A stretch of DNA of 53,405 bases, filler included, from Jimgerdemannia flammicorona (taxonomy: Eukaryota): NCBI GenBank assembly GCA_003990765.1. It is 3 parts of 3 records of this genome, joined end to end, with 100 filler letters (N's around TTAATTAATTAA, not from the genome) between each part and the next. Parts side by side here need not be neighbours in the genome. Positions count along the whole stretch, not along the records: positions 35,672 to 53,405 come from RBNJ01002433.1; 2 more parts are not named here. One strand, written 5' to 3'. Both the position numbers and the translations under genes were made by a program. The notes beneath the pieces are model-generated. The model worked only from the letters and a program-made list of their open reading frames with translations. It was not told where the DNA came from and did not search any database. Below, piece by piece: positions 1-53,405 of this stretch (within the stretch, counting starts at the first letter, position 1; each line of letters opens with the position of its first letter).

Positions 1-378
1 CATCTGCAACTCGTAACCCTCATCTCATCCGCAACCCCCCCCCTCTCCATCCGCAACCTCCTCCACCAGAACCGACTCTCACGCCCTCACTTCCGAACTC
101 GCATGATTCCTCCTAACAGGCTACTCACCTCATATATAGACCTCCATTCTTAATGCGAACGCCGTGGAAAAGATCAAAAATTGTGGATGTCAACGAAGAT
201 TATGAGGTGGCACAGGTTCAATCTCGTGTAAAACAGTGTTGTGGATAGGGCCATGGCTGTAGGTGACGTGTTTCCGGATCGCATATATGGCGGGTGTATG
301 ACTGCATGTTGGTAATGGGCGTCGGTAAAGACTATGGGAGCGATGAGAGGTCGAGTTCTGTGAATGGAACAGTATGAT

Positions 379-471
379 GAACGACGGTAGAAAATGGACG
401 ATGGTGTATGACGAACGACGGTAGAAAATGGACGATGATGTATGACGAACGACGGTGGAAAACGAACGATG
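379..471. repeat. 34-bp tandem repeat, about 2.7 copies
   Basis: The unit GAACGACGGTAGAAAATGGACGATG(G/A)TGTATGAC starts at 379, 413 and 447 (partial). It lies in a CpG-intact segment (1 to ~590). Confidence 0.85.
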
Positions 472-593
472 AACGACAGACAACAGTTCTCCAATAAAAC
501 TGCGACAGGATGAGCTTCAGTCTTCTTGTACTGGGTTTCATTTCTTCGATTTGGTGGTTCTGAGTCCCTTCGTTCACTTCTTTTGTTAACTTA

Positions 594-2368
594 TTCTTAA
601 TAGTCTAAATCAATGATACCAGTATCAATATCTAAGTAATGTTTGATACTAAGATCTGATCATAGTACAATTCTGGTATAATGTTCTTTAGGACATTAGA
701 CTGCAATTCCAATAGGTATCAGAGTTTGGTCTTTGGCTGGAATAGTGACTTGTTTGACAGAGTGTAGGTCAAGATCAATGACTCTCTCTAATTGATATTG
801 AGAGATCTAAGCCTTCAGATAAAGCTTCTTAATCTTGAGTTTAGATTAACTGATAGTGAGATTGATAGGTATATCTTTGGATAATATAGTGACTGGTCTT
901 GAGGGTTTGCTGGTCTTTTTAGAACATTTGGTTGTAATGTGTCCTATTTGGTAATAAAAAAAATAAGTGCCAGATTTCTTTAGATAGTCTTTTTCTTCTG
1001 AGGTAAGCTTGGTATTCTTTTTATTTATAGTATTTATATCTATTGGTACTAGGCCAACTGTTCTTAGTTGATTCTTATGACAGTTCTAAAAATAGTTTTT
1101 CTTGTAGTATTCTGGTTCAAAGTAGTTATTAAAGGTGATAATATTAAATCTATTAATAATTCTTATGGTTTCATTGAGAGTCTATAGGTCTTCTAGCTCA
1201 ACCTTGATTTATGTATTTCCTTTCAGGCCTTGGATGTAGCAGTTTATCTTTTTCTTCAGATATCACTAATAGTTTAAGTAAAATTGATAGAAATTATATA
1301 TTATAACTTTATATAAACTTAAGTTATTTAATATTTGCTAGCTTGTCTCTAGCTAGCTTGGTAGTATTAGCAGGCTTGAACTGCTGGTGAAGGGTCTTCT
1401 TAAAAGCTCTTTAATCTTTGATTCTTATGTTTGAATAGATAGAGATAGTCATAATATATTTATACTATTAAATTATAGTATTTTCTTAAAGAAATATAAT
1501 AGCAAATTAGATTTGTATATCTTTTTTCATTCTTGTAAGTTTGAAATATTGGTCCAATTAGAAGGTCTATATATCTGTAGTTAGTTCTCCTCAGTGACCA
1601 TCAAAGATATCTAATTTAAGTAGCTTAAAACTGACTAATATAGTAGTAAAATGTGATACAGCTATAGTTTATATTTTTTGCTATTCTAATTATACTTGAA
1701 GTAGTTAGATTTGATGGATCATAGAGATAATCATATTCTCCAAGCTAACTTATAGTTCTATATTATCTACTTTTTCTATAGCAGGAGGATCTAGATAGTA
1801 GACTAGTTCTCTATAATTTATTTTAGACTTATATGACTAGTTGTGACTGGTTTCTAAATTTGTATGAGGTTTCTTAATAAGGCAAGATATAATGACACTA
1901 TTGCTACTAAGTATAATAGTTCTAGTTTCTTTATGAGGAAGTAGTTAAGTCTGGTAATTCTAGTAGCTTAAAGAGATACTTATAAATTCAAGTGTTCTTG
2001 AAGAAATTCTGAGAGAAAATATTCTGAGCTTTATTTAAGTAGAAAATAAGAATATTTATATAAGATCTAAAAGAAAGATCCAGAAGAATCTTGAAAAAGA
2101 AAAGACAAGCTAAGAAATAGATTCTCAATAAAGATAACTAATAGAATTTTACAATGTTTCAAAAGGTTCTATAACTAGCTAAGATGAGATACTTAGTACT
2201 AAGAAAAGACAAGAATATTCTAATAATAATATCTTAATATCAAAAGAAGATTTCTGGACATTTGGAAGATACTGGAATATAGTAAAATATTTAAGAAAAG
2301 ACAAGAAAAGACTAGAGAAAAGATGCAAAAAAGTACTAAGACTAAAATATAACTGTAAAATTATTACA
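594..2368 (-). mobile_element. Ty3/gypsy family B, copy 1 (5' end, gag with zinc-knuckle relic, dUTPase), decayed and truncated
   Basis: Reverse complement is collinear with 31594-33380. It begins TGTAAT on the minus strand at 2368. Decayed knuckle FFYYQIGHITTKC at ~930-965 and dUTPase relic (LDLHSVKQVTIPAK...GTGIID-like) at ~594-840. It interrupts the GPF region of the family-C integrase. Confidence 0.8.
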
Positions 2369-3273
2369 ATACTTCTTCAAGATCTTGAATAGTCCAATAT
2401 AGTAGGGTCTGAGTTTCTTCTTTAGTCTTGGGTTATTTAGGGTCAGATATTGTATACTACATATATAATATATATTTATCTTTTTTATATATGACTTCTC
2501 TTCTATTTTTATTAGTATATACTACTTGTATTCTTTGTACTTCTATGAGAGTATTACATACTTACTGGATAGTTCTTATATAATATCAGCAACTTTTTAT
2601 ATTACTGATACTATTGCTTATATGATAATTATAGAGATTTGGAGATATTATTCATAGTTTAAATAGAATGGGGTCATTTTTATACTTATACTTATATTAT
2701 TATTATATGTAAATTCAATTAGAGTTAGTTTTTTGTCTCAATCATTCTGCTTATAGTAATAGTACATAGTAAGAATCTGCTTTAAAGTTCAATTGATTCA
2801 TTCTATTTGACTATCTATCTATAGATAATAGATAGTAGATATCTTAAGTTGTACTTCTAGTCTTTTGAAGAGTACTTACCAGAAGTTACTTATAAATTTT
2901 ACATCTCTATCAGAGATAATTATTAATAGTAATTCATAAAGGTAGAATATATTATCAACAAATAATTATACTATTTCTGAAGCTGTTGCAGTAGTAGTTG
3001 TTATAACAAAATAAGTCTATTTATTAAAATAATTGATAAAGACAATAATTGTATCTCTTTTTTTCTTTATTTTTAGTAGTTAGATAATAAAGTCTATTCT
3101 AATATAGTCTCAATTTTAGGTAAGAATTAGTAGTAGCTACTTGAACATAGTTGTTAAACTTGTATCTTTAGTAAATATTATAAGATATAATATAGTTCTT
3201 GATATCAGTTATTATTTTAGACTAGTAGAAATCTCAGATAATATATTAGTATATCTTGTCAAATCCTATATAA
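2369..3273 (-). mobile_element. Integrase of Ty3/gypsy family C (decayed; core and GPY/F region)
   Basis: Minus-strand translation gives GFDKIY (second half of the HHCC region) at ~3245-3265 and KKKLRPYYIGLFKILKK (GPF motif) at ~2372-2425. It has many stops. Confidence 0.8.
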
Positions 3274-4853
3274 TGTTATATAATAGTCACTGAGTCCTTC
3301 AAATATATCAGATTCTCTTCAAGGTGTATCTCTTAGACTAACTCAAGTTTGTTATAAGCAAGTTCTTATTAGAGTGCCTTTCTAGGTCTTATAGTCTTCA
3401 AACTTCTTATCTTTAAACTGTCTTGTTATCTCTTAGATTACTTGTAAGGAATTATGTGTAAGTGAATCAGAACTGACTTTATTTTAGAGGAAATAAGAGA
3501 GCTATTTATACAAAATATAATTCAATAGTTGCTAAGATATAAAGCTAAATATAAATTCCAATAACTAAAATAAAATACCAGAACAGGGAAAACTGCTAAG
3601 TTCCAGTGTTGGTACTGATGATTGTATAGGTTCAGAATGCTGATATAATTTTGGTAATATAGGAAAATGGTGCTGGAATAATTCAGTGTCACATCAGAAT
3701 GCTGGTGGTAGAATAGCTGTTATATAGGAAAAGAGTACTGGTATAATTCAGTATAACCAAGAGACTTAGAGCAGAATGTTCAAGACTATAGAGGCTTTAT
3801 CCTCATCAGAGGTCAGGATGTCTTCAAAGAAGATGAGGTCTATGAATGTTTTGTCCATCTTATTGTCATCATCATTACATAGGTCATGTGTTTTGTATAT
3901 GTCATACAGGATTATATCATCACCAATAACATCATCATGTTCAGTAGCAAAATTGGAAACAAGGAGGTCTGGAGCTCTCCAGTCTATAAGGTTCTCTTCT
4001 ACAAAATAGGGGACAAATGTGGGGTCTTGGAGAGGTCTAACCTGAATACTTGTGTCTTGGAATATTGAGATCAATCCTTGTAGAAATTGGTCTAAGTTGT
4101 CCTGGAGGATGGGATGCCAGAAGTCTTCTACTTTATCACTATTGAGGGTGATAGTGGACTGGGCTTCTGTAGCCACCCTGGCTTCTAGTGCATCAATACA
4201 GTGGGCTAATAGATCTCCGAAATCTGAGACTCTAATATACTCTAAGTTGGGGATTGACCATGGTACATGCCTGAAGATCTGGTGAATCTTTTTAGTTATC
4301 CTTATCTCATATATATCCATGGGAGTAATATCTTGTAACTCTTGAGGGCTGGCCTGTGGGAACTTCTGATAGAGGAGGTTTCTTATTTTATACTCCTGCC
4401 ATATTTGGAGGTATTTGGTAGCAATAGTGATCCTTGTTTCCATTTTATAGCAGTAGAGGATATAATGATAAGGGTCACTAGTACCCAGGTTGACACTAAG
4501 AGTCCTTCTTGAGTAGGTCCTTATGGCTCTCTGATGTCTTAGAACATCCTTTCTTTAACTAAGATACCTTGGTGATTTCTTGACCTTGAGGTTTGGTAGA
4601 TAGCAGGCATTTTGTTTGTGGTAAGTCTTTGAGCTATTTTGGAATTGGTGGGTCTTGTTGAGTTGCTACTACTATGGTTTCTTAATCCTTCTTTTATATT
4701 CCTCAAGATACTTATACTGTGGTCACAATGACTCACAGTTGGTCATCATTGCTCATCTCATATACCATATGATCTTCTTGTGCTCTGATCTGGTAACTTG
4801 TAAGGAAAGGCTGTCTCTTGTGCTAATGTCATCATTTTGGGATTACTGTTACA
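3274..4853 (-). repeat. 3' LTR of family A element (1580 bp)
   Basis: Direct repeat of 10558-12139. The minus strand starts TGTAACAG and ends TATAACA. It is preceded on the minus strand by the purine tract AGAAGAAAAA (4854-4863). Confidence 0.93.
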
Positions 4854-5162
4854 TTTTTCTTCTAAATAAGAATCTTCTTGAGTATCCTTATTCATTGGTC
4901 TAGTCCTGAAAAAAATTGCTAATCCCATAACCTCTGGCAAGGGGTCGAAAAGTGATGTTTATGGGCTGGATCTTCTCTATGTATTTTGATATAATGGTGA
5001 AGAGTTGCTTCCTTTATATAGAGCAAGGGCCTGATTCTGATCTTGATCAATCAGTTGATGGTTTGAACTTCTCTGGCTTTAAAAGTCTTATAGATGAGTA
5101 GTTACTAGTGCTATATCTCTTAGAGAATAGTCCAGACAGATAGCCTACTAGTTATGGGACAT
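3766..5162 (-). pseudogene. Family A third ORF (about 465 codons, unknown function), from just after pol into the 3' LTR
   Basis: ATG at 5162 (caacATGtcc) lies 4 nt after the last pol-frame stop. It is in the same frame as ORFs 4758..4940 and 4539..4736. A 1-nt deletion near 4530 relative to the other LTR copies shifts into ORF 3766..4443. Internal stops are TAA/TAG/TGA, each one transition away from CAA/CAG/CGA/TGG. Confidence 0.7.
4854..4863 (-). promoter_or_regulatory. Polypurine tract of family A
   Basis: AGAAGAAAAA immediately precedes the TG of the 3' LTR on the minus strand. Confidence 0.65.
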
Positions 5163-7932
5163 GTTGTTATGATTTGCAGACTAGAACCTCATGGACAGTC
5201 ATCACATTTTGCTTCTCTTATATAGATTCATAGTACTTCTTGAGTCTGTTTCTATGTACCATAGTAGGCAGTATAGTCTCTGAGATTTTTCTAAGCCAAA
5301 AAGTAGTTCTCTTGATATCTTATATATAGAAGAGTTCTCCTCATTTGGGCTCCAGTTTTCACAACCATGAGGCTTCTACCATATTTTGATACAGTAGGAC
5401 CTTTTCTCCAATTTGGATGGGTTCTAGGGTCTTGTGATTCTTTTTCACATTCTTCCTTATCAGCACTTGTGACTTGATGATATAATTATCAGCCTTCTTT
5501 CTAATTTGGTGTAGCCTCTGGATTTCTGCATCAATCCATCTCCAAGTTAGGTCTAGATTTGTGGCTGAGGTTCCATCAGAATCTTCTTCTCTGAAGAGCA
5601 ATTCTCTTAGGGTAAAGTGTATACTCTGTGACTATATATCTAGTAGGACAGAGAGGGCAGTTGGGAGGTAGTTATCCCAATTCTCATATATCTCTAAGAT
5701 CTTCACCAGGATGTTCTTGAGGGTCTTGTTGGTTCTATCTGTCTGTCCATTTCCTTGAGGGTAGTATATGGTGGTCTTGATATACTGGATCTTGTATTTC
5801 TAATACATTATCTCATGAAATCTATTGACAAATTCTGTACTATAGTCTATAGTGATTTGCTTTGATGTCTTGTAGTGGCAGATGATTTCTCAGTATAGGA
5901 AGTCAGCTATAGAGAGGGCATTGACTTCTTGTAATGCTCCTGCTTCTATCTATTTGGTAAAGAGGTCTACAATAACTATAATATAGTAGTTTCCTGATAG
6001 TATTACTGGTAGTGGTCCAATGATATTCATTGCGATATAGTGGAAGGAGATAGGCTCAATTCTTGATGATCTAGGTGCCTGGTCTTACTGATCTTATTTC
6101 TATTTTTGGCACTTGTCACACCCTTTGACAAATTGGTATAGGTCTTCTTCCATTTTGGGCCACTATATAATTCTTCTTACCTTGTCATATGTATTGATTT
6201 CTTCTAGGTATCCTTACTTGTATACTTCTTTCATTACTTAATACTTCTTATATTTGGGTATTACTAGCTTTCCTCCTTTTCTAAGTGTAGTATTGCCTAG
6301 TTCAAACTGTTTCCAAGTCTGATTGATGATAGTGATTGTCCAGAGTTTGAGGTATATAGTTGGGCATCTTCTGCTACCTAAGGTAGCTGATTAATCCATA
6401 GTATAACTTCTTATTCATATTGAATAGTCTTGATGGAGGTGTTTTGAGATGTCCTTGAGAGTATATCAGCATTGGTGTTGGTTCTTTCTGAGTAGTGCTT
6501 AATAGTACAGTCATACTCTTATAGCCTGTAGATCCATCTGGTATATATTTCTTTAGGGTTCAGAGTGTAGAACAGCCAGGCAAGAGTAGAATGGTCTGTT
6601 TGAATAGTGAAGTGTTTTTTCAGCTAGATAGTAGTAGAACTTGTCTACTGTCCAAACTACTGCTAAGCATTCAAGCTTGCATGACTCGTAGTTCTGTTCT
6701 ACTCCATGGATACCTTGGCTTGCATAAGAGATGATATATTCATATCCATCTTTCTTTTGAGCTAGGACTGCTCTAAGTCCTATAGTACTTGCATCTGTCT
6801 GCAGGATGAACTCTAGGTTCCAATCTGGTCTTCTGAGGATAGGTGCCTGAGTCAACCTAGTCTTGAGTTCATTGAAGGTTTCTTGGTATTCTTTGGTCCA
6901 TTCAAATTTGATCTCCTTCTTGAGTAGCTCATAGATAGGTGCTGTAATGTTAGAGTATCCTTTGATGAATCTTCTGTAGTAGCTGGCCAGTTCAAGGAAG
7001 GCATGGACTTCTGTGGTTGTTCTGGATCTTGGATAGGCTGCAATAGCCTTGATCTTCATAGGGTCTGTATGGATTCCAGTCTGGTTGATGAGGTGTCCTA
7101 GGTAGGCGATTTCCTGAGCTGCAAACTTGCATTTCTTAGGCTTGATGTAGAGGCCATATTCCTTGAGCTTCTTGAGGGCTAGCTGTATATAGTTGATATG
7201 TTCCTATATAGTGTTGCTGAAGATGATTACATTATCAACATAGACAAAGAGCCATTTTCCAATCTCGTTGCTGAAGACTCTGTTCATTATTTGCTGAAAA
7301 CTTACTGAGACATTGCACATTCCAAATGGCATTTGCAGATAGATATAGGTGGCATCAGGTGTGATGAAGGCTGATTTCTCACTGGCATCTTGAGTGAGAC
7401 CAATCTGATGGAAGCCTAAGAATAGATCTAAGGTAGTGTAGTATTTGGCTTTGCTTCTAAGGGTGGTAAGGATTTCTTGAATATTTGGCAAGGGCTGCCT
7501 ATCCTTCTTAGTGATTGCATTGAGCTTTCTGTAGTCAATGCAGAGTCTTGGTACAAACTCTCCAGACTTGCTTCCTTTCTTTGAGGCAAGGACAATGGAT
7601 GAAGCCCAGGGACTGATAGCTTGCTTGATGATTCTAGCTTCTTCCATTTCCTTAAGTTCTGCTCACAGTCATTCTCTGTAGGCAGGTGATATGGGTCTAG
7701 CTTTCTGGTAGATGGACTTGGTATCACTAGTGTCAACTTCATAATAGTACTTGGGTTTTTAATTGTAGATATCTCCAAAGTCTGTAGTAAGTACTTCTTC
7801 ATTCTGGTACAGGATCTTGAGAAGTTGTTCTTCTAGGAGAAAGTTTTCTCCAATGGTATATGTGTGCTTATTCTGGTCCTTGTCTTTCTTGTGCTCAAGT
7901 TCAGTAATCTTGATGGCAGTATAGGCTCCTCT

Positions 7933-8343
7933 TCCAGTAGATCTAAAGCCTTGTTCTCCTCTCTTGGTCTTGATGAGTTTGATGGCTTTCATGATCTTGG
8001 GCTTCTTGATTTCATAGATCAGCATCTGGCCAATCCTGTCATACTTCTTGACTTTAAATGAGGTGGTGGGGTTGTGATTCCTGACTATGAGGAAGATCTT
8101 GCCAGTGTAATCAGGGTCAATTACTCCTCCTTCAACTAAGATTTTGCTTTTGGCCAGACTACTCCTGGTCTTGATAATTCTGGCATAGTTCTCTGGCAGC
8201 TTGACTCCAATTCTGGTGCCGAGTGGGGTGGTGGTCTGTGGTTCGAGGATAGCATCTTGAATGCTGGTAAGATCTATTCCTATGGTTCCTTCAGTCTTGT
8301 ATTCTGAGATCTTGGCTTTGGGGTAAAACTTCTTGACCTTGAG
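7933..8343 (-). pseudogene. Trimeric dUTPase domain in family A pol, between protease and RT
   Basis: Translation LKVKKFYPKAKI..GIDL..KTRSSL..GGVIDPDYTGKI..DRIGQM..RGEQGFRSTG contains all five dUTPase motifs. Confidence 0.92.
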
Positions 8344-10539
8344 GGTAATGTCTGATTCTTGTTCCTCCTCATCATCACTGTCAGCTTGAAGCTCAGAGGG
8401 CTGGTCATCTTCTTCAGCTTTCCTTTTTGCTTCAGCAGCTTCTTGCTCATACTTCTGTTGGCAGATTTTCCTGACTTCACTGATACAGGATCAGCAGTCA
8501 TTCAGGTGTTTAGAGCAGTACATCCTAGTACCATGGGGATATCATCCTTGAGGGGCATAGCTATCAATGATCTTGTTATACCACTACTCATCTATGAGCT
8601 TGGGTGTCTTGTTCTTGTTCTTGTTCACTAAGTGCATGAAGACTTCTGTGTCCTCTTCATCTTCTTCCTCTATGTCTGGTAGAACTCCTTTGTGGATATT
8701 GATAGAGACTCATACCTTTCTTCCTTTATAGTTGATCTGCATTTTCTAGGCATTGAGGTCAATGATGGCCTTGGCCTTGTAATGCCATTGGTTGCTAATG
8801 AGGATATTATAGTTAGTGGCACTTGTAACAATCACATCTACTGGAATGGTAGCTCCTCCTATCTTGATAGGGGTTTCTCAGATTTTGCTAAGGAGGATAG
8901 CTTGTATATCATCTGCTGTAATATAGACTATCTTGGTGGACTCTTCAATGTCCCAACCTAGACAGTCAATTGCCTTCTTGCTCATAAGGCATTCTCCAGC
9001 ACCAGTATCCAATAATGGTATCAAAGATATAATCTTCAATCTGACATAGAGTATAGGCTGATGTCTTGTGCTGGTCTTCAGATTCTTCACCTGAGTTTTC
9101 AGATTCTTCCTATGCATTGTGAGCTTCTATAATCTTGTACTCTTGATTCTTAGCATTAGTTACAAGTCCTACTCTCAACTACTGTCTGAAGGCAGGAACT
9201 TTGGCTAGTTGTCCAAAAGTAGCATTGATCTTCTGTTCCTTAAGATCTTTGTAGATATTATACTAATGGATCTTAGTCTTATACAGCTTCTATTTCTTCT
9301 TACTTTCACTTTCTCCTGAGACTGGAGTAGTGCCTTCAATGATTTGATGGGCAGCTTTATCTAACTCCATGTCTTGATCAATCTCCTTAAATTGGATCTT
9401 ACTTTGAATAGTGACAGTTGGGGTCTTCTTTGGTCTTCTAACTGGCTTGCTGTTACTCTTCTTGTCATAGAGCTTGGACTGGGTTCTGATACCTTCAGTA
9501 GCAGGGTAGAATTCAAGCTCCTTATAGTATTCTTCATCATCAGTGTCACCAATCTCCTTGATGACTACTGTATTGGTTTGTTCTCTAGTTCTGCTAGCAT
9601 TACTTGGTTGGACTTTGTATCTTATTTCAGTCATACAATTTTTTATATAGTGGCCTTCTTCTTTATATCTAAAGTATGTAATATTGTATTCTTCTATAAT
9701 AGCTGAAAATCTCTATACTGGTCTCCTGTTGGTGCTTCAGACTTCTCTAACAACATCACCAAGGTGCACAGTCATCTTAGCAAACTGCTTGGCAAGTTCT
9801 TCCACTGGGTCAGCTTTGGTTGCCTTGGGGGTAGGTGGGGATGATTGTCTGTTTATAACTGTAGCAGATATGATACTGGTTGGCTTTGATAGCTCTATCT
9901 TAATGCCAGTTATTTTCTCTATTGAGTATTTGGTAAGGTGTCTGGTAGTCTGATATCTCTGTGCAAAGACCACTTTCTAATTAAGAATCAGTGCAGCTGG
10001 GGTAGATCAGATTGCTAGAGCAATTTCAGAGTAAATTTCTTTGAGGAAGATTGAATCTACTATTTGTTCCTTGAGGGCATTATCATAGCCAGCCAAGACA
10101 ATCTGGTGGCAGATTTGGGTATAGAATGAGTTGGAATCTTCACTGAGTCTCTGGCAGATAGTATTAAGTTGATCCTTGAGAGCTTGCTTGATTTCTTTGG
10201 TATAGTATGTTGTTCTGAGAAAGGCCTTCATATTGGCAAGTTTGGCTACACCATTATTAGCAATAGTGGTTGTATTAAACTTGTCTCTGGCAGGCTCTCT
10301 AAGGCTGACTAGTAGAAGGGCCAATTGTGCATTCACACCAAGAACTCATATGGTAGTAAATTGTTCAAAGTCTTCAATAAAGGTCAGGATTGACTCTTCA
10401 GTAGTATATCCATAGAATATGGAGAGATATATTTCCATCTTATCTTGAATTCTTGCAGGGGTGACTCTTATAGTCAGATAGTTGTTATGGTAGTTGTTCA
10501 TTTTTCAGCTTGAAAGTGAGGAATTCATCTTGAATCACC

Positions 10540-10554
10540 AGCCAATAGGCACCA
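10540..10554 (-). promoter_or_regulatory. Primer-binding site of family A
   Basis: TGGTGCCTATTGG lies 3 nt after the 5' LTR end. The homologous copy reads TGGTGCCCATTG at 43342. The primer tRNA cannot be assigned confidently because of transition decay. Confidence 0.7.
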
Positions 10555-10557
10555 AGT

Positions 10558-12139
10558 TATCATATAGTAGTTGTTGAGTCCTTCAAATATATCAGATTCT
10601 CTTCAAGATATATCTCTTAGACTAACTCAAGTTTGTTATAAGTAAGTTCTTATTGAAGTACCTTCCCAAGGTCTTATAGTCCTCAAACTTCTTATCTTTA
10701 AACTGTCTTGTTATTTCTTAGATTGCTTATAAGAGATTGTATATAAGTAAACTAGAACTGACTTTATTTCAGAAAAAATAAGAGGGGTATTTATACAAAA
10801 TATAATTCAATAGTTGCTAAGATATAAAGCTAAATATAAATTCTAATAACTAAAATAAAATTCCAGGACAGAAAAAACTGCTAAGTTCCAGTATCAGTAC
10901 TAATGGTTACACAGATTCAGAATACTGATATAATTTCAGTAATACAGGAAAATAGTGCTGGAATAATTTAGTATCACATCAGAATGCTAGTAGTAGAACA
11001 GCTGTTATATAGGAAAAGAGTACTGATATAATTCAATGTAACCAAAGAACTTAGAGTAGAATATTCAAAACCATAAGGACTTCATCCTCATCAGAGGTCA
11101 GGATGTCTTCAAAAGAGATGAGGTCCATGAATGTTTTGTCTGTCTCATTGTTGTTATTATCATATAAGTCGCACATTTTACATATATTGCATGAGATGAC
11201 ATCATTGCCAATATTGTCATCACATTTAGCAGTGAAATCAGGAACAAGGAGGTCTGGAGCTCTTCAGTCTATGAGGTTCTCTTCCATAAAATAGGGGACA
11301 AATGTGGGGTCTTGGGGAGGTCTAACCTGGATACTTGGACCTTGGAATACTGAGATCAATTCTTGTAGAAATTGGTCTAGGTTGTCCTGGAGGATGGGAT
11401 GCCAGAAGTCTTCTACTTTATTACTATTGAGGGTAATAGTGGACTGGGCTTCTGTAGCCACTCTGGCTTCTAGTGCATTGATACAGTGGGCTGACAGATC
11501 TCTGAAATCTAAGACTCTAATATACTTCAAGTTGAGAATTGACTATGGTGCATGCCTGAAGATCTGGTGAATCTTTTTAGCTGTCCTTATCTCATATATA
11601 TCCATAGAAGTGGCATCTTGTAACTCTTGAGGACTGGCCTGTGGGAACTCCTGGCAGAGGAGGTTTCTTATTTCATACTCCTATCATATTTAGAGATATT
11701 CGGTAGCAATGGTGATCCTTATTTCCATTTCATAGCAGTAGAGAATATAATGATAAGGGTCACTAGTACCCAGGTTGACACTAGGAGTCCTTCTTGAGCA
11801 GGTCCTCATGGCTCTTCTGATGTCTTGGAACATCCTTTCTTCAACTGAGATACCTTGGTGGTTCCTTAACCTTGAGGTTTGGTGAGCAGTAGGCATTCCA
11901 TTTATGGTAAGTCTTTGAGCTATTTTGGAATTGGTTGGTTTTGTTGAGTTACTGCTACTGTGGTTCCTTGATCCTTCTTTTATATTTCTCAAGATACCCA
12001 TACTGTGGTCACAATGACTCATAGTTGGTCATCATTGCTCATCTCATATACTATATGATCTTCTTATACTCTGATCTGGTGGCTTGTAAGGAAAGGCTGT
12101 CTCTTGTACTGATGTCATCATTCTTAGGTCACTATTACA
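10558..12139 (-). repeat. 5' LTR of family A element (1582 bp)
   Basis: Direct repeat of 3274-4853. Starts TGTAATAG. The terminal CA has decayed to TA. Followed by the PBS. Confidence 0.93.
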
Positions 12140-12277
12140 ATAACTAGCTATTAATATATCATATAATTCTTATAGAATTTACAAGTGAATAAAAGTGTTA
12201 AAAATCTAAATTCTTATATTATCAAGATATATATCTATTTTGAACAGAAATATTCTTATATATACCTTCTTCTAGTA

Positions 12278-12393
12278 CTCTCAATAAATCAAATCAAAGG
12301 TCTAATTCAATTTAAGATTTGATTCAAACTCTCAATTTAATTTAAATTGAAAAAACTCTAATTTGATTTGAATTGATTTGATTTACTTAGGAG
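12278..12393. mobile_element. Small MITE-like insertion (116 bp) flanked by TA
   Basis: Perfect 13-bp inverted repeat TAAATCAAATCAA (12285-12297) / TTGATTTGATTTA (12373-12385), extending imperfectly to CTC...GAG termini with TA on both sides. Confidence 0.6.
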
Positions 12394-14714
12394 TACTATC
12401 TTCTTTATAATATTGCTTTCTTTAAGAATTTGTTTAATAATTTTTTATATATTGGTATCCTTGGTATACTTCTTTTTGACTTCTTCAAATAAGCTGATAT
12501 ATAGTAATATTACTAATTACTATGAGGTTATTCTTCTAAGTACTTCAGGAGAGTATATCAGCTACTTTATTCTTAGTACTAGTAATATATTTAATTTTAA
12601 TATTAAAGGATATAAGGATCTGCATCTATCATACTTATCTCTCTGTGAAGATTGATTGTATTTGAATATATTGCAGAGCTTAATAGTCTATTTATAAGAT
12701 AAATTTCTTACTAAGAAGAAAATATCTCTATAATTGTAGAGATCAGATAATAGTAAGAAGTTTTTTACTTATATTATATAGTTCTTTTTATACTTATTTA
12801 GCTTCTAGAATAGGTATGCAACTAAGTATTTATACTAGATCAATATGACTTCAATAGTGATATTTGAGATATCTATAATAATGGTGAAGGGTCTTGTAGA
12901 GTCTGGACTGATTAGGATTAGTATATCAGTCAGTATTCTCTTGAGAGTATTCATTACTATAGTATATTCTTCTGTTTATTCTTTTTCAATATTAGTTTCC
13001 TTTTTACAAAAGCTTATAAGTAGAGAGATAATTGCTAAGAATTCTTGAATAAATCTTTGATAATATCTAACTAATCTATTGAATTCTTGTAAGGACTTAA
13101 GATGAGAGTCTTTAGAATAGATCAGTTATAGATTGCTTCAGTCTTTTTTTAAGATTGATGGTAATACTATTTTCTGAGACAATATATTCTAGATATGTAT
13201 TTAATTTTCTTTTTAAAGAAGTAGTACTTCTGAGAGCTTATGTTCTTAGAATATATCAAAAACTATCTATAGATATTATTAGTAGACAGTACTACTTATA
13301 CTCTATATAAGAATATCATTCAAGTATACTAGAATAAATATTCCAAGATGTTTTCAAAATATGTCATTTATTAGTATCTAGAAGATTACTAGTATATTAG
13401 TTCTAAAAGATATTATACAGAATTTATAATATCTAAATCTTATTTGAAATATTATCTTTGGAATATCTTCTTTCTTAATATAAATTTGGTAATATTCAGA
13501 ATAAGATCAATGAGTGAAAAAGTCTTAGTATTATATACTTAGTCAAGTAGTTTATTAATTTATAGAAGTATATATTAGTTTTTAACAGATATCTTATTGA
13601 GTACTTAGTAATTAATATACATATAGAAGCTTTTATCTTTTTTGTAGATAAAGAGGATTAGTATACCATATGGTAATTTTGATAGATATATATATAAGGC
13701 CTTTATTTGACAGATCTGCTAGCTATTTTTTGAGAGTCTCTAGCTTAGACTAAACTAGTTAGTAGATTCTGTAGTGGGAGAGTCTACTCTTGGAGTGGTT
13801 TCAATACTATATTTTACTACTCAGGTAGTTTTTGAAGTTTTTGAAAGATATCTTCATAGTCTTTGAATAGTTCTTAGAGACTTTCTTCTTTATTATCTTC
13901 ATTTTCAATAGTTTGAAAAGATCATCATCATTATCTTCTTCTGCTGGTAACTTCTTGATGATATATATATATATATTGCTCTGATTTCTAGATTAGCTTC
14001 TTTATTTAGATAGCAGAGATGATATCACACTTGGGTTTTACTTTTTTCTTGACCTGTTCTGGCTATAGCTTAATATATTCTAGAGAGATTGTATTAGTTT
14101 ATCAGTCAATATGTGGATTTTCTTAAATGAGCTAGGATTTTCTAAGAATGAGATTATTTTCTAGAAGATGTATAATATGGAAGATTTGCTTTATAGTATA
14201 GTCTCCTAGTATATTTTTGTAGATTTTTTATTAAATATAGTGATATTTTCTTCTAGGTTTCTTTGCATCTTAAGTCTGAACTTATTGACAGTCTCTTTGT
14301 CAAGATAGCACTTACTTGCTCTACTATTAATGAGGACTTCAATAGGGTTTCCTTCAATTTTCTCTTATAGATAGATATATTTAGAGTTGCTTTATTGCTA
14401 GATAGTAATTCTCTTAAAGAGACTTCTTCTTTCTAATCTTATACATATATCTCTATCTTTATCATTAATATTCTTAATTTTCTCATCCTATTATTCTAGA
14501 ATAGTTGGCTTATATTTCTTAGATTTGAAGATATATGTAATATATTCTTTTATATATTTGAAATAGTATATCTTAACTCTGAGGATATCATCCTGCTGAG
14601 ATATATCTATCAGCAATATGCTGATACTATTTCTGATCTCAGTTTTGAGGTTCTTCAATATAAATAATCTTCTATATCTTGATCTTCTCCTTGGCCTTGT
14701 TAGGGTACTTTTTT

Positions 14715-15119
14715 ATTAATATAAAAGCTTTTTCTCTTCTATCAGAGGGTAATAGTTCATTTGTTTCTTCAACCTTAAGATTATTACATATTATCTTAAT
14801 GATTTGGGTGATTTATTTTCTATATGTAATTTCAACTATCTTCTATTTAGTATTATATAGTAGGATTTTGATTTTGTCTTTGAATCCTTAATTTATAACT
14901 CTTCTGACTATATAGAGTCTCTTCTTTAGTCAGGCTACTCTTTTCTATAAGATAGATGTAGATTCCTTTGGAGACTTTCATTCTAACATCTATGTTAATA
15001 GTTACTTACTTATCTGATTCAATGATTACTTCTATACTAGAGTAGAGGTTATAGCCAGTATCGGATTTATGTCTTTTGTCTGAGATTTTCATAGCAATGT
15101 AAAATCTCTTGACCTTGAT
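14715..15119 (-). pseudogene. dUTPase relic in family C, between gag and protease
   Basis: IKVKRF..KISDKRHKSDTGYNLYSS (DAGYDL motif), EKSSL, VIN*GFKDKI, ITQ and SDRREKAF (RGxxGF motif). Frameshifted and decayed. Confidence 0.72.
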
Positions 15120-17736
15120 TTTTTCAGAGATTTCTTTAAGATTATCTTCTATTATAGTAATAGTATGTGAGAAGAATAGTTCTTTATTCATGTTGGTTTT
15201 CTTATCAGAGTATTCATGAGATATATGTCCCTTCTTTTTGTAGTAAAAACATACTCTTTACTACATCTGTCCCTCTATTTTCTTAGTAGATAATTTCTTA
15301 AATCCTCTTTGCAATTTCAGAGAGTTATTTTAAGATTTGTATTTCTTCTTGAATTGATATTGCTTATCTTCTTTATTGTTATTTCTGTTGTCTCTTAGTC
15401 TTTGAGCTACTAAGATGATATATATTCTGATAACAGCTTATCTTAAATACTATTACTCATATAGGTAATTATAGAGTCATCTTTGCTTTCAGATTTTTTT
15501 CTGATAACTATCCAGAAATGATATCAAAGAAATATACTACTCTGGTTCTATTCACAGTTTGTTCTTATTAGCTATATTCTACTTCTATAGTATTTATAAG
15601 AGTTTTTAATCTTATTGCAAATATTTTTAAGTCTTTTTTTCCATTATTATAAAATTAGAGGTTTTTGAGTTTAGTTCTGACTTTAGCAATGTGGGCAGAA
15701 CTATATAACTGTTGAATTATTAGCTATTTTAGGCCCATGGTAGCTGGATAGACTTTATAATTAGGATGATTGTTATCTCTTTCACTTGTATTAATTTTGA
15801 TATAGATTTTTTAGATGAGATGATATATTAGAAAATTGTGCCACTACTGAGCAGCTGTATCTGTAAAATGGATGACAACTTTCTCTACTTATGAGGCTGC
15901 AGTTATATAGAGATCTTCAATATTATAGTATTTATTATTATTAAGAGTACTGTCTGAGATCTGATTATTATTTTATTCATTAGTATGATAATTAGTATTG
16001 ACTTATCCTATGAATATTATTACTTAATCTACTTTACTTTCAAATAGTATAAGTTAGAGGCCTTTTATAAGTTTGTTTGTTTCAATGCTAAGATAGAGGG
16101 CTTAGATAAGTATGGTCACTTAGTCAGTCAGAGCTGCTATATTTTTATCTACTTATATAATTCTATCACTTATATGGTAGAATAGTAGTAGTCTTTCTTC
16201 AGATACTATTATCTCAGAGATAGTATAATATATAGTTATTTCTTCTATAATATTACTAAAGTTGGTAAACTTGATAATCAGTTTATAGATTAGTAATTTT
16301 GATAGAGTTATTACTAAGTCTCTTATAGTAATTTTTGATAGACTTGATATTCTTGATAGTAGGTCTATTAGTAGTACTGAGGCTACTAGTATTGGGTTCA
16401 AGTATTTCTTTAACTATTCTTCTAGGTTGAGATGATGTGGTAGAGACTTTGCTGGATTCAGTAGTTTATAATTCTCACTATTAGATTATCTTTGCTTATA
16501 TATATATAGAGAACTTGGTAATAGAGATGGTATTTTCTTTAATTAGTATAATATATCTTATAGTTTAGAAAGGCCTTGGCTTTATATTAGTAGTTATTAG
16601 AGAGAAGATTTAAGAAATGTTTACTTATAGCTTTGATAGATTTTCTTATATATTTCTCATAAAAGTAGCTATTAATTAATTTTTTAATTTTTTTTCTAAT
16701 TCTTTGAGTATGGATAACTTCTTTATTAAGTATGATAAATATATCAAATACTTCTTGGATGGTTTCATTGTTGAGTGTTCTATCATCTTCTTCTGTATTA
16801 GAGTTGCTTTAATCTAAGAGTTTCTTTTCTTCTTTAGAGAATTATACTTCAATACTGCTGATAATAGACTAATAGATAACTATATTTATTTGTTATATAT
16901 TAGTGAGACTGAATTAGACCTGGGTGAGAGCTGAAGGGAATCATTTATATATATTATATATATAGTCTATTTGTAGTAATAGTACATATTTACTCAGATC
17001 ATATCAATGAAATTTCTGATATAGACTTGGTTAAATAAAGAGAGATCTTGTAACTATTGTCTAATTGTATAATAGGCTTCTAGTTGATAGATTTATAGAA
17101 ACTATTGAGTAATAGTAAGGTTCTCTAGAAGTACTCAGACTTATTAAGCAGGGTTCTTTTAGACTTCTTAATACTATAGTGGCAGAATTAGAAGGGTCTA
17201 GAAAGAGCTGAGAACTAGAGTTTAGAGTTATTGGTCAATCCTCTGGCTTATGGTATAGGTGATAGATATATATATCTTGAGATAGTTGATATAAACTAGA
17301 GTTCTCAGAATATATCTATCTATATTTCTTAATAAATACTAATTTCTCTAATATTATATATAAGATAAGATTCTTTCCATTTGAGTTCCAATTTTGTAGC
17401 AAAGTTAGATTTTATCATACTTCTCTAAATAAGGACTTGATTACCAATCTTGATCTTCTGATCTTTCTATTTCTGATCATAGTACTTTTTTTGTCTTTTT
17501 TGGGGTTTGATTATCTAAGCTCAGACTTGATTATATGATTGTCTGTTTTTTTGAAAAGATCTCTGAGGTTTTTATGATATATGGTTCTAGTCTTCTTGGT
17601 AAACATTATCAGAGATAAGTTCTTCTGAGAGTTTATATATATCTGAGTATAAGACTATAGAGACCAATAATAATCAGAGCATTAGCAATTTCTGTTGAGA
17701 AAGCTTCAGATCATTTGATCAGATGTTTTATAAATA

Positions 17737-17836
17737 NNNNNNNNNNNNNNNNNNNNNNNNNNNNNNNNNNNNNNNNNNNNTTAATTAATTAANNNNNNNN
17801 NNNNNNNNNNNNNNNNNNNNNNNNNNNNNNNNNNNN
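17737..17836. other. Artificial contig linker (N44-TTAATTAATTAA-N44)
   Basis: 100-nt spacer with stops in all six frames at 17781-17792. Confidence 0.97.
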
Positions 17837-19584
17837 TTTTATCTCTCTTTGTTGTTGATTTTCTATCCCGCATAGTTCGGGCATGTATATGCGCTCCCAC
17901 GCCAAATTAATACGCGTACATCATCATATTCAGTCATCTTATACATATTATGGGAAGTATTCGCCGTTTTGGGGTAGCTGGTATTAATCTAATAGTGGCT
18001 GTCGAACGCCCTTTTTTGTGCGGTAATAGCTATTATACGTATATATTCATGATTGGGTGTTTGTCCCTTCAAAATAACAAAATAACAAATTTACTTAAAG
18101 CGGGTCATGAGGCTGAACAGCAAACCTTCTTTTTAGCTAATTATATAACAATACTATGTTATAAAAGGGTACGCTGCACAGTCACATGCGAGAGTTGTGT
18201 AAGATATGACAAATTGTTCTACCTACTAAAGATATATAAGCTCTTTATAAAATAATTTTATTTATATTCTATACTAATATTATTTATGATATATTTTAAT
18301 TTTATTTATTTATTTGTATTTTTTAGTTTATTAATTATGATTTTAATAATAATAATAATAATAATAAAAATTAAAACTAAATTTTATATTTATAAATATA
18401 AATTATTATTTATTTTTTGTTTTATTATTTAATATTAAAATATATTTATAAATAATTTGTATATTGAAACTATTTATATTTTTAATAATAAGATTTTAAT
18501 ATAATAATATCTTTAAAGTTTTAAAAGACCATTATAATTTAGATCTTTTAAAATATTAGTATAATATATATTTTTTTTCTCTTAATATCTTATACTTTAT
18601 TTAGTATATTTGATATAATAATAGTCTTTATAATTATTTTGATTATTTTATCTTTTTTGTTTATATTATCTTTATATTTAGAGATATAAATTTAAAATTT
18701 ATAACATAATAGTTTTATATCTATCTCTAATAAGAGTTTGAACAAATTAAGTTATATTTTTAATAGAGAAATAATGTTTCAAGAAAATCATTTTTTTAAA
18801 CTTTGAAAAATGTTCTTATCTACAGACAAGGGATATATTACACATTGAACTCTAATGATTTGAACATTCAAGGCTATAATGCAGATATATGTCTATAAAT
18901 TTCTGGGTTTTGTTGTATGGAGTTATTTTGAGATTAGAGTTTGAGAGTAGTGGCTGACTGACTCGGACCATTCATGCAAAGCGACGTGATGTATATAAAT
19001 TGCTATAATAACTACATGCTAGCCCTTTAAGTAATGCAGGACACTGGTCAAGGTTTGATAATTACAGTTGTAAGCGGAGGCCAAGCAGGATGATGGTTGC
19101 CGTCATCATGTCGTCATGAAAGTCAAAATTGAGAAACCTTCTATTTTCGGCTTCACAACGTCGATATCCACAAAGCTTGTAGAATCGGGAACCGCTGTTT
19201 TAGTTTAGGTTTGCACAAAAAAAAATTATCGGCTGGCATGACCATGAGGTAACCGTGCAAATTGACAAATAAAAAATCCCTCCTTTCCCTTCACTAGAAG
19301 GAACGGCGTCCGACATTGTTGAAAGCAATCCGAGGTAACCTGCTATTCACAGTCAACCATCACAATCAACCATCTCCCACTAATAGGTATGCAAGAGGAA
19401 CCACCCCCCGGTGCACCGGTGCACCAGAGATTGACGTTTCGGTGAAGCAGTCACGTTCCATACATAACCGCAACCCTTCCGTCTCTTCAACCACCATTCC
19501 CACATTCGCTGCTACTTCCTCCAACCATTTCAAGGAAAGCGGCTCTAGCACTCTCCCAACCACCACCACTCATCGCCAAATACA

Positions 19585-22427
19585 ATGAGCATTATCGCAT
19601 CTGTTTCGACGTCGGGCGTGGGCACTCCTTTCAATGTTTCTCCCTCCACCTCCTCCCCGAATTCCTCCTCTTCAAACAACCGCAACTCTGTCATCCCCAG
19701 TAACTCCCACCGTGCGAGCACCATAGCCCTCGAGAAATTTTCCCGCTCCGTCGATCACCTCGCCGACGTGCTCAACTCATCGGATGACGACGACGCCCTG
19801 CTCGCCCAACGCGCCTCAGAGAGTGGCGTCTCGAGCGTCACTAACACCACCGTCACCAGCAGCTCGAATACGTCCTCCAATGTGTCGTCTCAGCGTAGTC
19901 GGAGCCTAGACAGCAACCCCGAACCTTTCGCCTCGTCCTCCACTGACGCAAGGGGCTCGGGCGGCCAGCTCAGACACTCGACCTCTAGGTCAAGCGTGCG
20001 CTCTAAATCGAGTGTGAAGTCGCAAGGCCGTCGTAATCGTGAAATTCGCGCGCAATACGAATATTACAATCTGAATCCAAAGGACGTGCCGGATGTGAGT
20101 GCCGAAATGGAAAAGTGGTACGCTATGACTGACAGGTGAGTTGAAGTCACCGCCAACGCCAATTTGGATTACCAATTCTTGCCTGGCCTAACACCTTCTC
20201 TGGCTTTCCTTCCGAAGATACGGTTTCATGACCGACGAACAAAAAATATTGCGAGTACCCAACAAGTTGTAAGTATTTGCTCAACAGGGGTAACAGCCAT
20301 TTTGAAATCTAAAATATCGCTGCCATTCCATGCTTATCTTCGTCCAATTCGAACCGAGAACCATTATTCCTTCGCTATTTCATCCAATTTAGCTCTGAAG
20401 AACGCGAGGTCAGCCGGGCCCAAAAGTGGACTCGCATGGCCGAAAAAATTCACAAGGGCGGCGAGGAAGTCTACCAATTCAAGTATTCTCCCAAGGTGAG
20501 CACGGGTGGCTGAACAAGCGCAGTGATTATTCGCGCTTGTCCCCCGTTGGGATAGATGTTGCTTGACCGAGTTTGGTTGGTATTGGATGCTTCAATCGAA
20601 TGGGCGTTCTTTTAGGACCTTTCTTAATTACGCTCAAATGGATAGAATATAGACAGATTCGAGACAGCTGCTAAAATCTAATAGAAAATAACGTTGCTAT
20701 CAAGCTATTGTTATCTGTTACCTTGCGCTTCTTCGATCTTCACCTAACGCTTACGTATATATATGACCATCAACAAATATAGTTTATCAAGAGAGTCTTC
20801 AAGGGCATTCCTGATTCGTGGCGCCGTGAAGCATGGTCTGTGACCCGGAACTTTCCACTCGAAAACGATTGGGGAATATTATTAGTATTATTCGGGCGGA
20901 GCGTTCTTTTACGGTTTGGGGAGATATTGATCGTCTGATCCTAACGTTACTCGTCCCGATCCTTCGTGCATCGCTTTTGCGTGCTTTCCACGTGCCGAAT
21001 CCTGAACTCGCAGGTATTACACGATCACCAACAACCTGCGCGAGGCCGAGTTTGACGATAACCTCAAGCGAACGTATAATGTGAGGATCCCATCAATTCT
21101 CTGGCGATAAAATTCAATATTGTATTCAAGTGCCACCAGAATTCGTAAGTGCGTGCTCAGGATTATTAACATAACGAAATGTAATACCGTACAGGATCTT
21201 CTCCGGGTTTCTTCGCCGCATGAGCGCCAAATTGATTTGGACGTGCCACGGACTATGCACGGGCACATCATGTTCCGGACGCGCTACGGCCAAGGGTAGG
21301 CACTTGCACAATTTTCATATCTCTGAGACTAGTTTAATTACATTTTTTCGTCCTATTGTCAATGTGGATTGCGACCCCACCGCAAACATTCTCGGTCGAA
21401 AAGCATAAGAACTGAACATGCTCCGTTATTAACACCATCCTCAAATCACCCCAACCCCCAGCCAACGCATCCTGTTTAACGTCTTGCGCGCCTTTTCCAA
21501 CTATGACAAGGAGGTCGGGTACTGCCAAGGTATGACCAACGTGGTGGCAATGCTTTTGACATACTTTGAAGAAGAGGTAAGCAGGCACATTTGATTATTG
21601 CGCCACACTCTATGTAAACAATGATTCCTCCAAAGGCAATGGCTCATTTCCATTCTCGCCACCCACGGGTTATAGAAAACCTTTGTCATCCTAACGCACC
21701 TGTTCCGGCGATACAATCTCCACAACCTTTTCATCCCGGGATTCCCAGCCTTGATGGAGAGTTTTGAGATTCAAGAGCGGCTAACGCAAAAATACGCACC
21801 TAAAGTTGCGAAGGCTTTTGTACGTACTCAGCTCTTATGTATTTCATGCCGATATACAGATTGGCTCGTCGGACGATGTTGCTGATGAACCCACAATCTG
21901 ACCTTCCTGTAGAGCAAGGTTCAAATCACTAGCAGCGCGTACGCGACCCGCTGGTACATCACTCTGTTTGCAGGTGGTGTCGTGCCGAATCACACACTAC
22001 TACGTATCTGGGACGTATTTTTCCTGAACGGGTTCAATGTACTCTATTATGTCGCCGTAGCTTTGTTGAAAGAGCATCAAGGTTGGTTGATAGGTCTAGA
22101 ATGAAAAGAAAACCGGCTGTTGTGTGCGGAATTTATTTTTATTTTATTTTATTTTATTTTATTTGGGGGGAAGGAGGCGAAGGAAAGATATTGTTTTGGC
22201 AAAGGCAAAAATATTATTAATTTTTTCGTATTCATAACCGCTCTTTCAAACTTTACACAGACACCTTGGTCAAAGGTGATTTCGAAAATATTATGAACAC
22301 GCTCAGCGCAACGATGGAGGTGAAGAATGACGATCGATTCATGCGGTCCGTGAGGCGCATGCATGCGAAGGGAGAAGCCGAAGGGCTAATTGAGTCGCTG
22401 AGAAAGAAGTACAGAGAGCAAGACTGA
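19585..22427 (+). CDS. TBC-domain Rab GTPase-activating protein, 10 exons
   Basis: GT-AG exons 19585-20135, 20218-20268, 20393-20495, 20783-20835, 21014-21080, 21195-21295, 21462-21576, 21677-21819, 21913-22081 and 22261-22427 splice in frame. Motifs: TDRYGF, KGIPDSWRREAW, QIDLDVPRT (Arg finger), GYCQGM (Gln finger), LRIWDVFF. Ser-rich N-terminus. Confidence 0.93.
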
Positions 22428-23413
22428 GATGGGTTTTGGTCGGAGAATTTATCCAGCGATTGACAAACCTGTGGCTGAATCCCACGTTATTTGCACGTGG
22501 CATTGGCGTACCCCACGTGGTGGTTGAAATTGCCAAATGTGGGATAGTTGTTTTGTCGTGTTACACCTTTCTCTTCGCTCATGCAGCGGAACCCTTTATT
22601 TTTGCTCTACCACAATCAATTTCTTTTGTTACCATGTAATATATAGACAATACCCCTTGCATGAAAAAATGGCGACATTCACCTCACTATTTCACCTTTT
22701 TCCCAACCAAAATTCCCTATGCCCTTCAATCTTGATAGATGGTTTGTCAAGTTCTGTTGATTTAACATCAAATATTAATTAGAAGTTCAGATAACATAGA
22801 ATTATCACACTAAATTAGAAGTGTTTCAAAAAATTGCAATTATCATATGCTATATATCAATTATGAGATGATATTGGTAAAAGTAAGAGGCAGTGTAGAT
22901 GGAGTTACAATTGTGAGATATCTTGAAAGTCATGTAATGATGAAAATGTAAAAAAGAAATATATTTAGTTAAATATCAATAATAATAATTATAAAAGACA
23001 TATGTTTACTAATAATAAGAGATTAATTATCTTTTGTTTAGATATTATAAAGATATAAAATAAATATCTTCATATGTAATTAGAATATACTGTTACAAAA
23101 AAAAAAAAAAAAAAAAAAAAAACTTTTGAAATCACCTCGCTTTGGCTCTCCTTTCGCCCACGGTATAACCGTTTTGCTTTTCATGTTTGTCCATCGTTCC
23201 CTCTTCCTGCGGTTTCAACATTGGTGTTCTTCGTTCTATACCATAGCGCGGTGGCGTCACAGCAGGAAACTGGTTAGCCTGAATCACATGATTCGGCTGT
23301 ATCACATGATGCAGCTAACGAAGGTCACGCCAATAACGCCAAAAGGGAAGTCACATGCGTCTATAAAATACGAGCGCCGTGCCATTTCACCAACAAACCG
23401 CCACCACTCAACC

Positions 23414-24184
23414 ATGGTTTCCTATCTCCAAAACCAAACATCCGCCTTCCTTCAGTCCCAACTCGGTTACTGTTACCCCATCCTCTCCTCCACCGCCTCC
23501 GACCCACATTGCAACGTCCTTTTCGTCTCCAAACTCCTCGGCAACATCGTCCTTCTCACTGGAACAATCCTGAAAATCCCGCAAATATCGACCTACCTTT
23601 CCTCGAGAAGCGTGGCCGGCCTGTCGCTACCTGCGCTGCTCCTGGAAATACATGGATTTGTCATCGGCGCTGTCTACAACGTCCGTGTCAAGAATCCGTT
23701 TAGTACGTATGGGGAGGGTGTGAGTCTGTTGCTTCAGGACGTGATTATTCTTGGACTCTATGGACTGTATGCGAAGCAGATGGGGCTGGTATCCGGCTCT
23801 CTATTCGGCTTTATGTCACTCGGTATAGGGTTATACAACCAAGCCTCAACATCCACCCTGCAAGCTCTCATGGGTATCTGCATCCCGGTCTTCGCACTGA
23901 GCGGCATCACACAGTTACTCCTGAACTATAGACAAAAGCATCTTGGCAACGCATCAAGCGTAACGGCCATTTTTGGTTGGCTGATGGGTTCGTGTAGGGT
24001 TTTCACCACGTTTGTGGAAGTGGAGGATAGGGTTTTGTTGTTTGGGAGTATTTTGGGGGTATGTATTTCGACGGTGGGGTTAGTGCAGATGGTTTTGTAT
24101 GGAGATAATACGAAGAAATACCTAGAGGGGGTGAAAAGAAAGGCGAAGGAGGAGCTCAGGAGTGTGGGCAAGAAGGTGGAGTAA
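23414..24184 (+). CDS. PQ-loop membrane protein, MPDU1/Lec35 (mannose-P-dolichol utilization defect 1)-like; intronless
   Basis: ORF 23126..24184 with likely start ATG at 23414 (accATGg, TATA-like CTATAAAA at 23361). Motifs LKIPQI..SRSVAGLS, YN..KNPFSTYGE, NYRQKHLG and RVFTT..EV.D, with multiple hydrophobic helices. Confidence 0.85.
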   Translation: MVSYLQNQTSAFLQSQLGYCYPILSSTASDPHCNVLFVSKLLGNIVLLTGTILKIPQISTYLSSRSVAGLSLPALLLEIHGFVIGAVYNVRVKNPFSTYGEGVSLLLQDVIILGLYGLYAKQMGLVSGSLFGFMSLGIGLYNQASTSTLQALMGICIPVFALSGITQLLLNYRQKHLGNASSVTAIFGWLMGSCRVFTTFVEVEDRVLLFGSILGVCISTVGLVQMVLYGDNTKKYLEGVKRKAKEELRSVGKKVE

Positions 24185-24439
24185 AGGTTGTTTGGCGTGG
24201 ACGGAAGTAGGAGTATTGTGCGCATAATAGTGGTTCGTGGACACTGAGTCATAGTATAGCATAGCGACATTATTCTGCGCACTGCTGAGATATATCAAAA
24301 CAATGTTAGCATATTTATTCTCACAATTATATTTATTTGCGAGATTCTTACATTGTCTAATGACAGACTGCACGAATGCTTTGCTTTCTTTAACGCTCTC
24401 GTACTCTCTAATCCAAAGTTTTCATATTACCTTCAGCCC

Positions 24440-24705
24440 CATCACCCAACACCTCCACGTACCATTCAAAAGTTCTTCCTCCAGTTACTCATATCATGGT
24501 TTCCATCCTTCAACAATACCAACTCCTTCACCACACCATACAAAAGCCTTGAACAGCTATCAGGCAACACTAAATCATCTTCTGCTCTTTCTCGATCTCT
24601 TTACAGCCTCCGCGACACCATAAGTCTGACTGGCATGGTGACGACTCCCAAAACACTCTCGGGTTCCAACGCCGCCGCATCAATAACCACAGCAGTAGTA
24701 GGAAG
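24440..24705 (-). pseudogene. Alpha/beta-hydrolase fragment (frameshifted)
   Basis: Minus-strand pieces in different frames: AVVIDAAALEPESVLGVVT / ASQTYGVAEAV / AEDDLVLP..KELVLLKDGNHD. These resemble the post-nucleophile helix, acid and catalytic-His loop. Confidence 0.5.
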
Positions 24706-25091
24706 TTAGGGAACCATAGGGGGTTTCAAAGGTTAGTTCGGTCCAGCCTTCCGAGGTAGGTTTGGAGGAGGTGGGTTGTGGGTCTGTGGCAAAGGAGGAG
24801 GAGGAGGATAGTGGGTCTGGTAAACGGGGCATGGCTATAGATTATTGACATCAAATTGGAAAGTATGGGCAGCAGCACAATCGAAGGCACGCACTGCCAG
24901 GATGCAAAAAACACTATGTACAGCTCATCGAATCGAATTTTTTGCGCTCAACGTGATTTCTCCAGGGAGCAGGCCAGTATTGGCACAGCTCTGCACGGCT
25001 ACTATATTTTTGAAATGTTAAACATCTAATATAAATTTAAAATCATTATACAAAAATAAATAATTTATTTAATAACACATTATCAAATACA

Positions 25092-28000
25092 TTTTTTTTT
25101 TTTTTTTTTTTTTATAGTCACTTGAACTCCTCTTTATTACCTCACTTCTATAAATAATAATACAATTTCACCCACATCCCTTCAACCAATACCCCTTGGA
25201 TCTCCCTCACTACCCTCTATCCCTTCTTAATGGAGGATAACCCAGTCACCCACTATTTGAATCTTACCCCCACTTTTCCAGTAAATACAATTCACCAAAC
25301 TCTGTCAGCTCTCCCACCCAGTCTCCACCCTCTCCACCAGCTATTCAAAATGTCCAGTAATAGTCATTCCCATCATACCACCCTAGCCCCAACTTCAACC
25401 AGCTAACCTTCCTTAAATACATGTAACCAATGCTCAGCCAGTCTAACCCAAATTGCCAGAACCCCACCCAGGATCAGCCACTCATCTCCAACCTCTCTCA
25501 CTAGCCTTTAGTAGAGGCCTCCCTATCTCCTCCCTTCTCTCTCCACCAGGGCTTGCAGCCCTAACTGGCCCACAATGCAATGCCAAAAATCTCCTAGGAC
25601 ATCACACTCACTAAGCCAATGTTCAGGCATTTAAACCACTCCCCCCTCTTGTCCAACATTCATACATTCCTCACACTCAAATGTACCATCTGCCACCAAG
25701 TACCCAGACTGATAGTTCAACATCACATTCTGCTATAGAAACTACCACCATACTACCCAGAACTTGGGGAGAAGCCATTATATTACCTACTTGCTCCAAG
25801 GCCAAAGACTATTCTAGTCCCACTCCTCACCAATCCCCACCCTCTGTCATACTTCAGGCCATAGGTCTCTCCCTAAGCCCCACATACAATCCATACTATC
25901 ATTAAGCTGAAAATCCTCCACCAAAGTACTACCCAGTAGTAGTCTGTCTCATCTCCATATCTGTAGACCCCAATCTTCCTCTCCCTTATCACCTTACCAC
26001 CAAAGTCTAATTCTCCTTGCACCATCTACCACTCTCTACCAAAATCCCTTATACTGCATCCTTTTGCTCCCATCCAGGGCCACCATCACAAACAGATCAC
26101 CAGATGCACCACAGGGGGAATACTGGGCCTCCCACACCTACTACATAAGAGGTACCCACTCCTAGCCCTATAACTTACTTACTCTCTTCAGCCACTATGC
26201 TCTCAAACAATGAAGACATTTGGTAAAGTCCACCAAGCCTAGCCCATCTTTGTCCACAGGTAGGGTCAGAACTTCTCATCCTATCTGACTTCACTGCCCA
26301 GTCTAGATCCATGATTTTGCTATCTTCAGAAGTTGCCTAACTACCTATGCTGGAAAGTCTAGATAATATCTCACATACTATAGCTTTGGCAGCCAATATA
26401 CATTTAGCACCATCACTCTTCCTGCCAAAGATATATACTGACCACCTCACTATAAGAGCACATTCTTCTATACTAGGAGCTGCTGTTCCCACTAAGTATA
26501 GGGTAGGAGAGACCCATATACTGAGAAGTAGATCTCTAGATACCAAACTGGATCTCCTGCTAGTACTACTATTCCAATCATGTCACCACCAACTATTCTA
26601 CTGCCTAGCACCAGAGTCTTGCATTTATGCCAGTTGAGTTTAGTACCTAAACCTCTCTCATACTATTCCACAAACCTCCATAATTCCTCCACATCCTCTA
26701 ATAAACCCAGTCTAATCACCATATTATCCGCAAAGGCTCCTACTTTCCAATTAATTCTCAGAATATCCAAACCTCCAATTCAATGTCAGATCTTGTCTAA
26801 TAGAGGCTCCAAGGAAAGAATATATAAGATGAGTAACAAAGGATCACCTTGTGGCACCCCACAACCAAGCAGAAAAGTTATACCCCTGTGTCTATTGACT
26901 ACCAATACTGCCTGACTATCTTCCAAGAGACTGATTAACACCCTTCTGAACCCTGGGGGAACACCCACCCATTTCAGCACTCTCTTTAGCCAAATCTTCC
27001 TCACTCTATCATATGCCTTTTCCTGATCCAGAAATATTAATCTGCCATCAACCCCAGCAGCCTGAGCTCTTTCAATTACTCTATAAACTCAGGCCATCTC
27101 ATCTTGGATCAACTGACCACTAACAAACCCTCTTTGCTCTACTCCTAACACTTGCTGAGCGATTCTCTGCAGTCTCATCACCAAGATCTTTGTCACCAGC
27201 TTATGGTTTATGTCAAGGAGTATGATCAGTTGCCAGTTCTTCTAATCTTCCCTTCTTCTCTTATTCTTATAGAGCAAGGAGACCAACTCTAGGCACTGGC
27301 CTCCAATCCAAGTTCCAGACTGAAGAACCTCACTATACATTACTGTCATCTCCTCCAATATCACCTCTACCCTAGCCATCTTTTTCCAAAAATCCCAGAG
27401 AAGTTCATCCTCTCCCAGAGCCATCTCCTTGCTTGTCAAAGCTAAAATCTTGCAAATCTCCTCTCCTATCACTAGGTCCCCCAGAGTCTCCAGACCCATT
27501 GCTGGGTCTGAATGCTAATCCTCCAACTGCCTTTCAATATTCGAGGCATTCTCACTCCCTTTATACTCACTCTATAACTTCTCCCAGCAGGTTCTTAGCA
27601 ATTCCAGAATCACTAGAGTCTCCACCACCATCTCTCCATCCTCATTCAAAAGACCATCCCACCACTGTTTAGTTCTCCTCACTTATAGCAATTACAATAA
27701 AAACCTAGTGGTCCTTTCTTTCTTCTCTAACCCTTGCTACCTTAGTCTTACCACCATCTCTATCAGTATAGCCTCTTCCTCCATTTGTATCACTTTCTTA
27801 AGCTCCTCAACTTCTCTTTGAATCCACACAATATGCCAGTCAGCTGTCCCCTAATTCTCTAGTGCCCCCACCCATCTCTCCAGAAGTACCTCCAATCTTT
27901 GTAAAGCCCAAAGCACTCTCTTCTACTACTGAATACTCCTTCCTTTCCCTGCCTCCCTCCAGTACCCCTGAGCACTTGATTTTAGCCTCCTCTAGTGATC

Positions 28001-30790
28001 CCCAATCTCCAGACTCTGTTCCTGCCACCAATCAATTTTTCCAATAACCTCCACCTCTCAATCTGCCTATAAAGTATCATCCTCCAATAAAGAGGAATTC
28101 AGTTACCAATGTTTAGGCCCATCCCCACTTCCTCCAAACCTCCCCCCCCCTAGCAAACCTCAGTGATCTGACCATGGATACCAAACTACCTCCAGTGTGG
28201 CCCAGATGTCCACTCTCCAGCACTCTGCCATCAATATCCAGTTAATACTAGAGCCCAACCCTGCCACTCAGTGAGTATAGATTTAATGATTCTTCCAAAA
28301 CTGTCTCTCTGAATCCACCAAAGAACTCAACCTCTCCATCTCCATCCAATCATCCAACCCACCACTTCTGCTCCTCAATTCTCTCCTGCCATCAGTCCTA
28401 TCTACTATATTATCCTATACTATGTTGAAATCACTCCCTAGGCAGTTGATCCCTACCTCACCCAAGATACTGGCCTCTCTCAAGTTTCTGATTCAATCTA
28501 CCTATTACCTCCTCTCTGCTGGACAATAATATGACCCAACAGTTAAAGGGCTCTATCTAGGCCTCTTCCACACCCCCCACACCAACTGACTCCCCCAATG
28601 TCCAATATCACTAATATCCCCCATCCCTTTTCAAACTAGGATACCTACTCACTCAGTCTATACTACTGCCCTCCCCCATTCTCTAGTCCAATCCTGTAAG
28701 TCCACATTCACTTCATAATATACATCTTACAGTAAGAAGAGATCTGCATCCAATCTCCAGAGCCAACCAAATATGTACTTTCACTGAGCTGCCCCCCTCA
28801 ACCCATTTACATTCAAAGAAAATATTCTAGTTGTACTGTTCATATTGAATAATATTTGAATTTGAGAACCCAGCCTAATATTCCATACTCATCTCATCTC
28901 CAGCTAGAGCCAAGCACTGCTCTGCTTCCAGGTCACCCTCTACCACAGCCTGAGCATCCAATGCCTCTAAGATTTCTTAACATTCTGCCCCATCCACTAC
29001 TTCTATCTCTATCCAATAATCTGCACAGACTACTCTCTACTTCTCCAACCCCTTCCTTGATTCCTACAAGAAAGCTACCTGTTCATTCACAATCACTTGA
29101 AGTTTCTCCTCCCTCTGATTATCTACTTGATATTCTACTGACTCTAAGAGTACTACTAGGATCTTATTCCTAACCTTCCTTGGTACCTCCTCACCATGAA
29201 GAATTTTCTTCCAATACCTCTCTTTTATAATCTGGAAGTCCTCTCCCTCCAGTTCCTTAGCTATCACCTCCTCCAGAGTCTTCCACAGCTACTTCTCCTC
29301 ATCTACCAATTCTGCCACACCCTGGGTGACCCAGTCAACCCCCACTGCTGGGTCCACCAAAGTGCTCCTCCTCACCAACTCATCCCACTCCTCTTTCAGT
29401 ATATTCAGTAGTTCCTTCTCACCTCCTGCTCCATCTGAGACACTATACTGAGGGTGTACTTCCTTGTCCATTTCTGTATCTGCCTCCATGCTGCCCAGAC
29501 CCTTCTCCCTTGGTCCACCCTGGGCCCCACCTCAGGCCATCCCATATTCCTCTGCCCAGGCACTCTCTCACAATCCTACTCCCCCTTCCCCTGCACTGCT
29601 AGTAGCCTCTTTACCACTCAACTTCTCCAGCAGCTCCCTCTGGATTTGCCTTCCCTGTATCTTCTCCCAAGTCATCTGATCCATCTGGATTCTCTTTCCA
29701 TCTACAATTTCCACCACTGTCTTGGCTTCATACTTCTTCTAAACCAATCTCCTTCTCTCAACCACTCTTGCCAGATCCTCAAGAGCTTTCGGCAAATCCT
29801 CCTTTTCTTCCTGAGTTCCTTTCATCCACACAACCTTGCACTTTACCAATCTCCACTTCAAAGTCACTGACCAGTCCCTCATCTTCCCCATGTTCTCCTT
29901 TCCAGCCAGCCTTACCCAGATGTTGACATCACCAGTCTGAAGCTCTGTACTCTCTCAGACTTTGAACCCAATATCCACAATCTCCCCATACTCCTTGACC
30001 ACCTCTACAATCAACTCCCTAGCCCTCTCCTTCAACACTGTCAGAAGATCCAATACTATCAACTGCACTACTTTGGGGTCCCAGTACATGCACCTGGCCA
30101 TAGGGACCACCACCCTGCCCACTATCACCCCTTTCTCCATGGCTACCAACAATGCCACCTCTTCCTCGATCCCAACCTCAACTCCTTCTTTCCTCTTCAA
30201 AAACTTCACCAAAGCTGCCCCCTTTGCCTCCTGCACTACCAGCCCCAAGATCATCCTTATAGTTACTGGTAAGCCCTGGAAACACAATGTAATAGTGAAT
30301 TCTGACCTAGATTTCTTGAGTAATGGTGCTGACACTATACTCGTCACACTATCTGCCAGGTCCCTGGGCCTTGTGCCCCCCCCCCCTATTCTGAACTGCC
30401 AACCACTGTCATATCTGGATTTTTTTCCAGATCTCCAGTCACAGCTCCATCAGCAGTCATATCTTCAGCCCCTACTCTCCCCCCTCCCCTACTGCTCAAC
30501 CCTCCCATGGGGGCCTCTCTCTATCTCTCAACAGCAGCCATCAACGCCTTCCCCAGGCCCAGCCAACTATCCAGACCAGAAGCCATTCTCCTTATCTTAA
30601 CTTTGTTTACAAAGATTGTCCTCTCCCCTCTCCATTGCCTCAATCTACCTCTTTCTCCTCCACCAGCACTATGGCCAGCCATAGAAGGCTCTGGCATTCC
30701 TAAACCATCCCCTCTCCTCCTCTCTACATTTTGTCAGTCAAAGGCACTACTGCTCCTCTGGTCTGCACACTCACCAGTATATTTATTTCT
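25092..30790 (-). mobile_element. Non-LTR retrotransposon (L1/Tx1-like LINE), near full length, decayed
   Basis: Poly-T at 25092-25113 is the poly-A tail. APE endonuclease from ATG 28843 (FSLNVNGL, GSDFN, PWSDH). RT motifs FLDQEKAYDRV ~27000-27035, GVPQGDPL ~26840-26862 and FADN ~26725. ORF1 relics at 29000-30600. The 5' end is approximate. Confidence 0.88.
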
Positions 30791-31593
30791 ATCCATATTA
30801 CTAGTTGCCTTTTACTAAAAATGCTGTAGAAAGTGTTATCTAAGTCTTGTATCACTTGAATATTACCAGTGAAAGGTGATTATCAAATATATATCTTAAT
30901 ATATTTTGTAGTTATTTCTCTACTACTTTATTTTCTAAATATATATATTTTTATTTAAATATTATAGTTAAGACTTGAAATAAATAGTTTCTTTTTATCT
31001 ATACTTATAATTAATAGATATAATATAATAATTTATTAATTATTTCAATAAATTAAAAATTAAATTAATTAATTTGTTTTAAATTATATTAATATTTAAT
31101 AAGAATTTATTAAGATACCAATCTCTTTAACTTAATATAAGTATATAAGTATATGATATCTGTCTATATAATTTTATAGATATTATTAATTACTATAATA
31201 ATAATATTTAAGTATATAATTAAGAAGTTTAACAAAAATAACTATAAAGTATAAATAATCTATATAATGAATATTTTTTAAAAATATAGTTTAAAAAGAG
31301 TACTTGAAGTCTAAATTAGATATATAATATTATAAAGATAAAAAAAAGATAAAAAAGCTTTTATAGAGATTATCTTTACTTTATTAAATTCACAAGTATA
31401 AATTATAAAGTATAGAATATATTCAGAAAATATCGTTTAGAGTAATATATCAAATTAGCTTTATCTCAAGATATAGTTATTTAATATATAAGAGTATATA
31501 ATAAGAAGAATATTTGCAATTATATAAGTTATATAAATAATCTCATTAATCAGATTAATATACTTATTAGAAAAGATTAAAGATAAAGATAAG

Positions 31594-34500
31594 TATAATA
31601 ATTTTATAGTTATATTTTAGTCTTAGTATTTTTTCACATCTTTTTTCTAGTCTTTTCTTATCTTTTCTTAAATATTTTACTATATTCTAGCATCTTTTAG
31701 ATATCTAAAAATCTTCTCTTAGTACCAAGACATCACTAGAATATTCTTGTCTTTTTTCAGTACTAAGTATCTTATTTTAGCTAGTTATAGAACCTTTTGG
31801 AATATTGTAGAATTCTATTAGTCATCTTTGCCAAGAATCTATTTCTTGGTCTTTCTCTTCTTTTCTAAAATCCTTCTGGATCTTTCTTTAAGATCTTACA
31901 TATATAAATATTCTTCTCTATTTGAATAAAGCTCAGAATATTTTCTCTCAGAATTTCTTCAAAAATACTTAAACTTATAAGTATCTCTTTAAGCTACTTT
32001 ATACCCACTAGAACTATCAGATTTAGCTACTTTCTCTTAAAGAAACTAGAATGGTTATACTTAGTAGTAGTAGTATCATTGTATCTTACCTTATTAAGAA
32101 ATCTTATATAAATTTAGAAATCAATCACAACTAGTTATATGAGTCTAAAATCAACTATGAAGAACTAACATACTGTCTAGACCCCTCTGCTATAGAAGAA
32201 GTAGATAACATAGAATTACAAGTCAATCTAGAGGAAATGATTATCACTATAGTCTATTAAATTTGATAACTTCAAGTACAAATAGACTATCAGAAAACAA
32301 GACTATAGTTATATTATATTCTACTACTATATCAGTCAACTTCAAGCCACTCAAGCCAGATATGTACCTTTAATAGTTATCAAGAAGAACTGACCACAGA
32401 TATATGGATCTTCTAGTTAGATCAATACTTTGAACTCACAAGAATAGAAGAAGATATATAAGTCTAATTTGCTACCACACTTCTCTAAGAAAATACAATC
32501 ATTTGATAGTATAATTATATCATAACTACTACTATCTATTTGAATATAAGAATTCAAGATTGAAAATTCTTTAAGAAGGTCCTTTACCAGTAGTTCAAGT
32601 TTGCTAATATTATTAAACTAGTTAGAGATAAGCTAGTAAACATCAAGTAACTTAAGTCTATATAAAGTTATAATGTACAATTTCTATTAATTTTACTTGA
32701 ACTACTAGTGATATCTGAAGATAAAAAGATAGACTGCTACATCTGAGGTCTGAAAGAAAATACATAAGTCAAGGTTGAGCTAGAAGAGCCACAGATCCTT
32801 AATAAAGTTATAAGAATTACCAATAGGTTTAATGTTATTACCTTTGGTAACTACTTTGAACCAAAATACTATAAGAAGAATTACTTCAAGAACTATTATA
32901 AGAACTAATTCAAAGTAGTTAGTCCAATATCAATAGACCTAAATACTATAAACAAAAAGAATACCAAGCTTAATCTAAAAGAAAAAGACTACTTGAAGAA
33001 ATTTGAAGCTTATTTCTTCTATTACCAAACAGGATATATTGTAACCAAATATCTCAAGAAGACTAATGAACCTGCAAGACCAGTCACTATATTATCCAAA
33101 GACATATCTGTTAACCTTACTACTAGTCAATCTCAACTCAAGATCAAGAAGCTTCATTTGAAGGCTCAGATCTCTCAATGTTAATTAAAAGAAGTCATTG
33201 GTCTTGACCTACACTCTGTCAAGCAAGTTACCATTCCAGTCAAAGGTCAAACTCTAGTACCTACTGAAATTGTAGTTCAATGTTCTGAAGGACATTATTC
33301 CAGAATTATACTATAATCAGGACTTAGTATCAAATGTCATTTAAATATTAGTACTGATATCATTAATTCAGACTATTGAGAATTTCAAGTCTTACTTATC
33401 AATCAGAAGAATTAAGACTATATAGTTAAAGAAGGAGACTGAGTCATACAAATGACTCTAGAAAAAGCCAGTCAATCTAAAGTTATAAAAGTCTAAGAAC
33501 TATCTAAAACCAAGTAAGATCAGAAAGGTTTTGATAGTACTGATCAAGCAGTAAGTCTCATTGAAAATTGAGCTCAAGCTATGCTCATTTTCAAAGATCT
33601 AGTCAAAAGAAAAGAAGTTCAAGTGCTCATAGACAGTAGAGCTATAGGAAACTTCATCAACTAGAACCTCATCAAAAATATCAAGATTCTCATCAAGCCT
33701 ATACTCAAGAATGATAGTATAGTTACTACAGATAGTATACTATATATATTCTATTAAGTCAATTGTATCCAAACTATCTATCAAGATTCAGAAATATTAG
33801 AAATAAGTAGACTTTAAGATTGTATTACTAGGAGATCATAATTTGATCTTAAAAAAACTCTGACTTACTAAACACAATCTGAATATTGATTGGTATAAGA
33901 ATAAAGTTACTCTACTTTAAAAAGGAGTCAATATTACTATCAAGATAGATAAACCTATAAATAAAACCCAGATTACAATACTGTCAGCAATATAGTATAA
34001 GAAAGTACTTAAGAAGGCAGTACATATCTTTGTTGCAATTATCTGTTTTAAGAAATAAGATAAGAAACTATTAATTAATAAATATGTCAAGTTATTGCTT
34101 AAAGAATTCAAGAATGTCTTTCCAGACAAGCTACTTGGTCTATCTCCTATATAAGAAGTTAATTATAAAATTGAACTAATCTCAGAAACTATACTATCTA
34201 AGAAATATATATACTATATATCACCTCTTGAAATTGAAGTAGTTAAAAAGGAACTAAAAGAGTTACTTGTATGAGAAACTATTCAATCAAGCAAATCTCT
34301 CTATGGCTCACCAGTTCTATTTATTAAGAAGAAAGATAGTACTCTGTAAATATATATAAACTATTGTATACTCAATAAGCTTATAGTTAAAAACTAATAT
34401 CTACTACTCTTGATTGATTAAATTTTTGATGTTTTTAAGAATACTAAGTACTTTACCAAGCTAGACCTTATGTCAGGTTATCATTAAATTCAAATCAAGC

Positions 34501-35357
34501 TAGAAGATATTCCCAAGACTATATTTATAACCTCTTTTAGACTCTATAAATTTCTAGTCTAAGTATTTGGCCTTACTAATATATCTGCTACATTCTAGAC
34601 TTTAATGAATAAGATATTCAAGGATCAACTATTTATCTTCTTATTGATATATCAAGATAGTATTCTGATCTTTAGTATAATTAAAAAAGAACACCTCAAG
34701 CATATCTGAGTAGTCCTAAATATCTTGTAAATATATAAACTATATACAAAGCTTAAGAAGTATGAATTCTTCAAAGAATAAGTCAAATATCTTAGTTATA
34801 TTATCTATATAAGGAATTTAAGTAGATCTATATAAGATAGAGATAATTTAAGAATAACCTATTTCAACAAATCTTATAGAACTCTAGTCCTTTCTTAGTC
34901 TAGCTAGTTACTACTATTACTTTTTCAGAAATTTCTCTGATATTACTGAGCCACTGACTAATCTCATAAGAAAGACCTCTCACTCTAATTAATATGTACC
35001 CTATATCTAGAACCTCTTTTATCAATAAGTCTTCTAAGAACTCAAGAACTGCCTAACCCATGTTCTAGTTTTACATAATACAGATCTAAGTCTAAAATTC
35101 ACCATTATCACTAATATATTGAATTTTGCCATTAGAGTAGTTCTGTTATAAGATAATGGCAAAAGATATTGCCCTATTACCTTCAAGTCCTATAAGTTGA
35201 CTTTAGCTGAACAAAAGCTAACCACTCATAAGAAAGAGCTACTGGCAATAATATATATACTAGACTACTGATAATATTATCTAGAAGATGCTGAGTTTGA
35301 TATCATTACTGACTATCAATCTCTCAAATACATTAACACCCAATTGATCCTATTATA
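31594..35357 (+). mobile_element. Ty3/gypsy family B, copy 2 (gag-dUTPase-PR-RT-RH), decayed and interrupted
   Basis: Homologous to 594-2368. Protease VLIDSRAIGNFI ~33623, RT (YGSPVLFIKKKD, FTKLDLMSGYH, FGLTN, YQDS for YxDD) 34270-34690, RNase H (KELLAII, IITDYQSL) 35095-35345. Confidence 0.9.
33137..33544 (+). pseudogene. dUTPase domain in family B, between gag knuckle and protease
   Basis: LKIKKLH..IGLDLHS..YSRIIL*SGL..DIINSDY..VKEGD*VIQ..K*DQKGFDST are the five dUTPase motifs with transition damage. Confidence 0.85.
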
Positions 35358-35571
35358 TGTTGTAACGTAGCGGATGCTTACTCTTGAAAGTACGTTGGAT
35401 TTCTGTATCTTGAAAACTTGACTGTTCTGACTCTCGCAGAGTCTTCTTGAAGTTGCAGGGGAGGGTGGGTGAGTTCGAAGTGTATCTGCCCGCAGGCTTA
35501 CTAGTTCCTTTGCTATCTCTTTGCTTTGAACTATTTCGATCTGAGGTTTATTCACTCGAAGATACTGGGTT
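35358..35571. mobile_element. Probable end of a younger LTR element inserted after the family-B RNase H
   Basis: Abrupt switch to CpG-containing sequence starting TGTTGTAACG. Family-B homology stops there and the contig ends about 210 bp later. Confidence 0.5.
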
Positions 35572-35671
35572 NNNNNNNNNNNNNNNNNNNNNNNNNNNNN
35601 NNNNNNNNNNNNNNNTTAATTAATTAANNNNNNNNNNNNNNNNNNNNNNNNNNNNNNNNNNNNNNNNNNNN
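35572..35671. other. Artificial contig linker (N44-TTAATTAATTAA-N44)
   Basis: Same 100-nt all-frame-stop spacer (core 35616-35627). Confidence 0.97.
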
Positions 35672-36734
35672 TCCTTGCTGGTAAGGAGCACTTTAGGATT
35701 GCTTGTAATCAACTTCAGATACACTTCAAAGCTTGTTTTAGTTCGTTCAATATAAGAACGAGCAATGTTTATGGCCAGAGGGAAACAGTCGAGCTCTTCT
35801 ACAATGTGTTGTGCATTGACCATTGCATCAGCAGATAGAGTTCGTGAACCAAGCAGTAGAGAGAGGGCCTGGTCATTACTCATCTTGTCGACTTCGATTA
35901 CAGTGGCCCATGAAGAAGAAACATTATTGCGAGTTGTCACGACGACGTCTCCACCTGTTGCTGGAATATAACCGTCTACATCATTGGCATCGTCCATATT
36001 ATCCAAAAGCAGCAGCCAGCCTGTCTTCATTTCAAACCATTCGCGAATTAAATTAGCCATGACATCGCCATCGTCGGATCCTTTGGCCTCAGTAGGTATC
36101 CCAAGTTTCTTTGCCAAACTTCTGAAGGCATCGAGAGTCGCCTTCCTTCCATCAACGCGCAGCCAGAAGACGTAATGATAGGTCTCGCGGCACTGGTAAC
36201 AAAATTGCAGCATGGTTTCCGTTTTCCCCATGCCACCAATGCCTTTGAGGACTACCGGTGCGCGTGCGACTTTCGATTGGTTTCCATTGATTGCTGCCAG
36301 GATCTTTTTCATGATATCCTCTCGTCCTACGAACCGGTTTGTGGGCTTGAGCGGAACTAGGAACATTTTCTTATTTTCAACGATGGTGTTATCGATTGGT
36401 GTGGAGATGTATTGATTGAGGGTACCTGGCATTGCAAAATGAAATAGTTCAGTTATTAGTTTATCCGCTGTCAAAATTTGCACACATATACGCACTCGGA
36501 TTATTCTATCTCCTTACCATAGTTCACCGTTCGACCAGATTCGAAAGTGGTATTATTGAGTCCGAGAAACGCTGGTCCCCCGTGTGTGCTAACAGCATCA
36601 ACGTTGTTTGTCACGTTTTGCACCAAACCTTCAGCGGAGTCTCCTTGCTCGTTGGTAGTCGGCAACTGGCTGCTGATCATGCTGGCAAACAGAGTTCCGG
36701 TGGTGATGTTTGCATTATTGCTTTAGGATGACAT
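35672..36734 (-). CDS. NB-ARC (STAND) NLR-like protein, 5' part, truncated by contig end; short N-terminal extension on a separate exon
   Basis: FVGRED, P-loop GIGGMGKT, YVFWL, Walker B WLLLLDNMD, VVVTTR and LDCFPLAI. Exon 36518-36734 joins in frame to 36425 via GT-AG intron 36426-36517. The first ATG (36734) is followed by TAA at codon 4. The second in-frame ATG is at 36680. Confidence 0.85.
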
Positions 36735-37311
36735 GTCTAGTTATATAGGATATGGTTAGTTGCGCTATATGGTTTACATCTTGCGGTAACTTACTTGACT
36801 TTGTTGCGAGTGGTTGGGTTGTGAGCGTAATTTCGATTATTCCGATTATTCAAATTTGACAGCTGCCCACATGACTGCTGCGCGCCTTCCAGACCGTTAT
36901 CCGGTATTGTGTGTAACTTGCCATTATATTGGCATAACCAATCCACGTCCCAGAGTTAAACGTATGCAAACTGGTATTGGCCTTCCACACCGAAAATGCT
37001 TGCTTAATGGCCATGTTCGAAGGCCTGATGAAACTCGGCAATCGATTTTGCCAGTCGGAAAGCGGGGGAGTACTAAAATATTGGACAAAAGACCTCTTAG
37101 ACTGAAAAACATATAAGCATTCAATACTAAAATACAAAGAGAAAATAGATTCAAGTAGTTGCTTCAATCATCAGTACAATCAAAAATTTAATTGTTAATG
37201 TTAAACCTATTCCAAAAACCTAAACAAAATTAAAATAATAAATCTTATTTCCTCAATTATATAAATAATTTTATTTCTATAAATTATTTAACTAGTTAAT
37301 ATTTATATAAG

Positions 37312-37314
<3 letters not shown>

Positions 37315-37345
<31 letters not shown>
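37315..37345. repeat. (TA)n microsatellite
   Basis: About 15 TA units. Confidence 0.9.
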
Positions 37346-37347
<2 letters not shown>

Positions 37348-39425
37348 CACAAGTGCTTGAGCACTATATTATCTATTCTAGACTATGTACAGTAAAATGT
37401 TCTCATGCTATAGCAAGAGCTAGCAGCTTAGAAGAAATCAGATATATGTATATAGAGAGTTTTAGAATCTCCAACTTACTCCTCTCTGCCACTCATCCCC
37501 TTTGCTGCACAGACAATATATTCTACTCCAGCCTGCTACTGCACTCCTCTTACCCCCAATATCAGCTGATCTTGGCTTCTAAATTTCTTGAGAGATATAT
37601 CTATTTGTGATATTCTAATACTATTTCTTTAGGCTGATCTAGTCTTTATATCTTTTATCTCATTTTATTTTATTTTCTAACTTTTTTATTAATATTAACA
37701 AAAATTTATATCTTCTATTATTAGTAGTTAATTTATATCTTCTAAATATTTATATCAATTATTAGTCTAATTTTATAAAGCTACTATTTGCTAATGAGAA
37801 TATTAAAGTCAGTTATATTAATTATAAATATATCTACTGAAATAATTATTTCTCTAAACTTGATAAAAATATCTTAAATCTTCTTTACAAATATAGCTCT
37901 TATAGATCTTATTTATTATTATAAATATCAACTTTATAACCTCTTTAATTTTCAAATCTAGATACTCTATAACCTTGTTTTTGAGAGGATATTCTCTTGC
38001 TTCAGTATTAATAATAATTTTAGACATCCTTTCTTCAAGTTAGTAAGTAATATAAATAAAGATTTTACAATTATCTTTACTTTTTTCACTAGAGTCTTTT
38101 TGAGTATTTTTGACTTTTACTGTCTTTCAGTCTTAGTTCTTAGTAGTGTAATAAGCCAGCAGGGAAATATATATATCAAATTATTGTCCAGATTAATTAC
38201 TATAATTTAGCTATATATCATATTAGGTAAACCAGATAACCAAGACTATCCTATAGTATAAAGTTAATAAATAACCCAGATAGTCAAATAAGGGTACAAA
38301 GTTTTCTTAGCTATATATTGTACCAGAGTTTGAAATTTATATTCTTAATAGAAACAGTCAAATATTACCTGAAATAGCAATCTATAGTAAGGTATATAGT
38401 AACTAGATAGTAATTACAATTGTATAAAATATCTCAGAGAATTGAGTAAATAAAGCTTAGTCTGAAAAGTTCTAAATTAAAAGACAAGTCTGTCTAATAT
38501 ACTTTGAGTGATATATCTGCCAAAAACCACTTGATCTAGAAAGGATTATAATACTTAAGAGAAACACTCACTTTATAGTTACTATTTAGAAATTTGAGAG
38601 CTTCCTTTTCTACTCTCATCTACTTTCTAATAGAAAGTCTTTATCACTAAGCTCAAGTAAAGAGCTTTACTACTATTTTTGATAAGTTTGCTAATTTAGA
38701 AAGAATCTATACTATTTAAGTTATATGTATACTTTATTCAAGAAGTCTGCTAAATTTACTATATTATACAAATTTGCCTAATTAGGAAATAATGGTAAAA
38801 TTATCTGTATTATATATGAAATAAAACTTATATCTAATTTAGAGAAAAATTATTAAATATTTTGTTTCTTTTAACAAAGTAACAGAGGCTCAAGCCAATC
38901 TATATAATAGCTCCAATCTTGTAATTTACCTCTATTGAACCAGCACATTATATTTGAGAGCTCAACCAAGAAGATTTCTAAAAATCTGTATAACTTTTCA
39001 GCTTATAAGAACTTAATAGCCAAACTGAATATATTTGATATAATACTAATCTCTGCTATTATAAGAGAATTAGTTATTACTAGTATTTAGATAGAAAAAG
39101 AAGTAATTACCACAAGACTTACCAATTACCCAGTATTAGAAGAATTCCAAAAGGAGACCAGTATAGTATAGAATTCTTAATTAGTATCAGCAGACTTACT
39201 ATCAGGAGATCTGATCCAATTAGATCAACCAGACAATATAGATAACTCTGTTAGAAACTTTAATAAGCTTGTATAAAAATTAGAAAACCTCATTGTATAA
39301 GTCTGATTTCTCTTAAGAGCTCCACTAGTCTCCCTAATTGAACTATTATTAGGATCAGTAACTATAGTATTAGAAGTCAATGTTTCTATGCAACCAATAT
39401 TCAAACCTGAATTGAATATATATAC

Positions 39426-40175
39426 AAAGTATCTTATATACAAAGGTTTGCAGAGTGTGTAGAGTAAATATACAGTGAGTGAATTGTTAAATAAATGAAA
39501 GTATAGTGAAAAGGAGTAATTGGAAATATTAAGCAAAAACCAGAATACAAAAAGGCTAGATGTGGGTTTGGGCTTTTCAAGGCCCACCATTCACATATAT
39601 ATATGAAGGGGCCATTCATCTATTTATTCCAAAAGAGATGGGTGGAAGGAATGTATAAAAATCAATTAAAGATACAAAAATACAATAGAAATATCTGCTT
39701 AATAAAGAGTATGCTTGAAGGTAAAGTAATGAGTGCTGAAGGAAGGAAGTGCATTATGGCTGCTAAAACTAGTATACTTAAAACTGAACTAAATTGGACT
39801 GAAACTGGTATACTTAAAACTGGACTAAATTAGACTGAATAGGAGGCTAAGACTATAAGTGAAACTGAGTTAGGGTGAATTTCATAACTATATGGCTGAA
39901 ATGAATATTACTAGGGTGAATTACAAGACTGTATTACTGAAATGAATATTGCATAGTTCATGCCACTTTGCTGCAGTTTGAACTTCCTTTATAACTCTAT
40001 CAAAGTATCTTGCATATGAGGGTTTGCAGAGTGTATAGAGTAAATATACAGTATGTAGATTGTAAAATAAATGAAAGTATAGTGAAAAGGAGTAATTGTA
40101 AAAACCAGAATACAAAAAGACTAGATGTGGGTTTGGGCATTTTAAGGCCCATCATTTGTATATATATATGAAGAG
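39426..40175. repeat. Direct repeat pair (~180-190 bp; ~39426-39615 and ~40001-40175) with an internal 36-bp duplication; possible LTR relic
   Basis: Both copies share CAAAGTATCTT..GGTTTGCAGAGTGT..AAATGAAAGTATAGTGAAAAGGAGTAATTG..CTAGATGTGGGTTTGGGC..TATATATATGAAG. Confidence 0.7.
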
Positions 40176-40968
40176 ACCAATACTGTAGGCTTGGGAAGTA
40201 GGCAAGACTCCTAAACATAGTGTTTGTACTGCTGATCACTTGTGGGCACCTTTGAACCACCACTGACCAAACCCACAGCCCACCAAAAATTGGATAGAGG
40301 TAGTATTGCCAGAGTTGTCACTATCTGAGACAAAATGTGGTCAAGCTACCAAATGTAATACAGAAAAGCCATGGACTTCCAGTAATCAGTGAGTTGAATA
40401 ACATAGTCCAGGTAACCTGCAGATACAAGAAGGGTGGTGCTACTGATGTGAAAGGAGTGGCCATAAATACTAGTAGCCAAAAAGGTACCAGCTAACCAAC
40501 TTCAAATAGTGTTGATGAACATCAAGTAACACAAAGGCTGAGAGAGACCAATATAGAAAACCAGATCATCCAGATCAGAGGGGCAGATATAAACCATGTT
40601 ATCAATTGCTGAACAGAGATAATCAAAGTCATCAGAGTAACCCAAAAACATATCACTAGAGATGCCAGTTTTGATCTGAGGTAGATATAGAGACCAAAAT
40701 GGCCAAGAGAGTGAAAAGTCCCAGTGCCACTGGAGATGGTACTGATGAGCCAGCCAGGGTGAAAGGGGTGAAGTACTGCCAGGAGATGTCAATTTACCAA
40801 TCTGCATGAAGCCATAGAATGCTGTGCATATAGCTGCTCAAATTGTAGTACCAAATGGTATTTGGAGAGGAAGAGTAGTACAGATAGATTGTAGATATTG
40901 ACAAGTGACTGGGTGGTGCTCAAGAGAGTGAAAGGGTGTAGCGGAGTGGCTCTGAATCAATTTCAAAA

Positions 40969-41813
40969 TCAGGTTGAATGAGAGTAAAGTTGTGTGAAAG
41001 AGAGGAGGGCTCTTCTAGAGTTGTTATTTGATGGCTTATACAATATTTTGTCAAGAATTATATTAATATAGTCATGTCTATTATCTGAGTATATAGTGCA
41101 TATTCTATATCTTGTTTTGTTCTTGGTGATTGCTTTGAATTCTTTAAATTTCTCCAAGGCTTCACTCTTTACTAATAGGAAACATATATGTCTTATATAT
41201 ATAATCATTAATAAATATTAGAAAATATCTCTTACTGGAGTATGATGAGATATTTATTGGACTACATATATCAGTATGGATGAGATCAAGGATCTCCAAG
41301 GCATACTTCAATTGTTCTTCAAATATTTGCTAGGAAGCTTTATTTTTTATATATGCCTTGCAAAAGTTATCCTCTAGATATATATATGCCAGCAATCTAC
41401 TTACTGAGTCACTTCTTATTATATGTTCAAGGCTTGTCTTACTGATATATCCTAAGCATTGATATCATATATTGGACACATCAGATATAGTTGTCATATA
41501 AGCAGAGGTTTTTGCACTATTTAGTATCCCATTGATCATATAAAGATTGCTATGTTTTGAGACTGTCATTAGTGTCTTGTTGTAATTATTACCATACAGA
41601 CCATATATGATGGTGTCTTTCAGATATATATATATATCTCCTTATTACTATGAGCCATCATCTTGCCTATAGAGAAGAGGTTCTTTTCTATCTCTGAAAT
41701 ATTCAGCAGATCTTCAAGAGTAGCAGTAGACTCAATGATATTTCCATGGAGATGTATCCCCTCATTTCCCTTTTCTTGAGCATAGATGACATTATTATCT
41801 CCTAGTTTGATAA
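40969..41813 (-). mobile_element. Ty1/copia pol fragment (protease/beta-barrel, GAG-pre-integrase, integrase core), decayed
   Basis: IKLGDNNVIYA..LEDLL..KNLFSI, YQCLGY (WHxRLGH relic), LDLIHTDICSP and KSEALEKFKEF..TIYSDNRHDY (LRSDNGGEY relic). Confidence 0.82.
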
Positions 41814-43770
41814 TATAACAGTGACCCCTGAATGATGACATCAGTATAGGAGACAGCCTATCTTTACAAGCCACCAGATCAGAGCACAAGAAGATCATAT
41901 GGCATACAAGATGAGCAATGATGACCAACTGTGATTCATTGTGACCACAGTATGGGTATCTTGAGGAATATAAAAGAAGGATCAAGGAACTGCAGTAGCA
42001 GCAACCAATAAGACCCACCAATCCCAAAATAGCTCAAAGACTTACCATAAACAAAATATCTGTTGCTCACCAAACCTCAAGGTCAAGGAACTACCAAGGC
42101 ACCTCAGTTGAAGAAAGGATGTTCCAAGACATCAGAAGAGCCATGAGGATCTACTCAAGAAGGACTCCTAGTGTCAACCTGGGTACTGGTGACCCTTATC
42201 ATTATATTCTCTACTACTGTAAAATGGAAACAAGGATCACTATTGCTACTGAATGCCTCCAAATATGGCAGGAGTACAAAATAGGAAACCTCTTCTGCCA
42301 GGAGTTTCCACAGGCCAGTACTCAAGAGCTACAAGATGCCACTCCCATAGATATATGCAAAACAAGGACAGCTAAGAAGATCTATCAGATCTTCAGGCAT
42401 GCACTATGGTTGATCTTCAACTTGGAGTATGTTAGAGTCTCAGATTTCAGAGACCTGTCAGCCTGCCATATCAATGTACTAGAAGCTAGGGTGGCTACAG
42501 AAGCCCAGTCCACTATCACCCTTGATAGTGATGAAGTAGAAGACTTCTGGCATCCCATCCTCCAGAACAACCTAGACCAATTCCTACAAGAATTGATCTC
42601 AGTATTCCAAGACCCAAGCATCCAGGTTAGACCTCCTCAAGACCCCACATTTGTCCCCTATTTTGTGGAAGAGAACCTCATAGACTAGAGAGCCCCAGAC
42701 CTCCTTGTTCCCACTACTACCAAATGTGATGATGTCATTGGTGATGACATCATCTCGTATGACATATGTGAGACATGCAAAATACATGAAACATATAACC
42801 TATGTGATGATGACAAATTCACAGACCTCATTTTCTTCAAAGACATCCTGACCTCTAATGAGGATGAAGCCTCTATAGTCTTGAACATTCTGCTCTAAAG
42901 TCCTTTGGTGACACTGAATTATTCCAGCACCATTTTCCTATACCACCAAAATTATACCAGCATCCTGAACCTATACAACCATCAGTGCTAACTTTGGAAC
43001 TTAGTAGTTTTTCCTGTCCTGGTATTTTATTTTAGTTATTGGAATTTATATTTAGCTTTATATCTTAGCAACTATTGAATTATATTTTGTATAAATATCT
43101 CTCTTATTTCCTTTGAAATAAAGTCAGTCCACTCAGTATACTCAGTACAATACACACAATTTCTTGCAAGCAGTCTAAGAGATAATAAGACAGTTTAAAG
43201 ATAAGAATTTTGAGGACTATAAGACCTTGGGAAGGCACTCCAATAAGAACTTGCTTATAACAAACTTGAGTTAGTCTAAGAGATACACCTTGAAGAGAAT
43301 CTGGCATATTTGAAGGACTCAGCAACCACTATATAACAACTTGGTGCCCATTGACTGGTGATTCAAGATGAATCCCTCACTTTCAAGCTGAAAAATGAAC
43401 AACCACTACAACAACTACTCTGACTACAAGAGTCACCCCTGCAAGAATTCAAGATAAGATAGAAATATATTCCTCCATATTCTATAGATATACTACTGAA
43501 GAGTTAATCCTGACCTTCATCAAAGACTTTGAACAATTTGCTGCTGTATAAGCTCTTAGTGTAGATGCAAAATTGGCCCTTCTACCAGTCAGCCTCAGAG
43601 GACCTGCCAGAGATAAGTTCAATACAGCTACTATTACTGATAATAGTGCAGCCAAACTTGCCAACTTGAAGGCCTTCTTCAGAATAATATACTATACTGA
43701 AGAGATCAAGTAAGCTCTCAAGGATAAACTCAATACTATCTGCTAGAAATTCAGTAAAGATCCCAACTGT
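41814..43770 (+). mobile_element. Third family-A copy: 5' LTR (41814-43338), PBS (43342) and start of gag, truncated
   Basis: Reverse complement of 10130-12139. It contains ORF 42119..42688, homologous to 3766..4443. The LTR ends TATAACA and is followed by ACT-TGGTGCCC. Confidence 0.92.
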
Positions 43771-45749
43771 CAGAAGGTCATCTATCAATAGAAGACTTAG
43801 ACTAATATATAATTATATATATAAATAAATAATCAATATAATATATAAAATATTATATTATATATAATATCTTATTATCTGAGAGATAATTCAGCAGTTA
43901 GATCATTTTTGTCATCAACTACCACTATTGATTTCTCAGATTCAGCTATATAATTATAAATAATTATTTTATAAATTATATACACAAGAAAAATTAGCAA
44001 TTCTTGAAAAATATATATATCTAACACTAGTATTTCTTGGACAAATAGTTTCATATGAAGTATATTTAAGAATATTGTAATGTGGCTGATTGCAAAACTT
44101 GCAAAGCAGTTCAATAAGAGTGATGACTTGATATTAAAATATCAATATTAGAATTAGTCATACAATATATATTATATTATATTACTTATATATATATAAT
44201 CAATCTTAGCTTTAAATCAGTAGAAAACTTTAAAACTTACTAGAGTTGTTATCCTCCTCAGATACAACAAGTGCAGATGGTAAGGACATTGTGGTTCAGG
44301 CCTCAATATACCATTTCCCCTTACCAAAGAAGCATATCAAGGTCTTGGCATCGAATTTGGTATCAGGTGCATGAAGAGAGTGAAGGATAGTGTGATCCTT
44401 GACCTTGACAAAGTTGTATCCATATATATGGAGATTCTTGTATTGAAATGAAGACAATATATATTCATTAACTACTACAGTACTATCACCATATAAGATA
44501 GTAAATGATGAGATAATAAACTATTTTTTTTTTTTTTAAAATAAAAAAAAGACATATCATATTAGAAAATATTGAAGTTTCACATCAGAACATTAAAATA
44601 ATATATATATTTACCTCATTCATACTCAATAGTATTATATACTTATTTGATATTTTTTCTAGATTATTTCCTGGGATAAGTATTATTTCACCATGACTTA
44701 GACTAAATGGCTTAGATGTCATTTCAAGTCACTTCTACTCTGCCTGAGTTACAGCAGTCTTGATTTATGATCTTTCACCTTAATCAATCCTTATATGCTT
44801 TTCAGTAGAATTGACAGCATGACTGTTAAATAAAAATAAAATAAAAAAAAATAAAATCAATTTTATATATTCAAAATAAGTGAGGCATACTGGTGACAAT
44901 AAACCTACCTCTGATATGGTGCAAATGGCTGCATTCCAATACTAGCAGATGAAAATGAAAGAATATGATTTCTTCCAATATTTTCAATTTCTGTCAAGCC
45001 AAAGTTTGGAGATCCAGTCATATTGCTCATAATGTCAGTAAGTGGGGTGGAAGTAGAGGGTGGATTTGTTAGAGTTGAAGAAGTTACAAAGGTTGAGCTG
45101 ATATATTGTATTTGGCCTACAGTATTGGATGGGAGTGATCTGCTTTCTCTACCCATTATATGGAGAGTTTTAGCCCAAAAATTGAGCTCTCTAATAATTA
45201 AGAAAATAATTTAACAGTAGTTAATGACTATAGTAGTTTAATGCTTAGCTTGAGTATATAATCATTATAAATATACTTTACATAGAGGTATTACTTACAG
45301 CTTGCTGAATAGATTCACTTTGTTGTGGCTACTGGAGGATTTATCATATTTGTGGGTACTGAGCAAGAGCTACCAAATGTTGTAGCAATTCAGGATCCAT
45401 GACCAAATATCAGGAAAGACTTCTGAAATATATTTCTTAAAGAAATGTAAATAATATTTAATTTGTTGGGGGATTTTTGGGGGGTTTTTTTTTGATAGAA
45501 ATTGTCACCTGTGATAGCAATCTATAAATATATACAAAGTTGAAGATTGTCTTCCCAAGTGAAGTCCTTTTCCACATATATATCTCTCAGCAAGAATCTG
45601 AGAGCCTATGACAAGTTTTGTTCACAGAACTGACTTATTACTAACTGTCTCTTTTGTATGTATAATATGTAATATACTCAAATAAATTATATTTACCTGC
45701 TCAGATGCACTAGCAACCAAAGGCTTGGCAGTAGGGTGAATAGAGACTT

Positions 45750-46205
45750 AGTGTTAGAGAAAATGGAACTTAGTGGTAGAGGGGACTATGAAGTGATTGG
45801 AAAATGGAAATATGATATAAGGATTGAAAAATAAAAACTTGATAGTAGAGGAAAGAAACCCTTTTTGCAGAGGACAGAGTGAACTTGTTAGCAGTAGAGG
45901 CAACAGAAACTTTGGTGGTAAAGAGAATGGAAAATGGAAATTTGACAATAGAGAGAAGGAAAACAATAACTTGACAGTGAAAAAAATGGAAAATCAGCAG
46001 TAGAGAGAATAGTGGAGACAGAAACTTTATGAAGAGAATAGAATCTTAGCAAAAGAAATGGAAACTTGGTAAAGAGAATGGAAATTTGGTAAAGAAAATG
46101 GAAATTTAGTAAAGGGAATAGAAGGGAATGGAAATACATTTGGTAAAGGGAATAAAAATTTGATGAAGAGAATAGAAATTTGGCAAAGAGAATAGAAACT
46201 TATAT
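45750..46205. repeat. Degenerate purine-rich tandem repeat (AATGGAAA(C/T)TTGGTAAAGAG-like, ~19-30 bp)
   Basis: Repeated GAATGGAAA / TTGGTAAAG words. Confidence 0.65.
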
Positions 46206-46328
46206 AAGTTGAATCTGATTGATCTTATGGCTAAATGGAATGATTTATAGATATGATGTGTCTTGATAAATGTGATGCATCTTGACACATATGATGTATA
46301 TATAGCCTTGAGTAATGTAAGTATCCAC

Positions 46329-46500
46329 TTTTTTGATCAAATTTCATCAATTCACTTTTTTTGGTCAAATTTCATCAATCTAATTTTTTTTATCAAATAT
46401 TTCATCAATCCAATTTTTTTGGTCAAATTTTTATCATCAATCCAATTTTTTTGGTTAAATTTTTATCATTAATCTATTTTTTTTGATCAAATTTCTTGTC
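46329..46500. repeat. ~28-31-bp tandem repeat, about 6 copies
   Basis: Unit TTTTTT(G)GTCAAATTTCATCAATCCAA. Confidence 0.75.
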
Positions 46501-46689
46501 GATCCATGATTTGATAGTTTTGACCCTGATGGCAAACTATATAGGGGAGCCCCCTCACTGATATCTTCTTTATCATATTGACATACTACTATCAAAGAGA
46601 AAACAATATATTGTTGATATTACAAAAATAATAAAAACTCTTAACTAAATACTCTAAATTTAAACAACTAAAGATATTGAAGAGTAGAA

Positions 46690-49125
46690 TGAGATCTTTG
46701 CAGAAAGTGAGACTGATGAGAAATCAGAAGAGAAAAATATTCAGAAAAATAAATAGAATGAGCTTTTGACTAAGATGCAATCTACTAAATCTGAAAAAAA
46801 AACTCATCTATATATATCTTATACTAGTTTATCTAAAATATTGAAATATTATCAAAAATTATATATAAAAGAATTAGAAGTAGCTGTAATAGAAATATAG
46901 AACATTATTTCATTCTTTCAAAGAACTACAATTTCTGAGACTATAGATACTATAGAGACTATATCTGATAAAAAGTTAAGAGTAGAAAAACAGATAATTA
47001 AAGAAATTGAAAAATATCTTAATAGTTCAAAATCTATCAGTATTGAAGAAAAAGCCAAATTTTAAGCTATTCTTTAATATTTATATCTATATCAAACAAG
47101 AATGATAAAAAGTAATACAAGTTTACAAGTTGCTACTACTAATAGTAAAATAAAATACTAAATATATTGTCTTATTAACTAGATCAAAGAGTATATAGCT
47201 GATAGAAAAATTAAACTATTATACAGAGAAAAACATCTAAAGATTAGAAATCTGTTGACTGAGAATGATATCTATTTAACTATTAGATCTTAACTACATA
47301 CTTATAAATTTGGTATTACTTCTCAAATTTTCTAAAAGAATATTAATGAAGTTATTCTTCCTAGTATTAGAATTTTGAATGAAAAAAAATATAACAATAA
47401 AAAGACTACAACTAGATGACTTCTATTTCTTAGATGAATTTACTCAGAAACAAAGAATAGAGTATATTTTGATAGTTATGAAAGAGTAGATATTATTAAA
47501 TATCATTAAATATTTTTAGAGCAAATGAAGATATATAGAAGATATATGATCTGGATAGCTATTGCTAACTTACTATCAGAGATTTCTGCATCATTATCAA
47601 AAGCTCTATTAAAGGCTCTATTGAATACCCTATCAAAGTCTCTGTTATTATCAACAGAGATATCTGTATTGATATCATTTTTATTGAATTTGAAGGCTCT
47701 ATCAAAGGCTCTGTTATTACTATCAGAGATGTCCATATTAGAATTATCTTTATGGAATTCAAAGGCTCTATCAAAGGCTCTATCATTACTATCAAATATG
47801 TCCACATTGATATCATCTTCATAGATTTCAAAGACTCACTCAAAGGCTCTATTATTGTTATCAAAGATGTCTACATTGATATCATCTTTATGGACTTTGA
47901 AATTGTCATCAGAGATATCTACATTATCATCAAAGGCTATGAAAAGCTCTATTATTACCATCAGAGATATCTGTATCATTATCAAAGACTCCATCAAAAG
48001 CTCTGTTGAGAGGGCTATTAAAGGCTCTATCATTTTTATCAGGAATATCTACATTATTGTTAAAGACTCTATCAAAGACTTTATCAATATCAAAGACCTG
48101 GCTATCAGTATCAACACTACCTTCTTTTAATCTTAAAATCCCTACTCTCTTGGATGATAAGTATCAATTGATAATTTATACTTATGATGAGAGTATTTTT
48201 TACTCATATAATTTTTAGAATATAATCTGATATCTAACTAGAGAAATACTACTATATAAAAAAGATAGAGAAAGATCTATTATAGTTAGTTAATTTATTT
48301 CAGAAGTTGATAGACCATTAAAATATACTTGTAAAGATGGTATAATCTTAGAAGCTAGAGAAATCATCTATTCTGAAAAAAATCATTAGAGTTATTAGAC
48401 TAGTGTAGATATTACTAGCAATTCAAAAAAGCTATAACAATTTATCAGAAAAATTTTCCTAACTATAATGCTTTATAGATATTTTATAACTTATCAAATT
48501 ATGGATATTTTGCTAATACTATACTGCAAGTGAGCAGTATGAATCTTAATTCTGGTAAAAAGAAAGTACTGCTAAGAGATACTATCTTTAATAGTATAAA
48601 ACAAACATGATTTTCTCTGATAACTATTTTAATGAGAATTTGAGAGAACTGGCTAAAGATATAAAGCAAAACTAATAGAGAGAGCTCTTTAGCCAGAGGG
48701 TCTGTTGAAATCTGTGAGAAATGCAAAACATTTACTACTAAAGACTTTATATAATTGAAATACTATACTCAAAGAATTTTGAAGCTATAATCTGATTTTA
48801 AAACTTAAAAGTCTTTATTAGAGAAGATTGCAGAAGAAGGTCAAAATATTATCTTTTATTTAAAGTTTCATTGTAAACTTAACTTTATTGAGATGTATTA
48901 GAGAAAAGCAAAGTAGTATATTAGGAAATATTATAACTATACCTTTAAAAGTCTTTGAGAAATAATATCTATAGCTTTAGATTTAATAAAGCTTATACTT
49001 ATTTAGAAGTTTATAAGAAAAACTTTTAGATATATAAATACTTATAGATAGGAACTTACTGGACTTAAAGTAGAAAGATAGATAAAGAAGTATAAATTAC
49101 ATAGATGGATACCTTTGAATTGAGA
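46690..49125 (+). mobile_element. IS630/Tc1/mariner-type DDE transposase, decayed
   Basis: VYFDSYERVDII..IFLEQM (YFDGHERxDV relic) ~47460, YTYDESIF (HDES relic) ~48180, and IFYLKFHCKLNFIEMY* (PKFHCELNxIE relic) ~48850. Many stops. Confidence 0.78.
47555..48120. repeat. ~69-bp degenerate tandem array inside the transposase relic
   Basis: AAGGCTCTATCAAAGGCTCT recurs (47693, 47762). The minus frame shows 23-aa units such as DISDSNNRAFDRAFKFNKNDINT. Confidence 0.75.
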
Positions 49126-49149
49126 AGATGATAACAATTAGAAAGATAA

Positions 49150-49900
49150 ACTGAGACCAAGATTCTCTTTGAAAACCCCTTTGCCACCAACTTTCATTTG
49201 CTATCTTTACTGAGATCTCTCTTTACTGCTATCTTCTCTTCACTATTTTCACTGTTACTGAGGTCTCCTTTGAGATTCTCTTTGTTATTCTTACCAAGAA
49301 CTCCTTAGCTATCATCTTCACTGAGAGAACTCCTTTGCTATTATCTTTACTGAGAATTTCTTTATCTTGAGATCTCCTTTGCTATCTTTATTTAGAACTC
49401 CTTTACTATTGTTTTAACTGAGATCTATCTTCACTGCCTTTGGGAACTCCATCTTTACTGAGAGAACTTCTTTGCTACTGTCTTCACTACAAACTCCTTT
49501 TTCACTGAGATCTCCTTTACTATCTTCACTGAGAGCTTACTACTATTTTAACTAAGATTCATCTTCACTATTTTTGAGAACTCTATCTTCACTAAGAGAA
49601 CTCCATTACTATCATTTTCAATGAGATCTCCTTCTTGATTCTCTCTACTATCTTCACCAAGAACCCCTTCACTACTTTTTTTTCTAAGATCTATATTAAG
49701 ATCTCTTTTGAGAACTATTTTATTATTATCTTTACTGAGATCTCCTTCAAGATCTCCTTTGTTATCTTCACCAAGAACCCTTCACTGCCATTTTCACTGA
49801 GATCTATATTCACTGCCTTTGAGAACCCCTCTTTGCCACTATCTTTACTTCACTATCTTCTCTACTACCAAGATCTCTGCTCATCTGAAAATCTCCATTA
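49150..49900. repeat. Degenerate ~20-26-bp tandem repeat (CTATCTTCACTGAGATCTCCTTT-like)
   Basis: Dozens of variants of ATCTTCACT / GAGATCTCCTT / AGAACTCC. Confidence 0.75.
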
Positions 49901-51536
49901 TCTCTGCAAAAATACCTGGAAATTTGATACAATTTGATATAGAGATTTACATACTAAAGGTAGATGTCTCTGTGAAATTATATTAAATTTGGACATGTAA
50001 TTGTTAAGATAATGAAGTTTTTGTATTCAAGTTTCCTATGACCGCTTTTCTTTGAGTTCCAATTTTTTCTGATACATCTGAAAAGTGACCAACTTTAAAA
50101 GAATAGACCTTTATATTCTGCTGTCTAAATGAAAAAAGGGCATCATACTTTTGTAGATAAATGACTAGAAAACAAAAGTATGAAGGAAGTTTTTTAATAT
50201 CTTTTGGTCGTGACTAGATGTCCCGCACTGTAAGCCACAAATTGTGCGATTGCCAATTGTCCATATTGTAATTACGTATTATTAGATAATAAATACGTTC
50301 TAGACGGATTCGCTCATGAACGTTTCCTTTTCCTCTGGTCTGAGCTTATTTGCCATTGGATAGTTCATAGACAAATTTGAGCGCACAGCTGATGAGTAAT
50401 AAGATCGTTTGACTATTTTGGGTCGATAGTGCGCGGAGTTATCAAGATTTGGATTTTTCAGTCTCCTTTCGTGTTTGGCACTATTTGCATCATACCATGT
50501 CCATACTGGGATCGCACACCAAGCGAGTCGCAGCCAGGAAAACCACGTACCAACCCTCGTTCTATGACAAATACTTGCATATGGAGGATCACGGACATCG
50601 AGGTCCTCGGTTGAAACCGTGACGGTTGATAGGTACATAATCATTACTAGCTTAATGTTTTTATTGCAGTTTTGGTGGTGGCAAGGACACCAAAAAATCA
50701 GCATAGCGGAGTTTGGTTTGGAATGTGTTTCTATTTCATGTTTTTTTTTTGGGGGGGGGAACGACGGATCATGCGAAAAGGCTCCTACTCAGATGGAAAA
50801 CCCGAGCACGTGGCACGTTGCCGTCCTTTATTGCTAATTCATATACAATATATGGAATACATATATAATATATGAAATTGGCTTCCGGCTTTCGGCTTTC
50901 GGCGACGGAGGGTTTTCATGTGCAAAATCGGATGCTGCCATACCAAGCCACCGATGTTACGGTGATTGCGATCGTCGCTCCTGCCCCTTTTGACGGGTTT
51001 CTCTTGGTTGGCTTGCTCGGGGGGTGTTGGCTGCATATGGGAAGTGAGGGGGACAGGACTGAATGGCCGACTGGTTACTATGGAGCAGCTCGCACATGCG
51101 TTCATATACAACGTGGGCCTCATGTTCCGCAATATATTGGCCCGAGCGAAGGGATGAACATTTTTGGGCGAACCTGTGAAACACGTGATTGCAAATCGAA
51201 CCCTTTTTTTTATTAATATCTCTCTCTCTTCAACCTTCTACGAGTTGTAAAGCCCACATCTTTTCGGAGTCTGCTTGATCAAGGCGTTCTTCCATCTCCC
51301 CCTCTGTCACTCGCCCTCCCTTCCTTCCACTCCCTATCTTCCCCACCCTTCCCTTATTCGTTACCCGTCACCCATATTTAGATCGCCGCTCACTTCTTTT
51401 ACTTTCCCACCACCCTGACCTTACGCCACCTGCCATTCATGAAGTAACGAGTGAGCAACACTCTTAACTCTACCACACCCACAGCACAACACCCGCATGT
51501 CAAACAACACACATACACACACACACTCACCAAAGC

Positions 51537-53302
51537 ATGCCCAGAAAATTCCAAGCATAACAACTTGGTCTACGATGTCTTTGGGTGGATATGCACTGTA
51601 GTCCTCGACATCTTCTTCCTCGAGATCAGACCGCGCGGTGCGCACCGCATCCCGTTGAGGGACCCGTCATTTTCGTTGCTGCGCCCCATTCCAACCATGT
51701 GAGAGTTTGCTCCATGTCTGTCAAACACAAAGATTCACAGAATGGTTAGAGTGATTGTCGATATATACGTCTAAGCTGGTGTGGTGGTCTGACAGTAATG
51801 TGGCGCTCAGAATCGAAACAAGAGCCTACGTCGCAAGCGCTCCTTGCCAAGAGACCATACTTAACATCTTGATGGAATGGACGGCCGAGAAACACACCTT
51901 ACTGATTCCGTCATAACTCCTCAATCTCTAGTTCGTTGATGCCATGACCTTGATGCGAGAATGCCGCCACCGCGTCTCTTTCCTTATCACCGAGAAATCC
52001 ATGCACCAATGGGGCATCGGGTTCTTTACCAAAATGATCCACACCAGTGCGTATTTTGTGTTTTTGTTTTGTGAGTCTGTAGTTTTGATGGTACTTGGAG
52101 GAAAAAAGATACAAAATATTGGTGAAATTCGCTTGACGATGGTTTACATAAACCTTTCACGTCCACTAATTTTAACCCCCTTACCCCACTCCTATGCAGT
52201 CCCCGTCGTCCATCCCCAAGACCTCGCCAAGCCCGGCGTCGGCATGATCCAACTCTTGAACATCAAGACCGACCCCCTTCACATCACGGGTCTGAACATG
52301 TGCTTCACCACGCAGCTCCATGTGGGCGACTCGATCTCGCTCCCCAAGGGTCTTGGTTCCGCTGAGGTGACACAGATTGTCTCGGATACGGAGCTATTGA
52401 TAAAGAAGGAATTCAAGGAGCTCAGGGCCATCGAACTGCTCACCAGTGAGGAGGGCTGCCCCTTCAAGTGCCTGCCCCATGTCGACCAGGAATCCATCTA
52501 CAGGAGTGTTCACAAGACCCTCAATGAAGGGAACTGCATTGCCATCTTCCCCGAGGGTGGCTCCCGCGATCGCGCAGAAATGCTGCCGCTCAAGGCCGGT
52601 TTCACTGTCATGGCGCTATGCATGCGCATCCAGGGCTCGATGTGAAGATCGTTCCATGCGGGCTAAACTATTTCCATCCACACAAGTTCCACTCGTGTGC
52701 CGTAATCGAATTTGGTGCGCCTCGCTGGAGCTCGTTGAAAAGTTCAAGAATGGCAGGGCTGAAAAGCACGAGGTGTGAGGAAAGCTGCTGGACACTATCT
52801 ATAATGCCCTCAAAAGCGTTACTGTTAGGGCGTCGGACTATGAAACCCTTATGGTTAGTAGGGATTTGAAGAAAGGATCGTTATGATAGTGCGGGAAGGA
52901 TGCTATATAGGAAGCAGGAGGAAAGTGGTAGTGAGTGCTCATGAGATGCACCAATTCTATAATCATTGAACCCAATCACTAATAATCATATATATCTCCC
53001 GACTTCATCTAACCAGCTCATCCAAGCCGCCCGCCGCTTATACAAGCCCATGCATCGTAAGCTCCACATCTTGCAGGTTGTGGACTGAATTGGCGCTTCG
53101 TCTACGGCTACGATAAGTATAAGGAGGATCCCAGAGTGATGGAACTGCAGCAGAAAGTCCTAGCATACAACCAGCTCCAGAAGTACCGCGGCCTACGTGA
53201 TCACCAGGTCAACAAGACCTCCCTCGGTGGGCCCCGCGCATTCGGCCTGTTGTTATACCGCTTCGCTGTGCTAGTTGTGTGGGGATTACTGTCGTTCCCG
53301 AG
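51537..53302 (+). pseudogene. Glycerol-3-phosphate/DHAP acyltransferase (yeast Sct1/Gpt2 type), frameshifted; continues past window end
   Basis: Exons ~51537-51698, 51932-52047, 52200-52853 and 53016-53302. Motifs LDIFF.EIRPRG, GPVIFVAAPHSN-FVDA, IFPEGGS.DR, VKIVPCGLNYFHPHKF and QAARRLYKP. Frameshifts near 51540, 51655, 52620, 52725 and 53083. Confidence 0.85.
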
Positions 53303-53405
53303 GTAAGTGGGTTGGGTATATTGGAAGGTTTGGCTAAGGGGGGGCTGGGGGGCTGGGGGGAAGGGGGGGGGGCCAATGTTAATTACGGGTCAGAGATTGC
53401 GGCAG

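Follow-up and report, generated by a model that had tools for sequence, protein, structure and literature searches.

A probable accessory gene contained within the long terminal repeats of a dUTPase-carrying Ty3/gypsy retrotransposon

Introduction

The long terminal repeats (LTRs) of retrotransposons are regarded as non-coding control regions and are masked by annotation pipelines, solo LTRs are the commonest relics of LTR retrotransposons, and the complexity conferred by accessory genes is considered typical of vertebrate retroviruses. A Ty3/gypsy element in a 53,405-nt stretch of DNA from the Jimgerdemannia flammicorona assembly GCA_003990765.1 (the whole stretch is hereafter called the window) raises the question of whether an LTR can itself house a protein-coding gene and, if so, where that gene begins and how it might be expressed. 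The original prediction for this locus envisaged a third open reading frame (ORF) starting after pol and running through the polypurine tract into most of the 3′ LTR. Here we analyze the three LTR copies of the window together with metagenomic relatives of the protein that they encode. The LTR ORF of the prediction is upheld and its extension upstream of an ATG inside the LTR is largely refuted, and we consider it likely that a ~281-codon accessory gene lies wholly within the LTR of this dUTPase-carrying element.

Results

Architecture of the element

The element lies on the minus strand between LTRs that blastn aligns over positions 3278-4853 and 10562-12139 with 87% identity; by eye, the LTR ends fall 4 nt beyond the blastn range, at 3274 and 10558, giving termini of the form TGTAAC...ATAACA (Table 1). 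The flanks of the element, TTAT and TTAT, are a possible target-site duplication, a 4-nt match that carries little weight in AT-rich DNA. Pfam matches in one frame comprise RVP_2 (516-608), RVT_1 (1005-1156), RT_RNaseH_2 (1221-1316), Integrase_H2C2 (1434-1489) and rve (1521-1592), and a dUTPase domain (PF00692, E = 9.8e-25) is found at 7759-8490. The resulting order is protease, dUTPase, reverse transcriptase (RT), RNase H, integrase zinc domain and integrase core, and this order, combined with the LTR, primer-binding site and polypurine tract structure, identifies a Ty3/gypsy (Metaviridae) element. No chromodomain was matched by Pfam in the element, and no long frame occurs in the 365 nt separating the pol stop from the LTR. 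The third LTR copy is followed by 430 nt of internal sequence, up to position 43768, and the TGGTGCC primer-binding sequence is also found there. A ~60-nt duplication is visible in the alignment of the LTR copies (alignment A1); TRF gave no report of it.

Contigs of two soil metagenome runs, from two studies, cover the whole element including the LTR gene (30 of 30 bins), the contigs being short and the search spanning four DNA runs; because every bin is covered, the gene can be regarded as borne by the element. Low contig cover at 3574-3869 and 10974-11269 probably corresponds to the variable tail and spacer. The soil source, the dUTPase-gypsy type and the RIP-like mutation described below point to a eukaryotic host, probably a soil fungus; an Atlas search with the PQ-loop ORF returned only Eukaryota.

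Table 1. Coordinates of the element, its LTRs and the gene copies in the window
Feature	Position	Strand	Remarks
3′ LTR	3274..4853	-	TG...CA; blastn range 3278-4853
5′ LTR	10558..12139	-	blastn range 10562-12139
Third LTR copy (5′ LTR of a truncated element)	~41814..43338	+	alignment A1, blastn
Polypurine tract AGAAGAAAAA, adjoining the 3′ LTR	4854..4863	-	
Primer-binding site, 3 nt past the 5′ LTR	10540..10554	-	first letters TGGTGCC
gag	9293..10504	-	5 stops in 404 codons; decayed CCHC-like knuckle
pol	5218..9015	-	29 stops in 1265 codons; final TAA 5220-5218; Pfam
LTR gene, 3′ LTR copy	3766..4610	-	ATG 4610-4608, stop 3768-3766; tblastn with P0003
LTR gene, 5′ LTR copy	11051..11896	-	282 codons including stop; ATG intact; 5 internal stops
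LTR gene, third copy	42056..42898	+	281 codons; start codon ATA; 1 internal stop
Proposed N-terminal extension, non-coding	4611..5162	-	9 stops in 184 codons
TATA1 TATAAAAG, 81 nt upstream of the gene ATG	4691..4698; 5′ LTR 11977-11984	-	putative promoter
TATA2 GTATAAATA, 255 nt downstream of the gene stop	3503..3511; 5′ LTR 10788-10796	-	conserved in L001
AATAAA, putative polyadenylation signal, 19 nt past TATA2	3478..3483; 5′ LTR 10763-10768	-	

An open frame under selection inside the LTR

The gene occupies nt 244-1088 of the ~1580-nt LTR in sense orientation, its start codon aligning to window positions 4610, 11896 and 42056. Residues 1-271 of P0003, a metagenomic relative, align by tblastn to 11896-11054, to 42056-42895 and, in two segments, to 4610-4530 and 4533-3769. 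This interruption in the 3′ LTR coincides with a 1-nt deletion near codon 27 (column 671 of A1), preceded by a single internal stop at codon 24 and followed by 262 open codons (P0001). The complementary open stretches noted originally in the three copies are all present, at 3766-4554 (262 codons), 11690-12028, 11264-11542 and 41999-42688. This openness is not attributable to chance, since 1000 dinucleotide shuffles never produced the 262 codons of the 3′ LTR (maximum 148), and another 1000, made from the third copy, never produced its 229.

Comparison with L001, the sole DNA locus recovered in a scan of metagenome contigs, which represents a second LTR family encoding a ~50% identical protein, points to constraint on the frame. 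Over a core of 185-189 codons, pN/pS is 0.32-0.34 in frame against 0.93-1.48 in the two shifted frames, values obtained from a single DNA relative and three window copies that are mutated and not independent, with pS (0.72-0.75) at saturation. Differences between the window copies and the L001 core fall 61/40/93 on the three codon positions, and the DNA of the core is 66% identical to that of L001, versus 46-52% for the remaining aligned LTR sequence. Taken in its frame specificity, and as judged against this single relative, pN/pS shows apparent purifying selection on the LTR gene. Together with the shuffles and the conserved relatives described below, it sustains the original view of a real, selected and uncharacterized accessory ORF in the LTR.

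The three window copies themselves are dead: RIP-like transitions, C to T and G to A, have disabled them as heavily as they have gag and pol (internal stops in Table 1). Differences among the LTR copies amount to 275 transitions and 25 transversions, and 63 of the 105 C-to-T changes with a known following base lie at CpA. The stops derive from single transitions, as had been proposed, a stop in one copy being a sense codon in the others. Differences between the 5′ and 3′ LTRs are spread 39/28/40 over the codon positions, a neutral pattern of the kind expected after insertion.

Relatives in metagenomes

Twenty metagenome proteins (P0002-P0021), forming ~8 clusters and 29-79% identical to P0003, were identified as relatives: a word-based search returned six, an exhaustive profile search of 1.84 billion representatives returned five, and cluster members brought the set to 20. 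All are gene calls on short contigs (0.5-4.8 kb) from JGI or ENA metagenomes, and a scan of viral contigs for the LTR gene yielded 0 loci. Location within an LTR is seen in two families, the window element and L001. An alignment of 14 of the 20 relatives with two window copies (A3) displays blocks of invariant or near-invariant columns separated by variable linkers, and amino-acid replacements among its distant members are conservative. Intact full-length ORFs of 271, 323 and 342 residues occur in three subfamilies with mutual identities of 41-55%. LN(F/I)LL is directly followed by the stop in P0001, from the window, and in five of the relatives (P0002-P0005 and P0008).

Protein features

The N-terminus is basic, with a net charge of +8 in the first 60 residues of P0003, and the C-terminus is acidic, as originally observed, with tails of net charge -15 to -27 containing 21-31% Asp plus Glu and repeated hydrophobic-acidic motifs that end in (V/I)LNF. 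The reported lack of a signal peptide or transmembrane segment is also borne out, the maximum 19-residue Kyte-Doolittle average being 0.47-0.97 in five members. Identification as env was rejected on this lack of a hydrophobic segment and on the location of the gene inside the LTR, not between pol and the 3′ LTR. Descent from a duplicated gag was likewise discarded (hhalign probability 0.2%), as were readings of the tail as a clathrin box or dileucine signal, these motifs not being conserved across members.

Two AlphaFold models of low mean pLDDT (50.8 and 46.8) agree in their helix pattern and both leave the tail disordered; they suggest, with low confidence, a helical core of ~210 residues followed by a disordered acidic tail. 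Pfam returned no family at E up to 1 for P0003, no viral family for P0001 or the A3 members, and only three chance-level families (best E = 0.056) for the 16 A3 members; a sequence-profile search of the PDB gave no match at E up to 1. The fold check proposed with the original prediction, by Foldseek against BFVD and PDB, gave no match at E up to 0.001, the best ESM Atlas score was 0.83, below a usable level, and the best result of a wide VIA-align search (Z 4.9) involved just one long helix. Because the models are of low confidence, these blank fold searches do not prove a new fold. By these searches, the LTR-gene proteins form an orphan family, for which neither relatives beyond the metagenome set nor a fold match could be detected.

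Promoter and polyadenylation motifs

TATA1 is identical in all three LTR copies and is also present in L001, a match that is less secure in that the L001 contig starts exactly at TATA1 and affords no upstream comparison. TATA2 and the AATAAA signal, at nt 1343 and 1371 in LTR numbering, come downstream of the gene stop, which places the gene in U3, and L001 carries AATAAA at the aligned place. TATA2 presumably serves as the genomic-RNA promoter. Both promoters and the U3/R/U5 borders are read from motifs in AT-rich DNA. On this arrangement, it is plausible, at somewhat under even chances, that the gene possesses its own promoter in TATA1 TATAAAAG. TATA1 would then drive a ~1.2-kb mRNA contained from start to end in a single LTR, whose poly(A) signal it would use; alternatively, the protein might be expressed from a spliced subgenomic RNA originating in the 3′ LTR. 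Given the U3 location, every LTR, single leftover LTRs included, would carry a copy of the gene.

Discussion

Where the gene starts and whether it is one

The original prediction called for a protein of ~465 residues initiated at ATG 5162 just after pol and overlapping the LTR in the manner of nef. That codon (5162-5160) does exist, 4 nt past a pol-frame TAA and in frame with the LTR gene across 552 nt, and it has A at -3. RIP-like mutation turns Gln, Arg and Trp codons into stops, and the segment 4854-5162 is single-copy in the window, so that its six stops are uncheckable against other copies. The frame from this ATG nevertheless meets a stop after four codons, and 5162-4611 contains nine stops in 184 codons against one to five in the ~281 codons of the gene proper; three of the nine sit within the LTR, where all three copies carry an identical tandem TGA-TGA. 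Similarly, the 357 codons thought to form one frame in the 5′ LTR include eight internal stops. All five homologues that reach the N-terminus (P0003, P0014, P0016, P0009 and P0010) begin with MP at one aligned place inside the LTR, and L001 has an in-frame stop 20 codons ahead of its ATG; no longer or fused relatives were found, which is weak evidence given the nature of the search. Since the shared MP aligns to the ATG that lies 244 nt into the LTR, and since every copy, as well as L001, has stops in the frame ahead of it, we place the start there, which reduces the protein to ~281 codons and makes initiation just after pol highly improbable. Of the layout first proposed, the sag-like placement in U3 stands and the nef-like start upstream, with passage through the polypurine tract, falls. 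A similarly slight probability attaches to the conserved LTR sequence being cis-regulatory U3 DNA in which the open frame is incidental. U3 regions do contain enhancers, and expression of the gene is inferred, but a regulatory role would not account for frame-specific conservation, for common start and stop positions among relatives, for an ORF length that no shuffle attains or for conservative amino-acid substitutions among distant members.

If the ORF is a gene, its placement in U3 has to be set against a location in R or the 5′ leader, with TATA1 as the genomic-RNA promoter, an R region of more than 1 kb and the gene as first cistron. TATA1 is conserved and well placed for such a role, and the arrangement would resemble ORF0 or ORF1 of the plant Retrosat2 and Ogre elements. 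An R region of ~1.2 kb would be highly unusual among LTR elements, however, an AATAAA within it would terminate transcripts in the 5′ LTR, and the second conserved TATA, followed 19 nt on by AATAAA downstream of the gene, has the appearance of the usual U3/R junction. Plant elements with extra ORFs ahead of gag are described in PMC3485330 and PMC7264820; on balance, we judge the R or leader location improbable. Somewhat less probable still is a captured host gene or fragment, carried in the LTR as a passenger without a role for the element. According to the review PMC7264820, LTR retrotransposons take up host sequences, but captured genes are found in one or few copies. The protein does lack a retroelement-like domain, yet its gene is present in all three LTR copies, in a second LTR family with a ~50% identical protein and in more distant clusters, it appears to be under purifying selection, and the 1.84 billion representatives contained no cellular-type homologue, all five matches lying on contigs of at most 4.8 kb. 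A selected gene carried in U3 by the element itself is the reading that we retain.

Possible function and implications

A guess drawn from composition (basic N-terminus, acidic-hydrophobic tail) is that the protein might act in the nucleus as a regulator, either raising the element's transcription or working against its silencing, a role we put forward as doubtful. The comprehensive proposal, in which each LTR would be a self-contained gene, with its own TATA, a 281-codon ORF and a shared poly(A) signal, for a new transactivator or anti-silencing factor, is offered just as tentatively. Should it hold, the gene would be copied twice per insertion and still be expressed from solo LTRs once the element is lost, it would represent the first accessory gene of the sag type, embedded in an LTR, to be known outside vertebrate retroviruses, and a "complex" genome organization would have arisen independently in a retrotransposon whose host is probably a fungus. 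Selection on the gene would by itself mean that solo LTRs could still yield protein, that dosage would climb with each insertion and that accessory-gene complexity would have a separate origin in Ty3/gypsy. Activation, escape from silencing or RIP, and particle assembly are possible roles, any of which would constitute a new interaction between element and host. Material for studying expression should be obtainable, given the abundance of the family in two soil metagenome studies.

Comparison with known systems

The closest parallel is sag, the superantigen gene of mouse mammary tumor virus (MMTV), a ~300-codon ORF lying wholly in the U3 of an unusually long LTR (>1.3 kb), upstream of the LTR TATA; Sag is a type II membrane glycoprotein. 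Like sag, the LTR gene lies wholly in U3, with the border inferred from motifs, upstream of the LTR TATA, and is present as one copy per LTR. Unlike Sag, its protein lacks a membrane segment and has no sequence relation by Pfam, nor any match in the PDB profile search, and, unlike MMTV, the element lacks env and has a non-vertebrate host. The ORFs of HIV/SIV nef and foamy-virus bel/bet begin ahead of the LTR and cross the polypurine tract into U3. The LTR gene resembles them as a 3′-terminal accessory gene that uses U3 sequence, but it begins 244 nt inside the LTR, and its frame across the polypurine tract is closed.

Nearly all literature matches to "LTR ORF" concern MMTV, and no description of an LTR-embedded ORF in a retrotransposon was found in the open-access full-text literature. 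As described in PMC7264820, PMC3485330 and PMC8365987, additional ORFs of LTR retrotransposons are lineage-specific, lack an assigned function and have no homologues outside elements; they are internal, placed either ahead of gag, after the 5′ LTR, or past pol, before the 3′ LTR, with brtn, Grande gene23 and the RIRE2 ORF in antisense. The LTR gene matches plant aORFs, Retrosat2 and RIRE ORF0 and Boty brtn (Botrytis) in being an extra, lineage-specific orphan ORF, and it shares with Retrosat2 ORF0 a higher rate of evolution than pol. It differs from the internal-region aORFs (plant aORF-3S/3R; brtn, set apart by description) in being sense-oriented and inside the LTR.

For dUTPase-carrying fungal elements, the portion of PMC2864245 consulted makes no mention of an LTR-embedded ORF, and a figure legend in it marks an "add. 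ORF" of unassigned function in some fungal elements. That paper places the dUTPase of PosPlaTy3-5 (Postia) between protease and RT, and it is with such dUTPase-carrying fungal Ty3/gypsy elements (Postia PosPlaTy3-5, Phanerochaete, Tuber) that the window element shares its dUTPase between protease and RT.

Open reading frames in the LTR

The open stretches that the original prediction reported in the LTRs are present where it placed them, and the LTR open frames are beyond chance. The 3′ LTR holds a longest stop-to-stop frame of 262 codons and the third copy one of 229, lengths reached by none of 1000 dinucleotide shuffles for each copy (shuffle maxima 148 and 201). The full element, a complete Ty3/gypsy element, occupies the AT-rich left part of the window on the minus strand.

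Features of the element, the LTR gene and their surroundings
Feature	Position	Strand	Stops/codons	Details
3′ LTR	3278-4853	-		blastn; by eye, end 4 nt further, 3274
5′ LTR	10562-12139	-		blastn; by eye, end 4 nt further, 10558
Third LTR copy	~41814-43338	+		then 430 nt internal sequence
PBS	3 nt after 5′ LTR	-		begins TGGTGCC
PPT	adjoining 3′ LTR	-		AGAAGAAAAA
gag	10504-9293	-	5/404
pol	ends at TAA 5220-5218	-	29/1265	single frame
dUTPase domain	7759-8490	-		E = 9.8e-25
LTR gene, 5′ LTR copy	11896-11054		5/282	tblastn, P0003 residues 1-271
LTR gene, third copy	42056-42895		1/281	tblastn, as above
LTR gene, 3′ LTR copy	4610-4530 + 4533-3769		1/~281	tblastn, as above; also 1-nt deletion
TATA1	LTR nt 156			TATAAAAG; 81 nt upstream of ATG
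LTR-gene stop	LTR nt 1086-1088
~60-nt duplication	~3640-3760	-		A1 (LTR-copy DNA alignment) columns 1446-1509
TATA2	LTR nt 1343			GTATAAATA; downstream of LTR gene
AATAAA	LTR nt 1371			19 nt after TATA2
PBS and ~430 nt gag leader	43339-43768	+		after third LTR copy
LINE-like retrotransposon	24500-31500	-		RT ~26611-27241
NB-ARC/STAND frame	35620-36513	-		297 codons, open

Relatives and selection

The 262-residue translation of the 3′ LTR copy (P0001) retrieved 6 relatives from a collection of 5.8 billion clusters, and 5 came from a profile search run exhaustively over 1.84 billion representatives. Counting cluster members, the relatives amount to 20 proteins (P0002-P0021), all metagenomic (JGI or ENA), encoded on contigs 0.5-4.8 kb long and annotated as 'hypothetical protein' at most. 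The protein alignment A3 contains two window copies and 14 of the 20; the remaining six, which are the shortest fragments (P0006, P0007, P0015, P0018, P0019 and P0021), lie outside it, P0006 and P0007 being included in alignment A2. Identity to the full-length reference P0003 ranges from 79% to 29%, with conserved blocks (e.g. AQSTI, NPDQFLQGLI and PYFVEENLIDWR) in which distant members carry conservative replacements. All five members reaching the N-terminus (P0003, P0014, P0016, P0009 and P0010) have MP at the same aligned position, LN(F/I)LL followed by a stop forms the C-terminal end of P0001-P0005 and P0008, and intact full-length frames are found in three subfamilies, of 271, 323 and 342 residues. 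The sole DNA relative, L001, is a 1345-nt metagenome contig of a second LTR family, free of RIP mutation, with an intact 323-codon homologue that has some 50 more residues in its acidic tail.

The tblastn placement of P0003 sets the start at an ATG that lies 244 nt into the LTR and therefore yields a gene of about 281 codons. The original prediction had started the gene after pol, at an ATG at 5162, and run it through the PPT into the LTR. That ATG shares the frame of the LTR gene but meets a stop four codons later, and the proposed N-terminal stretch (5162-4611) holds nine stops in 184 codons; three of the nine fall within the LTR, and a tandem TGA-TGA is the same in all three copies. L001 likewise has a stop 20 codons upstream of its ATG, and a search limited to longer proteins found no longer relatives. 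The gene thus begins inside the LTR below a closed frame, which refutes the PPT crossing and its nef-like overlap; the predicted frame and the analogy with sag hold, for a gene of about 281 rather than ~465 codons.

Comparison of L001 with the three window copies over a core of 185-189 codons gives a pN/pS of 0.32-0.34 in frame, a bound rather than an estimate because synonymous sites are saturated (pS 0.72-0.75), whereas the two shifted frames give 0.93-1.05 and 1.41-1.48; the three codon positions carry 61/40/93 differences. Those between the 5′ and 3′ LTRs are even (39/28/40), as post-insertion decay predicts, and comparisons within the window are therefore uninformative on selection. We conclude that the LTR gene very probably encodes, or until recently encoded, an accessory protein.

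Decay of the window copies and host

Between them, the three LTR copies show 275 transitions against 25 transversions. C>T changes fall at CpA in 63 of 105 cases with a known following base, G>A changes at TpG in 42 of 64, and CpG is nearly missing: the substitution pattern is RIP-like. A stop in one copy of the LTR gene is a sense codon in the others, and its damage is on par with that of gag and pol in the same element; the window holds three dead copies only.

The two LTRs of the full element are 87% identical (blastn), have TG...CA termini once extended by eye, and are flanked by TTAT on either side. Its pol encodes, in one frame, protease, dUTPase, RT, RNase H, integrase zinc domain and integrase core. 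A dUTPase between protease and RT is reported for a few fungal gypsy families. Postia, Phanerochaete and Tuber are reported to carry elements of the dUTPase-gypsy type (PMC2864245). Contig pieces with 80-99% similarity to the element number in the thousands in two soil-metagenome runs, each from a different study, and span 30 of its 30 bins. The differences, among those listed, mostly replace a window A or T with G or C, so the window copies are the mutated ones. A fungus is the probable host, to judge from the RIP-like mutation, the soil source and the dUTPase-gypsy type.

Beyond 43768, where similarity ends, the element of the third copy is truncated or interrupted. Elsewhere the window alternates between gene islands of 45-50% GC and repeat blocks of 23-30% GC, as do RIP-affected fungal genomes. 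The GC-rich blocks carry genes of host type, for a PQ-loop membrane protein (23084-24184) and an acyltransferase (51932-52645), both on the plus strand. The LINE-like element is a decayed non-LTR retrotransposon, with one RVT_1 match (E = 2.6e-17) in a frame rich in stops, 43-46% GC and extreme GC skew (-0.43 to -0.54, plus strand). The frame with NB-ARC and STAND NTPase matches (E = 1.3e-7), in AT-rich, repeat-like surroundings, may represent an NLR-type gene fragment.

Position in the LTR and expression

TATA2 and AATAAA are kept in L001, even though the DNA around them scarcely aligns, and resemble a U3/R junction in which R is short; this argues that the LTR gene is probably placed in U3. 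Between its stop and TATA2, both LTRs of the full element hold a ~60-nt segment as a tandem pair, and the third copy holds a single one. This duplication, unreported by TRF, may be of enhancer type, upstream of the LTR's TATA box. TATA1 is the same in all three window copies and lies 57 nt upstream of the ATG in L001, a match weakened by the contig beginning at the motif.

These motifs bear on how the gene would be expressed. A spliced subgenomic RNA is one alternative, and a long R with the LTR gene as first cistron is another. The conservation of TATA1, TATA2 and AATAAA favours instead a transcript that would begin and end within one LTR, using the poly(A) signal of the LTR. A promoter belonging to the gene itself is a tentative reading of these motifs, which we hold to be possible.

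The LTR protein

Pfam has no family for P0001 or P0003, and its matches across the 16 A3 members comprise only three families, at chance level; a PDB sequence search gave no match. A relation to the element's gag was ruled out by profile comparison. AlphaFold models with P0003 or P0016 as first sequence (mean pLDDT 50.8 and 46.8) are alike: both predict helices up to about residue 185, with the PYFVEENLIDWR block as a small hairpin and the tail disordered; fold searches with these low-confidence models returned nothing over background, a blank that says little. In P0003, residues 1-60 have a net charge of +8. Asp and Glu together make up 21-31% of the tails (net -15 to -27), in which hydrophobic-acidic motifs such as DLISFED, DLINF and (V/I)LNF recur; hydropathy of five members reveals no hydrophobic segment. 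A basic N-terminus with an acidic hydrophobic tail would suit a nuclear regulator with an acidic activation region; such a regulatory function is a guess from composition, held with low confidence.

Comparison with known systems

The extra ORFs that reviews describe for LTR retrotransposons lie within the internal part of the element and are frequently antisense (PMC7264820), as is brtn of Boty (cited in PMC8365987 and PMC7264820), and ORF0 of Retrosat2 lies upstream of gag-pol (PMC3485330). In the open full-text literature searched, 'LTR ORF' refers to MMTV sag and no gene inside a retrotransposon LTR is described. We read the LTR gene, a real feature and an unusual one, as a selected orphan gene that probably lies in the U3 of a retrotransposon LTR. 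It resembles MMTV sag in layout, a gene embedded in the U3 of the LTR, whereas its protein differs in sequence, membrane topology and host and is not a sag-family member.

Follow-up and report, generated by a model that had tools for sequence, protein, structure and literature searches.

The window analysed here is a stretch of 53,405 nucleotides, filler included, from the genome of Jimgerdemannia flammicorona (GenBank assembly GCA_003990765.1), and it contains an NLR-type gene on the minus strand (Table 1). A sequence-only reading of the window had described this gene as an NB-ARC protein with no effector domain and a short leader resembling an amyloid-signalling motif. The NB-ARC assignment was confirmed by a match of exon 2 to PF00931 (E 9.1e-8; 32.1 bits against a cut-off of 23.5), and exon 1 is without any Pfam match, in agreement with the absence of an effector domain. 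The gene is also truncated as described: contig C2433 begins at window position 35672, and the window copy meets this contig end before any C-terminal repeats, which the paralogues on C1695 and C246 bear as TPR_10/TPR_12 arrays. Around the gene, at window positions 3766-8490 and 31000-49000, lie decayed LTR-retrotransposon frames (RT/RNase H-like and dUTPase-like, as judged by eye) and AT-rich repeat remnants.

Table 1. Features of the NLR-type gene, in window coordinates and listed in the direction of transcription
Feature	Position	Strand	Evidence or remark
5'-UTR intron, its end 2 nt ahead of the conserved start	36737..36794	-	Sequence shows GTAAG donor, CTAAC, TAG acceptor
Conserved family start codon (M-S-S-Q/E)	36732..36734	-	Same ATG in 13/13 copies shown
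Coding exon 1: low-complexity leader and motif	36518..36734	-	Splicing and copy comparison; Met of the sequence-only reading at 36680
Premature TAA at codon 4, in the window copy alone among copies shown	36723..36725	-	Assembly sequence
Motif pseudo-repeat 1, core GGPAFLG	36561..36620	-	Alignment A2
Motif pseudo-repeat 2, exon-1 part; GG 15 residues past the first GG	36518..36560	-	Matches caspase tail core GGAIHFG
Phase-1 intron, 92 nt, splitting the last glycine codon of repeat 2	36426..36517	-	Sequence, copy comparison, read contigs
Remainder of repeat 2, opening exon 2	36408..36425	-	Sequence
Exon 2, NB-ARC domain, open to the contig end	35672..36425	-	PF00931 E 9.1e-8; translation
P-loop in NB-ARC exon 2	36220-36243	-	Translation
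N spacer between contigs	35572..35671	.	Window lacks the gene's 3' part, which in paralogues encodes DUF7779 and TPR

The intron proposed at 36426-36517 stood up to comparison. It is 92 nt long, runs from GTAAG to CCAG with a branch-like ACTAAT at 36460, and its excision puts the exon starting at Met 36680 in frame with the NB-ARC exon. In 13 copies its boundaries are the same, with lengths of 81-93 nt that cover all three phases. Contigs from two sequencing runs, which we guessed to be RNA, leave out 92-93 nt here, and their coverage over 36440-36487 is zero; most of these contigs are 90-99% or less alike and so show splicing of the family rather than of the window copy. None of the runs listed as containing the sequence is recorded as RNA.

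The start codon assigned at 36680 had to be moved, as a conserved ATG lies 18 codons upstream at 36734, and Met 36680 is an internal methionine missing from copies L002, L003, L010 and L011. In a run X1 contig that derives from a related copy, 36736 is followed directly by 36797, which supports the 5'-UTR intron. The count of 85 residues before FVGRED is exact from Met 36680; the leader of the family is about 103 residues long. Codon 4 is CAA or GAA in 12 of 12 other copies shown and TAA in the window copy (1 of 13). The window copy may be a null allele, contain a sequencing error, or reinitiate at 36680 after a three-codon frame. Translation can reinitiate after short upstream frames. Because of the TAA at codon 4, the window copy is probably either a null allele or the source, via reinitiation at 36680, of a shortened protein that keeps the motif.

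The leader is N/G/T-rich and low in charge, as first described: its 41-residue motif stretch is 54% N/G/T/S/Q with three charged residues, compared with 27% N/G/T/S/Q and 24% charged residues in the NB-ARC part. The motif begins about 40 residues into the family leader. In each of its two pseudo-repeats a hydrophobic strand leads through a GG turn into a second strand, which is followed by a glycine; the two GG pairs are 14-15 residues apart, and repeat 1 contains a conserved proline. Conservation among paralogues, on which the proposal depended, is apparent in alignment A2. Among 10 close copies, pN/pS is 0.03/0.15 in repeat 1, 0.08/0.15 in the leader upstream and 0.05/0.12 at the start of the NB-ARC domain, while pN is above pS in repeat 2 (0.15 vs 0.07); the pairs behind these values are non-independent and broken copies are included.

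The leader belongs to an NB-ARC-TPR family, for which two protein searches of the species' own genome returned at least 25 and at least 26 places (at least 33 distinct). We inspected 31 of 33 family places. NLR-body sequence was found in the flank of 23 of these 31 copies, and in none of the 31 does a long frame terminate with the motif. The frame stays open up to the contig end in seven close copies, with stops or frameshifts in others; no intact full-length NLR with the window's motif was seen among them, the open copies running off their contigs. Longer paralogues contain NB-ARC, DUF7779 and TPR, one with an additional kinase. Five copies (L002, L003, L004, L007 and the window copy at 35672) share the codon at which they break off at a contig end, which suggests a collapsed near-identical 3' region and recent expansion. 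One paralogue in a second assembly (P0003) is modelled with a Zn2Cys6 domain ahead of the motif, which is either a fusion or a gene-model error.

Two tandem genes on contig C2515 (L050:6287-6632 and L050:8846-9172) carry exon 1, the motif and the intron, and stop after about 40 codons. They encode proteins of 80-90 residues, with counterparts (P0049 and P0050) annotated in the second assembly, and could represent NLRs that have undergone deletion, or else decoys or adaptors. These motif-only copies also contain a TPR-like second frame, which was rejected as it lacked Pfam support, and AlphaFold yielded no structure for the 80-residue motif-only protein.

The family was expected to be that of an early-diverging fungus, and its named homologues are indeed from Jimgerdemannia flammicorona, Endogonales, Mucoromycota. 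The AT-rich repeats had at first pointed to an ascomycete scarred by RIP, an idea that these homologues ruled out. A profile search of 1.84 billion representatives gave five matches, three of which are Jimgerdemannia proteins bearing the motif; the other two are repeat proteins and were discarded as noise. No match to the motif was found among solved structures or NCBIfam families. We compared 16 instances of the motif with known amyloid-signalling patterns, and, in line with the suggestion of a new motif family, it is not a member of HRAM, PP, PUASM or RHIM. The RHIM and BASS3 core, (I/V)Q(I/L/V)G, occurs in none of the 16. The sigma motif comprises about 40 residues, in which two submotifs are repeated three times, and goes with SesA/SesB effectors; the pieces of the window family's motif matched no Pfam family of this kind, short queries being a weak test. 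Likewise, none of the 16 contains the PP core NxGxQxGxN or the PUASM pattern FxGxGxQxxGxGxF, the latter found with a PNP_UDP effector (PMC9815663). The HRAM pattern, defined in PMC5485727 by hydrophobic residues at 3, 6, 8 and 14 and Gly at 17, fits one instance, which is not the window's, while 12 of 16 fit an HRAM-like pattern that shares the hydrophobic residues at 3, 6 and 14 with the HRAM/NLR12 group, leaves position 8 free and has Gly at 16, not 17.

The sequence-only reading had seen no partner effector in the window, and we likewise found no caspase in the window or at the NLR loci; the candidate partner lies on another contig, C814. A PF00656 search of the genome gave 13 matches, of which the 11 with long open frames were scored by profile. 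A profile built from NLR-side motifs alone picked one of these 11 caspases, an intact Peptidase_C14 protein on C814, and the match falls at its extreme C-terminus. This is a separate protein with a matching C-terminal motif, as anticipated, although it is a caspase-like protease and not a HeLo, MLKL or hydrolase protein. Searches of the same genome for HeLo (PF14479) and MLKL_N (PF22215) returned no match, with the MLKL control also silent and intron-split genes able to escape. Of four refuting conditions set beforehand, the three concerning splicing, conservation among paralogues and a matching effector left the amyloid-motif reading standing.

The C814 protein matches PF00656 with an E-value of 2.5e-15 and keeps the His-Gly and Cys catalytic motifs, with His-90 and Cys-140/141 invariant in seven homologues; MALT1 and metacaspases are the top folds for its predicted model. 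Judged by its sequence, it is a caspase-like protease with catalytic His and Cys. It is identical to an NCBI entry, and the species' second assembly encodes a counterpart in which a single residue, not in the tail, is different. A third partial repeat is visible in the tail, including a 19-residue doubling; AlphaFold gave no structure for the tail (pLDDT under 50). No NLR was found within about 10 kb either side of the caspase. Its neighbours are a kinase and a giant URGCP-like GTPase, whose adjoining frames of 1688 and 789 residues (L078:3-7481) make it a possible partner or substrate.

The conserved two-repeat motif matches the tail of this intact Peptidase_C14 protein specifically. On the refined NLR-motif profile the C814 tail scores 25-26 bits, which was reached by none of 1000 residue shuffles (maximum 9.9-10.7) and none of 1000 three-residue block shuffles (none above 8.9); reversal of the tail brings its score to -0.4, and none of the 10 remaining caspase tails exceeds 3.0 bits. 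With the two motif-only copies removed from the profile, the tail scores 19.9 bits (0/1000 shuffles), and with a profile from the window's close subfamily alone it scores 10.4 bits (1/1000 and 0/1000 shuffles). The C814 tail was the sole profile match among 4194 six-frame ORFs from 25 caspase loci (E 3.2e-5). When the tail was used in turn as query against the 231-Mb genome, three places came back: C814 itself, a motif copy on C2515 (E 0.23) and the paralogue C5315, whose own profile score is at background. Of the nine residues identical between NLR and caspase in the two printed alignment blocks, six are encoded by different codons, which argues against recent DNA capture.

From this match, and by analogy with fungal amyloid pairs, we lean towards a role for the leader as a homotypic amyloid-type recruitment motif that would link NB-ARC-TPR receptors to the C814 caspase tail. 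The window's own motif resembles that tail modestly in a pairwise comparison (score 45, 7/1000 shuffles), and the best matches come from the motif-only copies on C2515. The conserved proline of repeat 1, the excess of pN over pS in repeat 2, the many broken copies, the background score of C5315 and the absence of an NLR near C814 also count against this role. Genome motif searches with single peptides and one DNA pattern returned solely NLR-side or motif-only places, not the C814 caspase. When repeat 1 alone was compared with C814, 148 of 500 shuffles reached the score, while repeat 1 matched the tails of the C1797 (0/500 shuffles) and C3151 (1/500) caspases, in 64 tests in all; the partner of the window's subfamily could therefore be another caspase. 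The C1797 caspase (L067:1-2508), whose tail matches repeat 1 and includes the sequence VQIG, is encoded head-to-head with a gene for ankyrin repeats.

The preference of repeat 1 for other tails leads to an alternative that we consider unlikely but credible, in which the shared stretch is a docking tag between NLR and caspase that works without amyloid (by short beta-strand exchange or otherwise), or in which the true partner is another caspase or effector. Folded adaptor domains stand at this position in bacterial relatives, and genome searches score best candidates only, both of which would suit this alternative. However, the composition of the motif, the two-fold spacing of its GG turns, its placing at the NLR N-terminus and the effector C-terminus, and the greater number of repeats on the effector side all follow the amyloid pairs described in PMC9815663, and the whole motif is matched by C814 alone among the ORFs of the caspase loci.

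Among 42 homologues of the C814 caspase, the top six are Endogonales proteins or close to them. Besides C814, P0011 alone beats all shuffles (7.9 bits, 0/1000); P0010 from Endogone (24/1000), P0012 (37/1000) and P0009 are at background, P0008 likewise does not beat all shuffles, and the other 36 score at most 0.1. Several of those 36 (eight scanned) bear EAD7 or TCAD2 where the fungal proteins bear low-complexity tails, and the nearest non-fungal relatives of the C814 caspase have EAD7 or TCAD2 at the same C-terminal position.

A second candidate pair consists of the C246 NLR and the C1803 caspase, which have the stretch NNIAGSVF in common, with six of eight codons different and no shuffle of 500 reaching the score. 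The C246 motif class also scores on the C2607 caspase. This pair is weaker, since the C246 NLR was missing from the results of a reciprocal genome search. The C246 gene (L052:432-3839) is an intact, intronless NLR of 1136 residues that has a short motif unlike the window's, then NB-ARC, DUF7779 and TPR and, at the C-terminus, a protein kinase. Bacterial-type caspases without introns number about a dozen (L063-L074, L092 and L093); most end in G/N-rich tails of beta type that differ from one another and may represent several motif classes. On C74 (L111:1092-2500) and C17806 (L093:368-2532), broken pieces of the window's NLR family are found on the same strand as a caspase gene and no more than about 1 kb from it, hinting at older gene pairs.

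Most caspases of the genome have some G/N-rich tail, and the motif might self-assemble just to scaffold the NLR oligomer, its likeness to the caspase being a shared ancestral style of G/N-rich beta-arch tail. We regard this as improbable: one of 11 tails scores, far over composition-matched shuffles, and the second motif class picks other caspases, although a scaffold role has been proposed for partnerless motifs (PMC9815663) and would suit genes that are not adjacent. Least probable to us is a functionless relic linker of an ancestral caspase-NLR fusion or gene pair, copied with a decaying repeat-like family, which would agree with the broken NLR pieces on C74 and C17806, the stops in many copies (the window copy included) and the lack of purifying selection on repeat 2 among close copies, but is opposed by a pN/pS of about 0.2 in repeat 1, residues kept in different codons between NLR and caspase, a caspase and tail intact in two assemblies, and spliced family contigs in two runs.

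NLR-to-caspase amyloid-type signalling in Endogonales is, by a modest preference, the best reading of these sequences. By analogy with the NWD2/HET-S model (PMC9815663 and PMC12881547), ligand binding to the TPRs would cause the NLR to oligomerise, and the clustered N-terminal motifs would form a beta-arch or beta-solenoid seed on which the caspase tail, with its three pseudo-repeats, would be templated. The protease domains clustered in this way would be activated by proximity and cleave substrates, resulting in defence or cell death, and many receptors would act on one effector. A broader picture, which we put forward tentatively, is that Endogonales may possess an amyloid-coupled inflammasome-like pathway in which an expanded set of NB-ARC-TPR sensors would activate bacterial-type caspases via prion-like tags, with orthogonal motif classes (the window's to C814; that of C246 to C1803 and C2607) as parallel channels and the motif-only proteins as adaptors or decoys.

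In animal inflammasomes, caspase recruitment by a STAND sensor goes through a homotypic adaptor. Bacterial caspase-EAD conflict systems are alike in this respect, EADs being the proposed homotypic adaptors (PMC7159879), whereas the adaptor proposed here is a low-complexity beta-type motif and theirs, as in inflammasomes, is a folded helical domain. In the case of the bacterial BASS motifs on CHAT effectors, an amyloid motif couples an NLR to a caspase-fold protease (bioRxiv 10.1101/2020.01.06.895854); those are adjacent bacterial genes with CHAT effectors, while the system here, known from sequence, would join unlinked genes of a fungus through a Peptidase_C14.

Like NWD2/HET-S (HRAM), PNT1/HELLP (PP), sigma and PUASM, the window gene has a short, G/N-rich N-terminal motif of polar and hydrophobic residues on an NLR without a folded effector domain, and a related motif lies at the C-terminus of a separate effector (PMC9815663 and PMC5485727). 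The NB-ARC-TPR architecture is that of PNT1 (PMC12881547). NLR and effector genes are usually adjacent, with published exceptions, and the window NLR family and C814 are unlinked; dozens of NLR-side copies with few effector-side ones and no adjacency are also seen for HRAM/NLR12 and agaricomycete NLR05/08/22/29/44 (PMC9815663). Unlike the described fungal pairs, the window family has a signature of two GG-centred repeats 14-15 residues apart and a motif some 40 residues into the leader, its host belongs to Mucoromycota and not Dikarya, and its candidate effector is a Peptidase_C14 protease instead of HeLo, HeLo-like, SesB or PNP_UDP; this protease also sets it apart from HRAM.

In the literature searched, fungal amyloid signalling is reported for Ascomycota and Agaricomycetes, where it drives pore-formers, lipases or phosphorylases. 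That literature, in which most subscription papers were not included, held no report of Peptidase_C14 effectors for fungal motifs or of amyloid signalling in Mucoromycota, and a search for amyloid together with Jimgerdemannia found nothing. Neither Jimgerdemannia nor Endogone appears in the main text of PMC9815663 or the 11 supplementary files searched (files 9 and 10 lay outside the search and file 2 was covered in part). One survey reports no NLRs in the Mucoromycotina genomes examined (PMC7928374).

The NLR motif and the C814 tail are a concrete pair of peptides open to existing Podospora assays. If the proposed coupling is true, a motif pair in Mucoromycota would mean either that the mechanism predates the Dikarya split or that it was acquired separately, and the effector classes of fungi would come to include a protease. 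The pair would also provide a direct parallel to NLR-caspase inflammasomes, with amyloid replacing death-fold domains.
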